From NCBI GenBank assembly GCA_903921205.1, contig CAIXPF010000205.1, forward strand, positions 26,657 through 90,656: a stretch of 64,000 nucleotides of DNA. Direction: 5' to 3'. This DNA comes from an uncultured Acidimicrobiia bacterium. GTDB lineage: Bacteria; Actinomycetota; Acidimicrobiia; Acidimicrobiales; CAIXPF01. The position numbers were made by a program, and so were the translations under genes. How positions within the stretch are numbered: the stretch's first letter is position 1; each line of letters opens with the position of its first letter. The notes beneath the pieces were generated by a model, which saw only the letters and a list, made by a program, of their open reading frames with translations, did no database searches and was not told where the DNA came from. Shown in pieces: positions 1 to 64,000 of this stretch.

Positions 1-117
1 ACCTGGAACTTCACGACCGAATGTCCGGCCGCGACCCGGCGCCGGAACCCTCGCGTTCCGAACACCCTGGCCAGAGGGGTGGGGCCGACGCAGGCGGGGG
101 CACTACGGTGACCGGGC

Positions 118-1008
118 GTGACGAACCCCTGGGTGCTCGGTGCCCGACCTCGTACGTTGCCGGCTGCCGTCGTCCCGGTGGCGGTGGGTGCGGCATGCGC
201 CGTCGGCGCCGGTGCTGCGATCACCGTGTGGCGGGGTGCGCTGGCGTTGGTGGTCAGCCTGGCGCTGCAGATCGGCACCAACTACGCCAACGACTACTCC
301 GACGGGGTGCGGGGAACCGACGCCGAACGGGTCGGTCCGGTGCGACTGGTGGCTTCGGGACTCGTCCCGGCCGCTGCGGTCAAACGAGCGGCGTTGCTCG
401 CCTTCGGCGTCGCAGCCGTGGCGGGTCTGGCGCTGGCGGCGACCACGACGTGGTGGCTGATCGCCGTGGGTGCGGCGAGTATCGCTGCGGCGTGGTTCTA
501 CACCGGTGGCCCCAAGCCGTACGGCTACCTCGGGCTGGGCGAGGTGTTCGTGTTCGTGTTCTTCGGCCTGGTCGCCACGGCGGGAACGACGTTCGTGATG
601 ACCGAGCAGCTCACCGGCCTGGCGATCGGCGCCGGCGTTCCGGTGGGCTTCCTGGCGATGGCGCTGCTGGTGGTCAACAACCTGCGCGACCTGCCGACCG
701 ATCGTGAGGTCGGCAAGCGGACCCTGGCGGTGCGGTTGGGTGACCGGCGGACGCGGATCTTCTACGTCGGACTGCTTGCTGCCACCTTTGCGGTGGCGTC
801 GGTGGTGTCGGGTTTCTACCTGCGTCCGGCCGGTGCGCTCTCGCTCATCGCCATCGCCTCTGCGCGCAAGCCGGCGACCGCGGTCCTGGGCGGGGCGAGC
901 GGTCGCGACCTGATTCCGGTGCTTGGTGCAACCGGGCGGGTCCAGTTGATCTTCGGGGTCATCTTCTCGATCGGGATCCTCCTGTCGGGCATCCTCCTCG
1001 ACCGCTGA
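118..1008 (+). CDS. menA: 1,4-dihydroxy-2-naphthoate polyprenyltransferase (UbiA superfamily)
   Basis: 296-aa polytopic membrane ORF. It has the UbiA Asp-rich motif NYANDYSDGVRGTD and a second motif NNLRDLPTD. menH, menD, menF and menG are nearby. The GTG start is taken from the ORF track and was not checked independently. Confidence 0.85.
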   Translation: MTNPWVLGARPRTLPAAVVPVAVGAACAVGAGAAITVWRGALALVVSLALQIGTNYANDYSDGVRGTDAERVGPVRLVASGLVPAAAVKRAALLAFGVAAVAGLALAATTTWWLIAVGAASIAAAWFYTGGPKPYGYLGLGEVFVFVFFGLVATAGTTFVMTEQLTGLAIGAGVPVGFLAMALLVVNNLRDLPTDREVGKRTLAVRLGDRRTRIFYVGLLAATFAVASVVSGFYLRPAGALSLIAIASARKPATAVLGGASGRDLIPVLGATGRVQLIFGVIFSIGILLSGILLDR

Positions 1009-1060
1009 GCGCACCACCGAGGGCGAGCGGTTCCGTCGGTGCGGCCGGTGTCCGGTTTGC

Positions 1061-2353
1061 TCAGGCCGGTGTGTGCGCGAGTGCCGGTCGGGTCGGGGTC
1101 GGAGTCTCGATCATCCGCCGGCCGACCTCGATCACGGCGGCGGCGGCGAGCGCCACCGCGGCGAAGACCAGCCACCCGGCGCGGTAACTGCCACCGGTGA
1201 CGAGGTATCCGAACACCACCGGGCCGATGGCACCGCCGGCGTAGGTGCCGGTCTGGGTGATCCCGGTCGCGGCGGCGGGTGCCTGGCGGTTGTGGGACAC
1301 GACCGCCAGGTTGAAGATGCCCGGCCACGACCAGCCTGCTCCGAAGCCGATCAGGGTGCCGGCCAGCACGGTGGCGACGCCGCCGAACGAGAGCAGCACC
1401 AGGCCGATCGACCCGATCAGCAGCATGGTGATGACGACCCGGAAATGGCTGCGGGTCATGGTGTCCGCCTTCCACCCGCCGAACAGCCGTGACGACAGCC
1501 CGATCAGGCTCCCCACCGACAGCAGCACGCCTGCCGGGCCGCGGCCGATACCGGCATGCACCGCGGTCGAGGTGAGGAACGCTCCGAGGCAGTTCACCAT
1601 CGCCGAGCCCAGCCCGGCCCCCAAGCCGAGGACGATCAAGGCCGACATCGCCGCCTCCGGTCTGCCGCGGCGTCCCGTGGTACTCGGCCCGCCGGTCGAC
1701 GAGGCGGCAACCACAGGGGGTGCACCGTCATCGACCCGGCCGGTAGCGGTGTGGTCCGGTTGGGGTTCGCCGGGCACGGGCACGGGCTCGGCCGGTCCGA
1801 GCGCAGCCGTCGTGACGCGGCCGGGCACCAGGAGCGAGGCCGCTGCGGCGAGCACCCCGGCCAGGGCGAACGCCCAACGCCAGCCGACCGTCAAGGCCAG
1901 CGTGGGCACGGCGAGGCCGGCGAGCAGGGTGGCTGCCGGGATGGCGGACTGCTTCACGCCGAAGGCCAGGCCGTTGCGGCGGGCCTTGACGCCCGCCACG
2001 ATCAGGGCGTTCGACCCGGGTTGGGCCAGGGCATTGCCGAGGCCACCGAAGGCCAGCCACAGCAGCAACGTCCGCATGTCGGTGGCGGTCGAGGCGCCGA
2101 GCAGGGCTATGGCGGACATGATCGACGACGTCCGCATCGCCGCCACCGGTCCGACCCGTTCGACGAGGCGACCAAAGGCTGCCGAGGCGAGCGCCGACAC
2201 CCCGAAGTACCCGAAGGCGATCCAACCCTGGGATGACTCGGGAAAGGCGAGATCGGTGCGGACCTGCACCGCCATGCCGCCGAGCAGGAACACGGGGAGC
2301 ACGCCGGCGGTCGAGGTGGCGATGACCGCTGCGAACACCCGGGACTGGCGCAC
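1061..2353 (-). CDS. MFS transporter
   Basis: 430-aa ORF with two blocks of about six hydrophobic helices separated by a Pro/Gly-rich loop. The composition is typical of MFS proteins. Substrate unknown. Confidence 0.8.
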   Translation of the reverse strand: MRQSRVFAAVIATSTAGVLPVFLLGGMAVQVRTDLAFPESSQGWIAFGYFGVSALASAAFGRLVERVGPVAAMRTSSIMSAIALLGASTATDMRTLLLWLAFGGLGNALAQPGSNALIVAGVKARRNGLAFGVKQSAIPAATLLAGLAVPTLALTVGWRWAFALAGVLAAAASLLVPGRVTTAALGPAEPVPVPGEPQPDHTATGRVDDGAPPVVAASSTGGPSTTGRRGRPEAAMSALIVLGLGAGLGSAMVNCLGAFLTSTAVHAGIGRGPAGVLLSVGSLIGLSSRLFGGWKADTMTRSHFRVVITMLLIGSIGLVLLSFGGVATVLAGTLIGFGAGWSWPGIFNLAVVSHNRQAPAAATGITQTGTYAGGAIGPVVFGYLVTGGSYRAGWLVFAAVALAAAAVIEVGRRMIETPTPTRPALAHTPA

Positions 2354-2410
2354 GGGCGGACCCTAGTGGCCACCGGCCCGACCGAGGTCCTGCGCCTCCG
2401 GGAAACGGCG

Positions 2411-3934
2411 TCACAGGACCCGGACCAGCCCGAGCGATCCGACGGGTTTCTCCCAGGCCTGGACCGTGTGTTGGGTGCTGATGCCCTGGACGACACCGCC
2501 CGAAGCGGACAGGACGGGCAGGCTGATCGAACAGTCGGCACGCCACAGTTGGAGGTCGGGGGAGGTCTGTTCGATCACGGTGACCTCGGCGAGGTCCAAC
2601 AACCGTTCGTCGAGGGTCAAGGCCTGCAGCGCAGCACGCAACTGCGCCGTGGGCTCCTGCAGATCGACGCCGAGCCGGCCGGCCACGGCTTGGCGGACCA
2701 CGGGGTTTCCGAGGTCGAGCACCACCGTGGTCTGGTACGCGTGCAGGTCCTCGCTGCTCGCCGCGGCCGCCGCAGGCGCACGCAGCGCCTCGAGCAGGTC
2801 GAGGCGGAGACCCGGCACGTTCCAGGTGGTTGTTTGCAGCACGAGCTTGGTGACTGCGCCTGCGGCGATGGTGAATGCCACCACCAGACCACCCCCGACC
2901 CAGCCCTGTTGCCACGGCACCGGCAGTGGGACCGATCCGGCGGAGGCGGTCGCCGAGCCGCCGGCGTGCACGGTGACGGTCACCGTGCCGTCGTCGTTGT
3001 GCCGGAGCGAGACGCCGTCGGTAGCCTCGGCGCCCACCGAGCCGAGAGCAGAGCGGACCTCGGCGCCGAGGGAGGCGGTGGTTGCGACCTGCTCGAAGGT
3101 CTCGTCCGGCTCCAGCGCGGCTCGCCCGGCCCCCGGCCACAGGCCGCCGAGCCGCCGGGCGATGTCCCACAGCGGCCCGGCGCCCGGGAGCAGCCGGGTC
3201 ACCACGCCGGTCCGCAGCTCGCGTCGGTGCTCCCGCCACCAGACGTCTGCGGCCTCGATGTCATCGAACAGCCAGGTCATGCCGGTGGTGCCGTTGAGCG
3301 CCAGACCGGCGGACAGCGAGAGCCCCTCGTCGAAGACGGTGTGCCCATCGACCATCAGGGTGCAGGCTGCTCCGAGACCCTCGCCGTGGTCGATGCTGGT
3401 GTCGGTCAACTCGGTGATCCGTACCCGTCCGTCGGAGAGTTCCTCACGGACGAAGGTCACCGCAGCGTCGGCCTTGAAGCGGAGGCTGTAGGTCTCGCTG
3501 CGTGTCGAGACGACGTAAGGAGCCGGGCCCGGCTGCAGTCCGCGGCCGTGGAAGGACAGGGTGAGCCACTGTCGCATGCGTTGTGCCGCGGCGGATCCGA
3601 TGGCGTTCGCCGCGAGAAACCGGACGGCCGGGGCCCCGGGGCGGAGGGAGGCCGCCAGCCAGGGCGGTTCGCCGTTGCCCGCGGCACCGCCGGCACGGGC
3701 GAGCTCCTGGCGGGCCCGTACCACTGCGTCGGCGGCTTCGCCTGCTCGCCGCCGGGCCGAGATCAGATCGTCGCGGAGTGCCGGCCGAGCGCCGAGATAG
3801 GCCGCTGACGTGGCCCATGCGGCGTCGACGGCGGTTCCGAGCGGGCCGGGGAGATGACGCAGCTCGTCGGTGAGTCGCACCAGCTCGTCGGTGAGCTCGT
3901 CGAGGTCGAGCAGCATGCCCTCTACGTGGGTCAC
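2411..3934 (-). CDS. Hypothetical protein (about 507 aa): N-terminal helical hairpin followed by a beta-rich region
   Basis: This is the 3' part of track ORF 2411..4606. I rejected the first 224 codons, which are Arg/Pro-rich and overlap the upstream gene. A GTG at 3934 overlaps the upstream stop codon (GTGA), and an alternative ATG lies at 3916. No motif I can assign to a known family. Confidence 0.6.
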   Translation of the reverse strand: MTHVEGMLLDLDELTDELVRLTDELRHLPGPLGTAVDAAWATSAAYLGARPALRDDLISARRRAGEAADAVVRARQELARAGGAAGNGEPPWLAASLRPGAPAVRFLAANAIGSAAAQRMRQWLTLSFHGRGLQPGPAPYVVSTRSETYSLRFKADAAVTFVREELSDGRVRITELTDTSIDHGEGLGAACTLMVDGHTVFDEGLSLSAGLALNGTTGMTWLFDDIEAADVWWREHRRELRTGVVTRLLPGAGPLWDIARRLGGLWPGAGRAALEPDETFEQVATTASLGAEVRSALGSVGAEATDGVSLRHNDDGTVTVTVHAGGSATASAGSVPLPVPWQQGWVGGGLVVAFTIAAGAVTKLVLQTTTWNVPGLRLDLLEALRAPAAAAASSEDLHAYQTTVVLDLGNPVVRQAVAGRLGVDLQEPTAQLRAALQALTLDERLLDLAEVTVIEQTSPDLQLWRADCSISLPVLSASGGVVQGISTQHTVQAWEKPVGSLGLVRVL

Positions 3935-4296
3935 CAGCCCTCCCCGTTGCCGGCACCGCCGGCGTGACCGACCGGAGGCCCGGCGGGTTGCGCCGAGCGC
4001 AGCTGCACGAGTGCGACCTGGTCGCGGTAGGCGACGGCCGAGGCGGCGAGCGCCACCTCGGCCAGCCGTCGACAACACTCGGCGAGCTCGAGCTCCTCGG
4101 CGGTACGGCGAAGGGCCTGTTCCTGCAGTTGTTGGACGAAGGGGCCGCGACAGCGCGCGAGCTTGGCGGTAACGGCCCGGCGACGGTCTGCGGCGACCTG
4201 CTCCAACGCCGATGCCGTACGCCGGGAAACCGTCACGAGCCAGTCGAGCGCCGCGAAATCGACCTCGACATCCTGGAAGGGTCCGATGTTCGGCAT
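3931..4296 (-). CDS. Hypothetical small helical protein (121 aa)
   Basis: This is the 3' part of track ORF 3931..4434. The ATG at 4296 (MPNIGPFQDVEVDF...) sits 6 nt downstream of a TATTTT box. Its stop codon overlaps the start of the next gene by 4 nt. No family recognised. Confidence 0.55.
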   Translation of the reverse strand: MPNIGPFQDVEVDFAALDWLVTVSRRTASALEQVAADRRRAVTAKLARCRGPFVQQLQEQALRRTAEELELAECCRRLAEVALAASAVAYRDQVALVQLRSAQPAGPPVGHAGGAGNGEGW

Positions 4297-4302
4297 GGCA
4301 CG

Positions 4303-4331
4303 AAAATACCTGACAGGCATCGATGTGTCGT
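4303..4331 (-). promoter_or_regulatory. Candidate leaderless-type promoter for the two-gene hypothetical module
   Basis: On the minus strand, ACGACA is followed by 17 nt, then TATTTT, then 6 nt, then ATG. The -10 box has the TANNNT form. This is the only locally AT-rich stretch between menH and the module. No Shine-Dalgarno sequence is visible. Confidence 0.3.
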
Positions 4332-4397
4332 ATGAATTCCGGAAACCCTGCCGGGTGCCTGCCCGGAGGCGGGCTGGATCGCGGGTTCGTCCCGGGT

Positions 4398-5207
4398 TCA
4401 GCTGTGCCCGGGCACCCCGTCCCGGGTCTGCCACCAGTCCTCGAGCAGGGCCAGGAACCGACCGGGCTGCTCGAGATGGGCGGTGTGCCCGGCGCCCTGC
4501 ACCAGGGCCAGCGCAGGTCCGGCCCGGCCGTCGACGCGGCCCGTGGCGTGGTGCAGGGAGGCGGCCATCGCCTCGGCCTCGGTGGCGAATTTGGTGTCGC
4601 TCGCACCGGCGAGGAGCAACACCGGCATGGTCAGCAGGGACAGCCGATCCCAGAGCGGTTCCATCCGCCCGGTGCCGCAGCAGCGCAAGCTGGCGGCGAC
4701 CCCTTCCGGACGGTTGCGCAGCCGGGCCGGCCGAGCGGCGCCAGCCTCGTCGAGGCCGGCGAAGAGGGGCAGGGACAGCCAGTGCTCGAGAAAGGCGTCG
4801 AGGCCCTCTCGCTCGAGACGGTCGGCGAGCGCGGCGTCGGCACGGTTACGCGTCTCGCGGGCATCGGGGCTGGTCAGACCCGGTGTGGCGCCGACGAGAA
4901 CGAGTTCCTCCACCAGGTCGGGCCGGTCGCAGGCCAGCTGCAGACAGAGACGGCCTCCCATCGAGTACCCGAGGTAACGCGCCTGCCCGCCCACTTCGCC
5001 GATGAGGCGTGCGGCCTCAGCAGGGCCCGCGTCGTCGTGGCGGGCGGGGCTGGAACCGTGCCCGGGCGCATCGACGGCGAGGACCCGGAAGCGTCGGTTG
5101 AGCTGCTGGGGCAGGTCACCCCAGCAGCGGGTGTTCTGGGTGAAGCCGTGGACCAGGACGATGGTGGGCGCCCCCGGTCGGGGGTACTCCTCGACGGCGA
5201 GGGTCAT
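4398..5207 (-). CDS. menH: Alpha/beta hydrolase, probable SHCHC synthase
   Basis: 269 aa with the LVHGFTQN oxyanion region and the nucleophile elbow GYSMGG. It lies next to menD in a men cluster. The MenH assignment rests on context plus fold. Confidence 0.7.
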   Translation of the reverse strand: MTLAVEEYPRPGAPTIVLVHGFTQNTRCWGDLPQQLNRRFRVLAVDAPGHGSSPARHDDAGPAEAARLIGEVGGQARYLGYSMGGRLCLQLACDRPDLVEELVLVGATPGLTSPDARETRNRADAALADRLEREGLDAFLEHWLSLPLFAGLDEAGAARPARLRNRPEGVAASLRCCGTGRMEPLWDRLSLLTMPVLLLAGASDTKFATEAEAMAASLHHATGRVDGRAGPALALVQGAGHTAHLEQPGRFLALLEDWWQTRDGVPGHS

Positions 5208-5230
5208 GGCCCCAGTCCAGCAGATCCGCG

Positions 5231-6391
5231 TCAGCGGTCGGGATGTGGGTCGAAGCCGAACAGCCGGTAGATCGGGTTGGCCGATCCCGGCTGGTCCGGC
5301 CCTGGTCGTTGCCCCGGACCGGCGGCGGACGGTGCCGGCGTCGGACCGCCGGGCTGCGAGCCGCCGGGCTGCGAGCCGCCGGTCGGGTCAGTGGTCGGGT
5401 CAGTGGTCGGGTCGACGCTCGGATCAACGGTCGGATCGTCGGTCGGGGCGGTCAGGTCGATGACCTGGTCCGGCTCGGGATCGGGTCGGTCTGCGGCCTC
5501 GAGCAGGTGGCCCCGGTCGCTCCTGCGCACGACAACGGCACCGCACGCCTGCAGTTCGTCGAGCAGATCACCGACCGAGCGATAGCCGGATTCCTCGAGG
5601 CTGAACCCGGGGAAGGCGTTGCGGAGCTGTTCGCCGACCTCCTGCAGCCTGAGCGCCGAGGGCCGTCGGGCGTCGAGGACCTCGACGACGAAGTCGACCA
5701 CGCCGGCACGGTCGGGCGCGACGACAGGGTCGGGCGGGACGGGGTGCTCGGTGTCCGGGCGTGAGGCCGTGGACCGGGGACCGCTGGTTCCTTCGAGCGG
5801 ACGCAGCGCCTCGAACCAGCGTCCGCCGGAGGGCAGGTCGAACAGGTTGGTGCGTGGCAAGGGCCCGGTGAACACCCCCGGCACCTCCTCGAGGTCGACC
5901 AGGTCGACGCCGGGAACGCCGCGATCGAAGCGCATGCGTTCCCGGTACCCCAGCACGGTGACCTTCACGCCGGCCAGGGCGTAACGGCCGAGTGCATCCC
6001 CGAAGGGTGCGCCGTCGTGCGAGGCGATGACCACCTCGGCGAGGTTGCCGTGGCGGAAGTGATGCTCGACGTGGCGGGCCAGGGCATCGGTGACGGTGTC
6101 GTTGCGCTGGTGCCGAGGTCGCACGAACACGGACCAACCCCATTGGCGCAGGTTGGACACCCACGCGGCGAGGCGAGCCTCGTTCCCGGGTGCCACCGTG
6201 GCGAACACGCAGGCTTCGACCCGGTCGTCGGGGTCGGCACCCTCGGCGAACCAGATGGCCAGCCGGTCCATTCGGGGCCGGTGGACGGGGGAGGCCTTGC
6301 GGCCGAGGATCTCCGACAGGTTCTGGTCCATGTCGGGCGCGTCCCAGACCAACAGCCGTCGCGTCTCACCCTTCGAGACCGAATCCGCCAT
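5231..6391 (-). CDS. NYN (LabA-like) domain protein with an OST-HTH/LOTUS-like domain and a repetitive C-terminal tail
   Basis: Taken from track ORF 5231..6676, starting at the ATG at 6391 (MADSVSKGETRRLLVWDAPD...). The N-terminal half has a LabA/NYN-like pattern. The central part (VVDFVVEVLD...LQEVGEQL...GYRSVGDLLDELQ) resembles OST-HTH. The C-terminus is a Pro/Thr/Asp/Gly repeat. Confidence 0.6.
   Translation of the reverse strand: MADSVSKGETRRLLVWDAPDMDQNLSEILGRKASPVHRPRMDRLAIWFAEGADPDDRVEACVFATVAPGNEARLAAWVSNLRQWGWSVFVRPRHQRNDTVTDALARHVEHHFRHGNLAEVVIASHDGAPFGDALGRYALAGVKVTVLGYRERMRFDRGVPGVDLVDLEEVPGVFTGPLPRTNLFDLPSGGRWFEALRPLEGTSGPRSTASRPDTEHPVPPDPVVAPDRAGVVDFVVEVLDARRPSALRLQEVGEQLRNAFPGFSLEESGYRSVGDLLDELQACGAVVVRRSDRGHLLEAADRPDPEPDQVIDLTAPTDDPTVDPSVDPTTDPTTDPTGGSQPGGSQPGGPTPAPSAAGPGQRPGPDQPGSANPIYRLFGFDPHPDR
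5345..5450. repeat. Short tandem repeats inside a coding region (15-mer x2, 12-mer x2 plus partials)
   Basis: The plus strand reads ccgccgggctgcgag twice, then ggtcgggtcagt twice, then related units. On the minus strand this encodes ...DPTTDPTTDPTGGSQPGGSQPGG.... Confidence 0.6.
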
Positions 6392-6724
6392 GCCCACCGC
6401 AACCGCCGCCCGCCGTTGTCGCAGCGCCCCTCCGCCGGAGGAACGCGGGATCGCAATGATCCTAACGGGCGGCGAGCATGGTGACCCGGCCGGGCCGGCA
6501 GTTGTCGGCGTCGAGGGGTCGGGGTCCCCGGCTGCACGGCCCGAGCGCTGCACAGCGGTTCCCGAACACGCCGGCGCCGCAAGCGCCCGGCCTCCGCCGG
6601 CCTCCGCCGGTGCCGGCTGTGATGTTGCCGGCTGTGCCGATGGGTGGCGTGACGATGCGGCATGGTGGTTGCTCACCGGGGATCATCGCGGGGTGCGCCG
6701 CCGGCGCAGTCGGGAAGGAGCCAG

Positions 6725-8635
6725 ATGGGCAACGTGGCGACGGCATTCTGCGCGACCCTGGTCGACGAGTGGGTCCGGGGCGGGCTCGTCGAGGCGTTCA
6801 TCGCACCCGGCTCGCGATCGACGCCATTGGCGTTGGCCCTCGCGGGCCATCCCGGGGTCCGCGACGAGATCGTCCTCGACGAGCGGGTTGCCGGGTTCAT
6901 GGCGCTGGGGTCGGCGTTGGCGTCGGGGCGGCCGGCGGTCGTGCTCACGACATCGGGCACCGCGGTCACCCATCTGCACGCGGCCGTGGTCGAGGCGCAT
7001 CTTTCCGAGGTGCCGCTGCTGGTGTGCACCGCCGACCGGCCTCCCGAGTTGTACGGCGTCGGTGCGGCGCAGACCATCGAACAGCAGCGGATCTTCGGCA
7101 CCGCGGTGCGCGCCTACCTCGATCTCGGCGTGCCCGACGAGCACAATCGCAACGCCTGGCGGTCCCTGGCCGCCCGATCGTTGGCCGAGACGACCGGTTC
7201 GCCGGCGGGCCCCGTGCAACTGAACCTCAGCTTCCGCGAACCGCTGGTGGGCGACGGCGGCCCGATCCCGCCCGGCCGCTCCGACGGACGACCCTGGCAT
7301 CGGCGGGTCGTGCCGGCGGCCACCCCGTCCGATGCGTTGCTCGCCGAGTTGGCCGGATCCTGGATCGGTCGACGAGGGGTGTTCCTGGCGGGAGCGGGGG
7401 TCGACGATCCTCAGGCGGTGCTGGATCTGGCCGAGGAGCTGGGCTGGCCGGTGTTGGCCGAACCCCGCAGCAACACCCGCATCGCCGCGCCCGTGGTCGT
7501 CGCCCATGCCGATGCCATCATCCGGGTGCCGGCCTGGTCCGAACGGCTACGGCCCGAGGTGGTGGTGCAGCTGGGCCAGATGCCCGCATCGAAGGTCCTC
7601 GCCGGCTGGACGAAGGCAGCGGTTTCGGTGCCCGACGTGCCCGACGTGCCCGGCCCGACCGGGCCGACCGGGTCCAATGGCGCGATGCCGGCCGAGCGGG
7701 TGGTCGTGAACGAGGCGGGTTCGTGGTGGGACCCCGACCGCCAGGCTGGGCTGGTCGTGGCCTGTACGCCGGGCCGTCTCGCCGCTGCGCTGTGCGAACG
7801 GCTGCGGGCCGAGCGTGCGCACCACGACGGGTCGTCCTGCGGTGCCGGGTCGGCCGCCGGATCCGACGCGTCGCTGCAGCGATTCGACGTCGATTCGCGG
7901 CCCGCGGGATGGCTTGCTGCCTGGCGCGCCGCCGATGGTGCAGCGGCGAGCGCCCTCGAAGAGGAACTGGCCCGTGGCGCGGACGAGGCCCTGCCGAGCG
8001 AGCCGGCGGTTGCCCGGGCCGCTGCTGCGGCCGCTCACCGCCATGGTGCCGGGGCCCTGGTCGTGTCCTCGTCGATGCCCGTTCGTGACCTCGAGTGGTA
8101 CCTGCCCCGGGCCCCACTCGGCGACAATCCCCCACCCGTGTTGTCCAATCGCGGCGCGAACGGAATCGACGGGGTCGTGTCCACGGCGATCGGTGCGGCC
8201 GTCGCCCTGGCTCCGGCACCGGTCTGGGTGCTGATCGGCGACCTTGCCTTCTTGCACGACAGCAACGCCCTGCTGAACCTGGCCGAGCGCAACATCACGG
8301 TGCGGCTGGTGATCGTGGACAACCGCGGCGGCGGCATCTTCTCGTTCCTGCCGCAGGCCTCCGTCGTGGAGACGGCCACTTTCGAGCGCTTGTTCGGGAC
8401 CCACCAGCAGCTCGATCCGGCGGCGCTGCTGCGGGCGCACGACATCGAGACGGTCGAGCTCGATCGCACCGACCGGCTCGAGCGGGGCCTCGAGGAACTG
8501 GTGCGTTCCACCGCTGCGGTCGCAGCGCTGGTGGTCCGCACCGGCGACCGGGCGTCGAACGTGGCGGCCCATGACCGCCTCCATGCCGCCGTGTCCGCTG
8601 CCCTGGCGACGGTGCCGCCTGCCGACGGGGTCTGA
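6725..8635 (+). CDS. menD: SEPHCHC synthase (thiamine-diphosphate dependent)
   Basis: The ATG at 6725 is preceded by GGAAGGAG. The N-terminus reads GSRSTPLALAL, and the ThDP-binding motif is GDLAFLHDSNAL...VIVDNRGGGIF. The ORF appears longer than I expect for MenD, with low-complexity inserts at about 7620-7900. Confidence 0.9.
   Translation: MGNVATAFCATLVDEWVRGGLVEAFIAPGSRSTPLALALAGHPGVRDEIVLDERVAGFMALGSALASGRPAVVLTTSGTAVTHLHAAVVEAHLSEVPLLVCTADRPPELYGVGAAQTIEQQRIFGTAVRAYLDLGVPDEHNRNAWRSLAARSLAETTGSPAGPVQLNLSFREPLVGDGGPIPPGRSDGRPWHRRVVPAATPSDALLAELAGSWIGRRGVFLAGAGVDDPQAVLDLAEELGWPVLAEPRSNTRIAAPVVVAHADAIIRVPAWSERLRPEVVVQLGQMPASKVLAGWTKAAVSVPDVPDVPGPTGPTGSNGAMPAERVVVNEAGSWWDPDRQAGLVVACTPGRLAAALCERLRAERAHHDGSSCGAGSAAGSDASLQRFDVDSRPAGWLAAWRAADGAAASALEEELARGADEALPSEPAVARAAAAAAHRHGAGALVVSSSMPVRDLEWYLPRAPLGDNPPPVLSNRGANGIDGVVSTAIGAAVALAPAPVWVLIGDLAFLHDSNALLNLAERNITVRLVIVDNRGGGIFSFLPQASVVETATFERLFGTHQQLDPAALLRAHDIETVELDRTDRLERGLEELVRSTAAVAALVVRTGDRASNVAAHDRLHAAVSAALATVPPADGV
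7880..7897. repeat. Core repeat copy 1 (CGATTCGACGTCGATTCG), in frame inside menD
   Basis: This is the exact reverse complement of the cores at 28470 and 59506. It is translated as (Q)RFDVDSR. After the core, the reverse complement continues CTGCAG, similar to the CTGCGAG that follows copy 4. Confidence 0.85.
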
Positions 8636-8652
8636 TCGACTCGGGCGCCGGC

Positions 8653-9417
8653 TCAGCCGGTCGGGACCCGCTGGAAGCCCTCGGCCAGACGACCCTCGGG
8701 CAGTCCGGCTGCGGTGGCCTTGACCCGTCCCCAGCTCCGCAGCCGTTCCTCGAACGCCACGGGCTCGTGGTGGGAGACCTGCGAACGGTGACACGCCAGC
8801 GCCTGCAGCTTGCGCTCGAAGGTATCGGTGACGTCGACGAACACGTTCTCGCTCGGTCCGCCTGCCAGCCAGACCTCCTGCACGGTGTGCTCGCCCCACC
8901 CCTCCGCCAGCAGCTCGGGATGGGCGAACTGGTTACGGGCGTCGGGATAGACCGCGCACAGGGTGGCCTCGCCGACCGCGAGGTGGTCGGGGTGGCTGGC
9001 GAAGATCCGCTCGAAGTTCCGCACCGGGGACTGGGTGAGCACCCAGGTCGGGGTCAGCTGGCGGATCACCCGTGAGAGGTCACGGCGCAACTCGAGTGTC
9101 GGGGTCACCCGCCCGTCGGGATAGCCGAGGAACAACACCTGCTCGACCCCGACCGCAGCTGCAGCCGCCCGCTGCTCGCGTTGGCGCAATGCCGCCATGT
9201 CGGGCCGGCTGATGGAGGGGTCGAAGCCGCCCGCATCGCCGTCGGTGACGATGCAGTACGAGACGTCGACCCCGGCTGCGGTCCAGCGGGCGATGGTTCC
9301 CGCCATGCCGAAGTCGACGTCGTCGGGGTGGGCGGTCACGACGAGCACCGGTCCGCTCGGCATCGCCTGGTCGGGTCGGTGCTCGGTCGGGTCGGTGCTG
9401 GCAGTGCTGGACGTCAC
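8653..9417 (-). CDS. PIG-L/LmbE family deacetylase (MshB/Mca-like)
   Basis: 254 aa with the AHPDDVDFGMAG and HPDH motifs of the PIG-L family. mshD lies in the same window, so a role in mycothiol metabolism is plausible but unproven. Confidence 0.75.
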   Translation of the reverse strand: MTSSTASTDPTEHRPDQAMPSGPVLVVTAHPDDVDFGMAGTIARWTAAGVDVSYCIVTDGDAGGFDPSISRPDMAALRQREQRAAAAAVGVEQVLFLGYPDGRVTPTLELRRDLSRVIRQLTPTWVLTQSPVRNFERIFASHPDHLAVGEATLCAVYPDARNQFAHPELLAEGWGEHTVQEVWLAGGPSENVFVDVTDTFERKLQALACHRSQVSHHEPVAFEERLRSWGRVKATAAGLPEGRLAEGFQRVPTG

Positions 9418-9470
9418 CGGTCCAACTTAGGCGCTGCGTCCGGCCCGACCCCGACGGGCCGACGTCGCGG

Positions 9471-10712
9471 TCAGGGCCTGACCAGCGCCCCGAGGACGGC
9501 GGCGAACTTGGCCTGGGTCTCGGCGAACTCCGTTGCGGGGTCGGAGTCGGAGACGATGCCGTTGCCGGCGTAGACCCGGACTGTGACCCCGTCGAACTCG
9601 GCGGAGCGAACGCCGACGGCCCAGGCGCCGTTGCCGTCGGCATCGACCCAGCCGACCGGTCCGGCGTAGCGGCGACGGTCGAGCTCCTCGATCTCGCGCT
9701 GCAGTTGCAGGGCGCTCTCGCGGGGATCGCCGCCCACCGCCGGGGTGGGGTGCAGCGCATGCACCAGGTCGAGTACCGACGGTTCCGGTCGTGACAGCCG
9801 GCCCTCGACCATGGTGGCGAGGTGTTGCACGTTGGCCACGGCCACCACCGACGGCTGTGGTTCGGCGTCGAGGAACGAGCACCAGGGCAGCAGCGTGTCG
9901 TGCACCATGTCGATGGTGAGCTGGTGCTCGTGGCGGTAGTTGGCGTTGGCCAACAGCGACGCGGCCAGCTTGGCATCCGCCGCCGGGTCGCCGAGCCGCG
10001 GTGCGGTGCCCGCCATCGGGTGGGCACGCACCACGTCACCATGACGGGACACCAGCAGCTCGGGGCTGGCGCACAGGAAGCCGTCGATGAAGCTGACGTA
10101 GCAGGTCGGGTACGCGGCCCGGAGACGTCGCAGGGCCGGACGTGGGTCGACGGGACGGTCGGCGGTGACCACCACCTCCCGGGCCAGCACGACCTTGCGC
10201 AGCTCGCCGGCCCGGATGCGCGTCGTGGCCCGTCCGACGAGGTCCATCCACCACGATGGTTCCCGGCTGGCCGCGACATCGAAGCGCGACGGCAACGCCT
10301 GCGCCGGCTCCGGCTGCACATCGGGAGGGCCGGTCGGGTCGTCGCGACCGATGACGACCGCCCACCGCGCTCCGTCGGGCTGTCGGTGCAGCTGGACCGC
10401 GGGAATGACCATGCGTCCTGGTACGTCGGTCCGGAACGGGAGTGCCCCGAACGCCAGCGGTGCCGGCGCCCCTGCCGCACCGGAGCGGTCCATACCATTC
10501 AAGATGGTATGGACCCGGGTGCCGAGATCGCTGCGGTCGTCGGCGTCGAACGCGATCGTGACCGCGCAACCGATTCCGGCAATCGCCGAGCCGTCGCGGG
10601 TGATGACCATGCCGTTCGGGCCGGCGAACTCGATGAGGTCGAGGTCGTCGTCGACCCGGAAGCCGTGCGCCCGCAGCGGGCCCGGCGTCGGGCGGGGGAC
10701 ACCGGTGTCCAT
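9471..10712 (-). CDS. menF: Isochorismate synthase
   Basis: 413 aa with a chorismate-binding C-terminal domain (SPELLV, GNGIVSDSDPATEFAETQAKF). Its start codon shares one nucleotide (10712) with the stop codon of menG. Lies in the men cluster. Confidence 0.85.
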   Translation of the reverse strand: MDTGVPRPTPGPLRAHGFRVDDDLDLIEFAGPNGMVITRDGSAIAGIGCAVTIAFDADDRSDLGTRVHTILNGMDRSGAAGAPAPLAFGALPFRTDVPGRMVIPAVQLHRQPDGARWAVVIGRDDPTGPPDVQPEPAQALPSRFDVAASREPSWWMDLVGRATTRIRAGELRKVVLAREVVVTADRPVDPRPALRRLRAAYPTCYVSFIDGFLCASPELLVSRHGDVVRAHPMAGTAPRLGDPAADAKLAASLLANANYRHEHQLTIDMVHDTLLPWCSFLDAEPQPSVVAVANVQHLATMVEGRLSRPEPSVLDLVHALHPTPAVGGDPRESALQLQREIEELDRRRYAGPVGWVDADGNGAWAVGVRSAEFDGVTVRVYAGNGIVSDSDPATEFAETQAKFAAVLGALVRP

Positions 10713-11410
10713 CAGGGCCGGCGGGTGCCCACCAGCAGCTGGGCGATGCCGGTGGAGAGTTGGCGCTGCACGACGTTGTCGAACCCGGCCTCGCGCAACA
10801 TGGTGGTCAGCACCGGCGTCTCGGGCAGATAGGCGACCGACCGGGGCAGGTACTGGTAGGCGGACTTGTCCGACAGGCGACCGCCGACGAAGGGCACGAC
10901 CTTGCCGAAGTAGATCCGGTGGCCGGCGGCGAGCAGCGGGTTGCGGGGGCTGCTCACCTCAAGCAGGGCGACGCGCCCACCCGGGCGAAGGACCCGGGCG
11001 CACTCGGCGAAGAACGGTTCGAGGGCCCGCAGGTTCCGCAGGGCGAAGCCGCAGGTGATGCCATCGAGGCAGCCGTCCTGCAGGGGGAGGCGCAGGATGT
11101 CCGCCTGTGAGAGCGGGGCGTCGGTCCTGGCGTGGTGCAGCATGCCGTAGGACAGGTCGAAGCCGACCGCACGCAGACCGGCCCGCTCGAGGTCCCGGCA
11201 GAAGTCACCGGTGCCGCAGGCGAGGTCGGCGACGAGCGAGCCAGGGGCCAGCCCCAGCTCCCGGACGGTACGTCGCCGCCAGCCCACGTCCATGCGGAAG
11301 GTCATGACCCGGTTGACGAGGTCGTAGCGCGGGGCGATGCGGTCGAACATGTTGCGCACCGCCGCCACCTTCTCCTCGCCGGTGGGCAGGGGCGTTTCGG
11401 TGCGGCTCAC
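10712..11410 (-). CDS. menG: Demethylmenaquinone methyltransferase (UbiE/MenG family)
   Basis: 232 aa with the N-terminal signature VRNMFDRIAPRYDLVNRVMTF..GWRR and the SAM motif VADLACGTGDF. Confidence 0.9.
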   Translation of the reverse strand: MSRTETPLPTGEEKVAAVRNMFDRIAPRYDLVNRVMTFRMDVGWRRRTVRELGLAPGSLVADLACGTGDFCRDLERAGLRAVGFDLSYGMLHHARTDAPLSQADILRLPLQDGCLDGITCGFALRNLRALEPFFAECARVLRPGGRVALLEVSSPRNPLLAAGHRIYFGKVVPFVGGRLSDKSAYQYLPRSVAYLPETPVLTTMLREAGFDNVVQRQLSTGIAQLLVGTRRP

Positions 11411-11449
11411 GTCAGGAGATGGTAGGCACCCGCTCTGTGGTGTGGCGCA

Positions 11450-13054
11450 TCAGCGTGACGGCGCAGGATCCTGCCCGCTCAACCGTGTCGCAGCGGCCCG
11501 GTAGTCGGGCTTCCCGGTCGGGGTGCGGGGCAGGTCGGCCACGACCAGCACGTGCCGGGGCAGCTTGAAGCGGGCGAGGGACGTCCGGCAGAAGCGGGCG
11601 AGCTGTTCGGTGGACAGCGAGGCCCCGGGAGCCAGGCGCACGAGGAGCCCCACCACCTCACCGAAACGCGGATCGGGAATGCCGACCACCATGGCGTCGG
11701 CCACCGCAGGATGGCCGCGTACGACCCCTTCCACCTCGAGCGCGTCGACTTTCTCCCCGCCGGAGTTGACCGTTCGCTCGCCTCGACCGACCAGCTCGAT
11801 CGTGCCGTCGGGCCGCCAGCGCCCGAGGTCGCCGGTCAGCGCCCAGCGCACCCCGTCGATGGTGGGGAAGGTGGCGGCGCTGCGATCGGGGTCGTTGAGA
11901 TAGCGCAGCGGGAGCCGCCCGGTGCGCCCGATGCGGCCCAATGCCGGGCTGCCGCGGTCCACCGGCTTGCCGTCGAAGCCGACCAGGGTCGTGTCGGGCC
12001 CGGGGACGAACCCGGGGGAACGCTGGGGCATCCCGGCCAGGTGTACCCGCCGGGCCTGGCCGCCCGTCTCGGAGGTGCCGTAGCCATCGACGACGACCGC
12101 GCCGTCGAGGTGGTGCAGCAGGCGGGCTGCGGTGCCCGGCGCCAGCGCCGCCCCGCCACTGGCCACTGTCACGAGGCGGTCGAGGTCCCAGCGCCCGGGG
12201 TGGCGGTCCAGCTCGTCCGCCAGCGGTACGGCGAAGGCATCCCCGACCAGGACCAGTTGCGCCACCTGTTCGCGCTCGGCGAGATCGAGCAGGGCAACGG
12301 CATCGAAGGTGTCGTCGGTGAACAGCACCACCGTTCCCCCCGACAGCAGGGTCCCGAGCGTGACCCATTGCGCCGTACCGTGCATCAACGGGCACGCCAC
12401 GAGCATCCGGGTCCCGTGCCCGCCCAGGGTCCGGGTGACATCGGCGGGCTCGGTGAGGGGGCTACCGAGGTGATGGTCGCCCCCGAGCGCGGCGAAGAAC
12501 AGGTCGTCCTGTCGCCACTCGACCCCTTTCGGCAGCCCGGTGGTGCCCCCGGTGTAGAGCAGGTAGAGGTCGTCATCCCGGCGGTCGTTGCGGCGGGGGA
12601 GTGGTCCGAGGCGGGCGAGGTGTCCGGCGATCGTGGAGAGCGCATGTACGGGTGGCGCAGGTGAGGCGTCGGCCCTGGTCAGCAGGTCCGTTGCCGCCTC
12701 GACCGTTGCCGCCACGGCATCCTCGCAGACGACGAGTGCCGGGTCGGCGTCGGTGAGCAGGTGCCGGATCTCCTCGGCGGTGTAGTGCTGGTTCACGTTG
12801 AACGGCACGGCCCGCAGCTTGAAGGCGCCGAGCAGGGCCGCGACGTGGGGGGCCGAGTTGCGCAGCATCAGGGCCACCCGGTCGCCAGGGCCCACCCCGA
12901 CCTCGGAGAACCGAGCGGCCCAGCACGCTGCGTTCTCGTCGAGGTTGCGGTAGGTGAGCCGTTCGTGGCCCGCGACGAGGGCCGATCGGTCGCCGCAACG
13001 GTCGGCCACCGCTTCGAACAGGTCGGCGACATTGAAGGCGGCCGGTGAGTCCAC
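11450..13054 (-). CDS. AMP-dependent acyl-CoA synthetase/ligase (possible MenE-like role)
   Basis: 534 aa with the AMP-binding motif YTGGTTGLPKGV and a C-terminal GKPDYR. It is adjacent to the men genes but resembles FadD-type ligases, so I do not assign a gene symbol. Confidence 0.8.
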   Translation of the reverse strand: MDSPAAFNVADLFEAVADRCGDRSALVAGHERLTYRNLDENAACWAARFSEVGVGPGDRVALMLRNSAPHVAALLGAFKLRAVPFNVNQHYTAEEIRHLLTDADPALVVCEDAVAATVEAATDLLTRADASPAPPVHALSTIAGHLARLGPLPRRNDRRDDDLYLLYTGGTTGLPKGVEWRQDDLFFAALGGDHHLGSPLTEPADVTRTLGGHGTRMLVACPLMHGTAQWVTLGTLLSGGTVVLFTDDTFDAVALLDLAEREQVAQLVLVGDAFAVPLADELDRHPGRWDLDRLVTVASGGAALAPGTAARLLHHLDGAVVVDGYGTSETGGQARRVHLAGMPQRSPGFVPGPDTTLVGFDGKPVDRGSPALGRIGRTGRLPLRYLNDPDRSAATFPTIDGVRWALTGDLGRWRPDGTIELVGRGERTVNSGGEKVDALEVEGVVRGHPAVADAMVVGIPDPRFGEVVGLLVRLAPGASLSTEQLARFCRTSLARFKLPRHVLVVADLPRTPTGKPDYRAAATRLSGQDPAPSR

Positions 13055-13178
13055 GTCGGAACCCGACGGTACTCAACAGGTGACCTTCGTCACGAAATGA
13101 CCGCTCCGGGCCTTCGGCGCCGGCCGTCGACGGGAGACCATTTCCCAGCCGGAGACGCCACGGTGGTAGAAACAGGGC

Positions 13179-13841
13179 ATGCGTCGCCGCCGACCGCTCA
13201 CGATGACCGCGCTCGTTCTGTGCCTGACCTCCGGGGCCATGGCGTGTGGTGGGGTCTCGCCGACCGTCAACACCAGTGGTGACCCCAAGGGCGAGTCGTC
13301 CTTCGCCAACATCGCCGAGGTGCTCGCCGCCGACACGGCGGGCCGTTTCACCACGCTGCTGGCCTGCGCCGAGCTGACCGGGGCGGGGGCGGCCATCACC
13401 GGCACCGGTCCGGTCACACTGTTCGCCCCGACGAACGCCGCCTTCGCCAAGGCCGGGGTCAGCTGCACGAAGGACACGAAGCTGAGCGACGCACAGTCCG
13501 CCGCCCTGCTGCGGACGCTGGCCCAGCACGTGACCGACGTCGACGTCCGCTTCAGCCCGCCTGCCGGTTACGACGAGAAGAAGCCGCCGCGTGGCCTCGA
13601 GCTGGTCACCACCCGCCCGGTGACGGTGGACAGCATCCTGCTCGATGCCCCGGGTACCGCGCTGGTGGTCGCACCCGACAAGTCCGTCAGCACGGTCGAT
13701 GCGCCCGCCAAGAAGGCCAAGGTCGTCGAGGCCGACATCCAAGCTCCCAACGGGATGATCCAGGTCATCGATGCGGTGCTGATCCCGCCCTCGAAGCCGG
13801 TCTATCCGCCGACGACGGTGCCGCCCAAGCCCTTCGAGTGA
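13179..13841 (+). CDS. Secreted or lipid-anchored fasciclin (FAS1) domain protein
   Basis: 220 aa. The N-terminal signal peptide ends ...GAMAC, a possible lipobox. FAS1 motifs are present: TLFAPTNAAF and NGMIQVIDAVL. Confidence 0.8.
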   Translation: MRRRRPLTMTALVLCLTSGAMACGGVSPTVNTSGDPKGESSFANIAEVLAADTAGRFTTLLACAELTGAGAAITGTGPVTLFAPTNAAFAKAGVSCTKDTKLSDAQSAALLRTLAQHVTDVDVRFSPPAGYDEKKPPRGLELVTTRPVTVDSILLDAPGTALVVAPDKSVSTVDAPAKKAKVVEADIQAPNGMIQVIDAVLIPPSKPVYPPTTVPPKPFE

Positions 13842-13860
13842 TGCCCGTTCGTCCACGCCG

Positions 13861-14736
13861 GTGATCCGGCATGCCGCGTCGCGGCCGGAGCTGGCCGGGC
13901 TGGTTCTGGCGGCCGGTGCAGGCACCCGACTGCGGCCTCTGAGCGACGAGCGGCCCAAGCCGCTCTGCCCGGTCGGTTTCGATGCGCTGCTCGATGCGGC
14001 GTTCGTTCGGGTGGCCGAGGCCCTGGGAACGCAGGCCGGCTTGGCCGTCAACCTGTGCCACGGGGCGGCCATGATCGAGTCCCATCTCGCAGCCGGGCCG
14101 TGGGACCGGGTGCGACGTTCGTTCGAGCCCACGGCGTTGGGCACCGCCGGCGCCGTCGCACCGTTGCGCAGTTGGCTCGACGGTCGAGGCCTGCTCATCG
14201 TCAACGGCGACACCTGGTGCCCGGCCGCGTTGCACGGCTTCGTCGAGGCCTGGGACGGTGAACGCATCGCCGTGGCCGTACACGGTTCACCACCGATGCA
14301 CGGACGTTCCCGTGTCGTGGCGTCGATTCTGCCGTGGGCCGACGCCCGTACGGTGCAGCCGGTCCCCGCCGGGCTGTGGGAGCTGTTCTGGCGCGACCGG
14401 CTCGCCGCCGGCTCGATCCAGGTCGCCGGGGTCGACGGGCCGTTCGTGGACTGCGCCACCGTGGCGGACTACCTGCAGGCCAACGTCGCGTGGTTGGCCA
14501 CCGGGGCCGACGAGATCATCGACGGCAACGCCGTGCACCCCACAGCGACCGTGCACGCCGGCGCCGTGGTGAGCCGGTCGGTGATCGGTGCCGGGGCGAC
14601 GGTGTCGGGACGCCTCGATCGCTGTGTGGTGTGGCCGGGTGCGCACGTGGGCCCCGACGAGGAGCTCGCCGAGGTGGTGCGGACCGACTCGGGGCGGACC
14701 TTCAGAGCCGACGCGTCGGTGGCTGCACCTCGGTGA
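13861..14736 (+). CDS. Sugar-phosphate nucleotidyltransferase family protein
   Basis: 291 aa with LAAGAGTRLRPLSDERPKPL (the GxGTRxxP...K motif) and a C-terminal left-handed beta-helix-like repeat. Its 3' end overlaps the convergent rlmN by 35 nt. Confidence 0.7.
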   Translation: MIRHAASRPELAGLVLAAGAGTRLRPLSDERPKPLCPVGFDALLDAAFVRVAEALGTQAGLAVNLCHGAAMIESHLAAGPWDRVRRSFEPTALGTAGAVAPLRSWLDGRGLLIVNGDTWCPAALHGFVEAWDGERIAVAVHGSPPMHGRSRVVASILPWADARTVQPVPAGLWELFWRDRLAAGSIQVAGVDGPFVDCATVADYLQANVAWLATGADEIIDGNAVHPTATVHAGAVVSRSVIGAGATVSGRLDRCVVWPGAHVGPDEELAEVVRTDSGRTFRADASVAAPR

Positions 14737-15781
14737 CCTGCGGCTGCAGGTCGGTCCGGGGCCGCGCGGCGAGCTGGCCGCAGGCTGCGTCGATGTCGTT
14801 GCCGCGGTTGCGGCGCACGGTGGCGTTGGCGCCGAGGTCCTCGAGGCGGTCCCGGAAGGCGGCGACCCGTTCGGGTGGGGTGCCGGTGGTCGGGTAGCCG
14901 GGCGTGGCGTTGAGGGGGATGAGGTTCACGTGCGCGCGCAGGCGCCGGGCCAGGGCCGCAAGCCGCTCGGCGTCGATCGTCCGGTCGTTCACCCCGTCGA
15001 TGAGGGCCCATTCGAACGAGAGCCGCCGGCCCTTCGCGGCGAGGTAGTCCTCGCAGGCCGCGGTGAGCTCGCGGAGCGGATAGCGCCGGTTGACGGGGAC
15101 CAGAGCGTCGCGCAGTTCGTCGTCGGCGGCGTGCAGCGACACGGCGAGGTTGACCGGTTCGGGTTCGGTCGCCATACGGCGGATACCGGGCACGATGCCG
15201 ACCGTCGACACGGTCAGGTGGCGGGCGGACAGGCCGAGGTCGACGTGGAGGCGGCGGATCGCGCCCCACAGCCGGTCATAGTTGGCCAGCGGCTCACCCA
15301 TGCCCATGAACACCACGTTGGACAGGCGGCGTTCGGAGTCGGCAGCGCTGCGGCGGGCTCGTACGACCTGCTCGACGATTTCGCCGACGCTGAGGTGTCG
15401 TTCGAAGCCGGCCTGACCGGTGGCGCAGAAGCCGCAGGCCATGGCGCACCCCGCCTGGGTGGAGACGCAGACGGTGGTACGACCCGGATAGTGCATCAAC
15501 ACCGATTCGATCAGCCGGCCGTCGTGCAGTTCCCACAGGGTCTTGATGGTGTCGCCACGATCGGCGTGTTGTTGCGCAGCGACGCGCAGTGCGGCCGGTG
15601 CGACCTCGTCGAGTTGCCCCCTCAGGACTTTGGGGAGGTTGGTGAGCTCGGCAGGGTCCTTGCCCTGGACATACAGCCCCTCCCACACCTGATCGACCCG
15701 GTAGCGGGGATGGCCGACGAGCATTCCGGCAAGTGCCTCCCGATCGAGGTCGTAGCGGGTGTGAACGGGGCGTTCAGCCAT
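14702..15781 (-). CDS. rlmN: 23S rRNA/tRNA adenine-C2 methyltransferase (radical SAM)
   Basis: 359 aa with the radical-SAM motif CVSTQAGCAMACGFCATG and a collinear RlmN-type architecture. Confidence 0.9.
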   Translation of the reverse strand: MAERPVHTRYDLDREALAGMLVGHPRYRVDQVWEGLYVQGKDPAELTNLPKVLRGQLDEVAPAALRVAAQQHADRGDTIKTLWELHDGRLIESVLMHYPGRTTVCVSTQAGCAMACGFCATGQAGFERHLSVGEIVEQVVRARRSAADSERRLSNVVFMGMGEPLANYDRLWGAIRRLHVDLGLSARHLTVSTVGIVPGIRRMATEPEPVNLAVSLHAADDELRDALVPVNRRYPLRELTAACEDYLAAKGRRLSFEWALIDGVNDRTIDAERLAALARRLRAHVNLIPLNATPGYPTTGTPPERVAAFRDRLEDLGANATVRRNRGNDIDAACGQLAARPRTDLQPQVTEVQPPTRRL

Positions 15782-16718
15782 GGGGTGAGGTGGCGAACGC
15801 CCGGTCGGTCCTGGTCACGACGAACCCGAGACGCTCGTACATGGCGAGCGCGCCGACGTTGTCTCCCTCGACGAACAAGACCCCTTCCCCGGCACCTTTG
15901 GCGGTCAGGTGCTCGAGCCCGGCGGCGACCAGGCGTGGACCGAGCCCACGGCCGGCGTGCTCGGGAGCCACGGCGATGATGTGGATCTCGCCGAGCGGCG
16001 GGTCGTATTCGGCGAACAACTTGGTCCAGCAGAACCCGGCGAGCCGTCCATCGATCTCGCACATCAGGCAGCCCGCCGGATCGAACCAGGGCTGTGCCAT
16101 GCGTTCGTCGAGCTGGGCGCGGGTCATCCGGCCTTGATCGGGGTGCGAGGCGAAGGCCCGTCGATTGAGGTCGAGAAGGGCCGATTCGTCCTGGCCGACG
16201 ACGAATGCGCGGGTGTTCAGGCCGCGCAGTTCGTCGGGTACCTCCAGGGGGAGCGGACACTTCATCTGGTGCAGCATGCGGTGCTCGTGCAGCCCGAGGC
16301 GGGCGACGATCTCGAGATGCGCCGGGGTGGGATCGCTGACCCAGTAGTGGGTGTGTTCGCCGGAACCCTTCAGGGCGCGGGCGAGCAGCGGGGCACCGAG
16401 ATCGACCAGACGGCTGGTGTGCTCGGGGTCGACGACCAACTCGGCGACCCAGACGGCATCGGCGGGGAGGCGGGTGACCTGGGCGTAGGCGATCACGACG
16501 TTGTCGTGGGTGGCCCACGCGCACGCAAAGTCCGGGCCGGTGGTGGTGGCGAGACGGGTCCACTCGCTGTCGCCGAGTGGTGCGTGGCGCAGTGCGGGTG
16601 TCAAGCGGGCGAACAGGTGGTGCATCGCGGCACGTTCGTCGCTGTCGAGGTGATGGACGGGTCCGTGCAGCGACATCGTGCCGACACTATCGCCGGAGGC
16701 GGAGATGGGCCCGCGCAT
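15774..16718 (-). CDS. mshD: Mycothiol synthase-like tandem GNAT acetyltransferase
   Basis: About 300-314 aa with two GNAT halves. The second half has the acetyl-CoA motif HAGRGLGPRLV. The size and tandem GNAT layout fit MshD. An alternative start lies at 16676. Confidence 0.65.
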   Translation of the reverse strand: MRGPISASGDSVGTMSLHGPVHHLDSDERAAMHHLFARLTPALRHAPLGDSEWTRLATTTGPDFACAWATHDNVVIAYAQVTRLPADAVWVAELVVDPEHTSRLVDLGAPLLARALKGSGEHTHYWVSDPTPAHLEIVARLGLHEHRMLHQMKCPLPLEVPDELRGLNTRAFVVGQDESALLDLNRRAFASHPDQGRMTRAQLDERMAQPWFDPAGCLMCEIDGRLAGFCWTKLFAEYDPPLGEIHIIAVAPEHAGRGLGPRLVAAGLEHLTAKGAGEGVLFVEGDNVGALAMYERLGFVVTRTDRAFATSPHG

Positions 16719-16757
16719 CGGCCGGGGCTACGGTGCGGAAGCGGAGGCGCGATCAGC

Positions 16758-17423
16758 ATGGGCAAACCGAGGACACCGAAGGGGCGGGCCCGTGAGGTCG
16801 GGCGGCGACTTGCCGAGGCGTATCCCGAGGCGGAGTGCGAGCTCGACCACCGCAACGCCTTCGAGTTGCTGGTGGCGACCATCCTTTCGGCGCAGTCGAC
16901 CGACGCGAACGTGAACAAGGTGACCCCGGCCCTGTTCGCTCGTTTCCCGACCTCCGAGGACCTGGCTCATGCCGATCCGACGGAGGTCGAGGAACTGGTG
17001 TTCGCGACGGGCTTCTACAAGGCGAAGACCCGGAGCCTGCTGGGCATGGCGAACCGGTTGGTCGACGTGTACGGCGGAGAGGTGCCGGGCGCGATGGCGG
17101 ACTTGGTCAGCTTGCCGGGTGTGGGGCGCAAGACCGCGAACGTGGTGCGCAGCGTCGCGCTCGGGTTGCCGGGGCTGCCGGTCGACACCCACGTGCAGCG
17201 TCTGTCGAATCGGCTGGGGATCACCACCGAGTCGGATCCGGTCAAGATCGAGCACGAGATCAACGCAATGCTGCCGGCTCGGGAGCTCGGTGCGTTCAGC
17301 CTTCGGCTCATCCTGCACGGCCGTCGGGTGTGCGCGGCGCGAAAGCCGAATTGCGCCGCCTGTTCGTTGGAGGACATCTGTCCTGCGAGCCAGCTGCCGA
17401 GTTATGTCCGTTCCAAGACCTAA
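16758..17423 (+). CDS. nth: Endonuclease III
   Basis: Starts at the ATG at 16758 within track ORF 15909..17423. Contains the HhH-GPD motif GVGRKTANVV and the 4Fe-4S cluster motif CAARKPNCAACSLEDIC. The upstream 283 codons are antisense to mshD and I rejected them. Confidence 0.9.
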   Translation: MGKPRTPKGRAREVGRRLAEAYPEAECELDHRNAFELLVATILSAQSTDANVNKVTPALFARFPTSEDLAHADPTEVEELVFATGFYKAKTRSLLGMANRLVDVYGGEVPGAMADLVSLPGVGRKTANVVRSVALGLPGLPVDTHVQRLSNRLGITTESDPVKIEHEINAMLPARELGAFSLRLILHGRRVCAARKPNCAACSLEDICPASQLPSYVRSKT

Positions 17424-17564
17424 CGCGGTAAGCAATAGGGATTTCGGACCATTTCTTCGCCGATTGCCGCGACGACACTCCGTGACCTGCGGTACGCTCT
17501 TGGTCACCAGGTTCCCGCCACCTGGTAACCGGTGACATAGGGATCCGCCGCCCAGTGTCGCCCC

Positions 17565-17600
17565 GTCAGCGCCGCCATGAGCGGCGCTGACGCCGTTTTG
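17565..17600 (+). terminator. Candidate intrinsic terminator
   Basis: An 11-bp stem pairs GTCAGCGCCGC with GCGGCGCTGAC around the loop CATGA, followed by GCCGTTTTGG. It lies about 140 nt after the nth stop codon and 45 nt after the stop codon of the convergent gene. Confidence 0.45.
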
Positions 17601-17635
17601 GCCGCATCGGCCGCATCGTGGCGCTCGGGCCGGCC

Positions 17636-18196
17636 TCAGCCGGCGAGGGGGAACCCGACGGCCTCTCGGCGCCGGCTGACGCCGGGTTCGCCGGTGCTGT
17701 TCCACTCGTAGACCCCACGGCGTACCCGGCGCGCCCGGCCCTGTTCGACCTCGTACGCCAGCGCGTCGGCCAGACCCTTGACCGGGTGCGGGACGGCGAC
17801 CTCGTAGCCGTGCCGATGGAGTAGGGCGTGCAACGCGGACAGTGGGAGTGCGCCACTGGCCCGGAGCAGGGCCGTACAGACCGCGCGGAGGCGCCGACCC
17901 CACAAGGGAACCGCCTGATGGGCCAGCGGCGGAAGCTTCTCTCGGCCTTCGGGGCTCGGCGCGCGTCCACGGCGGTGTCCGAAGTTCGGGAACAGCCTTC
18001 GGCGGTGCTGCTCGAGCCTTTGTCGGAGCTGGGCATGCCGTGCGGCGCGTTCGGCCATCTCTGCCTCGAGGGCGGCGAGCTGTGCCTCGAGCTGGGCACA
18101 TCGATCGATGAGCTCTTGACGGGGTCGGCCGAGCGGGAGGCCGAACTGGCGGACAGGATCGATGCGCCTGTGGTCGAAGGAATCGGCGACGGACAT
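17636..18196 (-). CDS. Hypothetical protein (186 aa): coiled coil plus a C-terminal winged-helix-like region
   Basis: The ATG at 18196 is preceded by AAAGGTGG. It has more A/T-ending codons than the neighbouring genes. No family recognised. Confidence 0.55.
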   Translation of the reverse strand: MSVADSFDHRRIDPVRQFGLPLGRPRQELIDRCAQLEAQLAALEAEMAERAARHAQLRQRLEQHRRRLFPNFGHRRGRAPSPEGREKLPPLAHQAVPLWGRRLRAVCTALLRASGALPLSALHALLHRHGYEVAVPHPVKGLADALAYEVEQGRARRVRRGVYEWNSTGEPGVSRRREAVGFPLAG

Positions 18197-18369
18197 GGCA
18201 ACCACCTTTGGGAGATGGCGTCTCAGAGAGGCCGGAACACGAACGATCGTCTGGCCTGATCGATTCCGGCCAGTATCACCGGCGCCTATGACAGCGAAGA
18301 AGGTCACAATTAGCGATCTCGCCGACGCTCAACGTGAAAATCGTGCTCGGGGAGGGAAGCGCACTGTGC

Positions 18370-18407
18370 CCGCTCGGGGCGAATCGACGTCGATTCGCCC
18401 CGAGCGG
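18370..18407. repeat. Perfect 38-bp palindrome containing core repeat copy 2 (18380..18397)
   Basis: The sequence CCGCTCGGGGCGAATCGAC|GTCGATTCGCCCCGAGCGG is exactly self-complementary, with 19-nt arms. It is intergenic. Its central 18 nt match the core found at 7880, 28470, 28500 and 59506. Confidence 0.9.
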
Positions 18408-18473
18408 ACGCACTCGTGATCTGCTTGCTCCCCGTTCCACTTCCAAGAGTGAAAAATTGACCGCTATAGGTGG

Positions 18474-18671
18474 TCATGCTCGAGGGAGGGTTCGAAGGAG
18501 GCGTTCGAGGCGGCGCACCCCCGAACGCAGGGAGCGTTCTGCTTCCTCGAGTTCGACGGCGTGCTGTTCGGCCTTCACCCGGAACTGCTCGTCGGCCAGG
18601 GCTGCCACACGTGCGGTGAGCTCCTCCAGCGAGGACGTGATGGTGGACAGCTGCGCGGCGAGGCTGGTCAT
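18474..18671 (-). CDS. Possible small coiled-coil protein (65 aa)
   Basis: This is the tail of track ORF 18474..19013, from the ATG at 18671 (MTSLAAQLSTITSSLEELTARVAALADEQF...). Third codon positions are GC-rich, but there is no clear Shine-Dalgarno sequence and no family match. Low confidence. Confidence 0.35.
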   Translation of the reverse strand: MTSLAAQLSTITSSLEELTARVAALADEQFRVKAEQHAVELEEAERSLRSGVRRLERLLRTLPRA

Positions 18672-18742
18672 CGGGCCACGGTAGGCGCGTCGATACGTCC
18701 GAACGGACGAGCGTTCGGCCCGGTCGGTAGCGTTGGGGTGCC

Positions 18743-20038
18743 ATGTTGAAGCGACTCGATGTCCGCGGTGTGCCGCTCGAGGCTCTCCGCCACGCCCTAC
18801 CCAAGCCGCTCGCCGCCGGCGAAGAACCGGTCGCCGCCGTTCGAGAGATCCTGGATGCGGTCGAATCGGACGGCGACGAGGCGGTGCGCGCCTACACCGA
18901 GCGATTCGACCAGGTCCGCCTCGAGCAGCTTCGCGTCCCCGCCGAGGAGCTCGTAGCGGCGCTCGCGGGCCTCGACCCGACCACCAGGGCGGCGCTCGAA
19001 GCTGCGGCAGCATCGATCAGGGCGTACCAATCGGCCACGCTCACGCCGCCGCACACCCACGACGCCGACGGGGTGACCATCCGTTCCTGGCGTCAGCCGG
19101 TGGCCCGAGCGGGCTGTTATGTGCCCGGAGGTCGCGCCATCTACCCGTCGACGGTCCTGATGACGGCGATCCCGGCCAAGGTGGCGGGGGTCGAGGAGGT
19201 TGCGCTCTGCGTGCCGCCGAACCGGGAGGGCCGCGTTCCCGCAGTAACGCTTGCAGCTGCCGCCGTCGCCGGGGTGGACGAGGTGTACGCCATCGGCGGA
19301 GCACAGGCCATCGGGGCGCTTGCGTTCGGTACGGAGTCCATCCGGCCGGTGGATGTGATCGTCGGCCCAGGCAACGTGTACGTGGCGATTGCCAAGCGTG
19401 AGGTGGCCGGCCGCGGTCTGGTGGCGATCCCGTCGGCCTTCGCCGGCCCGTCCGAGGTCGTCGTCGTGGCGGACGAGACGGTGCCGGCAGAGTTCGCAGC
19501 CATCGACGTCATCGTGCAGGCCGAACACGGCCCTGACGGCCTGGCGTGGCTGGTCTGTTGGTCGGACAGCGTGGCCGACGCGGTCAGCGCAGCCATCGAG
19601 CGCCTCGTGGAGTCGGCACCACGAAAGACAGAGATCCTCGCGACGCTCGAGCTCAATGGCTATGTGGTCGTGTGCGACGATCCGGCCCAGGCCATCGAGG
19701 TGGCGAACGTCATCGCCCCGGAGCACCTGCAGCTGATGTGCGACGCTGCGATCGCCGAGGTCGATCGGGTCCGCAACGCCGGCGCCGTGTTCCTCGGGCA
19801 GCACGCACCGGCTTCGATCGGCGACTACGCCGCCGGCCCGAGCCACACCCTGCCCACCTACGGTTCCGCCCGCTTCGCCTCGGTGCTCTCGGTGGATGAT
19901 TTCACCAAGCACATGCACACCATCGAGGTGACCCCCTCGGGGTTCGAGCGGCTCGCCCCCCATGTCGTCGCCCTCGCCCTCGCCGAGGGTTTCGACGCCC
20001 ACGCCTCCTCCATCACCCTGCGTCAGGCTGCCCGATGA
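18743..20038 (+). CDS. hisD: Histidinol dehydrogenase
   Basis: 431 aa with a collinear HisD pattern including QAEHGPDG and the C-terminal HisD region. First gene of the his operon. Confidence 0.95.
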   Translation: MLKRLDVRGVPLEALRHALPKPLAAGEEPVAAVREILDAVESDGDEAVRAYTERFDQVRLEQLRVPAEELVAALAGLDPTTRAALEAAAASIRAYQSATLTPPHTHDADGVTIRSWRQPVARAGCYVPGGRAIYPSTVLMTAIPAKVAGVEEVALCVPPNREGRVPAVTLAAAAVAGVDEVYAIGGAQAIGALAFGTESIRPVDVIVGPGNVYVAIAKREVAGRGLVAIPSAFAGPSEVVVVADETVPAEFAAIDVIVQAEHGPDGLAWLVCWSDSVADAVSAAIERLVESAPRKTEILATLELNGYVVVCDDPAQAIEVANVIAPEHLQLMCDAAIAEVDRVRNAGAVFLGQHAPASIGDYAAGPSHTLPTYGSARFASVLSVDDFTKHMHTIEVTPSGFERLAPHVVALALAEGFDAHASSITLRQAAR

Positions 20039-21108
20039 CCACGCAACACATCCGACCCCGTGACGACCTCGCGCTGATGGAGGGCTATCACTCCCCACAG
20101 GTCGACGTGCCCGTGCGGCTGAACACCAACGAGTCGCCCTTCCCGCCTCCGCCGGCGTTCGGTGAGCGCCTCGCTGCGTCCGTCGCCGAGGTGCAGTGGC
20201 ACCGCTATCCCGATCGGGCGGCGAGCGAGCTGCGCACCCGCATCGGCGAGTTGCACGGGGTGGGTCCTGAACAGGTCTTCGCTGCGAATGGCTCGAACGA
20301 GGTGCTGCAGACCCTGCTGCTGACCTACGCCGGCTTCGGACGTACCGTCGCCACGTTCGAACCCACCTATGCGTTGCATGCCCACATTGCGCGACTGACC
20401 GGGGCGGGCGTCATCGAGGGCGAGCGGGACGACGAGTTCGTGCTGCACCTCGACGAGGTCGACCGCGTCCTGGCCGCCGGTGACCCCCAGGTGCTCTTCC
20501 TGTGCTCGCCCAACAACCCGACAGGCCGCGAGGAGCCGCGGGCGTTGGTCGAGGCGGTGCTCGAGCGCATGACCGCCCGAGGTGGCCTTCTCGTCGTGGA
20601 CGAGGCATACGGGCAGTTCGCGTCGTGGTCGGCCGTGGATCTCATTGGCGAGGACACGCCGTTGGTGGTCACCCGGACCTACTCGAAGACCTGGTCGATG
20701 GCGGCGGCCCGGCTCGGTTACCTGATCGGCCCGGCATGGGTGGTCGCCGAGCTCGACAAAATCGTGCTGCCGTACCACCTCGACGTGCTCAAGCAGCAGG
20801 CCGGGGTCATCGCCCTCGAGCTCGCCGAGGACATGGAGACACGGGTGGCCGCCGTGGTGGCCGAGCGGGAACGGGTGATGGACGTGCTCGCGCAGCTCCC
20901 CGTCGACGTATGGCCCTCGGGTGCCAACTTCGTGCTGTTCCGTCCCCGGAGCCGTAGCGGCGCCGACGTGTGGAACTCGTTGTTGCAGCACGGCGTGTTG
21001 GTGCGAAACTGCGCCTCGTGGCCCAGGCTCGAGGGTTGCCTGCGCGTCACGATCGGTACTGCGGCCGAGGACGAACTGTTCCTCGCCGCCCTGAAGGAGG
21101 CTCTCTAG
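20035..21108 (+). CDS. hisC: Histidinol-phosphate aminotransferase
   Basis: 357 aa class II aminotransferase with the PLP-lysine region YSKTWSMAAARLGY. Overlaps hisD by 4 nt. Confidence 0.9.
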   Translation: MTTQHIRPRDDLALMEGYHSPQVDVPVRLNTNESPFPPPPAFGERLAASVAEVQWHRYPDRAASELRTRIGELHGVGPEQVFAANGSNEVLQTLLLTYAGFGRTVATFEPTYALHAHIARLTGAGVIEGERDDEFVLHLDEVDRVLAAGDPQVLFLCSPNNPTGREEPRALVEAVLERMTARGGLLVVDEAYGQFASWSAVDLIGEDTPLVVTRTYSKTWSMAAARLGYLIGPAWVVAELDKIVLPYHLDVLKQQAGVIALELAEDMETRVAAVVAERERVMDVLAQLPVDVWPSGANFVLFRPRSRSGADVWNSLLQHGVLVRNCASWPRLEGCLRVTIGTAAEDELFLAALKEAL

Positions 21109-21702
21109 ATGGCGCGACAGGCGCAACGCAGCCGGGTCACCAAGGAGACCTCCATCGAGGTGCGCCTCGACCTCGACGGGGCCGGTCGAAGCGAGATCTC
21201 CACCGGCATCGGCTTCTTCGACCACATGCTCGACCAGTTGGCCCGTCACGGTGGGATGGATCTGGTCGTGCGTTGCGAGGGTGATCTCCACATCGACACC
21301 CATCACAGCGTGGAGGACACCGGCATCCTGCTCGGCGCCGCCCTCGCCGAGGCGCTGGGTGACAAGGCCGGGGTGCGCCGGTTCGCCTCGGTGCGGGTGC
21401 CGCTCGACGAGGCCCTGGTCGACGTCGCGCTCGACCTGTCAGGTCGGCCGTTCCTGCACTGGGAGGTCGATCATCCGGTTGGCCCGGTGCTGTTCGGCAG
21501 CCCGCCCTTCGATGCGCAGTTGGCGGAGGAGTTCTTCCGGGCGGTCATCACCTCGGCCGGTATCACCCTGCACGTCACCCTGATCCGAGGCCGGAACACC
21601 CACCACATCGTCGAGGCGACCTTCAAGGCCGTCGCCCGTGCGCTACGCGACGCCATACGGATCGAGGGTGACGCCATCCCGTCCACCAAGGGCACGCTGT
21701 GA
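21109..21702 (+). CDS. hisB: Imidazoleglycerol-phosphate dehydratase
   Basis: 197 aa with the IGPD motifs GFFDHML and DTHHSVEDTGI. Confidence 0.95.
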   Translation: MARQAQRSRVTKETSIEVRLDLDGAGRSEISTGIGFFDHMLDQLARHGGMDLVVRCEGDLHIDTHHSVEDTGILLGAALAEALGDKAGVRRFASVRVPLDEALVDVALDLSGRPFLHWEVDHPVGPVLFGSPPFDAQLAEEFFRAVITSAGITLHVTLIRGRNTHHIVEATFKAVARALRDAIRIEGDAIPSTKGTL

Positions 21703-22352
21703 CAGCCTCGTCCGGCACCGCGCGTCCCGTGGTCGCAGTGCTCGACTACGGCATCGGCAACCTCCGCTCGGCCCAGAAGGCGCTCGAGAAGGCCGGTGCC
21801 GATGCCCGTCTGACCGCGGACCCGGAGATCATCGCCGGTGCCGACGGCGTGGTCCTGCCCGGCGTGGGCAACTTCGGGCGTTGCATGGAGGCCGTCGAGG
21901 CGACCGGCCTCGGCGCGCTCGCCATCCGGGCTGCAGCGTCGGGGCGGCCGTTCCTCGGCATCTGCGTCGGCCTGCAGATGCTCTACGAACGGTCCGAGGA
22001 AAGCCCTGGGGTCGCCGGCCTTGGCATCGTGCCGGGAACGATCGTTCGTCTGCCCGACGGGGTGAAGCGCCCGCAGATGCAATGGAACCGGCTCCATCGT
22101 GTTCGTCCGAGTGTCCTGCTCGACGGGCTCGGGGCCGACCCCTGGGTCTACTTCGTGCACTCCTACGCGCCGGACGACCTCACCCATGCGGTCGGGACCT
22201 GCGACTACGGCACCACGATCGTCGCGGCGATCGAGGCGGGAACCGTGTGGGGTTGCCAGTTCCACCCCGAGAAGTCCGGTGCGAATGGCCTGCGCATCCT
22301 CCAGAACTTCGTCGCGGCCTGTAACGGCGCCGGTGTCCCGGCGCAGAACTGA
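21699..22352 (+). CDS. hisH: Imidazole glycerol phosphate synthase, glutamine amidotransferase subunit
   Basis: 217 aa with PGVGNFG, the catalytic Cys in ICVGLQML, and a HSY...FHPEKS tail. Confidence 0.95.
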   Translation: MTASSGTARPVVAVLDYGIGNLRSAQKALEKAGADARLTADPEIIAGADGVVLPGVGNFGRCMEAVEATGLGALAIRAAASGRPFLGICVGLQMLYERSEESPGVAGLGIVPGTIVRLPDGVKRPQMQWNRLHRVRPSVLLDGLGADPWVYFVHSYAPDDLTHAVGTCDYGTTIVAAIEAGTVWGCQFHPEKSGANGLRILQNFVAACNGAGVPAQN

Positions 22353-23096
22353 GTGGATGTGACGTTCCGGCTCTTCCCGGCCATCGATCTGCGCAGCGGC
22401 CGATGCGTGCGCCTCTACCAGGGTGATTACGCCCAGGAAACCGTCTACGGCGACGATCCGGTCGCTCAGGCCAAGCAGTTCGCCGATGCCGGTGCGCCCT
22501 GGATACACGTGGTCGATCTCGACGCTGCCCGCTCCGGTGAGCCGGTCAACCGGCCGGTCATCGCCGCGATCGCAGCAGCGGTCGACGTCCCGGTGCAGAC
22601 CGGCGGCGGGGTGCGCTCGGTGGAGGCGGCAGCTGCGCTGTTCGATCTCGGGGTCAGCCGCGTGGTGGTGGGAACGGCAGCGATGACCGACGAGGCCTTG
22701 GTGCCGGCGGTGGCTCGTCTCGGCCGGGTGGCCGTCGGTCTCGATGTGCGCGGCCGCGAGGTGGCGGTCCGCGGCTGGACCGAGGGCAGTGGTGTCGACG
22801 TGTTCGACGCCGTCCGCCGCTTCGAGGGACCGGCCGGTGGTGTGGATGCCTTCGTGGTGACCCAGATCGAGGTGGACGGCACCCATGCCGGACCCGACGT
22901 GACGCTGTACCGCGAGCTGCTGGCGGCGACCGGCGTCGAGGTGGTGGCCTCGGGTGGCGTCGGCCGGCTCGACCACATCGACGCCTTACGGGGGTTGGCG
23001 GTCGAGGACCGCCGGCTCGGTGGCGTCATCGTCGGCAAGGCGCTCTACGACGGAGCGTTCAGCGTGGCCGCCGCCATCGCCGCCTGCGGGGGATGA
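22353..23096 (+). CDS. hisA: ProFAR isomerase (HisA; a PriA-type dual function cannot be excluded)
   Basis: 247 aa (beta/alpha)8 HisA pattern (LFPAIDLRSGRCVRL, GGGVRS, IVGKALY). A dedicated trpF is present at 34545, so dual HisA/TrpF function is not required. Confidence 0.85.
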   Translation: MDVTFRLFPAIDLRSGRCVRLYQGDYAQETVYGDDPVAQAKQFADAGAPWIHVVDLDAARSGEPVNRPVIAAIAAAVDVPVQTGGGVRSVEAAAALFDLGVSRVVVGTAAMTDEALVPAVARLGRVAVGLDVRGREVAVRGWTEGSGVDVFDAVRRFEGPAGGVDAFVVTQIEVDGTHAGPDVTLYRELLAATGVEVVASGGVGRLDHIDALRGLAVEDRRLGGVIVGKALYDGAFSVAAAIAACGG

Positions 23097-24493
23097 CCGC
23101 CGCGGGAGGCGTCTGGGCTCCCGGTAGCCGCGAGCTGACCGCGGCGCTCGTCGCCTCGGTCACCCTGGTGGGGTCCGAGACCCTGGCCATCGCCACCGTG
23201 ATGCCGGTGGTGTCCGACGAGCTCGGGGTCGCCGGCTACGGCTTGGCCTTCAGCGTCTTCTTCGTCGGCAGCATCGTCGGCGTCCTGCTTGCCGGCCCTG
23301 CGACCGACCGTGTCGGGCCACGGCGTCCCTTCCTGATCGGGATGGGACTGTTCGGCGCCGGGCTCGCGGTCGGTGCGCTGGCGCCGGCGATGCTCGTGTT
23401 GCTGGCGGGCCGTCTGTTGCAGGGTCTCGGGGCCGGGGTGATCCCGGCCGTCGGCTATGCCTGTATCGGACGGGCCTACCCCGAGCCTGCCCGGCCGCGC
23501 ATGCTGGCGGTGCTGTCCACCGCGTGGGTGCTGCCCGGCGTGATCGGTCCAGGCCTCGCCGGCTTCGTCGCCGGGCAGGCCGGCTGGCGTTGGGTGTTCG
23601 GCGGGTTGCTCCCGTTGGTCGTGCTCACCGCGGCCGCGGCGGTTCGGCCGCTCGGACGGCTGGACCCGGCGCCGGCGATTCTCCCGATCGGCGGTCTGCC
23701 GGTGCTCGACACCGTCCGCTTCGCTGCCGGCGTCGGTCTCGTGGTCGCCGCGGTCGACCGGCTGCTGCCCTTCGGCCTGCCGGCGGTGGCCCTGGCGGCC
23801 GTCATCGCCGCCGTCGGGGTGCTCTGCGCGGCGGGTCCAGCCCGCCGGTTGCTGCCGGCGGGCTGGTGGCGCGCCCGCCGTGGGGTCGCCGCTGCGGTGA
23901 CCGTGCGTGGGCTGTTGTCCTACGCGTTCCTGGCGGTCGATGCCTTCGTCCCGTTGGTGCTCACCGATGTGCGTGGGCGCTCCGTGGTGTTCGCCTCCCT
24001 CGCCGTCAGCGTCAGCGCGTTGGTGTGGAGCGCCGGGTCGTGGGCAGCCGAGCGACTCGTCTCTCGTTTCGGGGCCGCGAGGCTGTCGGCGGCAGGTGCG
24101 GCGCTGGTCACGGCAGGCGTGGCGGGGCAGATGGTGCTGCTGATCCCGGCGGTGCCGATCCCCCTCGGATTGGCGGGGGTGGCCGTCGCAGCCTTCGGGA
24201 TGGGGCTGTCGTTGACGCCGCTGTCGATGCTGGTCCTCGATCAGCGCGAAGAGGTGTCCACCGGCCGGGCGTCGTCGTGGATGGCCCTCTTCGAGCAACT
24301 CGGCTTCGCCGCCGGACCGCTCCTCGGTGGCCTGCTGGTGACGGCTGCGCCGATCCCGCCCGGCCTGACCCGAGGGTTGGCGGTGGCGTTCGCGGTTGCC
24401 GTGGCCATTGCGGCCTTGGCAACGGCGTTGCGGCCGCGCTTGCTGCCCGTCGCCCCACCGGGACGGCTCGTTGCCACACCGCCGAGCCGCTGA
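23093..24493 (+). CDS. MFS transporter
   Basis: 466 aa with about 12-14 hydrophobic helices. Overlaps the hisA stop codon by 4 nt. Substrate unknown. Confidence 0.75.
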   Translation: MTAAGGVWAPGSRELTAALVASVTLVGSETLAIATVMPVVSDELGVAGYGLAFSVFFVGSIVGVLLAGPATDRVGPRRPFLIGMGLFGAGLAVGALAPAMLVLLAGRLLQGLGAGVIPAVGYACIGRAYPEPARPRMLAVLSTAWVLPGVIGPGLAGFVAGQAGWRWVFGGLLPLVVLTAAAAVRPLGRLDPAPAILPIGGLPVLDTVRFAAGVGLVVAAVDRLLPFGLPAVALAAVIAAVGVLCAAGPARRLLPAGWWRARRGVAAAVTVRGLLSYAFLAVDAFVPLVLTDVRGRSVVFASLAVSVSALVWSAGSWAAERLVSRFGAARLSAAGAALVTAGVAGQMVLLIPAVPIPLGLAGVAVAAFGMGLSLTPLSMLVLDQREEVSTGRASSWMALFEQLGFAAGPLLGGLLVTAAPIPPGLTRGLAVAFAVAVAIAALATALRPRLLPVAPPGRLVATPPSR

Positions 24494-24536
24494 CCCCGTC
24501 AGGCCGGTGTCCGGCCGGCCCGGTGCCCGCCCCGGC

Positions 24537-25961
24537 TCAGTGTCCGGACGCGAGCACGTCGGTGGGGGTGCCCCCGGCCGGTTCGGGTCCGGCCCCCGGC
24601 CCCGCAAACGGTTCCGGCCCGCTGATCGCGCCCGATGCCGCTGTCGATGCCGAGCTGGTCGGTACGTCGAGCCGGCCGAGCCGCACGAACTGCAATGAGG
24701 CGGCCGAGGGGCTCTGCGTCGCCCAGGCCTGGATGTAGGGGTCGCCGGTCACCAGCACGATCTGGTGGTAGCTGGCGAGTCGGTGCACGGTCGCCAGGAG
24801 TTGCTGGACCTCTGCTGGGGCGAGGCCGGCGAAGGGATCGTCGAGCAGCAGCGGAAGGCGTTCGTGGCGTGCGCCGAGCCCGCGCAGCTCGATGACCCGG
24901 TCGACGAGCACCCGGGCGGCGTCCGCGGCCATGGAGTCCTCGGCGGCGAGCCGGTGCGAACCCAGCCGGCGTAACTCGGTCTTGCGGATGGCCAGCGCCT
25001 CGATCTGGCGCCGGTAGGCGAGCACCCACGGCAGCGACGCGCCATCGGTGAGCGCCTCCCAATCGGCACGGGCGGCCGCATGGGCCCGATCGGCTTCGAT
25101 GAGGGTCTGGCGGAGCAGGGGATCGGCCATCGGTCCGACCGTCGCCGCCAGGCGATCGAAGCGGGTCACGCCATGGGGCGCCAGCACCGCCCGTTCCTGA
25201 CGACGGATGCGCCACATCATGAACCGGTCCCCGACGGTGACGGCGGCGGACACCGCAGCGAGGAGCAGCAACGCATCGGCGGTGAAGGCGTTGTCGCCGA
25301 CCCGGTCGTGCAGGGCGGTGAGCACCAGACCGATCGCCACACAGACCGCGGTCAGCAGCGGCCCGATCCGTTGGACCGGGCGGTGCTCGCGCAGGTGGTC
25401 GACGGTCTCGTCGTGCAGTTCGGCCAGCTTCTCGAAGGCCTCGACATCGGCGAGCTCGGCACCGGGGAGATCGTTGTGGGCCGCATCGAGCTCGGCGCGG
25501 GTGCGGACCACGTCGTCGGCCGCCGCCCACAGCCGGGCCTGGTCGAGCGCTGCGAGGCGCCGAGCCAGCGGATGATCGTCGGTGCCGGTGTCGAAGCCAC
25601 GGTCGAGCTGGCGGGCTCCGAGGCGCAACACGTGCGCTGCCCGGTCGGCGCCCATCCCGACCCAGCTGAGCACGTCGAGACCCTGCGGCGTGCGGAACTC
25701 GTCGGTGACCTCGGCGCCGGCGTCGACGTCGATGACCTGGCTCGCCCCATGGAGGGGCCGGAAGACCACGAGATGACGGTGATCGTTGTCGATGATCTCG
25801 AGATGGTGGCCGGCACTCGCGGGGCCGAGGGCATGGACGAGTAGCGACAGGCATCGGCTGCGCATCGCCGGGTTCTCGTGGAACGCGACGGTCAACCCCG
25901 CGTGCAGGTCGAGCGTGAAGGTGCTCTGCGGTTCTTCGACGACGAGTCGCTGGATTTCCAC
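24537..25961 (-). CDS. SMC/RecF-like protein with a degenerate P-loop and a central transmembrane hairpin
   Basis: The GTG at 25961 is preceded by GGAAG (track ORF 24537..26120). The N-terminus has an SMC-head-like strand pattern ([34 protein letters not shown]) but lacks the GKS/T of Walker A. A long helical middle part contains two hydrophobic segments. The C-terminus has a Walker-B-like [12 protein letters not shown] followed by QIVLVTGD. Confidence 0.55.
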
Positions 25962-26055
25962 TGGCTTCCGATCCCGGACGGCTCGGCCCCGAAACCTAGT
26001 GGCAGCGGTTCGGCGAATCGGTGACCCCGCCGAGCGCCCGCCTAACATCGCACCG

Positions 26056-26826
26056 GTGTACGCGGTCCGAGTGATCCCCTGTCTCGACGTCGACAACGGT
26101 CGGGTGGTGAAGGGCGTCAACTTCGTCGGCCTCCGGGACGCCGGCGACCCGGTGGAGCTCGCCGCACGTTACGACGCCGAGGGCGCCGACGAGGTCGTCT
26201 TCCTCGACATCACCGCCAGCTCCGACGGTCGTCGGACCATCGTCGACCTGGCCCGTCGCACGGCCGAGACGCTGTTCATCCCGTTCACCATCGGCGGGGG
26301 CATCCGCAGCGTCGAAGACGCCCGGGAACTGCTGCGCGAGGGCGCCGACAAGGTCTCGGTCAACACCGCTGCCGTGCAGCGACCGGAGCTGGTCGACGAG
26401 CTGTCCGTCGAGTTCGGGGCCCAGTGCGTGGTCGTGGCGATCGACGCCCGCCGCAGCGACGCCACCGCCTCGGGCTTCGAGGTGTTCATCCGGGGTGGCC
26501 GGACCCCGACGGGGCTCGACGCCGTTGCCTGGGCGCAGGAGATCGAACGTCGTGGGGCGGGTGAGATCCTGCTCACCTCGATGGACCGCGACGGCACCAA
26601 GGATGGCTTCGACCTGCCGCTCACCCGGACGGTGAGCGAGGCGGTCAACATCCCGGTGATCGCCTCCGGCGGGGTCGGTACCCTCGACCACCTCGTCGAG
26701 GGGGTTCGCGACGGCAAGGCCGACGCAGTGCTCGCAGCGTCGATCTTCCACTTCGGCGAGTACACCGTGGGCGAGGCCAAGGCCACGCTGCGCGACGCCG
26801 GTTTCGCCGTGCGCCCAGCCGACTGA
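26056..26826 (+). CDS. hisF: Imidazole glycerol phosphate synthase, cyclase subunit
   Basis: The GTG at 26056 gives [23 protein letters not shown]..., and the HisF pattern is collinear to the end. I rejected the upstream part of track ORF 25786..26826. Confidence 0.95.
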
Positions 26827-26864
26827 TCGACGGTCGACCGATCGACGGTCGGCCGGTCGGCCGG

Positions 26865-27515
26865 TCAGGTGCTGGCGGAACCGAGCTGTCCGACGAAGGC
26901 TGACACCGCCTCGATCAGGAACGCGCTGTGGCCCCACAGGAAGTGGTCGGCGCCGGCCACCGTGACCACCTCGGTGTTCCTCCATCCGGCCACGGTGGCG
27001 GTCGCCTGGGCCGGCGGGTTGTACTGGTCGTGTTCCGGGCACAGCAGCAGCTTGGGCCGGGGGTCGTCGGCGACCGCGGCGAACCGTTCGGCGGCCACCA
27101 CCCGCAGCGGTGGGGCGATCGGGCTCCAGCCCGCCACCAGCGGGTGCGGCGTGGCCAGCGAGACGTCGGCACCGAAGGACCAGCCGGCGACCACCAGCGG
27201 GACGCTGAGGCCCCGCTCGGCCAGCGCCGCGGCGAGGGCATCGATGGCCGCGGTGACGTCGAACTGCTCGGCGCCGCCCTGGTCGTGGGTGCCGCTCGAT
27301 GCCCCGACGCCCCGGAAGTTGAACCGCAGGGCGGCGATATTCCGCTGGGGAAGGGCGCCGAACAGGGCGTCGGGCACCCCGTCGCGCATCGATCCGCCGT
27401 AGAGCGGGTGGGGATGGCACAACACCGCAGCACCGCGCACGTTCTCGGGGAGATGGATCTCGGCCTCGAGCCGTTCGCCATCGGCGGTCGTGAGCACCAG
27501 CGATTCTGCAGCCAT
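26865..27515 (-). CDS. Alpha/beta hydrolase fold protein
   Basis: The ATG at 27515 gives MAAESLVLTTADGERLEAEIHLP.... Contains HPHPLYGGSM and GWSFGA (a nucleophile-elbow-like motif). 216 aa. Confidence 0.7.
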   Translation of the reverse strand: MAAESLVLTTADGERLEAEIHLPENVRGAAVLCHPHPLYGGSMRDGVPDALFGALPQRNIAALRFNFRGVGASSGTHDQGGAEQFDVTAAIDALAAALAERGLSVPLVVAGWSFGADVSLATPHPLVAGWSPIAPPLRVVAAERFAAVADDPRPKLLLCPEHDQYNPPAQATATVAGWRNTEVVTVAGADHFLWGHSAFLIEAVSAFVGQLGSAST

Positions 27516-27912
27516 GACGGCGAACGCTAGCGTCGGGCTCGTGACCACGACGGATGGCGGCTCCGCTGCCGCAAGCAACCGGAAGCTGAGCGGGGCCGAG
27601 GGCCTCCCGATCACGATGCTGAGCGACCGCGTCCTGGTGAAAATGGAGCAGGCGGAAGGTGACCGGCGTTCCACCGGCGGCATCCTGATCCCGGCCACCG
27701 CGCAGATGGGCAAGCGGTTGGCCTGGGCGACCGTGGTCGCGGTCGGGCCCAACGTCCGTTCGATGCAGCAGGGCGACAAGGTGCTGTTCAACCCCGAGGA
27801 CCGCTACGAGGTCGAGGTCCGCGGCGATGACTACATCATCCTGCGCGAACGAGATGTCCACGCCGTCGCCGCCGAGCGCCTCGAGGACAGCGCCCACGGC
27901 CTGTACCTGTGA
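27514..27912 (+). CDS. GroES/Cpn10-like co-chaperonin family protein
   Basis: Cpn10 pattern: LSDRVLVK...GGILIP...VVAVGPN...GDKVLF...DDYIILRERDVHAV. The start is uncertain. The ATG at 27514 would share CATG with the divergent gene's start codon. The ATG at 27616 would give a typical 98-aa protein. Confidence 0.6.
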   Translation: MTANASVGLVTTTDGGSAAASNRKLSGAEGLPITMLSDRVLVKMEQAEGDRRSTGGILIPATAQMGKRLAWATVVAVGPNVRSMQQGDKVLFNPEDRYEVEVRGDDYIILRERDVHAVAAERLEDSAHGLYL

Positions 27913-27990
27913 TCCTGCCCGGGTCGGGCGCTGCGGCGCAGTACGGCACCGCGCTGGGTCAGGCGGTCGGGGCGGCGCTACAGTGCAGAC

Positions 27991-28041
27991 GTGCAACTCG
28001 TCGTGCCGGCTCGTTGGTGGTGGTCCAGCAAGACGGCGTGA
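27991..28041 (+). CDS. trpL: Candidate trp leader peptide (16 codons, three consecutive Trp codons)
   Basis: GTG CAA CTC GTC GTG CCG GCT CGT TGG TGG TGG TCC AGC AAG ACG GCG TGA encodes VQLVVPARWWWSSKTA. It is too short for the ORF track. It lies directly upstream of a terminator hairpin and of trpE(G). Confidence 0.6.
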   Translation: MQLVVPARWWWSSKTA

Positions 28042-28065
28042 CGCGTCCCGGTTGACGCAGCACAC

Positions 28066-28100
28066 AGGCCGTCCCGCTCGGGACGGCCTCTTTCGGTTTT
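28066..28100 (+). terminator. Attenuator-type intrinsic terminator upstream of trpE(G)
   Basis: A GC-rich hairpin pairs AGGCCGTCCCG (28066-28076) with CGGGACGGCCT (28079-28089) and is followed by CTTTCGGTTTTGG. The trpE(G) start is 50 nt further downstream. Confidence 0.65.
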
Positions 28101-28149
28101 GGGCGTCGGGCCGGTCCGGCCACCCTCAGAGGGCAGGAAGTCGTTCACC

Positions 28150-30447
28150 ATGTCGGAGCAGTCCTCCACGATGAGCCAGCAGTACCGCACCCTCGGTGGA
28201 ATCGTCGTCCACCGAACCGTCGAATCGGTGACCGCGGCGCCGGCCGTCGAGTCCCTCATCGACCGGCTCGATGCCCGCCGCGGGGTGTTGCTGTCCTCGA
28301 GCTACGAGTACCCGGGGCGCTACACCCGGTGGGATCTCGGCTTTGCCGACCCGCCGCTGTCGGTCTGGGCCCGTCAGCGAGAGGTTCACGTCGAGGCGCT
28401 CAACGCCCGCGGTGCCGTGCTGCTGCCGGCCGTCGCTGCGTCTCTCGGCGCGCTCGACCTCGATCGCGCCGAATCGACGTCGAATCGCCCCGACTTCGTC
28501 GAATCGGTGTCGATTCGGCCCGAGGGGATCGACCTCGTCGTCCGCCGCCCCGACCGCCGCTTCGAGGAGGAGGAACGCAGCCGTCAGCCCTCGGTCTTCT
28601 CGGTCGTCCGGACCCTCATCGATCTGTTCCGCTCCCCGGACGACCCCCATCTCGGCCTCTACGGCGCCTTCGGCTACGACCTGGCGTTCCAGTTCGAGGA
28701 GTTGCGGCTCCACCTGGAGCGTCCGGACGAGCAGCGGGACCTCGTGCTGTACCTGCCCGACGAGCTGCTCGTCGTCGATCATCGGCGCGAACAGGGCGAA
28801 CGCCGCCGGTACGACTTCACGGTGAGCGGCGCCGACGGCGCGCCCGTCACGACCCTGGGACTCGAGCGGTCCGGGGTGGCGTTGCGGTACCGGCCGCGGC
28901 CTGCCGTGGCGGCCGGAAGCGATCACCGACCGGGTGAGTACGCCGCCCTGGTCGATGAGGCCAAGGCCTCCTTCCGCCGGGGTGATCTGTTCGAGGTGGT
29001 ACCCGGCCAGTGTTTCACCGAGCCCTGTCCCGCCTCGCCGTCGGAACTGTTCCGTCGCCTGCGCGAGCGCAACCCGTCGCCCTACGGGTTCCTGATCAAC
29101 CTCGGCGAGGCGCCGACGCGCTCGGACCCCGAGGCGGGGGAGTGGCTGGTCGGTGCGTCCCCTGAGATGTACGTCCGGGTCGACGAGGACCGGGTGGAGA
29201 CATGCCCGATCTCCGGCACGATCGCCCGTGGACGCGACCCGATCTCCGACGCCGCCCAGATCCTGGCCCTGTTGAACTCCGACAAGGATGCGTCGGAGTT
29301 GACCATGTGCACCGACGTCGACCGCAACGACAAGTCGCGGATCTGCGTGCCCGGGTCGGTCAAGGTCATCGGCCGCCGCCAGATCGAGATGTACTCCCGG
29401 CTGATCCACACGGTGGATCATGTCGAGGGCCGCTTGCGTCCGGGCTTCGACGCGCTCGATGCCTTCCTCAGCCACACCTGGGCGGTGATGGTGACCGGGG
29501 CGCCGAAGGCGTGGGCGATGCAGTGGATCGAGGCCCACGAACGTTCGCCGCGGGCGTGGTACGGCGGCGCGGTGGGCATGGTCGGCTTCAACGGCAACAT
29601 GAACACCGGCCTGACCTTGCGCACCATCCGGCTGACCGGCGGCGCGGCCCAGGTCCGGGTGGGCGCAACGCTGCTGTTCGACTCCGACCCCGAGGCAGAG
29701 GAGGCCGAGACGCAGCTCAAGGCGTCGGCGTTCCTCGACGCGATCCGCAACCCCGGACCACCCGCAGCCCCTGCCGGAGCGACCCCGGGTCTGCTCAGCG
29801 GGGCGCCCGCCGGTCTGGCCGATGAGCCCGGTGCCGGCCGTCGGGTCCTGCTCGTCGATCACCAGGACAGCTTCGTGCACACCCTGGCCAACTACTTCCG
29901 GGCCACCGGCGCCGAGGTGGTCACGCTGTGCTGCCCGCCGGAAGGAGCAGGCCTCGACCCGGCCGAGCTCGACCGGGTCGCCCCCGATCTGGTGGTGCTC
30001 TCGCCCGGCCCGGGCCGGCCGAGCGATTTCGGCGTGGGCCGGACGATCGCCGCCGTCCTCGAGCGGGGCCTGCCGCTGTTCGGCGTGTGCCTGGGTCTGC
30101 AGGGCATCGTCGAGCACTTCGGTGGCGAGCTCGGCGTGCTGGATCCGCCCATGCACGGGAAGGCCTCGGCGATCGTGGCCGGGTCGACCGCGCTGTTCGC
30201 GGGCCTCCCGTCACCGTTCCTCGCCGGGCGCTACCACTCGCTGTTCGCCCGTGCCGAGCAACTCCCCGATGTCCTGCAGGCCACCGCACACAGCGATGAT
30301 GGGGTGGTGATGGCAATCGAGCACCGCACCCTGCCGGTGTCCGCCGTGCAGTTCCACCCCGAGTCGATCATGTCGCTCGGCGATGAGGCCGGCATGCAGC
30401 TGGTTGCCAACGTGCTACGGACGATGCCGGCGGCGAGACCGACGTGA
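28150..30447 (+). CDS. trpE: Anthranilate synthase, fused component I-component II, TrpE(G) type
   Basis: The ATG at 28150 is preceded by GGAAG. The N-terminus LSSSYEYPGRYTRWD and GAFGYDLAFQFE are typical of fused TrpE(G). The chorismate-binding core has PSPYGF, GTIARG and GGAVG. The C-terminal class I GATase domain has GVCLGLQG and FHPES. Confidence 0.9.
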   Translation: MSEQSSTMSQQYRTLGGIVVHRTVESVTAAPAVESLIDRLDARRGVLLSSSYEYPGRYTRWDLGFADPPLSVWARQREVHVEALNARGAVLLPAVAASLGALDLDRAESTSNRPDFVESVSIRPEGIDLVVRRPDRRFEEEERSRQPSVFSVVRTLIDLFRSPDDPHLGLYGAFGYDLAFQFEELRLHLERPDEQRDLVLYLPDELLVVDHRREQGERRRYDFTVSGADGAPVTTLGLERSGVALRYRPRPAVAAGSDHRPGEYAALVDEAKASFRRGDLFEVVPGQCFTEPCPASPSELFRRLRERNPSPYGFLINLGEAPTRSDPEAGEWLVGASPEMYVRVDEDRVETCPISGTIARGRDPISDAAQILALLNSDKDASELTMCTDVDRNDKSRICVPGSVKVIGRRQIEMYSRLIHTVDHVEGRLRPGFDALDAFLSHTWAVMVTGAPKAWAMQWIEAHERSPRAWYGGAVGMVGFNGNMNTGLTLRTIRLTGGAAQVRVGATLLFDSDPEAEEAETQLKASAFLDAIRNPGPPAAPAGATPGLLSGAPAGLADEPGAGRRVLLVDHQDSFVHTLANYFRATGAEVVTLCCPPEGAGLDPAELDRVAPDLVVLSPGPGRPSDFGVGRTIAAVLERGLPLFGVCLGLQGIVEHFGGELGVLDPPMHGKASAIVAGSTALFAGLPSPFLAGRYHSLFARAEQLPDVLQATAHSDDGVVMAIEHRTLPVSAVQFHPESIMSLGDEAGMQLVANVLRTMPAARPT
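28470..28517. repeat. Core repeat copies 3a (28470..28487, exact) and 3b (28500..28517, 16/18), in frame inside trpE(G)
   Basis: Copy 3a, CGAATCGACGTCGAATCG, is followed by CCCCGA, as in the 18.4-kb palindrome. Twelve nt later comes copy 3b, CGAATCGGTGTCGATTCG, followed by GCCCGAG. Together they are translated as A-ESTSNRPDFVESVSIRPE. Confidence 0.85.
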
Positions 30448-30468
30448 CCAGGACGCGAGGATGACGCA

Positions 30469-31356
30469 ATGACGACCGATCCGGCGACGATGAACCCGGC
30501 GAACCCGCTGCCTACGGACGTGTTCCAGGTCGAACTGCGGCGCGACGTCGTCGAGGCGACGGGTCCGGACACTGCGGCGTTCCTGCAGGGCCAGTTGAGC
30601 CAGGACGTTGCCGGCTTGGCCGTGGGGGAGAGCCGCTACAGCCTTCTGCTGCAACCACAGGGCAAGGTCGACGCCTGGTTGCGAGTGGTCCGCACCGGCG
30701 ACGAGACGTTCCTCCTCGATGTCGAGGAAGGCTGGGGCGAGGCGGTGATACGGCGCCTCGAGCGCTTCAAGCTGCGCACCCGTTGCAGCCTGGCCATGCT
30801 CGACGGGTGGCGCTGCTGGGCGGTGCGGGGGACCGATCGGTCGGCGGTGGCCGGGTCGGTCGGATCGACGGTGGCGGTGGTCGTCACGGCGTGGCCCGGT
30901 ACCCAGGGCTTCGACGCGCTCGGCGCCGGCCTCGGGCCGTTCGATGGCATCGTGGTGGTCGATACCGACCGGTATCTCGCAGCCCGCATCGCCGCCGGGG
31001 TCCCGGCCCTCGGCGCCGAGCTCGATGACAGCACCATCCCGGCCGAGGCCGGCAGTTGGCTGATCGAACGCTCGGTGAGCTTCACCAAGGGTTGCTACAC
31101 GGGCCAGGAGTTGGTGGCCAGGGTGGACAGCCGGGGCAGCAACACCCCGCGCAAGCTGCGCCGGGTCGAGGCCATCGGTGGCCTCCTCGACGGTGCCGAG
31201 CTGTTCGCCGGGCAGGAACCGGTCGGTGTCGTCACCTCGGCCACGTCCGACGGCCGCAGCGCCCTGGCGTACCTCAAGCGCTCGGTGGAGCCTCCCGCCA
31301 CGGTCGAACTCGCCGGTGGTGCGGCGGTCCGGGTGGATCCGCTTCCGGAGGGCTGA
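30469..31356 (+). CDS. ygfZ: YgfZ/GcvT-like folate-binding protein
   Basis: 295 aa with the aminomethyltransferase-like fold signature and the YgfZ motif KGCYTGQELVARV. Confidence 0.7.
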   Translation: MTTDPATMNPANPLPTDVFQVELRRDVVEATGPDTAAFLQGQLSQDVAGLAVGESRYSLLLQPQGKVDAWLRVVRTGDETFLLDVEEGWGEAVIRRLERFKLRTRCSLAMLDGWRCWAVRGTDRSAVAGSVGSTVAVVVTAWPGTQGFDALGAGLGPFDGIVVVDTDRYLAARIAAGVPALGAELDDSTIPAEAGSWLIERSVSFTKGCYTGQELVARVDSRGSNTPRKLRRVEAIGGLLDGAELFAGQEPVGVVTSATSDGRSALAYLKRSVEPPATVELAGGAAVRVDPLPEG

Positions 31357-31396
31357 GCGTGTCCCGATCCGCCGTCTGCGCCGTATCGTCTTCGCG

Positions 31397-32089
31397 GTGA
31401 GCCACTACGACGTGCTCGGCGTGTCCGCCGACGCCGATGCCGAGTCGTTGCGACGGGCGTTCGTAGCCCTCGCCCGTCGGTTCCACCCCGATCGTCACGT
31501 CGGGGCCGATGCGGCCACCCGTCGCGAGGCCGAACGCCGCATGCGCGAGATCACCGAGGCCTGGGCGGTTCTCGGCGACCCGGTGCGCCGTCGTCGCTAC
31601 GACCTCGGCTTGGGCGACCGGGCCCGCAGCGAGCGGGATCGTGCCGATGTCCCGGACCCGGGCAAGTCGGGACCGGGCACCGGCACCGGCCGAAGCGGTG
31701 CCAACGGCCGGGCGGCCACCACGAACACGACCGGTACGAACGGCCGGGCCGGCACCTCCTCGAACGCGGCGGGACCGAATGCCGCAGGCCCCGGCGCCGC
31801 AGCATCGCGTGGCGCCGGACGGGACTGGCGGGCCTACGCCAGTCCCGGCCCGGCGGCCGCGGATCGCCGCCCGGCGGGCGAGCAACTCCTGCTGCTGTCG
31901 CCGATCGTGCTCGTGGGCGCTGCGGGGATGTGCGGGTTGATGGGCGCGATCGTGGGCTGGCCGCCGTTCTACGCCGCAGCGCTGGTCTGCCTGATCGGCG
32001 CCGCGGCGGCGTTCTTCCTGCTGCCGATCCTGGCGATGACCCGGGGATCGTCACGGCGCGGCGGGCGGGGCCCGAAGCGGTCCTACTAA
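31397..32089 (+). CDS. J-domain (DnaJ-like) membrane protein
   Basis: The GTG at 31397 gives VSHYDVLGVSADADAESLRRAFVALARRFHPDR. A low-complexity Gly/Ala/Asn/Thr linker follows, then two C-terminal hydrophobic helices. Confidence 0.7.
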   Translation: MSHYDVLGVSADADAESLRRAFVALARRFHPDRHVGADAATRREAERRMREITEAWAVLGDPVRRRRYDLGLGDRARSERDRADVPDPGKSGPGTGTGRSGANGRAATTNTTGTNGRAGTSSNAAGPNAAGPGAAASRGAGRDWRAYASPGPAAADRRPAGEQLLLLSPIVLVGAAGMCGLMGAIVGWPPFYAAALVCLIGAAAAFFLLPILAMTRGSSRRGGRGPKRSY

Positions 32090-32099
32090 GGTCGCTGGC

Positions 32100-32414
32100 A
32101 TGTCGAAGCCCGCACTCATCGCCAAGATCACCGCTGCCGAAGGCAAGCGCGACGAGCTCATCGCCGCCTGCCAGAAGATGATCGACTACGTGACCGCCTC
32201 CGAGCCCGGCACCGAGGTGTACGTGCTGCACACCGACGGCAAGGACGAGAACGTGGTCTGGTACTACGAGCTCTACAGCGACAAGGACGCCCTCACCACG
32301 CACGGCACCAGCGAGGCGATGGCTGCGTTCGGCAAGGAGATCGCTCCGCTGCTCGGCGGCAAGACCGAGATCACCCGGCTCAGCCCGGTCTCCGGCAAGG
32401 GGCTGGCGCTCTGA
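32100..32414 (+). CDS. ABM-domain (antibiotic biosynthesis monooxygenase-like) protein
   Basis: 104 aa of the ferredoxin-like ABM/YgiN type (IAKITAAEGKRDEL...VWYYELYSDKDAL..H). Confidence 0.7.
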   Translation: MSKPALIAKITAAEGKRDELIAACQKMIDYVTASEPGTEVYVLHTDGKDENVVWYYELYSDKDALTTHGTSEAMAAFGKEIAPLLGGKTEITRLSPVSGKGLAL

Positions 32415-33193
32415 CGACCTACCTCGATCGGATCCTCGCCGCCCACCGGGCCACGGCCGCCGCAGAACGGCGCGATCTCGACGCGTTGGAGCGGCGTGCC
32501 CTGCAGACCTCGCCGACGCGTGGGTTCCGTCAGGCGTTGCGCCGGGCGGCGGCCGATCGGGGCGTGGCGGTGATCGCCGAGGTGAAGCGGCGCTCACCGT
32601 CCAAGGGCGATCTTGCGGTGGGCCTCGACCCGGCGGAGCTCGCCAACCGGTACGAACAGGGTGGCGCGGCGTGCATGTCGGTGCTCACCGACGAGGCGTT
32701 CTTCGGCGGCTCGGCGGACGACCTGCGCTCCGCCCGCTCGGCGTGCAGCATGCCGGTGCTGCGCAAGGACTTCACGGTCTGTCTCGCCGATGTGTTCGAT
32801 GCCCGGCTGATGGGGGCGGACTGCCTCCTGCTGATCGTGGCGGCGCTGAGCGACAGCGAGTTGAAGCAGTTCCACTCGGCGGCGGTCGGCGTGGGGCTGG
32901 ATGTTCTGGTGGAGATCCACGACGAGGCCGAGCTGGACCGCGCGTTGGCAGCAGGGGCGACGCTCGTCGGGGTCAACCAACGTGATCTCGTCACCTTCGA
33001 GGTCGACACCGATCGGGCGGTGCGCATGGCTGCACTGATCCCCGACGGGGTGCTCAAGGTGGCCGAGTCCGGTATTCGTGGCCGTGACGATGCGCTGGTG
33101 CTACGCGATGCCGGGTATGACGGATTGTTGGTCGGCGAGACGCTGGTGCGTTCGGCCGACCCGACACAGGCAGTGAAGGAGTTGTTGCCATGA
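32411..33193 (+). CDS. trpC: Indole-3-glycerol phosphate synthase
   Basis: IGPS motifs [19 protein letters not shown] and ESGI are present. The track ORF starts at a TTG at 32486. However, the in-frame upstream codons encode the conserved N-terminal helix ([12 protein letters not shown]...). The only start-like codon there is a CTG at 32411, which overlaps the upstream stop codon (CTGA). Confidence 0.85.
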
Positions 33194-34440
33194 CCCGCTG
33201 GAATCTCCCCCCCGACCGGATCCCCTCCGCTTGGTACAACGTGTTGCCCCGGTTCGAGACGCCGATGGACCCGGCGCTGCACCCGGGTACCCGCCAGCCG
33301 ATCGGCCCCGACGACCTCGCTCCGCTGTTCCCGATGGGCCTGATCCTGCAGGAGGTGTCGCCCGACCCGTGGATCGACATCCCCGGTGAGGTGCTCGACA
33401 TCCTGCGGCTGTGGCGTCCCACCCCGCTGGTGCGGGCAACCCGGCTCGAGGCAGCCCTCGGGACGCCGGCCCGGATCTACTTCAAGGACGAGTCGGTGTC
33501 CCCGGCGGGGTCCCACAAGCCGAACACCGCGGTTCCCCAGGCCTTCTACAACAAGCAGGAGGGCATCACCCGGCTCACCACCGAGACCGGTGCGGGGCAG
33601 TGGGGTACGGCGCTCAGCTTCGCATGCGCCCAGTTCGACCTCGAGTGCCTGGTGTACATGGTGCGCACCAGCTTCGACTCCAAGCCCTACCGCAAGGTCA
33701 TGATGCAGGCCTGGGGCGGCCAGTGTGTGCCGTCCCCGGTCGACGATCCGAGCCATCCGGGTTCGCTGGGCTCGGCCATCACCGACGCCGTGCGTGACGC
33801 GGTGAGCCGTGACGACACCCACTACGCGCTCGGCTCGGTGCTCAACCACGTGCTGCTGCACCAGACCGTGATCGGTCTCGAGGCCCGTGAGCAGCTGGAG
33901 ATGGCCGGTGAGCGTCTGCCCGACGTGGTGATCGCCCCGTGCGGTGGCGGTTCGAACCTCGGCGGGGTGGCGTTGCCGTTCTACGAGGACCGTTCGGTCC
34001 GGCTGTTGGCCGTCGAGCCGTCGTCGTGCCCGACCCTCACCGAGGGCCGCTTCGAGTACGACTTCGGCGACACCGGTGAAATGACGCCGCTGCTGCCGAT
34101 GTACACCCTCGGCCACGACTTCATCCCGCCGACCATCCACGCCGGCGGTCTGCGCTACCACGGCGATGCGCCGATCGTGTCCAAGCTCGTGAAGGACGGC
34201 CGCATGGAGGCGGTGGCGTACCCGCAGAGCAAGGTGTTCGACGCCGCGCTGCTTTTCGCCCGCACCGAGGGCAAGGTCCCCGCGCCGGAGGCCGCGCACG
34301 GCATCCGGGCCGCCATCGACGAGGCGCTCGCCGCCAAGGAGACCGGTGAGGAGAAGGTGATCCTGTTCAACTACTGCGGACACGGGCACCTCGACCTGCA
34401 GGCGTACGACGACTACCTGAACGGCCGGCTCGTCGACTGA
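33190..34440 (+). CDS. TrpB2-type tryptophan synthase beta-like PLP enzyme
   Basis: 416 aa with the TrpB2-type N-terminal extension ([10 protein letters not shown]...), the PLP-lysine motif GSHKPNTA, and TETGAGQWG. Overlaps trpC by 4 nt. Confidence 0.85.
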
Positions 34441-34460
34441 CGCTCCGCTCGTGCGGCGAT

Positions 34461-34513
34461 CCCGGGGGCGAATGGGTGCCGGTCCGACCGGCTCGGACCC
34501 ATTTCCCCCCGGG
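34461..34513 (+). other. Long imperfect hairpin in the trpB2-trpF spacer
   Basis: CCCGGGGG(cg)AATGGGT...ACCCATT(t)CCCCCGGG encloses an inner GCCGGT/ACCGGC stem. No U-tract follows. The spacer is 104 nt. Confidence 0.4.
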
Positions 34514-34544
34514 GTGTCGCCACCGCGGGTAGGTTGAGGCGGCC

Positions 34545-35213
34545 ATGTTCGTCAAGATCTGCGGCATCACCAGCGAGGAGGACGCGCTCCTCGCCGTTGC
34601 GCAGGGTGCCGACGCGGTCGGGTTCGTGTTCGCCCCGTCGCCGCGGCAGGTCGCCTCGGCGCTCGCCAGGGACATCGCCCGGCGGCTTCCGCCCGACGTG
34701 CTCACGGTCGGCGTGTTTCGCAACGAGGCCCCGGCTCGGGTGGTGGAGATCTGCCACTTCGCCGGGTTGCGGGCGGCACAGCTGCACGGTCACGAATCGG
34801 GCGAGGACTGCCGCTACGTGCGCAGCAGGGTCGGGCTGGTGATCAAGGGATTTCCCGCCGGATCGCTCGAGCTCGAGCGGTTCGACGACTACCACGCCGA
34901 CATCGCCCTCATCGACTCGCCGTCGCCGGGTTCGGGCCAGGTGTTCGACTGGTCACTCGCCGAGGGGGCACCGCCCAACCGTCGCCTGCTGCTTGCCGGG
35001 GGGCTCACCCCTGACAACGTCGCCGACGCCATCCACCGGGTCCGGCCCTGGGGGGTCGACGTGTCGAGCGGGGTCGAGTCCGCTCCCGGCCGGAAGGACG
35101 CACTGAAGGTGAGCCGCTTCGTGGCCAATGCCAAGGCTGCGGCACCCGATTCCGGCGGCTTCGACGATCTCCTCGACGATCCTGCTGCGCCGTTCGACTG
35201 GCAGCGCGACTGA
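34545..35213 (+). CDS. trpF: Phosphoribosylanthranilate isomerase
   Basis: 222 aa with the MFVKICGIT start and a collinear TrpF (beta/alpha)8 pattern. Confidence 0.9.
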
Positions 35214-35245
35214 GGTTCCGGGAACCCGGTTTCCCGGAGCGCCTC

Positions 35246-36463
35246 GTGAGCGAGCACAATCGATCCATGGCGCTCGCCCCTTCCTCACCCGCTCCGGTCA
35301 TGGGCAACCCCTCCGACGACGGCCGTTTCGGCCGTTTCGGTGGCCGTTTCGTGCCGGAGACCCTCGTTCCTGCCTGTCAGGAGCTCGAAGCGGCGTTCCG
35401 CGATGCCTGGGGTGACCCGACCTTTCGTGCCGAGTTCGACCACCTCCTGCGTACCTACGCCAACCGCCCTTCGCTGCTGTCGGAGTGCACCCGGCTGTCC
35501 GAACAGCTCGGGCTGCGGCTCATCCTCAAGCGTGAGGACCTCAACCACACCGGCAGCCACAAGATCAACAACGTGCTCGGCCAGGCCCTGTTGGCCAAGC
35601 GCATGGGCAAGACCAAGCTGATCGCAGAGACCGGCGCCGGCCAGCACGGTGTCGCCAGCGCCACCGCAGCGGCGCTGCTGGGCCTGGAGTGCGTGGTCTA
35701 CATGGGCGAGGTCGACATGGTCCGCCAGTCGCTCAACGTGTTCCGCATGAAGTTGCTCGGGGCCGAGGTCCGTCCGGCCATGAGCGGTTCGCGGACCCTC
35801 AAGGATGCGGTGAACGAGGCGATGCGGGCCTGGGTGTCCGACATCGCCGACACCCACTACCTGCTCGGCTCGGTCATGGGCCCCCACCCGTACCCGTGGA
35901 TGGTCCGCGAGTTCCACCGGGTCATCGGGGACGAGGCCCGCGAGCAGTGCCGGGAGCTCACCGGGGCCGATCCTGATGTCGTGGTGGCATGTGTCGGTGG
36001 CGGGTCGAACGCTGCCGGCATCTTCTCCGGGTTCGCCGAGCTGCCGTCCGTGCGTCTGGTCGGGGTCGAGCCGGCCGGTGGCGCTGCGGTCGGTCGGGGT
36101 GTGCCCGGCGTGGTGCACGGCATGTTGAGCTACCTGATGCAGGACGAGTTCGGCCAGGTGCAGGAGGCCGAGTCGGTGTCCGCCGGCCTCGACTATCCCG
36201 GCGTCGGGCCCGAGCACTCCCACCTCGCGGACATCGGGCGGGCCGAGTACCACCCGGTCAACGACGACGAGGTCATCGAGGCCTTCCAGCTGATGGCCCG
36301 GACGGAAGGCATCATCCCGGCGCTGGAGTGCGCCCACGCCCTGGCCTGGATCAGCCGGGAACGCGCTTCCATGAAGGGCCAGACGGTGCTGATGAACCTT
36401 TCCGGTCGTGGTGACAAGGACGTCGCGCAGGTGCAGTCCATTCTCGACGGCAGGCTGACGTGA
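35246..36463 (+). CDS. trpB: Tryptophan synthase beta chain (TrpB1 type)
   Basis: 405 aa with [23 protein letters not shown] and GGGSNAAG. Confidence 0.95.
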
Positions 36464-37239
36464 TCGATCTCGAGGCGCATCTCCGCCGGCGCCGCGCCGA
36501 GGGCCGCAAGCTGTTCGTGCCGTACGTGTCCGGCGGGCTCGACGGCGAATGGGTGGACCTGGTGCGGGCCTTCGCCGATGCCGGGGCCGATGCGATCGAG
36601 GTCGGGATCCCGTTCTCCGATCCGGTGATGGACGGCCCGACGATCCAGGAGGCCTCGGTACGCTCCCTGGAGCGGGGGACGACCCCGCACACGGTCGTCG
36701 CGGAGCTGCGGGGGGTGTCCGACGAGATCGGCGTCCCGTTGATCGTGATGACCTACTACAACATCGTCTTCCGGGCCGGTCATCGGCGTTTCGCGCAAGA
36801 GTTGGCCGAGGCGTCCATCTCGGGGGCGATCCTGCCCGACCTGCCGCTCGAGGAGGTCGGCCCGTGGGCCGAGGCGGCCGACGAGGCCGGTGTCGCCACG
36901 GTGCTGCTGGCCGCACCGACCGCTCCTGACGAACGGCTGCCGCGCATCTGCGAGCGGTCGCGCGGGTTCGTCTACGCCGTGTCCCTGCTCGGGGTGACCG
37001 GGGAACGGCAGTCGTTGGCCACCACCGCCGTGGGCATGGCCGAGCGGCTCAAGGCGGTCACCGATCGCCCGGTGATCATCGGGATCGGGATCTCCAACGC
37101 CGAACAGGCCCGTGAGGCCTGCTCGGTCGCCGACGGGATCGTCATGGCCTCGGCGTTGATGCGGCTGCGTCTCGACGGGGCGTCGGTCCAGGAGGTTGCC
37201 GCCGCCGCTCGTAAGGTTCGGGAGGCCATCGATGGCTGA
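36460..37239 (+). CDS. trpA: Tryptophan synthase alpha chain
   Basis: 259 aa with [15 protein letters not shown] and GFVYAVS. Overlaps trpB by 4 nt. Confidence 0.95.
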
Positions 37240-37633
37240 ATCCGGCGCCACGGGCGGTCCGTCGGTGCCTGAGGTGGCGCCGGAGGACTGCGAGCTGTGC
37301 GAAGCGGCTCGGTTCACCCACTGGTACCACGAGGACGACGTGTGCTGGGTTGCCGATTGCGAGGCCTGCGACTGCCCGATGGTGGTCTGGAAACAGCACG
37401 GCACCGCCGCCCCGGACGACGACATCGAGCACATGATGGCGCAGCTGGCCGCGGCCGGGCGTGAGCGCTTCGGTGACGACCCGTTCACCATCGACCGGGT
37501 TATGCGCCAGATCCCCTGGCACTTCCATGCCCACGCCCGGGATCGGCGTTGGCAGCAGCGGCGCTGGAGCAGCCAGCCGTCCCGCTACAGCGGTGCCGTC
37601 GGTGGCCCGCGGCTGCTGATCGAGACCACCTGA
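37232..37633 (+). CDS. HIT-like (histidine triad) domain protein
   Basis: The ATG at 37232 lies inside the last codons of trpA (ATGGCTGA; the two genes overlap by 8 nt). The protein has CELCE near its N-terminus and an H-x-H-x-H motif (WHFHAHARD). The family assignment is tentative. Confidence 0.5.
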   Translation: MAESGATGGPSVPEVAPEDCELCEAARFTHWYHEDDVCWVADCEACDCPMVVWKQHGTAAPDDDIEHMMAQLAAAGRERFGDDPFTIDRVMRQIPWHFHAHARDRRWQQRRWSSQPSRYSGAVGGPRLLIETT

Positions 37634-37648
37634 CGCGATCGTCCCCGG

Positions 37649-38116
37649 GTGGCCGGCCGTCGGCCACAGGGCCATGATGGTCGGGTGACCGACGAGCAGC
37701 CCGACTCCCGCGCCGACGCACCCGAACGTGAGACGGTCGAGGTCACCGTCTACGAGTTCGTCGGCGGGGAGCCGTTCTTCGCCACGCTGGTCGACCGCTT
37801 CTACGCCGGGGTCATGGCCGACCCGGTGCTGGCGCCGATGTATCCCGTCGACGACCTCGAGGGCGCCAAGTACCGCCTGCGCAGCTTCCTGGTGCAGTTC
37901 TGGGGTGGGCCGGACACCTACAGCCAGGAACGCGGCCATCCCCGGCTGCGGATGCGTCACTTCCCGTTCGCCATCGGCCAGGACGAACGCGACCGGTGGA
38001 TGACCCACATGCGTGCCGCCGTCGAGGCGGCGGAGACCATCCCCGAGGTCAAGGGCATGCTCCTGGGCTACTTCGAGAACTCCGCGACCGCCATGCGCAA
38101 CCAGGCGGATCGCTAG
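37649..38116 (+). CDS. glbO: Group II truncated haemoglobin (trHbO)
   Basis: Contains FVGGEPFFATLVDRFYAGV, MYP and FWGGPDTYSQERGHPRLRMRHFPF, which is characteristic of trHbO. The start is uncertain (GTG at 37649 or GTG at 37685). Confidence 0.8.
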   Translation: MAGRRPQGHDGRVTDEQPDSRADAPERETVEVTVYEFVGGEPFFATLVDRFYAGVMADPVLAPMYPVDDLEGAKYRLRSFLVQFWGGPDTYSQERGHPRLRMRHFPFAIGQDERDRWMTHMRAAVEAAETIPEVKGMLLGYFENSATAMRNQADR

Positions 38117-38152
38117 GAGCGGGCCCCGCCGGGCCGGTAGGGTCCTGGCCCG

Positions 38153-38581
38153 ATGGCTTCGCTTCCCACTCCGCACGAGGTGCTGCCGCACCGGGCCCCG
38201 TTCCTGTTCATCTCCGAGATCCTGGCCCTCGAGCCGGGGGTGCGGGCCGAGGCGAGCTGGCAGCTCACCGGCGAGGAGTTCTTCTTCCCCGGGCACTTTC
38301 CCGGTCGGCCGGTGCTGCCCGGAGTGCTGCAGATCGAGGCCATCGCCCAGTGCGGCGGGCTCACCCTTTGGGGCGACGACCGCTTCGTCGGCAAGCTGGG
38401 CCTGTTCGGCGGCGTCGAGAAGGCCCGGTTCCGTCGTCAGGTGCTGCCCGGCGACCAGCTGCACCTGAGCTTCGAGATGGCTCGGCTCTCCGCTCGAGCC
38501 GGCAAGGGAACCGGCCGTGCGGAGGTCGGCGGCGAACTGGCCTGCGAAGCCGAGCTGTTCTTCGTCATCGTCGACGCCTGA
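38153..38581 (+). CDS. fabZ: 3-hydroxyacyl-ACP dehydratase
   Basis: 142 aa hotdog fold with LPHRAPFLFI and FFPGHFPGRPVLPGVLQIEAIAQ. Confidence 0.9.
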   Translation: MASLPTPHEVLPHRAPFLFISEILALEPGVRAEASWQLTGEEFFFPGHFPGRPVLPGVLQIEAIAQCGGLTLWGDDRFVGKLGLFGGVEKARFRRQVLPGDQLHLSFEMARLSARAGKGTGRAEVGGELACEAELFFVIVDA

Positions 38582-38608
38582 CCGATCGCCGATCGCCGAT
38601 CGCACGCG

Positions 38609-38637
38609 CACGGGCCCGGCATGACGCCGGGCCCGTG
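38609..38637. terminator. GC-rich hairpin between convergent fabZ and fabF (possible bidirectional terminator)
   Basis: CACGGGCCCGGC pairs with GCCGGGCCCGTG in a 12-bp perfect stem around the loop ATGAC. There is no U-tract on either side. It is preceded by (CCGATCG)x3 at 38582-38602. Confidence 0.4.
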
Positions 38638-38660
38638 ACTCGGTGCGTTGTGGTGTCGGG

Positions 38661-39839
38661 TCAGGCCGGGGTCGGGCCGATGACCAGCGAGCCGTTGTGC
38701 CCGCCGAAGCCGAAGCTGTTCGACAGGGAGATGCCCGGCTCCCATGGCCGAGGGTCGCCCAGCACCAGGTCGAGCTGGGTCAGCTCGGGGTCGACCCGGC
38801 TGGTGCAGGCGGTCGGTGGGATGAGGCGGTGCTGCATCGCCAGCAGCACGGCGATGGCCTCGATGGCACCGGCGGCGCCGAGCGCATGGCCGGTGACACC
38901 CTTGGTCGAGGTCACCGCCGGTGACGGCAGTCCGAACACCTTGCCGATGGCTTCCGCCTCGGCGGCGTCGTTCAACGGGGTCGACGTGCCGTGGGCGTTG
39001 ATGTGGCGGATGTCGGTCTTGGCCACGCCGGCGTCGGCGAGGGCCAGCTCCATGCAGGCCACTGCGCCCGAGCCGCCCGGTGAGGGTGCGGTGATGTGGT
39101 AGGCGTCGGCGTTGTTGCCCGCACCGAGGATCTCGCCGTAGATGGTGGCGCCGCGGGCCTTGGCATGTTCGAGTTCCTCGAGTACCAGCACGCCGGAAGC
39201 CTCGGCGATGGCGAATCCGTCGCGCTCGGCGTCGAAGGGCCGGCTGATGCCGGTCCGGGTGAGTGCGGTCATATTGCCGAACCCGGCCAGGGCCGTGGGG
39301 GTGAGGGCCGATTCGGCCCCACCGGCGATCATCACATCGACCATGTCCCAGCGGATGTAGCGCATCGCCGCACCGATGGAGTGGGTCGATGCCGCACAGG
39401 CGGTCACCGTGGTCTCGCACGGCCCCTGGAACCCGTGCCGCATCGACACCGCAGCCGAGGCGGCGTTCGACATCATCATGGGGACCAGGAACGGCGAGAC
39501 CCTGCGGCTGTCCTTCTGGTAATTGACGAGGATCTGCTCCTCGAGCGTTCCCAGGCCACCCACGCCGGTCGCGACGTTGACGCCGATCCGAGCCGGGTCG
39601 GCCTTGAGGTCACCGGCATGCTCGATGGCCATCGCCGCGGCGGCGAGGCCGAACTGGGCGAAGCGGTCGGTGCGCCGTACCTCTTTGGGATTGTCGAAGT
39701 ACGGCGTGGGATCGAACTCGTCAACCCGCCGGATGCCCGGTTCGGGTGTCGAGAGCAGTCCCTGCCAGTACGCGTCGAGACCGATGCCGCAGGGGGCAAC
39801 GACTCCCATGCCGGTCACGACGACCCGACGACGGCTCAT
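38661..39839 (-). CDS. fabF: Beta-ketoacyl-ACP synthase II
   Basis: The ATG at 39839 gives MSRRRVVVTGMGVV.... The active-site Cys lies in TACAAS, and HGTSTPLND and GHALGAAG are present. I rejected the upstream 89 codons of the track ORF. Confidence 0.9.
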   Translation of the reverse strand: MSRRRVVVTGMGVVAPCGIGLDAYWQGLLSTPEPGIRRVDEFDPTPYFDNPKEVRRTDRFAQFGLAAAAMAIEHAGDLKADPARIGVNVATGVGGLGTLEEQILVNYQKDSRRVSPFLVPMMMSNAASAAVSMRHGFQGPCETTVTACAASTHSIGAAMRYIRWDMVDVMIAGGAESALTPTALAGFGNMTALTRTGISRPFDAERDGFAIAEASGVLVLEELEHAKARGATIYGEILGAGNNADAYHITAPSPGGSGAVACMELALADAGVAKTDIRHINAHGTSTPLNDAAEAEAIGKVFGLPSPAVTSTKGVTGHALGAAGAIEAIAVLLAMQHRLIPPTACTSRVDPELTQLDLVLGDPRPWEPGISLSNSFGFGGHNGSLVIGPTPA

Positions 39840-39901
39840 GTTTGGCAATCCCTTCGATCGACCTGGATGCTCGGGGCCGCTCGAGGCGGCACGGCCGGGG
39901 C

Positions 39902-40135
39902 TCAGAGCTTGCCGGTGACCAGTTCGTAGGCCTGGCCGACGGTGGCGATGCCCTCGAGCTCTTCCTCCTCGACAGTGACGTCGAACTCCTCCTCGAGGGC
40001 CATCACCAGCTCGACGAGGTCGAGGCTGTCGGCGTCGAGGTCGTCGGCGAAGCTGGCTTCCATGGTCACCTTGGCCGCATCGACCGACAGCACCTTGACG
40101 GCGCAATCCTTGAAACGTTCGAAGTAGTCAGCCAT
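39902..40135 (-). CDS. acpP: Acyl carrier protein
   Basis: 77 aa with the phosphopantetheine attachment site [13 protein letters not shown]. Confidence 0.9.
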
Positions 40136-40216
40136 GGGGGTCTTGCTCCTGTGGTGCGAAGGATGGGGGAATGCGAAGTACTCGAAATCTAGTGACTCGG
40201 GGACCGACGGCGCTGC

Positions 40217-40990
40217 TTACGCGCCCATCGTCAGGCCACCGTCGACCGGGACGACGATGCCGGTGACGTACGCGGCGCCGTGGGAGGCGAGGAAGGCGAC
40301 CGCTTCGGCCACCTCGTCCGCCTCGCCGATGCGTCCGGCGGGGACCCCGTCGACCATGGCGGCCCGTTGTGCCTCGGTGAGGGCGTCGGTCATGTCGGTG
40401 GCGATCGGGCCCGGGGCGACGACGTTGACGGTGATGTTGCGCGAGGCGAACTCACGGGCGAGCGAGCGGGCGAGACCCAACAGACCCGCCTTCGACGCCG
40501 CGTAGTTGGCCTGTCCGGCCTGGCCGACCAGACCCACGACCGACGAGACGAAGACGATCCGTCCGTAACGCTGGCGCATCATGGACTTCACGGCCCGCTT
40601 GGCAACCCGGAAGCCACCGGTGAGGTTGGCGTCGAGCACGTCGGTGAAGTCGTCCTCGCTCTTGCGGAGGATGAGCGTGTCCTTGGTGATCCCGGCGTTG
40701 GACACGACGATCTCGACCGGCCCGAAGGCGGCCTCGACCTCGTTGAAGGCGGCCTCGACGTCGGCGGCGGAGGTGACATCAGCCCGCACGGCGAGTACCC
40801 CTTCGGGCAGAACCCCGGGTTCGGGGGCGGCAGTGCGGTACGTGACGGCGACCCGGTGGCCGTCCGCGGCGAAGCGGCGGGCGCAGGCGAGGCCGATACC
40901 TCGGTTACCGCCGGTCACCAACACCGTTCGAGGCTGCTTGTCGGCCAACGTGATCACGCACCATCCCACCGTAGAAGCGCACCGGCCCAC
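40217..40990 (-). CDS. fabG: 3-oxoacyl-ACP reductase (SDR)
   Basis: Contains VTGGNRGIGLA, NAG and YAASKAG. An alternative GTG start lies at 40957. Confidence 0.9.
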   Translation of the reverse strand: MGRCASTVGWCVITLADKQPRTVLVTGGNRGIGLACARRFAADGHRVAVTYRTAAPEPGVLPEGVLAVRADVTSAADVEAAFNEVEAAFGPVEIVVSNAGITKDTLILRKSEDDFTDVLDANLTGGFRVAKRAVKSMMRQRYGRIVFVSSVVGLVGQAGQANYAASKAGLLGLARSLAREFASRNITVNVVAPGPIATDMTDALTEAQRAAMVDGVPAGRIGEADEVAEAVAFLASHGAAYVTGIVVPVDGGLTMGA

Positions 40991-41108
40991 GACAGGCCGG
41001 CGCCGAAGGCGCCCAACACTACGAGATCACCCGGCCGGACCTGGTCACCGGTCCCGGTTCTGCCACGTCACGGCCGGATCGAACGCCGCGACCGGAAGGT
41101 GCGGGCGC

Positions 41109-42296
41109 TCAGGGTGCGGTGCGCAGCCAGGCGACCGGCTGACGGTTGGTCACCCGTTCGCCGTGGTGGGCCAGCAGGCCCATGAGCCAGCCGGTGAAGC
41201 GGGAGCGGACCTCGTGCTCGCCGACCCGGCCGAGCACGTCACCGACCTCGACATGGTGCCCGTCGCGCAGGTTCGCATCGGGGGAGAAGACGCCCGCTGC
41301 CGGGCTGACCACGAGGCGTTCGACGGCGAAGAGGTGCTCGCCATCAGTGGGGGGTGTTTCTTCGGGGGCAATGGTGGCGAGCTCGGTCACGAGCTTGTCG
41401 ACCTCCTGGGGAGTCGAGGCGGAGAAGGTTGTGGCGCCCTCGACGGTTCGCTTCGCCATACCTGTGAGTACGTTACCTGGGCCGAGCTCCACGAGGACGG
41501 ATACCCCGTCCTGCGTCAGCGTGCCGAGCAACTGGCGCCAGCGGACGGGGCTGCACAGCTGACGCGACAGCAGGTCCGGCCAGTCGCCTGCGGCACGGTG
41601 CAGGGCGGCATCGGTGTTGGCGGCCACGGGCACGACGGCGTTGGCGAAGGTCACCGTGGCCAGCGCAGCGTCGAGGCGGGTCTGGGCGGAGCTCATGTAC
41701 GGGGTGTGGAAGGCGCCGCTGACCGCTACCGGCATGACCCGCTTGGCGCCGCGAGCCTTGGCGGCTGCGCCGGCCAGCTCGAGTGCCTCGGCAGAGCCGG
41801 CGATGACGACCTGCCCCGGGGCGTTGGCGTTGGCCAGCCAGACCTCGCCGCCTCCGGCGCGAACCTCGGCGCAGGCCTCCTCGACGAGCTCGTCATCGAG
41901 GCCGAGCACCGCAGCCATCGTGCCGACCCGCTCCAAGCTGGCCTCACGCATCGCAGCGCCGCGTTCGGCCACCAGCCGGCAGCCGGTGCCGAAGTCGATG
42001 ACACCCGCGGCGACCAGGGCGCTGTATTCGCCGAGGCTGTGGCCCGCCACGTGGCTGGTGCCCACTCCGCGTCGGCGGACGGCGTCGAGCACGACCATCG
42101 ACATGACGAAGGTGGCGAGCTGGGCGTTGTGGGTGAGCTTCAGTTCGTCGGCGTCGGCGGTCAGCAGCAGCGCAGCGACATCCCGGCCGCTCGCCGTCGT
42201 CGCCTGGTCGACCAGTGCCCACGACGGCTCGTCACGCCAGGCCTCGCCCATGGCGGGTTTCTGGGATCCCTGGCCGGGAAAGGTGAAGGCGAGCAT
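41109..42296 (-). CDS. fabD: Malonyl-CoA:ACP transacylase with a C-terminal biotinyl/lipoyl-like domain
   Basis: The FabD core has FTFPGQGSQ and GHSLGEY. It is followed by an extra C-terminal region of about 85 aa (VVSPAAGVF...VEVGDVLGRVGEHEVRSRFTGWLMGLLAHHGERVTNRQPVAWL). This follows the hybrid-barrel pattern of BCCP but has no Lys at the AMKM position. Confidence 0.85.
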   Translation of the reverse strand: MLAFTFPGQGSQKPAMGEAWRDEPSWALVDQATTASGRDVAALLLTADADELKLTHNAQLATFVMSMVVLDAVRRRGVGTSHVAGHSLGEYSALVAAGVIDFGTGCRLVAERGAAMREASLERVGTMAAVLGLDDELVEEACAEVRAGGGEVWLANANAPGQVVIAGSAEALELAGAAAKARGAKRVMPVAVSGAFHTPYMSSAQTRLDAALATVTFANAVVPVAANTDAALHRAAGDWPDLLSRQLCSPVRWRQLLGTLTQDGVSVLVELGPGNVLTGMAKRTVEGATTFSASTPQEVDKLVTELATIAPEETPPTDGEHLFAVERLVVSPAAGVFSPDANLRDGHHVEVGDVLGRVGEHEVRSRFTGWLMGLLAHHGERVTNRQPVAWLRTAP

Positions 42297-42543
42297 CGGG
42301 GTGGACTCCGGCGATGGTGGAGGCTGCGGGCCGGTCGTCGTCCGGACGACGGCGCAGCGACGGACAACTGCTTTGACCTCGGATCACCACGGAGGGTTTC
42401 ATGCCGACCACGAGAATGCGCTGTGAGATCGGTCACTCCGAACGACATCGCGCGGTGGGTGAGATCTCCCTACGCTCCGTAGCTTTGCAGGTCGACTGCC
42501 CGTGATGGCGGACCGGTTCGCTGCTGCTACTGTTCCAACGCCC

Positions 42544-42624
42544 GCCCGGGTGGTGGAATGGCAGACACGGAGGACTCAAAATCCTTTGCCGCAAGGCGTG
42601 CGGGTTCGAGTCCCGCCCCGGGCA
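42544..42624 (+). tRNA. tRNA-Leu (anticodon CAA)
   Basis: I folded the cloverleaf by hand. The acceptor stem pairs GCCCGGG with CCCGGGC, with discriminator A. The anticodon stem pairs GAGGA with TCCTT around the loop CTCAAAA. There is a long variable arm (TGCCGCAAGGCGT). The T arm is GCGGG-TTCGAGT-CCCGC. No CCA is encoded. Confidence 0.9.
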
Positions 42625-42678
42625 CTCGCAGCGTTCGGCATGTCGGGCAACGCGGCGGGGCACCTACACTGGCCGGTC

Positions 42679-42984
42679 ATGACCGCACCTGCAGCCATCG
42701 AGCGCCGATTGGCCGAGGTCGGCGCCGAGCTGCGCCGGCTCCGCGAGGACCTGCGGATCGCCGATGAGGAGCTGGCCCACTTCGCGGCCGAGGCCGATGA
42801 CGCCCGGCTCCGCGCCGTCGTCTCCGACGACAAGGCCGCACCGCGGGCCGAGCGTGAGGCCCAGAAGTCCGTCGATGCCATCCAGCGACAGCGCCATCAC
42901 CTCGTCGCCGAGGTGGAACGGCTCGAACGCTCCCAGGACGCGCTCCTCGACGAGCTGAGCGAAGCCCGAAGGACCGCGTCATGA
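42679..42984 (+). CDS. Hypothetical coiled-coil protein (101 aa)
   Basis: The ATG at 42679 lies within track ORF 42502..42984, whose 5' part overlaps the tRNA. The protein is entirely helical and charged. Its stop codon overlaps the pdtaR start (ATGA). Confidence 0.5.
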   Translation: MTAPAAIERRLAEVGAELRRLREDLRIADEELAHFAAEADDARLRAVVSDDKAAPRAEREAQKSVDAIQRQRHHLVAEVERLERSQDALLDELSEARRTAS

Positions 42985-43556
42985 CCCGGGTGGTCATCGC
43001 CGAGGACGAGGCGATCATCCGGCTCGACCTGCGCGAGACGCTCGTCGAGGAGGGTTACGAGGTGGTGGGCGAGACCGGCCGCGGCGACGAGGCCGTCCAG
43101 CTGGTGCGGGACCTTGCGCCCGACCTGGTGATCCTCGACATCAAGATGCCCGGCATGGACGGCCTCGAGGCCGCTCGGCTGATCAACGAGGACCGCCTTG
43201 CGGCGGTGCTGATCCTCACCGCGTTCAGTCAGCGGGAGCTGATCGTGCAGGCGCGGGACGCCGGCGCGCTGGCCTATCTGGTGAAGCCGTTCCAGCGTTC
43301 CGATCTCGTGCCGGCGATCGAGGTCGCACTCGGCAGGTTCGCCGAGATGCGGGCGTTGCAGGAGCAGTCCGCGGACCTCGAGGAACGGCTCGCCACCCGC
43401 AAGCTGCTCGATCGGGCCAAGGGCATCCTGATGGACGCGTGCGGCCTCGGCGAGCAGGCGGCCTTCCGTTTCATCCAGACCACCGCGATGACCGAGCGGT
43501 CCTCGATGAAGGTCGTGGCGGAGCGCATCATCGCCGGGGAACTGCGCCCGGCCTGA
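42981..43556 (+). CDS. pdtaR: Response regulator with an ANTAR RNA-binding output domain (PdtaR-like)
   Basis: 191 aa with a receiver domain (IAEDE...ILDIKMPGMDG...KP) and an ANTAR domain (ATRKLLDRAKGILM...AFRFIQTTAM). Confidence 0.85.
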   Translation: MTRVVIAEDEAIIRLDLRETLVEEGYEVVGETGRGDEAVQLVRDLAPDLVILDIKMPGMDGLEAARLINEDRLAAVLILTAFSQRELIVQARDAGALAYLVKPFQRSDLVPAIEVALGRFAEMRALQEQSADLEERLATRKLLDRAKGILMDACGLGEQAAFRFIQTTAMTERSSMKVVAERIIAGELRPA

Positions 43557-43578
43557 CCCTGCCGTAGCATCGCCGCCG

Positions 43579-46311
43579 ATGGCGACGCTGCTGCTGATCG
43601 ACGGGAATTCGCTGACCTACCGGGCGTTCTTCGCCCTGCCCGCCGACATGGCCACGGCGTCGGGCCAGGTCACCAACGCCGTGTACGGGTTCACCTCGAT
43701 GCTGATCAACCTGCTGCGGGATCACCGTCCCGACCAGGTGGCGGTGTGCTTCGACCGGCCCGAACCGACCTTCCGGCACCAGGCCATCCCCACCTACAAG
43801 GCCGGACGGGCCGAGGCGCCGGACATCCTGCGCCAGCAGCTCGGGCTGGTGCGCCAGGTCGTCGAGGTGCTGCACCTGCCGGTGCTGGAGCTGTCCGGGT
43901 TCGAGGCCGACGACCTGATCGCCACCCTGGCAACACGTAGTCGAGACCGTGGCGATGACGTGATCGTGGTCACCGGCGACCGCGATGCCTATCAGCTGGT
44001 CGAGGACCCCCACATCAAGGTGCTCTACAACCGCCGTGGGGTGTCCGACTACGCGTTCTACGACGAGGCGGGCATTCTCGAGCGCACCGGGGTGACCCCG
44101 ACGCTGTACACCCAGTACGCGGCCCTGCGCGGCGATCCCTCCGACAACCTGCCCGGGGTACCCGGGGTCGGCGAGAAGACGGCGGCCAAGCTGATCAACG
44201 CCTACGGCGGGCTCGACGGGATCTTCGCCAACCTCGACAAGCAGACCCCGAAGCTGCGCGAAAACCTCGCCGCCCACGAGGCGACGGTGCGCCACCACGC
44301 CGAGATCATGGTGCTGCGGCGCGACGCCCCCGTCGAGGTCGATCCGGACTCGCTGCACATCGGGCCCATCGACTGGCCGGCGGTTCGTCATCTGTTCGAG
44401 TTCCTGGAGTTCCGCACGCTCGGTGATCGTCTGGCCGAGGCACTCGCGGCGACCCCGGCCGTGGGTGGCGCCCCTGGCGAGGTCGCCCCCGCCGCGGTGG
44501 CCCGGGAGGTGCTCGAGGCCGAGGTCGTACGCCCCGACGGCATCGACGAGACCGTGCACGTGCTCGACCGGCTGCGTGCCGGAGACACCCTGCTGGCGCT
44601 GGCCGGTGGGTTCAGCCGGCCCGGCGACAAGGGCGAGTTCACGGGCCTGGCCCTCGTCAGCGATCCCGACACCAGTGAGGTGACCTGGGTCGAGGCGGCC
44701 TCGTTCGGTGATCAGCGGGTCGCTGCCGCCGTACGGGCGCTCGTCGGTCCCGGGGGTCGCGCCCTTGCCGCCCACGGGGCCAAGGCTGCGATGCGGGCCC
44801 TGCTCGGGCTCGGGATCGACGTCACCGGGCTGGGTCTCGACACCCGGATCGCCGCGTACCTGCTCGACCCGGCGGAGTCGCGCTACGACCTCGGTGACCT
44901 GCTCGACCGCTACGCCGACGTCGAGCTGGCCAGCGATCCCGATCCCGTCGCGGCCAAGCCGAAGGCCACCCAGGGCCAGTTCGACTTCGATGCCTCGGCC
45001 GACACCGTCGATCCCGCTGCGGCAGTGTGTCGCGCTGCATTGGCCACCTCCCGACTGGTGTCGCCGTTGCTCGCCGCACTCGACGCACAATCACTGCGGG
45101 TACTCAACGACACCATCGAGGTGCCGTTGGTGCGGGTGCTCGCCCTGATGGAACATGCCGGTATCGGCGTCGACCGGGCAGAGTTGGAACGGCTGAACCG
45201 GGAGCTGTCCGAGGAGGCGTCGGCGCTGACCTCGGCCATTTGCGAGGACGCCGGTCACGAGTTCAACGTCAACTCCACCCTGCAGCTGCGCCAGGTCCTC
45301 TACGAGGAACTCGGGCTGGCCCCGGGCAAGAAGACCAAGACCGGGTTCTCCACCGATGCGGCGACCCTCGAGAAGCTGGTCGGGCAGCATCCGATCATCG
45401 ACCACCTGCTGCGCTACCGCGAGGTCGAGAAGCTCCGCTCGACCTACGGAGAGGGCCTGTTGATGGAGGTGGCCGACGACGACCGCATCCACGCCACGTT
45501 CAACCAGACCGTCGCCCGGACCGGCCGCCTCAGCTCCGAGGAACCGAACCTGCACAACATCCCGGTCCGTTCCGAGCTCGGCCGGAACTTCCGCAAGGCC
45601 TTCGTGGCGGCCCCGGGATGCGAGCTGTGCGTCGCCGACTACAACCAGATCGAGCTGCGCTGCATCGCCCATCTGGCCTCCGACCCCGGCTTGATCGAGG
45701 CGTTCGAGGCTCGTCGGGACATCCACAACGCAACGGCGTCCCGGGTGTTCGGGGTGGCCCCGGATGCGGTCACGCTGGAGCAGCGATCGAAGGCGAAGAT
45801 GGTGTCCTACGGCCTGGCCTACGGGATGGAGGCCTACGGTCTCGCGCAGCGGCTCAACATCCCGACCGCCGAGGCCTCGGAGATCCTCGACGCGTACTTC
45901 GTGGCCTTCCCGGCGGTGAAGGACTACATGGAACGCACGGTGCACGAGGCCCGCCAGCGTGGCTACACCGAGACGCTGTTCGGGCGCCGCCGCCAGATCC
46001 CCGAGCTGTCCTCGCCGAACTTCCGGATCCGTCAGGCCGGCGAGCGCCAGGCGATGAACGCCGGCATCCAGGGTCTGGCAGCCGACATCTTCAAGGTGGC
46101 GCTGGTGCGCCTTGCGGCGTCGCTCGAGGAGCAGGGAGTGGCGAGCCGCATCGTGCTGCAGGTCCACGACGAGATCATCGTGGAGGTGCCGCCCGAGGAG
46201 CACGAGATGATCGCGGCTCTGGTCCCCTCGGTGATGGGCGCGGCCTTCGCCCTGTCCGTCCCGCTCGAGGTGAACCTGTCCTTCGGGCGCACCTGGGCCG
46301 ACGCCAAGTGA
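43579..46311 (+). CDS. polA: DNA polymerase I
   Basis: 910 aa with an N-terminal 5'-3' exonuclease domain (LLLIDGNSLTYRAFFAL) and a C-terminal pol A family domain (ADYNQIELR, SKAKMVSYGLAYGM, QVHDEIIVE). Confidence 0.95.
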   Translation: MATLLLIDGNSLTYRAFFALPADMATASGQVTNAVYGFTSMLINLLRDHRPDQVAVCFDRPEPTFRHQAIPTYKAGRAEAPDILRQQLGLVRQVVEVLHLPVLELSGFEADDLIATLATRSRDRGDDVIVVTGDRDAYQLVEDPHIKVLYNRRGVSDYAFYDEAGILERTGVTPTLYTQYAALRGDPSDNLPGVPGVGEKTAAKLINAYGGLDGIFANLDKQTPKLRENLAAHEATVRHHAEIMVLRRDAPVEVDPDSLHIGPIDWPAVRHLFEFLEFRTLGDRLAEALAATPAVGGAPGEVAPAAVAREVLEAEVVRPDGIDETVHVLDRLRAGDTLLALAGGFSRPGDKGEFTGLALVSDPDTSEVTWVEAASFGDQRVAAAVRALVGPGGRALAAHGAKAAMRALLGLGIDVTGLGLDTRIAAYLLDPAESRYDLGDLLDRYADVELASDPDPVAAKPKATQGQFDFDASADTVDPAAAVCRAALATSRLVSPLLAALDAQSLRVLNDTIEVPLVRVLALMEHAGIGVDRAELERLNRELSEEASALTSAICEDAGHEFNVNSTLQLRQVLYEELGLAPGKKTKTGFSTDAATLEKLVGQHPIIDHLLRYREVEKLRSTYGEGLLMEVADDDRIHATFNQTVARTGRLSSEEPNLHNIPVRSELGRNFRKAFVAAPGCELCVADYNQIELRCIAHLASDPGLIEAFEARRDIHNATASRVFGVAPDAVTLEQRSKAKMVSYGLAYGMEAYGLAQRLNIPTAEASEILDAYFVAFPAVKDYMERTVHEARQRGYTETLFGRRRQIPELSSPNFRIRQAGERQAMNAGIQGLAADIFKVALVRLAASLEEQGVASRIVLQVHDEIIVEVPPEEHEMIAALVPSVMGAAFALSVPLEVNLSFGRTWADAK

Positions 46312-46324
46312 ACCGGGGCGGCTG

Positions 46325-47044
46325 ATGCCATCGACGCCCGCCCACTGGTTCGAGCCCATTGCCGAGCATCTTGGCTCTGCCTACCTCCGCTACTCCTTCA
46401 CGATGGGCACCGAGCAGGAGGTGGACTTCCTCGTGGGCGCACTCGGGCTGCGGCCGGGTCAGCGGGTGCTCGACGTCGGCTGCGGCCCGGGACGGCACCT
46501 CCACGCTCTGCGCCGTCGTGGCGTGGACGCCGTCGGTGTCGACATCTCGGCCCGTTTCGCCCAGCTTGCCGCGCCGCACGCCCTGCGCGGCGATGCCCGT
46601 GAGCTGCCCTTGCGCAGCGAGTCGGTCGACGCGGCGATTTCGTTGTGCCAGGGCGGGTTCGGTCTGCCCGATCCGGCCAGGGCGTTGCAGGACGACCTCG
46701 CCGTGGTCACCGAGATGGCCCGGGTGCTGCGTCCCGGGGGCAGGCTGGCCCTCAGCGCGTTCTCGGCCTACTTCCAGGTCCGGCACCTCGAGGACGACCG
46801 GGACAGCTTCGACGCCGGTACCGGCGTGAACCACGAGCACACCGAGGTCCGTTCCGAATCGGGCCGGACCCAGGCCGTCGAGCTGTGGACGGCCTGCTAC
46901 ACGCCCCGTGAGCTGCGCCTGCTGTGCAGTTCGGCCGGCCTCGACGTCGACGCGATCTGGTCGGTCACACCAGGTGACTACGCCGCCCGCCCGCCGACGG
47001 TCGAACTGCATGAGTTCCTGGTCATCGCCACCCGGCCGCGATGA
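46325..47044 (+). CDS. Class I SAM-dependent methyltransferase
   Basis: 239 aa with motif I VLDVGCGPGRH and a later LRPGGRLAL. Confidence 0.75.
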   Translation: MPSTPAHWFEPIAEHLGSAYLRYSFTMGTEQEVDFLVGALGLRPGQRVLDVGCGPGRHLHALRRRGVDAVGVDISARFAQLAAPHALRGDARELPLRSESVDAAISLCQGGFGLPDPARALQDDLAVVTEMARVLRPGGRLALSAFSAYFQVRHLEDDRDSFDAGTGVNHEHTEVRSESGRTQAVELWTACYTPRELRLLCSSAGLDVDAIWSVTPGDYAARPPTVELHEFLVIATRPR

Positions 47045-47176
47045 GCGGGTCGGCCGCCGGATGGCGGGGAGGCTCCGGCCCGCCAGGGACTTGCCCGTGC
47101 TGCTAGCCTCTGCAGGTGCGATGGGTATCCCCGTCGTAGTGGTGTCCCATCCCTCGAACAGAAGCCAACTCACATC

Positions 47177-48553
47177 GTGACCGAGCAGACCATCGACCGG
47201 CCCGACGCGGCCGCTCAATCCGCCGGCGGCCCCGCCGGCATGGGTACTTTCGACGACAGCGGCGAGTACCACCCCCGGCAGGTGACCGAGAACGACCTCG
47301 CCGGCATGTCCATGGAGGACGCCTACGCCTCCTCCATGGTCGAAGTCGAGGACGGCCAGATCGTCCAAGGCACCGTCGTCAAGGTCGACCGCGATGAGGT
47401 TCTGCTCGACATCGGCTACAAGTCCGAAGGCGTGATCCCCAGCCGCGAGCTGTCGATCCGCAACGACGTGAACCCGTCCGAGGTGGTCAGCCTCGGTGAG
47501 CACGTCGAGGCCCTCGTCCTGCAGCGTGAGGACAAGGACGGCCGCCTGATCCTGTCCAAGAAGCGTGCGCAGTACGAGCGGGCTTGGGGCCAGATCGAGT
47601 CCATCAAGGAGAACGACGGCTACGTCGCCGGCCCGGTCATCGAGGTCGTCAAGGGTGGTCTCATCATCGACATCGGTCTGCGTGGCTTCCTTCCCGCCTC
47701 GCTGGTCGAGTTGCGCCGGGTCCGCGATCTGCAGCCCTACGTCGGCCAGACGCTCGAGGCCAAGATCATCGAGCTCGACAAGAACCGCAACAACGTGGTG
47801 CTGTCCCGTCGGCTCTTCCTCGAGGAGACCCAGAAGGAACAGCGCGAAGAGTTCCTCGCCAACCTCAAGCCCGGCGAGGTTCGACGGGGCAAGGTCTCCT
47901 CGGTGGTCAACTTCGGTGCGTTCGTCGACCTCGGTGGTATGGACGGACTCATCCACGTGTCCGAGCTGTCCTGGAAGCACGTCGACCATCCGTCGCAGGT
48001 CGTGCAGGTCGGTGACGAGGTCGAGGTACAGGTGCTCGAGGTCGATCTCGACCGCGACCGCATCAGCCTGTCGCTGAAGGCCACCCAGCAGGATCCCTGG
48101 CAGGAGTTCGCCTCCAACCACCGGGTCGGCGAGCTGGTCTACGGCCGGGTCACCAAGCTGGTGCCCTTCGGTGCGTTCGTCCAAGTCGGCGACGGCATCG
48201 AGGGTCTGGTCCACATCTCGGAGATGTCGGCCCACCACGTCGATCTGCCCGAGCAGGTCGTGACCCCGGCCGAAGAGCTGTGGGTCAAGATCATCGACCT
48301 CGACCTGCAGCGCCGCCGGATCAGCCTGTCGATCAAGCAGGCTGCCGAGGGTGGTGTCGTGGCCGCCGAGTACCAGGAGGCGTTCGGCGCCCACATGTAC
48401 GACGACCAGGGCAACTACATCGGCCCGTCCTACGCCGAGGGCGAATACTCCTCCGAGGGCCAGGAGGCCTGGGAGGAGTACTACGCCAGCGGGGAAGAGG
48501 GTGTCGTGGCCGAGGAAGCTGTGGCCGAGGAGGCCGTGGCCGAGGAGGGTTAG
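47177..48553 (+). CDS. rpsA: 30S ribosomal protein S1
   Basis: 458 aa with four S1/OB repeats (for example GTVVKVDRDEVLLDIGYKSEGVIP and GKVSSVVNFGAFVDLGGMDGLIHVSE) and an acidic C-terminal tail. GTG start. Confidence 0.95.
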   Translation: MTEQTIDRPDAAAQSAGGPAGMGTFDDSGEYHPRQVTENDLAGMSMEDAYASSMVEVEDGQIVQGTVVKVDRDEVLLDIGYKSEGVIPSRELSIRNDVNPSEVVSLGEHVEALVLQREDKDGRLILSKKRAQYERAWGQIESIKENDGYVAGPVIEVVKGGLIIDIGLRGFLPASLVELRRVRDLQPYVGQTLEAKIIELDKNRNNVVLSRRLFLEETQKEQREEFLANLKPGEVRRGKVSSVVNFGAFVDLGGMDGLIHVSELSWKHVDHPSQVVQVGDEVEVQVLEVDLDRDRISLSLKATQQDPWQEFASNHRVGELVYGRVTKLVPFGAFVQVGDGIEGLVHISEMSAHHVDLPEQVVTPAEELWVKIIDLDLQRRRISLSIKQAAEGGVVAAEYQEAFGAHMYDDQGNYIGPSYAEGEYSSEGQEAWEEYYASGEEGVVAEEAVAEEAVAEEG

Positions 48554-48594
48554 TGAGGGCTCTCCCTCGCTGACTGCCACGAGCGGAAAACGTT

Positions 48595-48632
48595 CGGTGC
48601 CGGGCCCATTGGGCCCGGCACCGGTGTTTTTC
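48595..48632. terminator. Bidirectional intrinsic terminator (rpsA and the convergent response regulator)
   Basis: A 13-bp stem pairs CGGTGCCGGGCCC with GGGCCCGGCACCG and is followed by GTGTTTTTCG on the plus strand. On the minus strand a GTTTTCC tract follows after a short spacer. Confidence 0.75.
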
Positions 48633-48671
48633 GTTCTGCTCGGCGGCTCGTGCCGGCCGATCAGGGCCCCG

Positions 48672-49349
48672 TCAGACCCGGGGGCGGGTCCGGCGCTCGA
48701 GCTTGATGATGCCCATCCGCACGGCCAGCAGCACGGCCTCGGTGCGGTCACGCACGTTGAGCTTCTGGTAGATCGGGGTGAGGTGGTTCTTGACCGTCTT
48801 CTGCGAGATGGTCAGCGACCGGGCGACCTCGACCGTCGACTTGCCGTTGGCGAACAGCTGCAGGACTTCCTGTTCCCGCTTGGTCAGGATCGGATCGTCG
48901 GGCTGGTTCGAGCCGAAGTAGGAGTCGAGCTGGGCGACCCGGTTGGCGTAGCGGTCGTTCTTGTCCGGACGGGGGAGCATCACCTCGCCACGGGCCAGGG
49001 CCCGGACTGCGTCGGAGATCTCCTTGGTGGAAGCGTTCTTGCAGACGTACGCCATGGCGCCGGCATCGCTGGCAGCCTTGCGCATCTGCTCGTCGTCGTG
49101 GGCGGTGAGCACCATCACCCGGGACTGGGGACGGGCCCGCACGATGCGGCGGATGGCCTCGAGGCCATCGAGCTCGGGCAGCCCGATGTCCATCACGACC
49201 ACGTCAGGGCGGTGCTCGAGGGTCAGGTTGACGGCGGACTTGCCGTCCTCTGCCTCCGCCACGATGCTGAAGCCCTGGTCGAGCAGGCTCGCCTTGAGCC
49301 CCTCGCGGATCAGCGGATGATCATCGGCCAGCAGCAGTCGCAGTGCCAT
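48672..49349 (-). CDS. NarL/FixJ-family response regulator (LuxR-type HTH)
   Basis: The ATG at 49349 is preceded by AAGGAGG. Receiver domain: LLLADDHPLIREGL...VMDIGLPELDG. HTH: LTKREQEVLQLFANGKSTVEVARSLTISQKTVKNHL. There is no adjacent histidine kinase. Confidence 0.85.
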   Translation of the reverse strand: MALRLLLADDHPLIREGLKASLLDQGFSIVAEAEDGKSAVNLTLEHRPDVVVMDIGLPELDGLEAIRRIVRARPQSRVMVLTAHDDEQMRKAASDAGAMAYVCKNASTKEISDAVRALARGEVMLPRPDKNDRYANRVAQLDSYFGSNQPDDPILTKREQEVLQLFANGKSTVEVARSLTISQKTVKNHLTPIYQKLNVRDRTEAVLLAVRMGIIKLERRTRPRV

Positions 49350-49551
49350 CGAACGCCTCCTTGGTCTGTATCCCGAGCGACGCATCCGTGCGTCACCCGC
49401 GGGGCTTGTGGCCCCGGAACGTCATTCGTACCCCGGCATCTACGACGCCCAGGACCGGGACCTTGAGCCTGGGACCCGGTGCGGGACCAGGTTCGTCAGG
49501 GTTGGTGACGCGGCGCGGTGCCGCCGTCCCCCGATCAGGGAATGCCCACCG

Positions 49552-51852
49552 TCAGCGTCGCCGCCGGGACGTGAGTCGTTGGGCCCCCATGGCCACCACC
49601 AACGCCAGGGCAAGTCCGCACAGGAGGCTGCCAAGAGCCAGGTGAGGGGCCTGGAAGCGCAGCTCGAGCCGGTGCGGCCCCGCGGCGGTGGCGACACCGA
49701 GTCCCAGAGGACCCACCGGGACCACCTCGACTGGGGTCCCATCCAACTGGGCCGTCCATCCCGGGTCCCACTGTTCGTCGACGACGACCATGCCGGCCTC
49801 GGGGGCGTCATAGGACACCACCAGGTGTTCGGGAGTCGGGCGTCGCAACACCAGGTCGGACAGCGCGATGGACCCGACCGAGTCGTCCGTGGACGCAGCG
49901 GCGGTACCCCTGCCTGCCGGCTGCAGACGGGCTGCTCCGTGCGCGGCTGGGTTCTCGAACACGGCGTCGTCCCCATCCTCGAATACCGGGTCGCCCCAGG
50001 CCGGAACGGCCTGCTGCGCCGGCCAGGTCGAGCGGTCGAGCAGGACCCAGCGAACGCCGAACCGGGCGAAGGTGTCCGGGTCGAGCGGCAACGCGATCTG
50101 CCCCCTGGCCGGCGCCACCGGGAGGAACGGCCCGTCGGCGAGTGGTGCGAAGGCGTCCGCCCACTGCCGGGTGGCCTGGATGCCACCGTCGTAGCCGTCG
50201 GGTGAGGCCAGTCCGGCCCACACGTTGGCGTTCGGTCGCAACGACGGCAGCAGGGTGGCGAGATCACTCACCTGGTCGCTGGTCAGGGCAAAGACCTTGC
50301 TGCCGGCGCTGTCCCGGTGGTCGCGCAACCAGTTGACCGCCGGTGACGGGGTGGCGCTGATGAGGTCGGGCCCGCTGAGGCCGCGTAGGGCACTGTGGCG
50401 TTGGGCCAGGCCCAACTCGCCCATCAGGAGCAGAGCCAGGACGACGGTGACGGCCGTGGCCCGGCGCACCGGTGCGGTGACGAGCAGCAGGCAGGCCAGA
50501 GCCAAGCCCACCCAGGTTGCGACGGTGGCGGGACCCGGGCCGGCGAAGGGGCCGACGACCGACAGCGTCGCGGCGACCAGTGTCGCACCGGTAACCGCCA
50601 CCCCGGTCCGGCGGGCGATGCGGGACCGTCGCAGCAGGTCGATGCCGATACCCGCCAACAACCCGGTGGCCAGCACTGCGTCGGTCGCCCAACGGGCGGG
50701 GACCCGGGCCTGATCGAAGCCGGGCACCACGGCGAAGAGCAACCGGTAGATGACGAGTCGCGGTCCGACCGCCAGAACCAACCCACCGGCGACGACCAGA
50801 CCCAGGGCACCGACGGTCCACGGCCAACGCAGCGGCGCTCGACGGCGGGTCACGACCAGGGTGAGGACCGCCACTGCGCCCAGCAGCGTCGCCACCACGC
50901 CGACGAAGGTCAGGTTCTCGTACCCGTTGGACGTGGTGGTGTGCAGGGTCTGGAGTGGGTCACCCAGCCAGGTGCCGGGCAGGTACTTGAGCTGTATCGA
51001 GTACGCCGGGTCGGATACCGCGGCCAGGTCGCGCCCGCCGGTGTTCGCCGAACGGGAGGCCAGTTCCGCTGCGGGCAGCAGCTGCGGCATGGCCAGCAGC
51101 ACCCCGAGCACACCGCCGGCCACGACCGGACCGAGGCGACGCCACCAGCGCGGGCCGTGATGATCGACCGCCCGGGCAACGGCCCACACCGCAGCGAGCG
51201 GGAACAGGATGTAGCCCATCTGGGCATGACCGGCGGTGGCGATGGCCGCCACCACCAGTGCCAGCCCGGCGGTGGCCCGGGCGCGGCGGTCGCCGTCGTC
51301 ACCGATCGCCGCGTCGAGCGCGCCGAGCAGCCAGGGTGCCCAGGCCAGGACCAGGATCTGCTCGAAGAACAGGGCCCGGACCATGACCATGCCCGAACCC
51401 ATCACGGCCACCGTGGCCACCAGGCCTGCCGGCGGCAGGAGGCGGAGGCGGCGCCGGGCGAGCCAGTACATCCCGCCCGCGAGCCCCACGAGGTGCAGTG
51501 CTACGAGCAGGCCCCAGGCCCGGTCGGGCTCGGCCCACGCGAACGGCCACTTGAGCGGGTACAGCGACGCAGCGTTGATGTTGCCCACGTTGCTGACCCC
51601 GCCGTAGATGAACGGGTTCCACTGGGCGAGGCGACCGTGGCGTACGGCGTCGAGGGCGAGGGCGAGGTTCGGCCCGGAGTAGGTGACGGTGTCGAAGCCG
51701 GTGACGAAACGACCCGGCTGGATCAACGGCCAGATCACCCAGACGGTGAACAACGCGACACCGCATGCTTCGGCCGCCGTCGCCGGGCACCACGACCTCG
51801 GCGGTGCGGTGGCGGTCGGTTCGGTATCGGTGTCGATGCAGGTCAGAGGCAC
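49552..51852 (-). CDS. Large polytopic membrane protein, YfhO-like/GT-C-like putative glycosyltransferase
   Basis: 766 aa with more than 12 hydrophobic helices followed by a soluble C-terminal domain and a final transmembrane helix. It is divergent from a GT2 polyprenyl-phosphate glycosyltransferase-like gene. The family assignment is tentative. Confidence 0.55.
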   Translation of the reverse strand: MPLTCIDTDTEPTATAPPRSWCPATAAEACGVALFTVWVIWPLIQPGRFVTGFDTVTYSGPNLALALDAVRHGRLAQWNPFIYGGVSNVGNINAASLYPLKWPFAWAEPDRAWGLLVALHLVGLAGGMYWLARRRLRLLPPAGLVATVAVMGSGMVMVRALFFEQILVLAWAPWLLGALDAAIGDDGDRRARATAGLALVVAAIATAGHAQMGYILFPLAAVWAVARAVDHHGPRWWRRLGPVVAGGVLGVLLAMPQLLPAAELASRSANTGGRDLAAVSDPAYSIQLKYLPGTWLGDPLQTLHTTTSNGYENLTFVGVVATLLGAVAVLTLVVTRRRAPLRWPWTVGALGLVVAGGLVLAVGPRLVIYRLLFAVVPGFDQARVPARWATDAVLATGLLAGIGIDLLRRSRIARRTGVAVTGATLVAATLSVVGPFAGPGPATVATWVGLALACLLLVTAPVRRATAVTVVLALLLMGELGLAQRHSALRGLSGPDLISATPSPAVNWLRDHRDSAGSKVFALTSDQVSDLATLLPSLRPNANVWAGLASPDGYDGGIQATRQWADAFAPLADGPFLPVAPARGQIALPLDPDTFARFGVRWVLLDRSTWPAQQAVPAWGDPVFEDGDDAVFENPAAHGAARLQPAGRGTAAASTDDSVGSIALSDLVLRRPTPEHLVVSYDAPEAGMVVVDEQWDPGWTAQLDGTPVEVVPVGPLGLGVATAAGPHRLELRFQAPHLALGSLLCGLALALVVAMGAQRLTSRRRR

Positions 51853-51968
51853 GAACTCTAGCGATCGGGCACGGCGCCGTCGGGGATCGGACCGCGGTCT
51901 CGGGGTGGGCCGCGACCGGTGGGCGGCGGTGGCGTGGCGCGCCGCCGAGGCGCCTAAGCTGAGCCGCC

Positions 51969-53453
51969 GTGGAGCCGAGACTTACCGTCGTGATGCCGGT
52001 CTACAACGAGTTGGCAACCATCGACGAGGTGCTCGAGCGGGTTCTGGCCCAGCCGATCGTGCGGGAGGTGGTGGTCGTCGACGACTGCTCGACCGACGGC
52101 ACACGCGACCGGCTCGCCCGTATCGCCGATCCCCGGGTCGTGGTGCGGTTGCAGCCGTTCAACCAGGGTAAGGGTGCGGCGCTGCGCCGGGGGTTCGCCG
52201 AGGCGACCTCGGACTTCGTGATCGTGCAGGACGCCGACCTCGAGTACGACCCGTCGGACTACGCCGCCGTGCTCGGTCCGTTGCTCGACGGCCGGGCCGA
52301 CGTGGTCTACGGGTCTCGCTTTCTCAGCGGCGGTGCCCACCGCGTCCTCTACTACTGGCATTCGGTCGGCAATCGCATCCTGACGACAGCCTCCAACATC
52401 GTCACCAACCTGAACCTCACCGACATGGAGACCTGTTACAAGGCGTTCCGGCGTGAGGTCATCCAGTCGATCGAGATCTGCGAGGACCGGTTCGGCTTCG
52501 AGCCGGAGATCACCGCCAAGATCGCCGCCGGTGGCTGGCGGGTGTTCGAGGTCGGCGTGTCCTACAACGGGCGGACCTACGCCGAGGGCAAGAAGATCGG
52601 GTGGCGCGACGGGGTGCGGGCGATGTGGTGCATCGGCCGGTACTCCCAGCCGGGCCAGCGGGTCACCCGCCGGGTGCAGCCGGAACCGGCGCCGCTGCCC
52701 TTCGATGCCGCCGACACGGAGATGACCGAGGTCCTGCACTCCCTCGACGGTGCCGACAACTACGCCGACTGGATCGCCTCGCTGATCGAACCGTGGCGAG
52801 GCGAGCAGGTGGTCGAGATCGGAGCCGGTCAGGGCACGATCACCGAGCGACTGGCCCGGCACGGCCGGGTCGTGGCGACCGAGCCCTCGGCGGTGGGCGC
52901 TGCCCGCCTCCAGGAACGCTTCGCCGGCCGCGCCGGGGTCGAGGTCGAACAGGGCGATCTCGACGAGGTCGTCGATCGCCACGATGCCGACACCTTCGTG
53001 CTGGTGAACGTGCTCGAGCACATCCCCGACGATGTGGCGGCCCTGCGCCGTATGCGCGAGCGGCTCGGTCCCGACGGCCGTGTGGTGCTGTTCGTACCGG
53101 CGCTCGAGGCGCTGTACTCGGGTTTCGACGCTCGGGTCGGTCATCACCGCCGCTACAGCCGCGCCACCTTGCGGCGCGCGCTCGCGGCAGCGGGCCTCGA
53201 ACCGGAGACGCTGCACTACGTGAACTCGGCCGGTGCGCTGGCCTGGCTGACCGTGGCACGGCTGCTGGGCAAGGCCCCGACCTCGCGTGGTCCGGCCCTG
53301 ACCTACGACCGGGCCGTGGTGCCGACCTTGCGGGCCATCGAGGCCCGCAAGCTCCCGCCGTTCGGGCAGTCGCTGTTCTGCGTCGCCCGCCCGTCCGCCC
53401 ACGCCCATGCCGAGCCCGCACACCCGTCCGAGCCGGTGGTGGTGCTGCCATGA
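51969..53453 (+). CDS. Fusion of a GT2 glycosyltransferase (DPM1/CsbB-like) and a class I SAM methyltransferase
   Basis: 494 aa. The N-terminal part has [25 protein letters not shown] and GSRF. The C-terminal part has [12 protein letters not shown] and [12 protein letters not shown]...[15 protein letters not shown] start. Confidence 0.75.
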
Positions 53454-53526
53454 TCGGTAGGTCGGATCGACCGGGACGGCAGGGGTCGTTCCGGTGTCTG
53501 CCAACGAGAACGAGGAACGACCCAGG

Positions 53527-54153
53527 ATGAAACTGTTTGCGCTGACCGGAGGAATCGGATCGGGGAAGTCGTCGGTCGCCAACCGTCTCACGGCGTTGGG
53601 CGCGGTAATCGTCGACTCGGACCTCATCGTGCGCGACCTGCAGCAGCCGGGCTCGCCGGTGCTCGCCGCCATGGTCGAACGGTTCGGCCCGTCGATCGTC
53701 GACGAGGGCGGCAACCTGATCCGGCCCGCTGTGGCCTCGATCGTGTTCAACGACAAGGACGCACTGGCCGACCTCGGCAAGATCATGAAGCGGCCGATCC
53801 GGGTCGAGACCGACCGGCAGACGATGGCCGCTGCGGATGCCGGCAAGCCCGTGGTGCAGGACATCCCGCTGTTGGTGGAGACCCTCGAGGGCCGGCCCCC
53901 GTACTCCGGGATCATCGTGGTCGACGTCGATCCCGAACTGGCCGTGTCGCGGCTGATCAGCTTCCGCGGGTTCAGCGAGGACGACGCCCGGGCGCGCATC
54001 GCCAAGCAGTCGACGCGCGAGCAGCGTCTTGCCATCGCCGGGTTCGTCGTCGACAACAGCGGCACCGAGCAGGACCTCGACCGCGAGGTGGCCCGCTGCT
54101 GGGAGTGGATGCAGGCCAGCCCCGAGGTCCCGGTCCCCACCACCGCCGACTGA
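53527..54153 (+). CDS. coaE: Dephospho-CoA kinase
   Basis: The ATG at 53527 gives MKLFALTGGIGSGKSSV (P-loop). About 208 aa. Confidence 0.85.
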   Translation: MKLFALTGGIGSGKSSVANRLTALGAVIVDSDLIVRDLQQPGSPVLAAMVERFGPSIVDEGGNLIRPAVASIVFNDKDALADLGKIMKRPIRVETDRQTMAAADAGKPVVQDIPLLVETLEGRPPYSGIIVVDVDPELAVSRLISFRGFSEDDARARIAKQSTREQRLAIAGFVVDNSGTEQDLDREVARCWEWMQASPEVPVPTTAD

Positions 54154-54210
54154 CCGGAGCGACGGGTAGCGGCACCGGACTGCGGTCGGTGGTGCGGGCC
54201 GCTGCCTAGC

Positions 54211-56259
54211 ATGGGGGTCATGCCCGCGTTCAAGGTGCACTCGGAGTTCGCGCCGGCGGGGGACCAGCCCAAGGCCATCGCCGGCCTGGTGGAGGGGGTG
54301 CAGCGCGGGGACCGGTTCCAGACGCTGCTGGGCATCACCGGGTCCGGCAAGAGCGCCACCATCGCGTGGACCATCGAGGCCGTGCAGAAGCCGACCCTGG
54401 TGCTCGCCCCGAACAAGAGCCTGGCGGCGCAGCTGGCCAACGAGTTCAAGGAGTTCTTCCCCGAGAACCGGGTGGAGTACTTCGTGAGCTATTACGACTA
54501 CTACCAGCCCGAGGCGTACATGCCGTCCTCGGACACGTACATCGAGAAGGACTCGACGGTCAACGACGAGATAGACCGGCTGCGTCATTCGGCCACCGAG
54601 GCGTTGCTGACCCGTCGGGACACCATCGTGGTCGCCTCTGTCTCGGCCATCTACGGCCTCGGTTCGCCCGAGGAGTACCGCGAGAACCTGCTCATCGTCG
54701 AGGTCGGCCACAGCTACGACCAGCGCCACCTGCTGCGCAAGCTCGTCGACATGCAGTACGAGCGCAACGACATGAACCTCGTACGGGGCAAGTTCCGGGT
54801 GCGCGGCGACACGCTGGAGATCCACGCCGCCTACGAGGAGTCGGTGATCCGGATCTCGATGTTCGGCGACGAGGTCGAGGAGATCACCATCGTCGACCCG
54901 CTCACCGGCGAGCGCCTCGCCAGCCAGTCCGAGATCGCCATCTTCCCGGCGACCCACTACGTGACCGGGGCCGAGCGGATGCAGCGGGCCATCACCCGTA
55001 TCGAAGCCGAACTGCAGGAGCGTCTCGCCCAGTTCGAGGCCGAGGGCAAGCTCCTCGAGGCCCAGCGCCTGCGTATGCGCACCCAGTACGACCTCGAGAT
55101 GATGGCCGAGGTCGGGTTCTGCTCGGGGATCGAGAACTACTCGGCACCGATCGACGGCCGTGGCCCGGGGGAGGCGCCGAGCACCCTTATCGACTTCTTC
55201 CCCAAGGACTTCCTGATGGTGCTCGACGAGTCGCATCAGGCGGTGCCGCAGATCCACGGCCAGTACGAGGGTGACCGCTCCCGCAAGCTGACCCTCATCG
55301 AGCACGGCTTCCGACTGCCCTCCGCCGCCGACAACCGGCCCCTGCGCTTCGAGGAGTGGGAGGACCGGGTCAACCAGTGCATCTTCATGTCGGCCACCCC
55401 GGCCGACTACGAGATCCGTAGGTCCAGCCAGGTGGTCGAGCAGGTGGTGCGGCCCACCGGCCTGGTCGACCCCGAGATCGTGGTCAAGCCGACCAAGGGC
55501 CAGATCGACGACCTGATCGAGCAGATCAACCGCGAGACCGGCCTGGGCAACCGGGTGCTGGTGACGACCCTCACCAAGAAGATGGCCGAGGACCTCACCG
55601 ATTATCTGCTCGAGCTCGGCGTGCGGGTGCGCTACCTGCACTCCAACATCGACACCATCGAGCGCATCGAGATCCTCCGCGGGTTGCGCCTCGGCGACTT
55701 CGACGTGCTGATCGGCATCAACCTGTTGCGGGAAGGCCTCGACCTGCCCGAGGTGACCCTGGTGGCCATCCTCGATGCCGACAAGGAAGGGTTCCTGCGC
55801 AGCGAGACATCGCTGGTGCAGACCGTGGGCCGTGCGGCGCGCAACGTGGACGGCCGGGTGATCATGTACGCCGACCAGATCACCGACTCGATGCGCCGTA
55901 CCATCGACCTCACCCAGCGTCGCCGCAAGATGCAGCAGGAGTACAACATCGAGCACGGCATCAACCCGCAGACCGTGCGCAAGGCCGTGACCGACATCCT
56001 GGCCTACCTCCGCAAGAGCGACACGGCGCCGGTGCCGAACAAGCTCGACACCAAGGCGATCCAGCGCGAACGCCAGGTGGCCAAGCGGCGCGACGAGGTG
56101 GCGGACCTTCCCCATGCCGACCTCGAGCGGCTCATCCTGACCCTCGAGCAGGAGATGAACGAGGCTGCGGCCGACCTGCGCTTCGAGTACGCCGCCCGGC
56201 TCCGCGACGAGATCAAGGAGCTGAAGCGGGAGCTGCGCGAGGTCAGCCAGCTGCGTTGA
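54211..56259 (+). CDS. uvrB: Excinuclease ABC subunit B
   Basis: 682 aa with GITGSGKS, helicase motifs and the C-terminal UVR domain ([17 protein letters not shown]). Confidence 0.95.
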
Positions 56260-56355
56260 GACCGGTGCCGGCCCGGGGGTGTGCCGGTGCTCGGGCGCCT
56301 CGGGGTGCGACGGTAGGCTCGGGCGTTTCCCGGGTGGCGCAGGAGGATCTCGCAC

Positions 56356-59343
<2,988 letters not shown>

Positions 59344-59505
59344 CCGAGCTGTCCTCGGGGGATGCCCGGTCGATCACGTTGCGCGCGCATGTGGCCGTCG
59401 ATGTACGTAGTGCACCGGCTATGACGGTCGGTGAACTCGACCCCGCTCCCGCCGAATTCGCCGAAAAAACCGGACTGAGCAGCAGTTTTAGCGAGTTCGT
59501 CGCAG

Positions 59506-59523
59506 CGAATCGACGTCGAATCG
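59506..59523. repeat. Core repeat copy 4 (CGAATCGACGTCGAATCG), intergenic
   Basis: Identical to copy 3a. It is embedded in a local hairpin that pairs CGCAGCGA with TCGCTGCG. It lies in the 257-nt, relatively AT-rich spacer between convergent uvrA and ribBA. Confidence 0.85.
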
Positions 59524-59600
59524 CTGCGAGCGAAATCCGCTCGGCGCTCCGGGGCGCGGCGAAGAACAGCCACTCTTCGTGGTGGGACGGCGTGGCTGGG

Positions 59601-60830
59601 TCAGCTGGTTTCGAGGTCGAGCAGGTGGCCCATGCGGGCCTGCTTGGTCGCCAGGTAGGCCCGGTTGGTGCCGGTCGGTTCGATCCGGAGCGGCTGTCGC
59701 TCGGTGATCTCGAGGCCGTAGCCGGACAGGCCGCTGTACTTGGCCATGTTGTTGGTCATCAGCCGCATCGACCGAACGCCGAGGTCGACCAGCATCTGGG
59801 CGCCGATCCCGTACTCGCGCGAGTCCACCGGCAGCCCGAGGGCGGTGTTCGCATCGACGGTGTCGAGGCCCTCGTCCTGCAGCTGGTAGGCGCGGATCTT
59901 GTGGGCCAAGCCGATGCCGCGCCCCTCATGACCGCGCAGGTAGATGACCACTCCCTGGCCGGCCTCCGCGATGCGTTGGAGGGCGAGATGGAGCTGGTCG
60001 CCACAGTCGCAGCGGCCGGAGCTGAACACGTCGCCGGTCAGGCACTCGGAGTGCACCCGCACCAGGGGCGCAGTGCCGCTGTCGGGGCCGAGATCGCCAA
60101 GGGTGATGGCCAGATGCTCGGTTCCGTCGAGAATCGAGCGGTAGGCGGTACAACCGAACTCGGCCCACGGGGTCGGCAGCACGGTCGTGGCCACCCGTTC
60201 CACCAGCTGCTCGGTCCGGCGACGATGCCGTACCAGGTCGGCGATGCTGATCATCAGCAGTCCGTGCTCGGCGCAGAACTGCTCCAGCTCGGGCCGCCGG
60301 GCCATGGTTCCGTCGTCGTTGACGACCTCGGCCAGTACCCCGATGGGTGCCGCGCCGGCGAGGATGCACAGGTCGACCGCGGCCTCGGTGTGGCCGGCGC
60401 GCTGCAGGACGCCACCGGGCCGGGCGCGCAGCGGGAAGATGTGGCCCGGGCGGGCCAGGTCGTGGGTGGTCGTCGAGCCCTCGCAGAGCAGCCGCAGGGT
60501 GTGGGCACGGTCCGCCGCCGAGATGCCGGTCGAGACGCCCCGTGCCGCATCGACCGACTCGGTGAACGCGGTACGCATCGACTCGGTGTTGTTCTCGACC
60601 ATCAGGGGAAGCCCCAGCTCGTCGCAGCGCTCGCCCGTCATCGGGGCGCAGACCACCCCCGAGGTGTAGCGGACGAAGAACGCCATGTGCTCCGCGGTGG
60701 CGGCGTGTGCCGCCATGATCAGGTCGCCCTCGTTCTCACGGTCCTCGTCGTCGACCACGACCACGATCTCACCGCGTCCGATGGCTGCGACCGCGTCGTC
60801 GATGGAGGCGAACCCCTGGGGGTTGCTCAT
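59601..60830 (-). CDS. ribBA: Bifunctional DHBP synthase / GTP cyclohydrolase II
   Basis: 409 aa with the RibB motif VVVDDEDRENEGDL and the RibA zinc site SECLTGDVFSSGRCDCG. Confidence 0.95.
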   Translation of the reverse strand: MSNPQGFASIDDAVAAIGRGEIVVVVDDEDRENEGDLIMAAHAATAEHMAFFVRYTSGVVCAPMTGERCDELGLPLMVENNTESMRTAFTESVDAARGVSTGISAADRAHTLRLLCEGSTTTHDLARPGHIFPLRARPGGVLQRAGHTEAAVDLCILAGAAPIGVLAEVVNDDGTMARRPELEQFCAEHGLLMISIADLVRHRRRTEQLVERVATTVLPTPWAEFGCTAYRSILDGTEHLAITLGDLGPDSGTAPLVRVHSECLTGDVFSSGRCDCGDQLHLALQRIAEAGQGVVIYLRGHEGRGIGLAHKIRAYQLQDEGLDTVDANTALGLPVDSREYGIGAQMLVDLGVRSMRLMTNNMAKYSGLSGYGLEITERQPLRIEPTGTNRAYLATKQARMGHLLDLETS

Positions 60831-60857
60831 AGAGGTGCTCCTCGGTTCAGGGCGAAG

Positions 60858-61952
60858 TCAGTCCCATGACGATACGGGTTCCATGACGATACGGAGGTCA
60901 TCGCCCAGTTGCGCGACCGACCGTATGCGGCCTCGCCAGATGTTGTCGATCGACGCCACCGCCGGTCCGTCGAACAGGCCGCGGGCGCCGCTGCCCCCGA
61001 ACAGAGCGGGGGCCAGGTAGATCACGTACCGCTGGACCAGGCCCTCGCGGTGGAAGGCCCCGGCCACGTGGGCCCCGCCCTCGACCATCACCTGCAGCAC
61101 GCCACGGCGGCCGAGCTCGTCGAGGACCTCGGGCAGTGGCCCGGACAGCTCCAGGCAGGGATGGACCCTTGCCACTTCCGGTGCCCGTCCCAGGACGACC
61201 CGCAGCGGCTGCCGGGCGACCGACACCTCGCGGACGGTCAGGGCCGGGTCGTCCGCCCGAACGGTGCCGGCTCCCACCAGCACGGCGTCGGACTCGGCGC
61301 GCAACCGGTGCGCGTCGGCGCGCGCTGCAGCACCGGTGATCCACTGCGAGCTGCCGTCGGGCGCCGCCGTCCCGCCGTCGAGGCTGGCAGCCAGCTTGAG
61401 CACCACGAAGGGTCGGCCGGTGCGGCGATGGTGCAGGTAGGCAGCGAGCTGTTCGGCTGCTTCGGCCTCGCCCACCCCGGCCTGCACGGCGATGCCGGCC
61501 GCCCGCAGTGCCGCTGCGCCGCGGCCGGACACCTGCGGGTCGGGGTCGCCGACGGCGTACACCACCGACACCACCCCTGCAGCGATGAGGGCGTCGGTGC
61601 ACGGTGGCGTCCGACCGTGGTGTGAGCACGGTTCGAGGGTGACCACCGCGGTGGCGCCGGCCGTGGGGGCCCCGGCCTCCCGGGCGGCGTCGAGCGCCAC
61701 GATCTCGGCGTGCCGGCCGCCGGGTGGTTCCGTGGCACCGGTGAAGCAACGCCCGTCCACGGTGAGCAGCGCGCATCCCACCCAGGGGTTGGGCGACGTG
61801 GTGCCACGCACGGTCTGCGCTGCCGCTCTCGCCCGCTCCATGGCGGTGTGCAGGCCGGATGGAGGGTCGGCGAGGGGTTCGTCGGTGGGGTTGTCGCTCA
61901 CGGTGTGCTGCTCCGCCGCGGGCAACATGGCTCCGGCCTCGTCGGCGTGCAC
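60858..61952 (-). CDS. ribD: Bifunctional riboflavin deaminase/reductase
   Basis: Deaminase motifs HAEI and PCSHHGRTPPC are followed by the reductase domain. The start is uncertain. Alternatives include the second ATG (61928) and the GTG at 61901. Confidence 0.85.
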   Translation of the reverse strand: MHADEAGAMLPAAEQHTVSDNPTDEPLADPPSGLHTAMERARAAAQTVRGTTSPNPWVGCALLTVDGRCFTGATEPPGGRHAEIVALDAAREAGAPTAGATAVVTLEPCSHHGRTPPCTDALIAAGVVSVVYAVGDPDPQVSGRGAAALRAAGIAVQAGVGEAEAAEQLAAYLHHRRTGRPFVVLKLAASLDGGTAAPDGSSQWITGAAARADAHRLRAESDAVLVGAGTVRADDPALTVREVSVARQPLRVVLGRAPEVARVHPCLELSGPLPEVLDELGRRGVLQVMVEGGAHVAGAFHREGLVQRYVIYLAPALFGGSGARGLFDGPAVASIDNIWRGRIRSVAQLGDDLRIVMEPVSSWD

Positions 61953-62052
61953 GGAACCCTAGGTGACCTTCTGACGTGAGGGTCAAGTCGTGGTACGAGG
62001 CTTCGTCGAGGTGGATCCCGGTGTTCCGAGCAGCGTCGGCGGTCCGGGTAGC

Positions 62053-62700
62053 ATGCCTGGCGTGATCGTCCTCGCGCCCGCATGGATCGCTGCCGTGGTG
62101 CTCGGGGCGGCCGGGGTCGGGAAAGTGGTTCGCCCCGGTGCGGCGGTCGAGGCGCTGCGAGTGCTCCGCCTTCCTCATTCCCCCCTGGCCGTGCGTCTGC
62201 TCGGTGCGATCGAGACGCTGGTGGCGCTCGCGGCTGTGGTGCTCGGCGGTTGGGCCTGGGCGGTGGTGGCTGCGGCCTACCTGGTGCTCGCCGGTGCCGC
62301 CGAGCGGTTGCGTCGGGCCGCCCTGGCCACCGCGAACTCCGGCGGCGACGGTGGCGCCGTGGCCGGCTGCGGTTGCTTCGGCCGGTCCTCGGCCCCGGTC
62401 GGGCCGACCCACGTCGTCGTCGATGTCCTCGCCGCACTCGTCGCCGCTGCGGCGGCGTGGTCCGGTGCGGGGTCGCTGCGTTCGGTATGGCCCGAGTTGC
62501 CGGTCGCCGGGCTCGCCCATCTGTTGCTCGTCGGCTCCGGGGCGTTGGCGGTCGTGGCGTTGTTGACCGTGCTGCCCGAGACCCGGCTGGCCGCACGCCC
62601 GGCACCGGCTCCCGATCCCCGCATCCATCTCTTCGGCCCTACCATCGGGCGGCGTCCGAGCGATTCGCCGGTGGCGACGCCCGGCCCCCGAGTTCCCTGA
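62053..62700 (+). CDS. MauE/DoxX-like redox-associated membrane protein
   Basis: Starts at the ATG at 62053 within track ORF 61990..62700. It has four hydrophobic helices and a CGCFG motif of the kind I associate with the MauE family, plus a Pro-rich C-terminal tail. Confidence 0.6.
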   Translation: MPGVIVLAPAWIAAVVLGAAGVGKVVRPGAAVEALRVLRLPHSPLAVRLLGAIETLVALAAVVLGGWAWAVVAAAYLVLAGAAERLRRAALATANSGGDGGAVAGCGCFGRSSAPVGPTHVVVDVLAALVAAAAAWSGAGSLRSVWPELPVAGLAHLLLVGSGALAVVALLTVLPETRLAARPAPAPDPRIHLFGPTIGRRPSDSPVATPGPRVP

Positions 62701-62714
62701 GAGGTACGAGTCCC

Positions 62715-64000
62715 GTGACCGCATTGCTCAACCGCGTGGCGACCGCGCTCGACCGACGGCTGTCGCGTCGGGGTTTCCTGGCCCGCTCGGCGTTGGCCGG
62801 CACGGCGATGGCGGTGGCGCCCACCGACTACCTGCTCAAGCCGGTCGGGGCGTACCAGGCCATCTGCACCTGCCGGACGGGTTGCGATTGCGACAGCACG
62901 TGCTGCGACGGGTACACCGAGTTCTGCTGCACCATGACCGGGCTGAACCGGTGCCCGCCCGGCCACATCCTCGGCGGCTGGTGGAAGGTCGACAACTCCC
63001 AGTTCTGCGGCGACGCCCCGCGGTACTTCATGGACTGCAACGCGCCGTGCAACGGGTGCGGTTGCGGCGCCAACGGCATCTGCAGCGGCTCCTGCTCGGG
63101 CACGACGTGCGGCTGTGCCCTCAATTCCTGCAACAACCGCAAGGCGGGTTGCGTCAACTTCCGCTACGGCCAGTGCAACCAGGCGACCGCGTGCATCGGG
63201 CCCATCGCCTGCCGGGTGGTGACCTGTATCCCGCCGTGGTCGCTCGACAGCAGTTGCACCCGCACGGTGGCGATCGACGACTACACCCGGTACCACATCG
63301 CCCCGTGCCTGTACCGGCCCTACGGCTGGCTCGACCAGGTGTCGCCGGCCGCGGGCGGGTTCCGGTTGCGCGGTTGGGCCGCCGACCCCGAGACCACCGG
63401 CCCGATCGACCTGCACGTCTACGTCGATGGGCGCTTCGTGCAGCGGCTCGTCGCCAACCGGCCACGGCCCGACCTCGCCGGTCCGTTTCCCGGCATCGGG
63501 ATCAACCACGGCTTCGAGGCCGTCGTGCCGATGGGCCCCGGCCGCTACACCGTCACCGTGTACGCCATCAACGTGCTCGACGGCAGCGAGCAACCGGTGA
63601 TCGGATCGGCCCCGGTCGGGGTGGGTCAGCCGTTCGGGTATGCCGACCTGCAGATCGGCCCGGCCAAGGTGCGCGCCATCGGTTGGGTCATCGACCCCGA
63701 CCACACCACCCCCGCGGCGGTGCAGGCCTACGTCGACGGCATTCTGGTGGGCACCTGGGACGCCAACGTGTACCGGTCCGACGTCGCCGCGATCTACAGC
63801 AGCTACGGCGGCGAGCACGGCTTCGACATCCAGATCCCGGTCGACGGTGGCGATCACCTGATCGAACTGCGCAGTCCTGACCTCGACGGCGTGCAGCCGT
63901 CGTTGCTGCTGGCCAGCCAGCGGGTGACCATCTCCAACACCACGCCGGTCGGTTGGTTCGACGGGGCGATGCGCTCGCCGGCGGGGATCCGGGTCCGGGG
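62715..64000 (+). CDS. Tat-signal, Cys-rich (methylamine dehydrogenase light-chain-like) secreted protein with repeated beta-rich modules; 3' end is outside the window
   Basis: I translated this by hand. It starts at the GTG at 62715, with GAGG 10 nt upstream, and reads to the window end with no stop codon, which is why it is absent from the ORF track. It has the twin-arginine motif SRRGFLARSALAGTAMAVAP. Twenty-six Cys occur between 62865 and 63308, including an NRCPPG motif. At least three repeats follow with the pattern G(W/Y)xD...GWxxDP(E/D). Third codon positions are strongly GC-rich, as in neighbouring genes. The overlapping minus-strand ORF 62277..63857 is a shadow ORF. Confidence 0.65.
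   Translation, partial: MTALLNRVATALDRRLSRRGFLARSALAGTAMAVAPTDYLLKPVGAYQAICTCRTGCDCDSTCCDGYTEFCCTMTGLNRCPPGHILGGWWKVDNSQFCGDAPRYFMDCNAPCNGCGCGANGICSGSCSGTTCGCALNSCNNRKAGCVNFRYGQCNQATACIGPIACRVVTCIPPWSLDSSCTRTVAIDDYTRYHIAPCLYRPYGWLDQVSPAAGGFRLRGWAADPETTGPIDLHVYVDGRFVQRLVANRPRPDLAGPFPGIGINHGFEAVVPMGPGRYTVTVYAINVLDGSEQPVIGSAPVGVGQPFGYADLQIGPAKVRAIGWVIDPDHTTPAAVQAYVDGILVGTWDANVYRSDVAAIYSSYGGEHGFDIQIPVDGGDHLIELRSPDLDGVQPSLLLASQRVTISNTTPVGWFDGAMRSPAGIRVR

What the first reader, a model, noticed from the sequence alone, without database searches (positions are those of the whole stretch)
7880..7897. Core repeat copy translated in frame inside menD
CGATTCGACGTCGATTCG is the exact reverse complement of the 18-mers at 28470 and 59506. 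It differs at 2 of 18 positions from the centre of the 38-bp palindrome at 18.4 kb. Chance recurrence of an exact 18-mer within 64 kb is negligible. Here it is read as RFDVDSR within a probable insert of MenD. After the core, the reverse complement reads CTGCAG, which resembles the CTGCGAG after copy 4. This suggests a unit slightly longer than 18 nt.
Basis: seen in the sequence. Interest (0 to 1): 0.6.

Follow-up and report, generated by a model that had tools for sequence, protein, structure and literature searches.

The report
Translated copy of Acidimicrobiia palindromic repeat
The 18-base sequence inside menD is a real copy of a short palindromic repeat scattered through Acidimicrobiia genomes, mostly just after genes, and here it sits in a floppy linker of the enzyme and is translated as a harmless passenger.

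Summary
CGATTCGACGTCGATTCG occurs exactly at 7880(+), 28470(-) and 59506(-). Near copies lie at 18380 and 28500. Chance predicts about 0.

The menD copy is read in frame as RFDVDS. It lies in a low-confidence, length-variable loop between the middle and C-terminal TPP domains.

The core is C-GAWTC-GACGTC-GAWTC-G: two heptamers always 4 nt apart, with no stop codon in any of six frames. It belongs to a repeat family that is not described in Rfam or in the searched literature. 101 of 117 genome hits were Acidimicrobiia, with at least 13-15 exact copies in single MAGs.

Intergenic copies lie a median of 76 nt after stop codons. Convergent gene pairs are enriched and divergent pairs depleted. These copies cap long DNA-symmetric hairpins whose outer stems differ between copies but co-vary. 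They have no U-tract.

Copies inside genes (menD, fused trpE-trpG, dnaX) occupy variable or insert regions. They are inherited vertically, vary from 1 to 3 tandem units, and decay at synonymous sites in some lineages.

No transposase or RAYT was found, so the spreading mechanism is unknown.

Verdict: a new REP/TRIT-like family with RPE-like translated copies.

The parts
7880..7897 (+). 18-bp core copy (TT type, CGATTCGACGTCGATTCG). It is translated in frame as R-F-D-V-D-S (residues 386-391 of the 636-aa MenD).
   Evidence: Every codon is identical in the 85%-identical orthologue L118.
7871..7901 (-). Extended repeat unit around the menD core. On the minus strand it reads GCCG-core-CTGCAGCGAC. 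The right flank matches the 59506 copy (core-CTGCGAGCGA) apart from one indel.
   Evidence: family D16. It forms only a weak hairpin: the RNA fold z-score is +0.78.
6725..8635 (+). menD (SEPHCHC synthase) CDS. An alternative upstream start lies at 6662.
   Evidence: Pfam TPP_enzyme_N, TPP_enzyme_M_2 and TPP_enzyme_C. TIGR00173 menD equivalog. The syntenic locus of the 85%-identical relative shows a men-type neighbourhood of UbiA, Chorismate_bind, UbiE-type methyltransferase and AMP-binding genes.
7808..7909 (+). Lineage-specific, length-variable linker of MenD (about residues 362-395) that carries the core at its C-terminal end.
   Evidence: This region is gapped in most orthologues. 21 codons are absent in L120. 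In the AlphaFold model residues 373-395 are coil, with pLDDT below 50 at 373-375 and 377-389.
18370..18407 (.). 38-bp perfect palindrome CCGCTCGGGG-core(AT)-CCCCGAGCGG. It is intergenic, 67 nt downstream of a conserved 65-aa minus-strand ORF and upstream of hisD.
   Evidence: RNA fold -42.9/-45.5 kcal/mol, z -7.4/-7.8. In the orthologous copy in L118 the core is 17/18 identical and the stem carries three compensatory double changes.
28470..28487 (+). Core copy (AA type) translated as (A)ESTSNR inside the fused anthranilate synthase trpE-trpG.
   Evidence: It is an insert relative to orthologues outside Acidimicrobiia. It is exact in L124 and has 1 mismatch in L125 and L123.
28500..28517 (+). 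Older, slightly decayed core copy (CGAATCGGTGTCGATTCG) translated as (V)ESVSIR, 30 nt downstream of the previous copy.
   Evidence: It is orthologous to VESTSIRP in most Acidimicrobiia trpE orthologues listed. In L126 it has decayed to CGAGTCGACGTCGATCCG while coding the same amino acids.
59500..59529 (.). 30-bp palindrome TCGCAG-core(AA)-CTGCGA with an A.A mismatch. It lies between the convergent genes uvrA (56317-59343, +) and ribBA (59601-60857, -).
   Evidence: Fold z -3.6/-5.4. No U-tract terminator was found.

Best explanation
The menD 18-mer is one copy of a short interspersed palindromic repeat family that is shared across the class Acidimicrobiia. The core is two pseudo-palindromic heptamers, CGAWTCG, separated by exactly 4 nt (consensus ACGT). 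The conserved unit is about 26 bp: GCGK-core-MCGC.

Shown. Most copies are intergenic, typically 15-130 nt after a stop codon and preferentially between convergent genes. There the core forms the apex of a long, DNA-symmetric hairpin. The outer stem is specific to each genome or copy but stays complementary, so the family behaves like REP or TRIT elements. The core has no stop codon in any of the six frames. A minority of copies lie inside genes and are translated. The three intragenic cases examined (menD, trpE-trpG, dnaX) sit in variable linker or insert regions. The menD copy is one of these. It sits at the end of a lineage-specific, predicted-unstructured loop between MenD domains II and III. 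It is inherited vertically and has no extended stem or stable fold.

Inferred. The menD copy is a tolerated passenger for the enzyme. Its exact sequence is kept by the same process that keeps the whole family uniform. That process would be recognition of the core by an unidentified trans-acting protein (a hairpin- or palindrome-binding transposase or other binding factor), with or without gene conversion between copies. The intergenic hairpins probably act as 3'-end structures: mRNA stabilisers or factor-assisted bidirectional terminators or insulators.
For: Statistics in the window. There are five copies with 0-2 mismatches and nothing at 3-4.

Clade distribution: 101 of 117 genome loci are Acidimicrobiia, with 13-15 exact copies in single MAGs. 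There is only 1 hit in 2.9 M viral contigs.

Location: 39 of 135 copies fall in CDS and 96 are intergenic. Among intergenic copies with both neighbours known, 27 are between convergent genes, 38 between tandem genes and 6 between divergent genes. The median distance from the upstream stop is 76 nt.

Hairpin flanks: about 35 of 135 copies have at least 5 extra Watson-Crick pairs. The covariation score is 0.233 against 0.150 +/- 0.008 in shuffles and at most 0.139 when slid. At the orthologous 18380 site the core is 17/18 identical, the flanks are about 55-60% identical, and there are three compensatory stem changes. Stem families are genome-specific, for example CCGTACGCGT-core-ACGCGTACGG.

Strict 4-nt spacing of the heptamers: 159 cases against 0 at 0-1 and 5-10 nt and 16 in total at the other spacings tested (2, 3, 11, 12, 14, 15 nt).

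Intragenic behaviour: the menD linker is variable and low-confidence in the model. The trpE insert has 1-3 units. dnaX carries copies in an Ala/Pro-rich stretch between conserved regions. Copies occur in all three frames and both orientations.

DNA-level conservation: rare codons GAA/AAT/ATT/CGA/GAT are retained in copies, while genes differ at about 40% of synonymous codons. In L126 the copy decays by synonymous substitutions that raise third-position GC.
Against: No transposase or recurrent neighbouring gene was found. E. coli RayT has no tblastn hit in 1.04 Mb of motif-bearing loci. There is no GTAG 5' signature and no consistent target-site duplication.

The W:W position inside the stem is mismatched in 76 of 120 copies. 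That is odd for a purely structural hairpin.

The stems show no G.U against C.A strand asymmetry (8 v 6), so an RNA-level role is not demonstrated. There is no U-tract, whereas a canonical terminator does exist elsewhere in the window (48586-48632).

A same-position, same-frame variant persists in a 59%-identical MenD. This could mean the intragenic copy is itself functional rather than a passenger.

The copy number in the window's own genome could not be measured.
Confidence: 0.7

Rival explanations
1. The core is the operator of a dimeric DNA-binding regulator or nucleoid protein: two half-sites 11 bp apart on duplex DNA. The menD, trpE and intergenic copies are all bound sites of one regulon or of a chromosome-organising system.
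For: The two pseudo-palindromic heptamers are spaced by exactly one helical turn. A/T at the heptamer centre varies freely, and AA/TT mismatch types are in the majority (76 of 120), as expected if duplex DNA rather than a hairpin is recognised. The stems are strictly Watson-Crick and strand-symmetric. The core is conserved across a whole class. The intragenic copy persists in a distant MenD orthologue.
Against: Copies are depleted between divergent genes (6 of 71) and concentrated downstream of stop codons. That is the opposite of promoter-proximal operators. An operator does not need the copy-specific complementary flanks 8-14 bp beyond the site, or their compensatory evolution. Neighbouring genes have no common function.
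Confidence: 0.12
2. The menD copy, and the other intragenic copies, is a functional cis-element acting on its host gene. Candidates are a pause or attenuation site, an RNase site, or a recombination or replication hairpin. It would be kept by selection on menD expression.
For: The core and the preceding CAG are identical in an orthologue with 85.5% nucleotide identity, while surrounding linker residues change. A palindromic variant lies at the same codons in a 59%-identical orthologue.
Against: The menD copy has no stable structure (z +0.78). Orthologues at 62-72% identity lack it. In trpE the number of units varies from 1 to 3, and in one lineage the unit decays by synonymous changes. Only 7 codons are involved, which gives P of about 0.1 from synonymous conservation alone.
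Confidence: 0.08
3. The motif is a DNA-uptake-type signal (like DUS/USS). It would accumulate by biased uptake and recombination rather than by transposition. That would explain unique flanks, vertical inheritance, copies tolerated in variable parts of proteins, and inverted arrangements resembling terminators.
For: No transposase was found. Copies lie at orthologous positions. Intragenic copies sit in poorly conserved protein segments. The motif is conserved across the clade.
Against: The density is low, roughly 1 per 13-30 kb here, against about 1 per kb for DUS/USS from established knowledge. There is a strong extragenic bias. Genome-specific extended palindromes recur as units. A roughly 170-nt composite element occurs in one MAG. 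Both point to copying of whole units. Competence in Acidimicrobiia is not documented, to my knowledge.
Confidence: 0.06
4. Coincidence or protein-level convergence: the 18-mers recur because of codon usage or a shared peptide motif.
For: TCGA-rich words are common in this 70% GC genome (TCGWCGA occurs 86 times).
Against: 0 of 100 shuffles gave even one exact match. The copies are read in different frames and strands as unrelated peptides, and two copies are non-coding. They use codons that are rare in this genome.
Confidence: 0.01

Closest known systems
REP / BIME / REPIN elements with RAYT transposases (Enterobacteria, Pseudomonas, Stenotrophomonas)
   Same: Both are short (about 20-40 nt) imperfect palindromes present in many copies. 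Both lie mostly just downstream of genes or between convergent genes, independent of orientation. Both form within-genome families that drift between lineages. One MAG (BC3.65) has inverted doublets resembling REPINs. A stem mismatch is common.
   Different: There is no conserved 5' GTAG. No RAYT or Y1 transposase was found. The inner 18-26 bp is conserved across a whole class, whereas REP sequences usually differ between species. The conserved part is the hairpin apex, with variable outer stems. A noticeable share of copies (about 20-29%) lies inside ORFs.
TRIT (Tuberculosis Rho-independent terminator motif), Gardner et al. 2011, PMC3152330
   Same: TRIT is a sequence-conserved palindromic hairpin in a high-GC actinobacterial lineage. 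It has about 10^2 copies, is associated with gene ends, is mostly bidirectional, and lacks a canonical U-tract. Its authors likewise inferred an unknown binding factor. Its function is still unclear: it shows minimal overlap with mapped 3' ends.
   Different: TRIT is restricted to Mycobacterium. It is centred at about -8 relative to the stop codon, whereas the median here is +76 nt. Membership was not tested against the TRIT consensus, so it is treated here only as an analogue. TRIT is not reported as in-frame inserts in protein linkers.
Rickettsia palindromic elements (RPE), in-frame insertions in protein-coding genes (my knowledge: Ogata et al. 2000, Science)
   Same: RPEs are palindromic repeats found inside ORFs, translated in frame, and located in protein regions that tolerate insertion. 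They are inherited vertically and decay over time.
   Different: RPEs are 100-150 bp and add 30-50 residues. Here the unit is 18-30 bp (6-10 residues), most copies are intergenic, and tandem copy number varies.
DNA uptake sequences (Neisseria DUS, Pasteurellaceae USS)
   Same: These are short, clade-specific motifs that often occur as inverted pairs in terminator-like hairpins. Intragenic copies prefer poorly conserved protein segments and certain frames.
   Different: They are much denser (about 1 per kb). The conserved sequence forms the stem, not the apex. They depend on competence machinery. None of this is shown here.

Membership tests
REP/REPIN-RAYT | Short imperfect palindrome, multi-copy, predominantly extragenic near gene 3' ends | tested here: met
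   Copy number in the window's own genome was not measurable. There are 4 exact copies and 1 near copy in 64 kb.
REP/REPIN-RAYT | Conserved GT[A/G]G tetranucleotide at the 5' end of the palindrome | tested here: not met
   The flank logo gives GCGK-core-MCGC. GTAG or GTAC appears only in some genome-specific stems.
REP/REPIN-RAYT | Cognate single-copy RAYT (Y1 HUH transposase) gene flanked by REPs | tested here: inconclusive
   E. coli RayT gave no tblastn hit in 1.04 Mb of loci. No recurrent neighbouring protein family was found. Genes flanked by copies are housekeeping. Whole genomes could not be searched.
REP/REPIN-RAYT | Inverted REP doublets (REPINs) replicated as a unit | tested here: inconclusive
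   A roughly 170-nt composite with two inverted cores, at least 8 copies, was seen in MAG BC3.65 only, and its spacer is poorly conserved. None was seen in the window.
Canonical intrinsic (Rho-independent) terminator | GC-rich hairpin followed directly by a U-tract | tested here: not met
   No terminator-like site lies at 59300-59650. There is no T-run after the 18380 or 59506 hairpins. A canonical terminator exists elsewhere, at 48586-48632.
TRIT (Mycobacterium) | TRIT consensus sequence; position overlapping the stop codon (about -8); genus Mycobacterium | tested here: not met
   The clade is different. The median position here is +76 nt after stops. The TRIT properties are taken from PMC3152330. 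The TRIT consensus itself was not compared.
Rickettsia palindromic elements | 100-150-bp palindromic element inserted in frame in ORFs of Rickettsia | tested here: not met
   The unit here is 18-30 bp and mostly intergenic. The in-frame, tolerated-insert behaviour is shared.
DNA uptake sequence (DUS/USS) | Preferential uptake by the competence machinery; about 1 copy per kb; many copies in ORFs | not testable with these tools
   Density is about 1 per 13-30 kb and extragenic bias is strong, which argues against. Uptake bias cannot be tested in silico.
Transcription-factor operator | Sites concentrated in promoter or divergent regions of a coherent regulon | tested here: not met
   Divergent regions hold 6 of 71 copies. 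Copies sit downstream of stops, and neighbouring genes are unrelated.
Rfam structured RNA families | Match at gathering score | tested here: not met
   At gathering score only a tRNA matches in the window. Around the hairpins there are only sub-threshold generic hairpin matches.

The most novel reading that the evidence does not exclude
The 18-bp core would be the recognition site of a conserved, still unidentified Acidimicrobiia protein that binds the palindrome or its hairpin. Binding would turn these elements into factor-dependent, bidirectional 3'-end or insulator signals. The same recognition, through transposition or gene conversion, would keep copies uniform across a whole bacterial class. 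It would also repeatedly write 6-10-residue modules (RFDVDS, ESTS[NI]RP) into disordered linkers of housekeeping proteins. Some of those intragenic copies, such as the menD site shared by 59%-identical orthologues, would be retained because they are bound as well.
Probability: 0.2. Interest if true: 0.65.

Novelty: new member of a known kind. Interest (0 to 1): 0.45.

Why it matters
Acidimicrobiia are abundant in soil, marine and wastewater communities but poorly studied. No interspersed repeat family or termination signal was found for them in the library searched here.

A class-wide 18-26-bp palindrome at gene ends provides three things:
- a genomic landmark for annotating gene 3' ends and operon boundaries in these MAG-dominated lineages;
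- a defined bait for finding the protein that recognises it, which also bears on the unresolved question of what sequence-conserved, U-tract-less hairpins such as TRIT do in high-GC Actinobacteria;
- a clean example of non-coding repeats being written into, and surviving in, disordered linkers of essential enzymes, which matters for interpreting lineage-specific inserts.

For MenD itself the copy is most likely irrelevant.

Tried and rejected
- Rfam at gathering score over the whole window, and at E-value threshold around both hairpins, gave nothing relevant.
- Full-text search for the 18-mer and its variants found 0 papers. A search combining REP, RAYT and Acidimicrobiia terms found nothing on this class.
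- Looking up the window's own MenD in the assembly index returned not on record, so the source genome could not be censused.
- Clustering of 422 ORFs within 1.5 kb of copies found no recurrent partner.
- ORFs bracketed by two copies are L25/Ctc-like and hemE-like by my reading of their translations, not transposases.
- Pfam on unannotated window ORFs near the copies found no transposase.
- tblastn of E. coli RayT found no hit.
- A search for target-site duplications outside the palindromes found none that were consistent. The TTCGAC repeat around the L126 8655 copy looks coincidental.
- The G.U against C.A asymmetry test for RNA-level selection showed no asymmetry.
- AA against TT orientation relative to transcription showed no bias by my hand tally (10 v 12).
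- The viral contig scan gave 1 hit, so the motif is not phage-borne.
- A CRISPR-like array was rejected, since at most 2-3 tandem units occur and they are coding.
- A LexA or other known actinobacterial box was rejected from memory only, since the half-sites differ.
Full report
OBSERVATION

CGATTCGACGTCGATTCG is present exactly at 7880-7897 (+). Its reverse complement is at 28470-28487 and 59506-59523. None of 100 dinucleotide-preserving shuffles produced a single match.

Allowing up to 3 mismatches adds only 18380 (1 mismatch, the centre of a 38-bp perfect palindrome) and 28500. That makes five sites against 0.22 expected. Treating the two W positions as free, the window has five copies with 0-2 mismatches and none at 3-4, where simulation predicts about 3. 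The family is therefore sharply bimodal: a copy is intact or absent.

It differs at 1.

The ORF 6662/6725-8635 is MenD. Pfam finds the TPP N, M_2 and C domains. TIGR00173 scores 357.7 bits against a cutoff of 244.2. Position 7880 is a codon start, giving Q-R-F-D-V-D-S-R.

ANATOMY OF THE MOTIF

Of 21 CGAWTCG heptamers in the window, 10 form five pairs spaced exactly 11 nt start to start. None occur at gaps of 0-1 or 5-10 nt, and only 16 in total at the other gaps tested.

The core is therefore C-GAWTC-GACGTC-GAWTC-G. It is a palindrome except for the central base of each heptamer, and it has no stop codon in any of the six frames (read directly from the sequence).

The class-wide flank consensus extends the core to about 26 bp, GCGK-core-MCGC. 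In this window the flanks fall into two sub-types. One is GCAG-core-CTGC(G)AG, at 7880 (reverse complement) and 59506. The other is (CTC)GGGG-core-CCCCGAG, at 18380, and in part at 28470 and 28500.

DISTRIBUTION

Of these, 101 are Acidimicrobiia: Iamiaceae, Microthrixaceae, Acidimicrobiaceae, Aquihabitans and Iamia. Single MAGs carry up to 13-15 exact copies. The 16 hits in other phyla are about what composition predicts for 596 Gb (my estimate of 17-35 chance sites in all).

Only one hit occurs in 2.9 million viral contigs. Rfam has no matching family. No paper in the library contains the sequence.

CONTEXT

I called genes in the loci by third-position GC content. Of 135 exact copies, 39 fall inside genes and 96 are intergenic. 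Of the 71 intergenic copies with both neighbours called, 27 lie between convergent genes, 38 between tandem genes and only 6 between divergent genes. The median distance from the nearest upstream stop codon is 76 nt. This is the distribution expected of REP- or terminator-type elements, not of operators.

In the window, the 59506 copy lies between the convergent genes uvrA and ribBA. The 18380 copy lies 67 nt after a conserved 65-aa minus-strand ORF.

HAIRPINS

About 35 of 135 copies have at least 5 further Watson-Crick pairs outside the core, which by my estimate chance would give at a rate of about 0.002 per copy. Several reach 9-14 pairs, giving 36-46-bp perfect palindromes.

On an ungapped alignment of 120 Acidimicrobiia copies, the covariation score for the full stem is 0.233. 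Shuffles give 0.150 +/- 0.008 (0 of 500 reach the observed value), and slid controls give at most 0.139.

Outer stems recur within a genome. Examples are CCGTACGCGT-core-ACGCGTACGG in SMAG_U13493 and A. daechungensis, and GTTCAGG-core-CCTGAAC in LS4_71. They differ between genomes.

The orthologous pair, window 18380 and L118 21619, is informative. The surrounding intergenic DNA is only about 55-60% identical, yet the core is 17/18 identical. The stem has three compensatory double substitutions: CCG/CGG in the window against TGA/TCA in L118.

The intergenic hairpins are very stable as RNA: 18380 gives -43 to -45 kcal/mol with z about -7.5, and 59506 gives z -3.6 and -5.4. They have no U-tract. 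A canonical A-tract/hairpin/T-tract terminator does exist after rpsA at 48586-48632.

Two observations caution against a simple RNA-hairpin reading. First, the W:W position is mismatched (A.A or T.T) in 76 of 120 copies. Second, the stems show no excess of G.U over C.A on the sense strand (8 v 6). The palindromes are symmetric at the DNA level.

THE MenD COPY

In an alignment of 19 orthologues, the core lies in a gap-rich stretch between the middle and C-terminal TPP domains. Of the 120 listed homologues, four (P0001, P0002, P0007, P0009) carry R[IF]xx[DE]S there; about 20 others could not be anchored in that scan.

The three relatives with DNA available compare as follows:
- The relative with 85% identical MenD (L118/L119, syntenic) has the identical 18-mer plus the preceding CAG. 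All 7 codons are identical, against 72% identical synonymous codons gene-wide, and the neighbouring linker residues differ.
- The 72% relative (L120) lacks 21 codons, taken here to be just upstream. By my own reading of its sequence, which was not computed, it retains about 11 of 18 core bases, essentially one half-site, GATTCG.
- A 59% relative (L122) has a perfect 30-bp palindrome at the same codons and in the same frame: TCGCAG-CGAATCG-GCGC-CGATTCG-CTGCGA. Its flanks match those of the window's 59506 copy.

The copy is therefore old and vertically inherited, with decay in some lineages. The alternative is that the site is a recurrent target.

An AlphaFold2 model (mean pLDDT 80.6) places residues 373-395 in coil, with pLDDT below 50 at 373-375 and 377-389, between helices 349-372 and 396-420. 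RFDVDS is residues 386-391. Unlike the intergenic copies, the menD copy has no stem extension and no unusual folding energy (z +0.78).

OTHER INTRAGENIC COPIES

The 28470 and 28500 copies lie in the fused anthranilate synthase (TrpE-clade3) and read AESTSNRP-DF-VESVSIRP. Orthologues from other phyla have no such segment. Acidimicrobiia orthologues have one, two or three ESTS[NI]RP units.

At the DNA level these units are the core. They are exact or have 1 mismatch in L124, L125 and L123, and they retain the rare codons GAA, AAT and ATT, although the genes are only 76-78% identical. In L126 the single unit has become CGAGTCGACGTCGATCCG. That is GAA to GAG and ATT to ATC, with the same amino acids. 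This is the decay expected once DNA-level maintenance is lost.

In another MAG, two tandem copies 30 nt apart read AESTSNRPGPAESTSNR in what reads as the Ala/Pro-rich linker of a DnaX (tau)-like protein; no family search was run on it.

Intragenic copies occur in all three frames and both orientations.

Presence/absence polymorphism also exists at orthologous intergenic sites. The hisF/hydrolase spacer is 160 nt with a 42-bp palindrome in L126, but only 13-39 nt with no copy in L124 and in the window.

MECHANISM

Shown: this is a clade-wide family of copies with genome-specific extended units, located at gene 3' ends, with maintained palindromic stems, turnover at orthologous sites, and translated copies in the variable regions of the three proteins examined.

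Not shown: how the copies spread or what they do. No transposase or recurrent neighbouring gene was found. There is no GTAG signature and no target-site duplication. One MAG has a roughly 170-nt composite with two inverted cores, which resembles a REPIN or MITE.

My best reading, at about 0.7 confidence, is a REP/TRIT-like interspersed palindrome. Its conserved apex would be recognised by an unidentified protein. Its hairpins would serve as, or at least be tolerated as, 3'-end structures. The menD copy would be a neutral, translated passenger.

Rivals:
- a duplex-DNA operator or nucleoid-protein site (0.12), supported by the one-turn spacing and mismatch tolerance but contradicted by location and co-varying flanks;
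- a functional intragenic element in menD (0.08);
- an uptake-type signal (0.06);
- chance (0.01).

COMPARISON AND NOVELTY

The family works like REP/BIME and like the mycobacterial TRIT motif (PMC3152330; function still unsettled). Its intragenic copies behave like Rickettsia palindromic elements on a smaller scale.

It fails the defining tests for membership of each:
- no GTAG or RAYT (REP);
- a different clade and a different position relative to stops (TRIT; the consensus sequences were not compared);
- the wrong size (RPE);
- no U-tract (intrinsic terminator).

It is best filed as a new family of a known kind. Interest is moderate. The menD copy itself is ordinary once the family is recognised. 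The family, conserved across a whole class with a strict two-heptamer architecture, is a usable handle on gene-end biology in Acidimicrobiia.

Noticed in passing
window 28470-28517; L123 742-830; L124 10366-10413; L125 6331-6378; L126 10189-10206: The fused anthranilate synthase carries 1-3 tandem translated core units (ESTS[NI]RP), depending on lineage. In L126 the unit has decayed by synonymous substitutions that raise third-position GC while coding the same amino acids.
   Followed up: yes
L042 7040-7230, L057 5010-5200 and six other loci of MAG BC3.65 (JAWKIM01): A roughly 170-nt composite repeat: CCTTCGCGCT-core(TT)-GAATTGGTCGTGAGACACGAAG, then a variable stretch of about 85 nt, then core(AA)-CCGCCGAAGG. 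It has at least 8 copies. It looks like a REPIN, a MITE or a small RNA gene. The 22 nt after the left core are highly conserved and unexplained.
   Followed up: partly
alignment A2, columns 18 and 29 (the W positions of the core): The two heptamer centres are mismatched (AA/TT) in 76 of 120 copies. The TA type is rare (8) compared with AT (36). This is non-random relative to independent half-sites, although related copies within genomes inflate the statistic.
   Followed up: partly
window 48586-48632: A canonical bidirectional intrinsic terminator (A-tract, 23-nt arms, T-tract) lies just after the S1 (rpsA)-like gene at 47045-48553 (not checked against a protein-family library). So this organism uses classical terminators as well as the U-less core hairpins.
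   Followed up: no
window 17636-18199 (-): A 187-aa ORF (only a sub-threshold ZapB-like Pfam match) lies next to the 18380 palindrome. It is absent from the same nth-hisD spacer in relatives L120 and L124, so it is an accessory insertion adjacent to the repeat.
   Followed up: partly
window 18477-18671 (-); L120 20888-21085; L124 471-668: A 65-aa minus-strand ORF with no Pfam match lies immediately upstream of hisD. A 65-aa minus-strand ORF is called at the same position in three related loci. The sequences were not aligned.
   Followed up: no
L066 1559-1606: Two tandem core copies 30 nt apart are translated as AESTSNRPGPAESTSNR in an Ala/Pro-rich stretch of a protein that reads like DnaX (tau), judged by eye without a family search. 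The spacing is the same as in the window's trpE pair, but the gene is different.
   Followed up: partly
L126 8568-8730 against window 26826-26865 and L124 8752-8765: Presence/absence polymorphism at an orthologous convergent spacer. In L126 the spacer is 160 nt of lower-GC DNA with a 42-bp core palindrome. In the relatives it is 13-39 nt with no copy.
   Followed up: partly
window 18862-18908: Two isolated CGAWTCG heptamers lie 40 nt apart inside hisD. They are probably chance, because the family spacing is strictly 11 nt start to start.
   Followed up: no
window 42544-42624: A tRNA gene, the only Rfam gathering-level hit in the window.
   Followed up: no

Follow-up and report, generated by a model that had tools for sequence, protein, structure and literature searches.

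A 38-bp palindrome upstream of a putative winged-helix protein gene in Acidimicrobiia, and its dispersed copies

Introduction

A 64,000-nucleotide stretch of DNA from an uncultured Acidimicrobiia bacterium (contig CAIXPF010000205.1), referred to here as the window, contains a perfect palindrome in front of a small gene of the minus strand. An earlier note, made from the sequence alone, asked whether this palindrome is the master copy of a dispersed repeat and proposed three roles for it: a miniature element that inserts in frame into genes, an operator for a dimeric DNA-binding protein, and a cruciform or terminator. The question addressed here is which of these the palindrome is, and with what gene, if any, it is paired. 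Acidimicrobiia are found in abundance in soil and wastewater as well as in freshwater and the sea; to our knowledge, almost nothing is known of their gene regulation.

The palindrome and its locus

The features of the locus are as follows.

17636–18196, minus strand: gene of a 186-amino acid candidate cognate binding protein, termed orf186
18272–18293, minus strand: promoter-like motif TGTCAT-N10-GATACT, of PafBC-type architecture
18370–18407, no strand assigned: gene-linked copy of the element, a perfect 38-bp palindrome, exactly self-complementary
18474–18671, minus strand: 65-amino acid coiled-coil open reading frame, conserved in loci L118 and L121, in the same orientation as orf186 and divergent from hisD

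The palindrome has the sequence CCGCTCGGGGCGAATCGACGTCGATTCGCCCCGAGCGG and occurs once in the window. Its self-complementarity over 38 bp with no spacer, as described in the earlier note, was confirmed. It is the top inverted repeat of the window by length and by score, and none of 100 shuffles gave a match to the 38-mer with up to three mismatches allowed. The predicted folding energy of the 38-mer is −47.6 kcal/mol for RNA (z = −7.9) and −29.1 kcal/mol for DNA (z = −7.4). The distance from the palindrome to the ATG of orf186 (18196) is 174 nt, and that to hisD (18743) is 336 nt, in agreement with the approximate distances of 175 and 335 nt given previously. The stop codon of the 65-amino acid open reading frame is 67 nt from the palindrome; a Pfam/NCBIfam search of this reading frame gave no match to any protein family.

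Two overlapping open reading frames, 18162–18419 on the plus strand and 18310–18804 on the minus strand, both translate as ...ARGESTSIRPER..., which bears out the observation that the two strands encode the same peptide. Neither is called by a codon-usage gene caller, and they are thus considered artefacts of a 70% G+C genome. Since the same spurious peptide arises from both strands, the element may cause assembly or annotation artefacts. A search of the window with Rfam 15 gave a tRNA as the sole match at or above the gathering score, with sub-threshold miRNA-like hairpin matches at the palindrome locus.

Copies of the core within the window

The central 18 nt of the palindrome, CGAATCGACGTCGATTCG, has five matches in the window where 0.04 are expected. 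Apart from the palindrome itself (core at 18380), these are at 7880 (one mismatch), 28470 (one), 28500 (two) and 59506 (one), so that all four additional sites listed earlier, with 0 to 2 changes, were recovered with one or two mismatches each. The sites at 18380 and 59506 are intergenic; those at 7880, 28470 and 28500 are inside genes.

59500–59529, no strand assigned: second intergenic copy, a 30-bp near-palindrome, TCGCAGCGAATCGACGTCGAATCGCTGCGA
28464–28493, plus strand: copy 3a in the fused trpE(G) gene, translated as AESTSNRP
28500–28517, plus strand: copy 3b in the fused trpE(G) gene, two changes, translated as ESVSIR
7880–7897, plus strand: core copy in a TPP-enzyme gene, frame 0, translated as RFDVDS, with weakly palindromic flanks

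The second intergenic copy is flanked by uvrA and ribBA, two convergent genes whose stop codons are 162 nt and 77 nt away, respectively. The copy at 28470 displays 24 nt of the 38-mer with one change (CGAATCGACGTCGAaTCGCCCCGA), and GCCCGAG follows the copy at 28500; the sharing of flanks is therefore as the earlier note had it, and of the peptides it reported within trpE(G), ESTSNRP is found in the translation of copy 3a and the first six residues of ESVSIRPE in that of copy 3b.

Copy 3a is within a 12-amino acid insertion relative to TrpE homologues from outside the Acidimicrobiia. The nearest TrpE homologue has an insertion there too, of 10 amino acids and with another sequence, and the DNA of this homologue shows no recognisable remnant of copy 3a. 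The segment with copy 3b can be aligned in all TrpE homologues; since the nearest homologue also has its first half, GTCGAATCG (Val-Glu-Ser), this half is probably coding sequence inherited from an ancestor. The copy at 7880 may be a codon-driven chance match or a decayed copy of the element, and its reading frame (frame 0) is that of chance matches in unrelated phyla. No extended element was found around the window copies; their similarity to all other loci is limited to 18–41 nt.

Architecture and covariation of the element

Forty-seven distinct palindromes were aligned and compared with partner-shuffled controls. Watson-Crick pairing at positions 2–19 is 70%–96%, compared with 30%–60% in the controls, and three to four pair types are present at most variable stem positions. 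An invariant GAWTC is present in each arm, with a CCGT/ACGG block at the outer end about one helical turn away. The bases between these two words differ by lineage, with complementarity retained.

The family element is an inverted repeat of 38–40 bp, and the alignment of copies places its ends, at 19 bp per arm, where the earlier note had placed those of the window copy. The window arm, CCGC-TC-GGGG-CGAATCGAC, fits the family plan CCGT-NN-GCGK-CGAWTCGAC, with GAWTC at positions 4–8 from the dyad. The ACGT at the centre of the element is conserved. Complementarity is not maintained at the central W of GAWTC, which is A/A or T/T in 55 of 93 dispersed copies. A dimer bound to the duplex leaves the covariation at unconserved positions unexplained, hence intrastrand pairing or arm-to-arm copying is required.

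Association of the palindrome with the orf186 gene family

Eighty metagenome loci were fetched solely by protein homology to the product of 17636–18196, and 64 of these include upstream DNA. At least 43 of the 64 have a 30–60-bp GAWTC-N6/7-GAWTC palindrome 79–460 nt upstream of the gene; only two such units are found elsewhere in these loci. About one third of the family loci are without a clear palindrome, and some of these have degenerate ones. The window and two other genomes (L032 and L066) have non-syntenic neighbourhoods, and in all three the core is 157–220 nt upstream of the homologue. In the orthologous loci L121 and L118 the palindrome is kept where the surrounding intergenic DNA has diverged, and there are two compensatory double changes in the outer stem. 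The gene family and the palindrome thus travel together across many lineages and in different neighbourhoods. Besides orf186 itself, no recurrent neighbour was found among 80 flanking proteins, and the downstream neighbours are housekeeping genes.

The palindrome is conserved upstream of the orf186 gene across homologues, as is expected of an autoregulatory operator, and among the three roles proposed in the earlier note, an operator upstream of the 17636–18196 gene is the best supported. A related palindrome is present in at least 43 of 64 loci, and the probable binder is the predicted winged-helix protein that the gene itself encodes.

The motif at 18272–18293, unique in the intergenic DNA of the window, is separated from the palindrome by 76 nt and precedes the ATG by about 76 nt. 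The consensus of PafBC-dependent promoters is tGTCgg(N10)tA(N3)T, with GTC strictly conserved (PMC8635444). A TGTC-N12-TAN3T motif is present between palindrome and gene in most of the homologous loci, with TGGC replacing TGTC in some. The distance from palindrome to motif is variable (about 0–110 nt) and unphased, which is unusual for a simple repressor operator. No PafBC-like promoters were found beside dispersed copies of the element; the orf186 copy alone has one.

Properties of the orf186 protein

The AlphaFold2 model of orf186 displays a helix at aa positions 24–68 (coiled coil), a Pro/Gly/Arg linker and a winged helix at positions 96–165. The winged helix has a pLDDT of about 90 in a model that was built on five sequences and has a pTM of 0.41. 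A Foldseek search gave generic winged-helix matches (Rok DNA-binding domain, Zur, PadR), the best being the Rok domain with an E-value of about 1e-2, and sequence searches gave no meaningful relatives of solved structure. There are weak matches to AbiEi winged helix-turn-helix models, and no Pfam or NCBIfam family was found. The sequence LADALxYE (residues 142–149), in the predicted recognition-helix region, is invariant in the family, which parallels the invariant GAWTC of the element.

The family consists of 406 clusters and is restricted to Acidimicrobiia. All labels are “hypothetical protein” with the exception of one “chorismate mutase”. Three other origins or contexts were considered and rejected: a phage origin (one match in 2.9 million viral contigs), a plasmid origin (no plasmid homologue of orf186) and a defence-system or toxin-antitoxin context (the AbiEi matches are weak and the neighbours are housekeeping genes).

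Dispersed copies in Acidimicrobiia

The core scan comprises at least 117 loci, about 100 of them from Acidimicrobiia among the matches listed. The genome of the window is not among the loci scanned. Acidimicrobiia genomes have a strong excess of the core, so that the description of a dispersed repeat holds. Of 118 exact-core copies in Acidimicrobiia loci, 81% are intergenic, though coding DNA makes up 86% of the sequence; most matches in other phyla fall within genes, in frame 0. This distribution, together with the excess of matches in the window, excludes a chance or codon-driven motif. Several metagenome-assembled genomes (MAGs) have at least 10–15 copies.

Dispersed copies are found mostly near gene 3′ ends, with a median distance of 84 nt past the stop codon. 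They are enriched where two genes converge; divergent promoter regions hold only 7 of 78 copies. The dispersed copies are thus not a classical regulon. They follow the plan CCGT-NN-GCGK-core and fall into genome-specific flank subfamilies. In one MAG (BC3.65) there is a doublet of 165–320 bp with two inverted units 127 nt apart, present in at least six copies with 81%–89% identity. Clusters of two to three units, about 100–115 nt apart, are found in L112, L105 and L061.

The spacing type of the dispersed copies matches that of the gene-linked copy. N6-type loci (714 kb) contain 64 N6 and no N7 elements, and N7-type loci (83 kb) contain seven N7 and no N6 elements, a comparison that is one-sided because the N6 loci were selected via the N6 core. 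As dispersed and gene-linked copies are of the same type within a genome, a role of the gene-linked copy as master copy is plausible, and we carry the suggestion no further than that.

Copies in frame within coding sequences are present in a TrpE loop, the DnaX tau linker, a ChlD-like linker and a DinB tail. In-frame copies of the kind put forward in the earlier note thus exist, but as a minority (19% of copies), and of the window examples those at 28500 and 7880 are doubtful.

Discussion

The proposed pairing of palindrome and protein

The palindrome may be the cis partner of orf186, i.e. the cognate DNA site of its predicted winged-helix product, which has been amplified in the manner of REP sequences. 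The pairing of protein and site is deduced from co-occurrence and from the predicted fold, and we consider the chances of this interpretation to be about even. The protein would oligomerise via its coiled coil and bind the palindrome via its winged helices, contacting either the two GAWTC half-sites in the duplex or an extruded hairpin or cruciform. Binding would set the expression of orf186 itself, which is probably induced by DNA damage. The dispersed copies would be further orf186 sites, spread REP-style, and orf186 may have a genome-wide role such as that of nucleoid-associated proteins on REP/BIME elements.

A bolder form of this interpretation is a so far undescribed REP-like system whose partner is not a transposase; here a damage-inducible coiled-coil/winged-helix protein would read hairpins or cruciforms through GAWTC and CCGT. 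We regard it as possible, if rather unlikely.

Alternative explanations

The palindrome could instead be a REP/REPIN-type mobile element, selfish or domesticated, that was spread by a RAYT-like or other transposase; the copy at orf186 would then be a long-fixed insertion and orf186 would not bind it. REP sequences are defined as palindromes of high abundance that form BIMEs and flank RAYT genes, with a criterion of more than 100 copies per genome (PMC2817692). The extragenic enrichment, the bias to 3′ ends and convergent genes, the genome-specific flank subfamilies, the inverted doublets of BC3.65, the clusters of two to three units and the in-frame copies in protein linkers are all in keeping with such an element. 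However, a chance insertion that became fixed cannot explain upstream palindromes in at least 43 of 64 loci, across both the N6 and N7 classes. A search of about 0.9 Mb surrounding the copies gave no Y1 transposase (best tblastn E-value = 2.9, with approximate IS200 TnpA and YafM queries), and Y1_Tnp is absent among the 25 most frequent families of the 80 neighbouring proteins. Moreover, the gene is preceded by a single unit, with no second inverted unit flanking it, and the core is conserved class-wide, whereas REPs are usually species-specific. Spread by a transposase, with orf186 a bystander, is therefore judged unlikely.

A function at the RNA level is a further alternative: the palindrome would be a factor-independent bidirectional terminator or a 3′-end mRNA stabiliser, and the window copy would end the transcript of 18474–18671 and insulate orf186. 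The strong RNA fold, the position of the window copy just past the stop codon of a co-directional gene, the placement of dispersed copies shortly after stop codons and between convergent genes, and the fact that, in 22 of 35 loci, the upstream neighbour of the orf186-linked palindrome is co-directional are in accordance with this. The details of the element are not. There is no T-run on either side of the palindrome; a conventional A/T-flanked bidirectional hairpin is found in the window at 48586–48632. In at least 10 loci the orf186-linked palindrome comes after the 5′ end, not the 3′ end, of its upstream neighbour, a verified divergent gene. Mismatches in the stem show no excess of G·U over A·C (26 vs. 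30; 50 vs. 54), and the orientation of asymmetric cores is unbiased (28 vs. 21). A terminator has no need of invariant words such as GAWTC and CCGT, or of conservation at its ACGT centre, and no Rfam family was matched. The terminator suggested in the earlier note is thus unsupported as the main role, and we hold an RNA hairpin to be quite improbable as the explanation of the family. A role of the dispersed copies as U-less actinobacterial terminators may nevertheless exist.

The least probable reading, which we think very unlikely, is that the palindrome is the site of another trans factor (a global regulator, a site-specific recombinase, or a GANTC methyltransferase or reader) and that orf186 is only a regulated target. 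GANTC is the site of CcrM/HinfI-type methylation, a GANTC-like invariant word (GAWTC) is present twice per element, and the distance from palindrome to promoter is variable, but the flanking proteins show no recurrent neighbour other than orf186, the downstream genes are housekeeping genes, and autoregulation is the simplest account of a tight, lineage-wide pairing with one small DNA-binding-type gene.

Implications

Returning to orf186 as the proposed binder of the palindrome, a specific 38-bp site is now paired with an orphan protein family of about 400 clusters in Acidimicrobiia. In the bolder and rather unlikely form given above, the cell would have a damage-responsive protein with a sequence-specific architectural or roadblock function at dozens of gene 3′ ends, and the element it recognises could spread, in some cases in frame into the linkers of proteins. 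If orf186 binds the dispersed copies, REP-like families can arise and persist around a partner that is not a transposase, which would be relevant to an old question, namely by what means REPs are maintained. With a PafBC-type promoter, the LexA-independent damage response outside mycobacteria would gain a conserved, uncharacterised gene. The element may also be used as a lineage marker.

Comparison with known systems

No RAYT, Rfam family or paper matches the element; a literature search with the N6 and N7 core sequence strings yielded no paper.

The palindromic elements (RPE) of Rickettsia, with lengths of about 100–150 bp, resemble the element in that palindromic copies are found in frame within genes, at tolerant loops or linkers. 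The likeness is an analogy only. The present unit is 38 bp and about 19% coding, and several of its “coding” copies are chance matches or gene-calling artefacts.

In AbiEi antitoxins and MarR/PadR-type repressors, a small winged helix-turn-helix protein adjoins a palindrome upstream of its own promoter, as here, and orf186 has its weak match to the AbiEi domain. The present site differs in being 38–60 bp long, with an arm covariation that protein contacts do not explain, in lying at a variable distance upstream of the promoter and not over it, and in having been amplified to many non-promoter places. There is also no adjacent toxin or partner gene.

The putative promoters before orf186-family genes share with the damage-induced PafBC (RecA-NDp) promoters of Actinobacteria the TGTC at about −26, the TAnnnT −10 element and the published spacing. 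The likeness concerns the promoter beside the palindrome, not the palindrome, and some loci have TGGC.

Proteins of the H-NS-like/Rok, MatP-matS and Noc-NBS type are comparable in size and predicted plan (about 190 aa, an N-terminal coiled coil, a flexible linker and a C-terminal DNA-binding domain) and in having dozens of dispersed sites, here with the relatively A/T-rich GAWTC in a genome of 70% G+C. The Rok domain is the best fold match of orf186, but a generic one. Unlike the AT-rich tracts of H-NS-like proteins and Rok, the Acidimicrobiia sites are long, specific palindromes.

There are parallels, and several differences, with the REP/BIME/REPIN sequences and RAYT proteins of Enterobacteria, Pseudomonas and Stenotrophomonas. 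Unlike RAYT, orf186 is predicted to be a coiled coil plus a winged helix without an HUH/Y1 nuclease domain, and its gene has one preceding element. REPs have a 5′ GTAG/CGTC tag beside a variable hairpin, whereas the Acidimicrobiia words are internal (GAWTC) and outer (CCGT/ACGG); some subfamilies start with GTAG or GTAC, with no consistent tag outside the stem. The Acidimicrobiia element has no spacer between its arms, its centre is conserved, and its core is shared over a whole class and not a species. The two systems are alike in being extragenic palindromes of about 34–38 bp with tens of copies per genome. REPs are often arranged in BIME or REPIN composites, and doublets and clusters are found for the Acidimicrobiia element too. 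Both share the preference for gene 3′ ends and for the DNA between convergent genes, the genome-specific subfamilies and, in one MAG, paired inverted units separated by a conserved spacer. In both, a single-copy chromosomal gene is linked to a copy of the element, and the type of that copy tracks the type of the dispersed copies.

The palindrome and its copies in the window

Positions 18370–18407 are occupied by CCGCTCGGGGCGAATCGACGTCGATTCGCCCCGAGCGG, an exact, spacer-less 38-bp palindrome. It is the best inverted repeat of the whole window (70% G+C), and, with up to 3 mismatches allowed, it occurs there once and is not matched in 100 shuffles. Predicted folding energies are −47.6 kcal/mol for the RNA form (z = −7.9) and −29.1 kcal/mol for the DNA form. 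The gene order around it is as follows.

Features between hisD and nth
18474–18671, minus strand: conserved coiled-coil open reading frame of 65 aa, divergent from hisD (18743)
67 nt: spacer from this open reading frame to the palindrome
18370–18407: palindrome
76 nt: spacer from the palindrome to the promoter-like motif
18293–18272, minus strand: promoter-like motif TGTCAT-N10-GATACT
about 76 nt: spacer from the motif to the orf186 ATG at 18196
17636–18196, minus strand: orf186, 186 aa, convergent with nth

The central 18 nt of the palindrome (the core) recur four times, each with 1–2 changes, which makes five matches against 0.04 expected. Thus both the palindrome and the recurrences described in the earlier note are confirmed. 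No longer element was found around the window copies.

Core copies in the window
7880: inside a TPP-enzyme gene
28470 and 28500 (copies 3a and 3b): inside the fused trpE(G) gene
59506: 30-bp near-palindrome between convergent uvrA and ribBA

The earlier note also states that both strands encode the same peptide. Open reading frames with ...ARGESTSIRPER... are indeed present on both strands, but the codon-usage gene caller calls neither, and they are considered to be artefacts of high G+C content. The 65-aa open reading frame has no family match; its protein sequence is conserved in two orthologous loci, L118 and L121.

Association of the palindrome with orf186

Clustering of the proteins encoded near core copies yielded one rare recurrent neighbour, homologues of orf186. 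In L032 and L066 a core copy is found 157–220 nt upstream of the homologue, with no other synteny to the window. L121 and L118 keep the order hisD, small open reading frame, palindrome, orf186, nth. In L121 (protein 77% identical) the palindrome GCTCGAGGCGAATCGACGTCGATTCGCCCCGAGC is present amid diverged spacer DNA. In L118 (56% identical) it is ACTAGGGGCGAATCGGCGGCGATTCGCCGCTAGT, with a changed centre and with two outer pairs changed on both sides, C-G and G-C to A-T.

Eighty metagenome loci were retrieved by orf186 protein similarity alone, and 64 of these include upstream DNA. A GAWTC-N6/7-GAWTC unit within a 30–60-bp palindrome lies 79–460 nt upstream of the gene in 43 of the 64, and degenerate versions are present in several further loci; only two such units occur elsewhere in these loci. 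The cis element and the gene form a conserved module. Among the hypotheses of the earlier note, an operator upstream of orf186 has the most support, and the chance that the orf186 protein is its binder is about even.

An alignment of 47 distinct gene-linked palindromes on the dyad displays strong covariation of the arms: pairing at positions 2–19 is 70–96%, compared with 30–60% in partner-shuffled controls, and most of the variable stem positions show 3–4 pair types. Covariation of this strength means that intrastrand pairing or arm-to-arm copying matters. Positions 4–8 are an invariant GAWTC, whose two occurrences span 18381–18396 in the window, and positions 16–19 form a second conserved block, CCGT/ACGG; these conserved words imply specific recognition.

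The palindromes fall into two spacing classes, N6 (e.g. GAATCGACGTCGATTC and GATTCTGCGCAGAATC) and N7 (e.g. GATTCTTCGNGAAGAATC and GATTCGTTCGACGAATC). In N7-class genomes (L204–L207, L199, L154, L171) the orf186 homologue often has purN/purH on one side and sucD/sucC on the other; that of L206 is in a trp/his neighbourhood resembling that of the window. In L205 the homologue is of note in that two tandem N7 palindromes, 57 nt apart, precede it. On long contigs with four N7-class genes, 83 kb of surrounding sequence contain seven N7 elements (four gene-linked, one tandem partner and two dispersed) and no N6 elements. The 714 kb of N6-type loci contain 64 symmetric N6 and no N7 elements, a one-sided comparison because these loci were chosen through the N6 core. 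Such type matching would be expected of a co-evolving protein-site pair, or of spread from the gene-linked copy.

The orf186 family and its promoter-like motif

Searches of Pfam and NCBIfam assigned orf186 to no family, and there are weak matches to AbiEi winged-helix models. The AF2 model (built on 5 sequences; pTM 0.41) has a long helix at residues 24–68, a disordered Pro/Gly/Arg linker and a winged helix at 96–165 (pLDDT ~90). Foldseek with this model gave generic winged-helix DNA-binding domains only, the Rok DNA-binding domain first, then Zur and PadR (E ~1e-2). The family comprises 406 clusters at 50% identity (E ≤1e-3) among 1.84 billion representatives. Members are about 160–250 aa, are annotated as hypothetical and, where the host is named, come from Acidimicrobiia or unclassified Actinomycetota. 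The sequence LADALxYE (residues 142–149), in the predicted recognition-helix region, is invariant, a counterpart to the constant GAWTC of the palindrome.

The gene is monocistronic and set among housekeeping genes. The next gene downstream is usually encoded on the other strand; sucD takes this place in 12 loci, a class IV aminotransferase in 7 loci and a Cys/Met PLP enzyme in 6 loci. A plasmid search yielded no homologues.

Between palindrome and start codon most loci have a TGTC(A/G)CAC-N8-TAnnnT block, e.g. TGTCACACCCGGCAGTTACCGT in L159, with TGGC in place of TGTC in some. The palindrome lies about 0–110 nt away, depending on the locus.

Loci with the block
Window, 18272–18293, minus strand
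L118, L121, L122, L126, L127, L141, L156
L159, L162, L174, L180, L183, L188, L199

In composition and spacing the block matches the PafBC/RecA-NDp promoter, whose motif is tGTCgg(N10)tA(N3)T (PMC8635444), a −26 and a −10 element serving the mycobacterial DNA-damage response (PMC8635444, PMC6789036). The intergenic DNA of the window has exactly one PafBC-like motif, in front of orf186, and none was found beside dispersed copies. This motif architecture is the basis for suggesting that the orf186 family may be an uncharacterised damage-inducible gene in Acidimicrobiia.

Dispersed copies in Acidimicrobiia

One genome per species was scanned with the core (CGAWTCGACGTCGAWTCG), which gave at least 117 loci. 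About 100 of those listed are Acidimicrobiia (Iamiaceae, Microthrixaceae and Aquihabitans among them); several MAGs account for at least 9–15 copies apiece among the matches listed. The few matches listed from other phyla fall mostly in coding DNA, in frame 0 (R-I/F-D-V-D-S), as chance would predict. Among 2.9 million viral contigs there was one match.

In the Acidimicrobiia loci listed, 81% of 118 core copies are intergenic, with coding DNA making up 86% of the sequence. Seventy-eight intergenic copies have both neighbours called (46 tandem, 25 convergent and 7 divergent gene pairs), and copies lie downstream of a stop codon at a median of 84 nt. These gene assignments come from the codon-usage caller, whose calls are imperfect. 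The element has undergone REP-like amplification within Acidimicrobiia, in agreement with the dispersed repeat proposed earlier.

A constant 4 nt separates the two CGAWTCG halves, with ACGT or a one-base variant at the centre. Flanks vary among genomes, but complementarity is kept for ~8 bp further (pairing at position 6 is 0.65, compared with 0.27 in controls). The unit is CCGT-NN-GCGK-CGAWTCGAC / GTCGAWTCG-MCGC-NN-ACGG; it measures 19+19 bp, exactly the palindrome marked in the earlier note. The arms do not keep the central W complementary to each other (A/A or T/T in 55 out of 93 dispersed copies). GANTC, the site of CcrM/HinfI-type adenine methylation, includes GAWTC.

In MAG BC3.65 (JAWKIM01) a 165–320-bp doublet is present in at least 6 copies with 81–89% identity (L042 6980–7300, L057 4950–5270, L092, L117, L074, L062, L032). 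As in a REPIN, two inverted units, here 127 nt apart, surround a conserved spacer. One doublet precedes the orf186 homologue of this MAG. In other genomes, 2–3 units are clustered at about 100–115 nt spacing.

A few other arrangements were seen. At about 4530–4570 of L096 the half-site word forms tandem direct repeats, (GGTCGAATC)x4, with one full palindrome on either side. In the upstream region of L032 a 17-nt tandem array, (GACCTGCGGCACGGAGC)n, adjoins the doublet. MAG BP_73 (flanks in L063 and L059) has isolated CGAATYCG-like words 12–14 nt from cores. L019 (717–734), a contig binned as Gemmatimonadales, contains a full element, extended by 10 complementary bp (ggtgtcacgg-core-ccgtgacacc). 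This could reflect mis-binning of an Acidimicrobiia contig or a wider distribution of the element.

Copies within protein-coding genes

In-frame insertion into genes had also been proposed. Verified in-frame copies occupy disordered or variable protein segments, and the ESTSNR reading frame recurs among them.

Verified in-frame copies
L066: DnaX tau linker, two copies 30 bp apart
L017: ChlD-like linker
L081: DinB C-terminal tail
Window: TrpE loop

The anthranilate synthase of the window (28150–30447) is a fused TrpE-TrpG (Chorismate_bind + GATase) with a lineage-specific loop insertion in its N-terminal domain, the site of copy 3a. This copy is within a 12-aa insertion relative to ~60%-identity homologues from other phyla; at this point a 10-aa insertion of unrelated sequence is present in the nearest Acidimicrobiia homologue. 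Copy 3b has an aligned counterpart in every homologue, and that nearest one shares its first half (GTCGAATCG). Several other coding copies are chance matches or gene-calling artefacts. Given this mixed comparison, in-frame insertion is plausible only.

Function of the palindrome and comparison with known systems

A terminator at the gene-linked palindromes, another earlier suggestion, is unlikely as the main role. Ten upstream neighbours are verified divergent genes (including three purN-like formyltransferases, an MFS transporter, CinA and an aldehyde dehydrogenase), so that no transcript ends there. There is no T-run after the hairpin, unlike the 23-nt-arm hairpin at 48586–48632, between convergent genes, which has A- and T-runs at its sides (GAAAAC...GTTTTTC) and resembles a conventional bidirectional terminator. 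Stem mismatches show no G.T excess in the gene-linked set (26 G.T, 30 A.C), with similar counts in dispersed copies oriented by the upstream gene (50 and 54), and asymmetric cores have no orientation bias (28 and 21). Together with the missing T-run and the divergent neighbours, this makes the symmetry look DNA-level. No Rfam family matches the palindrome; the sole Rfam match in the window at the gathering threshold is a tRNA gene (42544–42624).

The orf186 product, a coiled-coil/winged-helix protein, is predicted to bind the palindrome, as duplex or as extruded hairpin. By doing so it would set its own, probably damage-inducible, expression, and it would also occupy dispersed copies. This reading as a whole is about as likely as not.

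A literature search with the N6 and N7 core sequences found no paper. The closest known analogue of the dispersed family is REP/REPIN-RAYT, of which a transposase is a defining part (PMC2817692). In about 0.9 Mb around the copies, tblastn with IS200 TnpA and YafM queries found no Y1-type transposase, and the linked protein is without a nuclease domain, so the family departs from that system in its defining part. The gene-linked copy is comparable to the autoregulatory operator of a winged-helix protein, from which it differs in being an unusually long, structured site.

Follow-up and report, generated by a model that had tools for sequence, protein, structure and literature searches.

A probable ribosome-mediated, tryptophan-sensing transcription attenuator upstream of the fused trpE(G) gene in an uncultured Acidimicrobiia bacterium

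The intergenic region preceding trpE(G) in the stretch of DNA analyzed here (64,000 nucleotides, hereafter the window) very probably encodes a ribosome-mediated, tryptophan-sensing transcription attenuator (trpL) that controls trpE(G) and probably also the trp genes located further 3' ( Table 1 ). Its core is a leader ORF with three consecutive UGG codons that ends 108 nt 5' of trpE(G), followed by RNA segments predicted to form either an antiterminator or an intrinsic terminator. Ribosome-mediated attenuation had been proposed in a preliminary description of this DNA and is supported by comparative evidence, namely the retention of the element in seven relatives and the prediction of the antiterminator as the minimum free energy (MFE) structure in all eight sequences when a stalled ribosome is modelled. 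The element represents a real but ordinary case of the classic switch known from rhizobia, Streptomyces and E. coli, and the current understanding of attenuation is unchanged by it. It extends the annotation of the poorly studied, largely uncultured Acidimicrobiia by a missing short ORF and by a predicted promoter, terminator and regulatory RNA; a literature search on this class together with tryptophan and attenuator recovered no paper.

Table 1. Position of the predicted attenuator elements and neighboring genes in the window.
Feature	Coordinates	Strand	Remarks
GroES-like gene	27490-27912	+	Upstream neighbor; terminator hairpin lies 154 nt past its stop codon
Tentative -35-like hexamer TGGGTC	27955..27960	+	18 nt 5' of the -10 box; weak, putative
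Predicted -10 promoter box TACAGT	27979..27984	+	Actinobacterial TANNNT type; 6 nt 5' of leader start codon
Putative trpL leader ORF	27991..28041	+	16 codons plus TGA; peptide VQLVVPARWWWSSKTA; homologous ORFs in 7 relatives
Predicted hairpin 1:2 (protector or pause)	28000..28042	+	Pairs 28000-08/28034-42, 28010-11/28031-32, 28013-17/28025-29
Three consecutive Trp codons (TGG x3), predicted sensing site	28015..28023	+	Invariant in 8/8 sequences
Segment 2 core GACGGC, candidate antiterminator strand	28032..28037	+	Pairs with GCCGUC 28068-28073
Predicted middle hairpin GCGUC-CCGGUU-GACGC	28043..28058	+	Enclosed by the antiterminator helix
Predicted intrinsic terminator hairpin	28066..28089	+	Segment 3 (28066-75), loop GCUC, segment 4 (28080-89); terminator scan
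Split U-tract CUUUCGGUUUU	28090..28100	+	Predicted 3' end of terminated RNA, about 108-110 nt
Shine-Dalgarno AGGAAG of trpE(G)	28135..28140	+	ATG at 28150; kept in L161 and L162
trpE(G), fused anthranilate synthase	28150..30447	+	First gene of same-strand cluster
ygfZ-like, DnaJ-domain, ABM, trpC, trpB, trpF, second trpB-like, trpA	30469..37239	+	Assigned by Pfam

The downstream gene encodes, as had been stated, a fused TrpE(G), matching TIGR01815 (TrpE-clade3; 1072.9 bits, cut-off 739) and PRK13566 (1101 bits, cut-off 645) and containing the Pfam domains Anth_synt_I_N (PF04715), Chorismate_bind (PF00425) and GATase (PF00117). The full-length match above the curated cut-off assigns it to clade 3, the rhizobial-type fused enzyme. 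No strong terminator-like sites were detected by the terminator scan between the genes of the trpE(G)-to-trpA cluster, the order of which is also found in relatives, and trpE(G) through trpA possibly form one co-transcribed operon. Expression of trpE(G), and probably that of the following genes up to trpA, is predicted to depend on charged tRNA-Trp.

Direct reading confirmed the previously reported positions of the 16-codon ORF, its Trp codons, its TGA stop codon (28039-28041) and the trpE(G) start, and identified the leader start codon as GTG (27991). In all eight leader-bearing sequences the 45 nt upstream contain exactly one TANNNT motif, always 6-8 nt 5' of the start codon, the background frequency of this motif being 0.0007 per position; its T, A and T are invariant columns of the eight-sequence alignment. 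The promoter call rests on this conserved box, a scan for sigma-70 consensus promoters having found nothing. The window, L161, L162, L163 and L167 have related hexamers ((C)TGGGTC, CGGGTC or TGGTGA) 17-18 nt 5' of this box, whereas L164, L001 and L168 have none. Also, the 16 nt immediately 5' of the leader ORF contain no Shine-Dalgarno-like motif in any of the eight sequences. Given the short distance from the TANNNT box to the start codon and the absence of a Shine-Dalgarno motif, the leader mRNA is probably leaderless, with a predicted start that leaves no 5' untranslated region. Mycobacterial leaderless mRNAs are known to begin with AUG or GUG (bioRxiv 10.1101/834739). The leaderless start, a hairpin around the Trp codons (1:2) and the derived length of the ORF, both considered below, are points added to the preliminary description.

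The metagenome scan yielded only relatives of at most 67% identity, and closer ones were recovered by protein search and exact-protein look-ups. The leader element is kept in seven Acidimicrobiia relatives (L161, L162, L163, L164, L167, L001 and L168) with TrpE(G) proteins 75-93% identical and diverged flanking DNA; together with the window these constitute the eight sequences compared throughout. The check in relatives, set beforehand, found the mini-ORF, the Trp codons, the terminator and the proposed antiterminator strand all kept 5' of trpE(G). The homologous ORFs of the relatives are of the type …PARWWWSS*. In six of the seven the ORF stops two codons past the Trp run, at UAG after 13 codons (five sequences) or at UGA after 15 codons (L168). 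In the window and L161 an AAG occupies the ancestral UAG position, making the ORF three codons longer; the 16-codon length is a derived state resulting from the loss of the ancestral UAG. Compared with L001, the leader region shows about 90% identity, the flanks and the protein (77%) being more diverged, which suggests that the leader is under purifying selection.

These patterns also bear on a simpler reading, according to which the hairpin is merely the terminator of the GroES-like gene and the WWW mini-ORF a chance frame in GC-rich intergenic DNA. The hairpin is indeed on the strand of that gene and a short distance past its stop codon ( Table 1 ), the string TGGTGGTGG is not rare in the window (seven copies versus 0.7 expected), and the wider fold of 27975-28152 is not exceptional (z = -1.45). 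However, all eight sequences have the conserved -10 box in the interval separating the mini-ORF from the GroES-like stop codon, and it is the Trp codons, the reading frame and the stop position that are conserved, not the DNA from the GroES-like stop codon to the -10 box; the succession W-stop-GRCGGC…GCCGYC…GRCGGC-U moreover precedes trpE(G) in phyla where the GroES-like neighbor is missing. The other six copies of TGGTGGTGG fall within long ORFs in other frames, the leader copy being the only one in a short intergenic ORF. Since the hairpin is likewise missing from those relatives that have no leader, the GroES-like gene and trpE(G) abutting in them, the hairpin goes with the leader rather than with the GroES-like gene. 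We therefore give the simple-terminator reading very little credence, although as a side effect the hairpin may stop read-through from upstream.

The hairpin of the attenuator had been described as 10-11 bp long. Its position and a GC-rich stem of 10 bp were verified, and an eleventh pair was not; the arms AGGCCGTCCC (28066-28075) and GGGACGGCCT (28080-28089) flank the loop GCTC and are followed by CTTTCGGTTTTGG, 60 nt 5' of trpE(G). The terminator scan detected no other strong terminator-like site on the + strand within 12.5 kb. The predicted terminated RNA (27991-28100, 110 nt) has a folding energy of -54.5 kcal/mol (z = -2.64), a value that 2 of 200 shuffles also reached. The U-tract is interrupted, a point that speaks against an attenuator, and its pattern YUUYC-NN-UUUY is kept in 8/8 sequences. 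Two other foldings were considered and rejected. A long-range pairing between the UGG codons and CCACC (28121-25), seen in the MFE structure of the unexceptional 27975-28152 fold, is not conserved in L163 or L164; and a short hairpin before the Shine-Dalgarno sequence (28122-28133) folds no better than shuffles (z = +0.68).

Complementarity between GACGGC (28032-28037) and GCCGTC (28068-28073), in the 5' arm of the terminator, was confirmed by direct reading. It had been put forward as a weak candidate for the antiterminator pairing; it remains a candidate, and the qualification no longer applies, as the resulting 6-bp helix (2:3) is the best-conserved alternative helix, with 100% of cells pairing in all eight sequences and one covarying pair. 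A match of 6 nt would be weak evidence when the window is taken alone; the complete arrangement is nevertheless kept in the seven relatives, and its core motif is concentrated 5' of trpE(G), as set out below. The pairing 28033 with 28072, second in the helix, is A-U in five sequences, G-C in two and G-U in one. Covariation of the alternative helices, suggested earlier as a check, thus amounts to this pair and to two pairs with compensatory changes in the terminator (98.8% of cells pairing), in a comparison of eight related sequences, for which common descent by itself may suffice to beat the shuffle controls of the tool; the support is thin because most helix positions never vary. The leader stop codon adjoins or overlaps segment 2.

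Segment 2 may also engage in hairpin 1:2, with Trp codon 1 in the stem and Trp codons 2-3 in the loop. This hairpin is found in both the MFE and the centroid fold of the 110-nt RNA, and is the MFE structure without a ribosome in five of the eight sequences (window, L001, L163, L167 and L168). It pairs in 82.7% of cells among the eight sequences, its outer part being poorly conserved and not kept in L162, L164 and L168. The middle hairpin pairs in 87.5% of cells and shows one compensatory pair. RNAalifold independently recovered the inner 10 pairs of hairpin 1:2, the middle hairpin and the terminator.

Equilibrium folding under ribosome constraints kept the terminator every time and did not distinguish the two states, and folds of RNA cut before segment 4 were used in its place. 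With a ribosome modelled on Trp codon 1 or 2, the antiterminator is the MFE structure of such RNAs in 8/8 sequences, at -17 to -25.7 kcal/mol. The footprint was assumed to extend about 13 nt 3' of the A site, and on this assumption stalling at Trp codon 3 would leave segment 2 partly under the ribosome. As the terminator always wins at equilibrium, the attenuation model depends on kinetics beyond the present computation.

The following course of events is proposed. Transcription would start about 6 nt past TACAGT, a position suggested by conservation, placing the RNA 5' end at or next to the GUG, and translation of the GUG ORF would not rely on a Shine-Dalgarno sequence. With ample charged tRNA-Trp, the ribosome would pass the three UGG codons, reach the stop codon and cover segment 2; when no ribosome is loaded, segment 2 would be kept in hairpin 1:2. 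In either case segment 3 would remain free to pair with segment 4, and the 10-bp terminator with its U-tract would cause the release of a transcript of about 110 nt. Under a shortage of tRNA-Trp, the ribosome would stall with Trp codon 1 or 2 in the A site, melting hairpin 1:2 and exposing segment 2, which would pair with segment 3 around the middle hairpin while segment 4 is still to be transcribed. The terminator would thereby be blocked and RNA polymerase would read into trpE(G), so that read-through is predicted to depend on tryptophan.

Sensing of tryptophan without translation of the mini-ORF, through T-box-like contact with tRNA-Trp, a TRAP-like protein or a small-molecule riboswitch, would be an alternative way of using a leader RNA as well structured as this one (z-score above), and T-box or TRAP control of trp genes is frequent in Gram-positive bacteria. 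The Rfam searches argue against it: no T-box, riboswitch, proteobacterial Trp leader or other Rfam leader family was found in 27000-29000 at E <= 10, and no family at gathering score over 24000-39000, nor in the leader-lacking or sister-clade loci. Direct reading of the leader likewise revealed no array of (G/U)AG repeats. Furthermore, the invariant features are those of a leader peptide, i.e. a start codon at the predicted RNA 5' end, in-frame UGG codons and a stop codon adjoining segment 2. Translation-independent sensing is in consequence considered highly improbable, and ribosome-mediated attenuation is retained as the preferred interpretation.

Occurrence of the leader within Acidimicrobiia is patchy. 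Six close relatives are devoid of it, and in a neighbor-joining (NJ) tree it has apparently been lost at least three separate times. The leader is therefore dispensable, and its repeated loss among close relatives offers a natural comparison for when attenuation is dispensable. Such losses, together with the disappearance of the ancestral UAG in the window and L161 and the interrupted U-tract, could mean that the element is a recognizable relic that no longer regulates, or does so weakly through polarity. This is judged quite unlikely, since no functional part is missing or damaged in the window (-10 box, start codon, UGG x3, segments 1-4 and U-tract), the leader has diverged from that of L001 less than its flanks and the protein have, and the new UGA stop codon keeps the terminating ribosome on segment 2.

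The core motif of the attenuator consists, in this order, of Trp codons, stop, GRCGGC, GCCGYC, GRCGGC and U-tract. Of 153 loci from several phyla, 36 carry it 5' of trpE(G), compared with 1 of 961 control windows, and it ranges from Rhizobiaceae to Acidimicrobiia, Methylomirabilota, Binatia and Myxococcota. Most of a set of 149 loci representing many phyla have tandem Trp codons about 130 nt 5' of trpE(G), and GRCGGC lies directly 3' of the stop codon in rhizobia and in other phyla. A covariance model built from the eight sequences gave full-length matches just 5' of trpE(G) in other phyla (31.5, 29.6, 27.4 and 22.9 bits), dropping to 16 bits in rhizobia. As the core is shared across phyla, the gene and its regulator seem to have been inherited or transferred as one unit.

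The only match of Rfam family RcsR1 (RF02552) in the window falls exactly on the leader element (27980-28093, full model 1-96), with a score far below threshold (18.2 bits, E = 1.2; gathering score 60). At gathering score this model does not match L001, the closest relative in the genome collection, either; the loci that it did match are all rhizobial, L041, L030 and L039 scoring 105, 87 and 62 bits. RcsR1 is the trpE(G) attenuator RNA of S. meliloti (PMC6614838), and these scores bear out the comparison with that organism drawn at the outset. The RNA family as a whole extends well past RcsR1, which covers a single branch of it, and the element described here would belong to an old attenuator lineage travelling with fused trpE(G) across phyla, of which rhizobial rnTrpL/RcsR1 would be the studied branch.

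The S. meliloti attenuator is leaderless, 110 nt long and forms the mutually exclusive stem-loops SL1, SL2 and SL3 (PMC6614838). Shared with it are the predicted control of a TIGR01815-type fused TrpE(G), a short ORF in which WWW stands close to the end and whose stop codon borders the GRCGGC of segment 2, a GCCGYC / GRCGGC terminator followed by U's, a scheme of three stem-loops proposed here to be mutually exclusive, and the location of the Trp codons about 135 nt 5' of the gene start. A terminated RNA of about 110 nt is predicted here as well, and a leaderless start is suggested by the -10 box. The resemblance can be appreciated by comparing UGGUGGUGGCUCGCCUGAGGCGGCC of L168 with UGGUGGUGGGCUCGCUGAGGCGGCC of an Ensifer locus. 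In contrast to rnTrpL, the start codon is GUG, the promoter is of the actinobacterial TANNNT type, the peptide differs outside WWW, and the ORF of the window, with its 16 codons, extends across segment 2. Also, the host belongs to another phylum, the RcsR1 score is far below those of the rhizobial loci, and trpE(G) heads a long trp cluster here whereas it stands alone in S. meliloti.

Within the same phylum, classical trp attenuators have been described in Corynebacterium and Streptomyces (PMC1262725), and experimental support in C. glutamicum and S. venezuelae is reported according to the citation given in PMC4833913. S. lividans trpL1 (…NWWWT…), 5' of trpE, is leaderless by TSS mapping and has predicted hairpins and a U-stretch (PMC8079986). 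By its published description, trpL1 shares with the present element the phylum, a three-Trp run (MFAHSTRNWWWTAHPAAH), and hairpins with a U-stretch before trpE; the classical antiterminator/terminator design with conserved complementary GC-rich triples is likewise common to the Streptomyces and Corynebacterium leaders (PMC1262725), the class, Acidimicrobiia, being different. The logic proposed here is also that of E. coli trpL, in which segment 1 holds tandem Trp codons, the hairpins 1:2, 2:3 and 3:4 can form, an intrinsic terminator is present, and an untranslated leader leads to 1:2 pairing and termination. Unlike E. coli trpL, there are three Trp codons rather than two, the mRNA is probably leaderless rather than led by a Shine-Dalgarno sequence, and a TrpR operator is not evident here. 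Mycobacterial polycysteine ORFs are leaderless, short and actinobacterial too, and act as attenuators enriched in the codon for the amino acid that the downstream operon makes (bioRxiv 10.1101/834739); they differ in sensing cysteine and in having no obvious intrinsic terminator (PMC1262725), whereas a canonical hairpin and a U-tract are present here.

A more far-reaching scenario, which we regard as rather doubtful, is suggested by analogy with rhizobia, where rnTrpL base-pairs in trans with trpDC mRNA. The RNA of about 110 nt, and perhaps the 16-residue peptide, might act in trans on unlinked genes such as trpD, which is absent from the cluster, and trpL-trpE(G) might constitute a cassette that regulates itself and has passed from one phylum to another without loss of its leaderless attenuator, replacing the native trpE at an actinobacterial his-trp locus. 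The motifs GTGGD and KHGN[RKS], which we take to be characteristic of trpD, were not found in the 64,000-nt window, a weak negative. The model for such trans-action is provided by rnTrpL and peTrpL of Sinorhizobium.

Direct reading of positions 27700-28400 bore out the coordinates that the preliminary description had assigned to the leader, including the exact complementarity of GACGGC (28032-28037) and GCCGTC (28068-28073); the GC-rich hairpin placed there at 28066-28089 and put at 10-11 bp does occupy that location, with a stem of 10 bp. This hairpin was also recovered by a consensus terminator scan of the + strand (25700-38200), which returned one further, 5-bp site only. The string TGGTGGTGG occurs 7 times in the window against 0.7 expected, an approximately ten-fold over-representation. 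The six copies outside the leader (2878, 16541, 22663, 49593, 51249 and 59102) lie within long ORFs, where they encode GGG or VV(V/A) in different frames, and were ruled out as further leader peptides.

Features of the trpE(G) leader and its surroundings, with pairing support from the alignment of eight leaders
Feature	Position	Strand	Remarks
hisF	25786-26826		upstream of trpE(G); Pfam
Hydrolase gene	between hisF and the GroES-like gene	-	Pfam
GroES-like Cpn10 gene	27490-27912		upstream of trpE(G); Pfam Cpn10, 69 bits
Leader ORF	27991-28041	+	GTG start at 27991; peptide VQLVVPARWWWSSKTA
Three TGG codons	28015-28023	+	direct reading
Leader stop TGA	28039-28041	+	direct reading
Hairpin 1:2	28000-08 with 28034-42, 28010-11 with 28031-32, 28013-17 with 28025-29	+	MFE fold; 82.7% of cells paired, outer part often broken
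Middle hairpin	28043-47 with 28054-58	+	MFE fold; 87.5% of cells paired; one compensatory pair
Antiterminator (2:3)			100% of cells paired; one pair A-U in 5, G-C in 2, G-U in 1
Terminator stem (3:4)	AGGCCGTCCC 28066-75 / GGGACGGCCT 28080-89	+	10 bp, loop GCTC; 98.8% of cells paired; two pairs changed on both sides
Tail CTTTCGGTTTTGG	directly 3' of terminator stem	+	direct reading
trpE(G) start ATG	28150	+	AGGAAG upstream at 28135-40

The 110-nt RNA 27991-28100 is predicted to fold at -54.5 kcal/mol (z = -2.64, equalled by 2 of 200 shuffles) into an MFE structure that is identical to the centroid and includes the terminator. Run unguided on A2, the alignment of eight leaders, RNAalifold returned the terminator and the middle hairpin in addition to the inner pairs of 1:2. 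The antiterminator, rated as weak in the preliminary description, turned out to be the conserved pairing, kept in every cell of the alignment. At its variable pair, the segment-3 base also pairs with segment 4 (U-G, U-A or C-G), a dual pairing that matches the prediction of alternative helices; this covariation is supportive and not decisive, since only eight related sequences were compared and most positions are invariant. RNAalifold also drew an additional helix closing the 5' end, between GUGC (27991-27994, the start codon) and GCAC (28060-28063), in six of the eight sequences. Such a helix would bury the 5'-terminal start codon in the released RNA and could limit re-translation of the terminated form.

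Equilibrium folding favours the terminator in every case, a behaviour shared with other attenuators, and for this reason each RNA was cut just 5' of segment 4, representing its state at the moment of decision. The ribosome was modelled to 13 nt past the A site, with an assumed footprint size and with kinetics, pausing and termination efficiency outside the model; when placed on the first or second Trp codon, it left an MFE structure in which the 2:3 helix closes the middle hairpin in 8/8 sequences (-17 to -25.7 kcal/mol). In folds without a ribosome, hairpin 1:2 held segment 2 and left segment 3 free in the window and in relatives L001, L163, L167 and L168. A ribosome at the leader stop codon would cover segment 2. 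As modelled, this behaviour is the classical four-segment attenuation logic. The leader is a real feature, and ribosome-mediated attenuation of trpE(G), as originally proposed, is the best explanation for it, held with high confidence. Action in trans of the released RNA or peptide is pure speculation.

The invariant positions of the alignment are, towards the 5' end, T-A-N-N-N-T and the TG of the start codon; further downstream they comprise the nine Trp-codon bases, AG-CGGC (segment 2), GCCG-CCC (segment 3), GGG-CGGC (segment 4) and parts of the U-tract. Each of the eight leaders has exactly one TANNNT within 45 nt upstream of the ORF, always 6-8 nt from the GTG or ATG (background in these loci, 0.0007 per position), and no SD-like motif was found upstream of the ORF in any of them. 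Since this geometry fits an actinobacterial -10 box, the leader mRNA is probably leaderless, with transcription beginning at the start codon. The S. meliloti attenuator RNA is likewise leaderless (PMC6614838), and AUG or GUG is the first codon of mycobacterial leaderless mRNAs (bioRxiv 10.1101/834739). The peptides of the relatives are MEFVVPARWWWCSKTA (L161), VQVVGRAHWWWSS (L162), VRCVNPARWWWSS (L163), VRRAVPARWWWSS (L164), VHRSQPARWWWSS (L001 and L167) and VHAPSTTRTSWWWLA (L168). In L001, L162, L163, L164 and L167 the ORF ends in UAG, and segment 2 begins at the G of this codon; in L168 it ends in UGA, with segment 2 starting immediately 3'. The window and L161 have AAG instead of this stop (28030-28041 region), so that the ORF is three codons longer, the peptide grows from 13 to 16 residues and a new UGA lies just beyond segment 2. 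UAG (AGC UAG ACGGC) is the ancestral stop, and the shift in the window and L161 is derived.

A genome scan found one close relative, L001 (77% protein identity), whose leader region is ~90% identical to that of the window and whose flanks have diverged. Protein search plus twelve exact-protein look-ups added L161-L172 (72-93% identity), in all of which the genes run hisF, hydrolase, GroES-like, trpE(G), ygfZ-like, DnaJ, ABM, trpC. In the window, L001, L161-L164, L167 and L168 the leader occupies a spacer of 165-235 nt; in L165, L166 and L169-L172 it is missing, and the GroES-like stop codon either directly adjoins the start of trpE(G) or overlaps with it. No tandem-Trp ORF precedes the fused trpE(G) in close relatives and the sister clades Poriferisodalis and Microthrix (L165, L166, L169-L172, L007, L009, L011, L014 and L015), and neither the leader covariance model nor any Rfam family matched them. 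Because leader-less sequences are scattered among leader-bearing ones on a neighbour-joining TrpE(G) tree, and outgroups from other phyla carry WWW leaders, the simplest reading is that the leader is ancestral and was lost at least three times, a count that is tentative because the tree is rough. The overlapping or abutting start and stop, as in leader-less L166, L169, L171 and L172, suggests translational coupling of the GroES-like gene and trpE(G) where the leader is missing.

Among 149 loci of many phyla, most have tandem Trp ORFs ~130 nt upstream of trpE(G), with none in the cyanobacterial copies or the Poriferisodalis and Microthrix clades. Of 153 regions upstream of trpE(G), 36 contain a core string (Trp codons, 0-30 nt, GRCGGC, 10-60 nt, GCCGYC, loop, GRCGGC, U-rich tail) that is present in only 1 of 961 control windows within the gene, its carriers being Acidimicrobiia, Methylomirabilia, Vicinamibacteria, Binatia, Myxococcota, Rhizobiaceae and Roseibium. 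Rhizobial and Acidimicrobiia cores are near-identical, with UGGUGGUGGGCUCGCUGAGGCGGCC in Ensifer and UGGUGGUGGCUCGCCUGAGGCGGCC in the Acidimicrobiia relative L168. The A2 covariance model gave full-length matches directly upstream of trpE(G) in loci of other phyla (L083, 31.5 bits; L010, 29.6; L112, 27.4; L082, 22.9), and ~16 bits in rhizobia. Sequence comparison provides evidence that the attenuator travels with trpE(G) across phyla and is repeatedly lost.

Rfam RF02552 (RcsR1) represents the S. meliloti attenuator RNA, since renamed rnTrpL (PMC6614838). It scores 105, 87 and 62 bits on rhizobial loci L041, L030 and L039; in the window it matches exactly 27980-28093 over the full model with 18.2 bits, and because the gathering score is 60 the element is outside the family by Rfam's criterion. 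It is probably a distant relative, which works like the RcsR1/rnTrpL family but scores below its threshold. Classical trp attenuators have been predicted in Corynebacterium and Streptomyces (PMC1262725), with experimental support for C. glutamicum and S. venezuelae among the work cited in PMC4833913, and S. lividans trpL1, a WWW leader upstream of trpE, is transcribed leaderless according to TSS mapping (PMC8079986). A literature search for Acidimicrobiia and Trp attenuators found no paper linking them. The attenuator type is already well known and the additions are modest: probable leader translation from a leaderless mRNA, the derived stop-codon shift, and the evidence for movement with trpE(G) and repeated loss.

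The downstream gene (28150-30447) encodes a fused anthranilate synthase, with NCBIfam scores far over cut-off (PRK13566, 1101 bits; TIGR01815 'TrpE-clade3', 1073 bits) and Pfam domains Anth_synt_I_N, Chorismate_bind and GATase. The named relatives closest to it are MAGs assigned to Acidimicrobiales and Acidimicrobiia, so that the window most likely derives from this class of Actinomycetota. The genes that follow trpE(G) on the same strand are ygfZ-like, DnaJ-domain, ABM, trpC, trpB, trpF, another trpB-like gene and finally trpA, which closes the cluster at 37239. The terminator scan found no strong terminator-like sites between these genes, and we infer that trpE(G) to trpA form one transcription unit. 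A motif scan of the window did not find trpD.

The YgfZ/GCV_T-like folate-binding, DnaJ-domain and ABM monooxygenase-like genes between trpE(G) and trpC (30469-32414) are not known for Trp synthesis; they keep their position in L161-L172 and may share the attenuator's control. The GroES-like gene is divergent, falling below every NCBIfam GroES cut-off, and is the immediate upstream neighbour of trpE(G) in all Acidimicrobiia relatives (L161-L172). Two PALP-domain (trpB-like) genes flank trpF, one (33190-34440) overlapping trpC and the other (35246-36463) overlapping trpA, as canonical trpB would. The 104-nt trpB-trpF gap (34441-34544) forms one long near-perfect hairpin (-65.5 kcal/mol; z = -3.29, equalled by 0 of 200 shuffles), which has no U-tract, occurs once in the window and matched no Rfam family. 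Within the trp cluster it may serve as a terminator that lacks a U-tail, stabilise the mRNA or mark a processing site.
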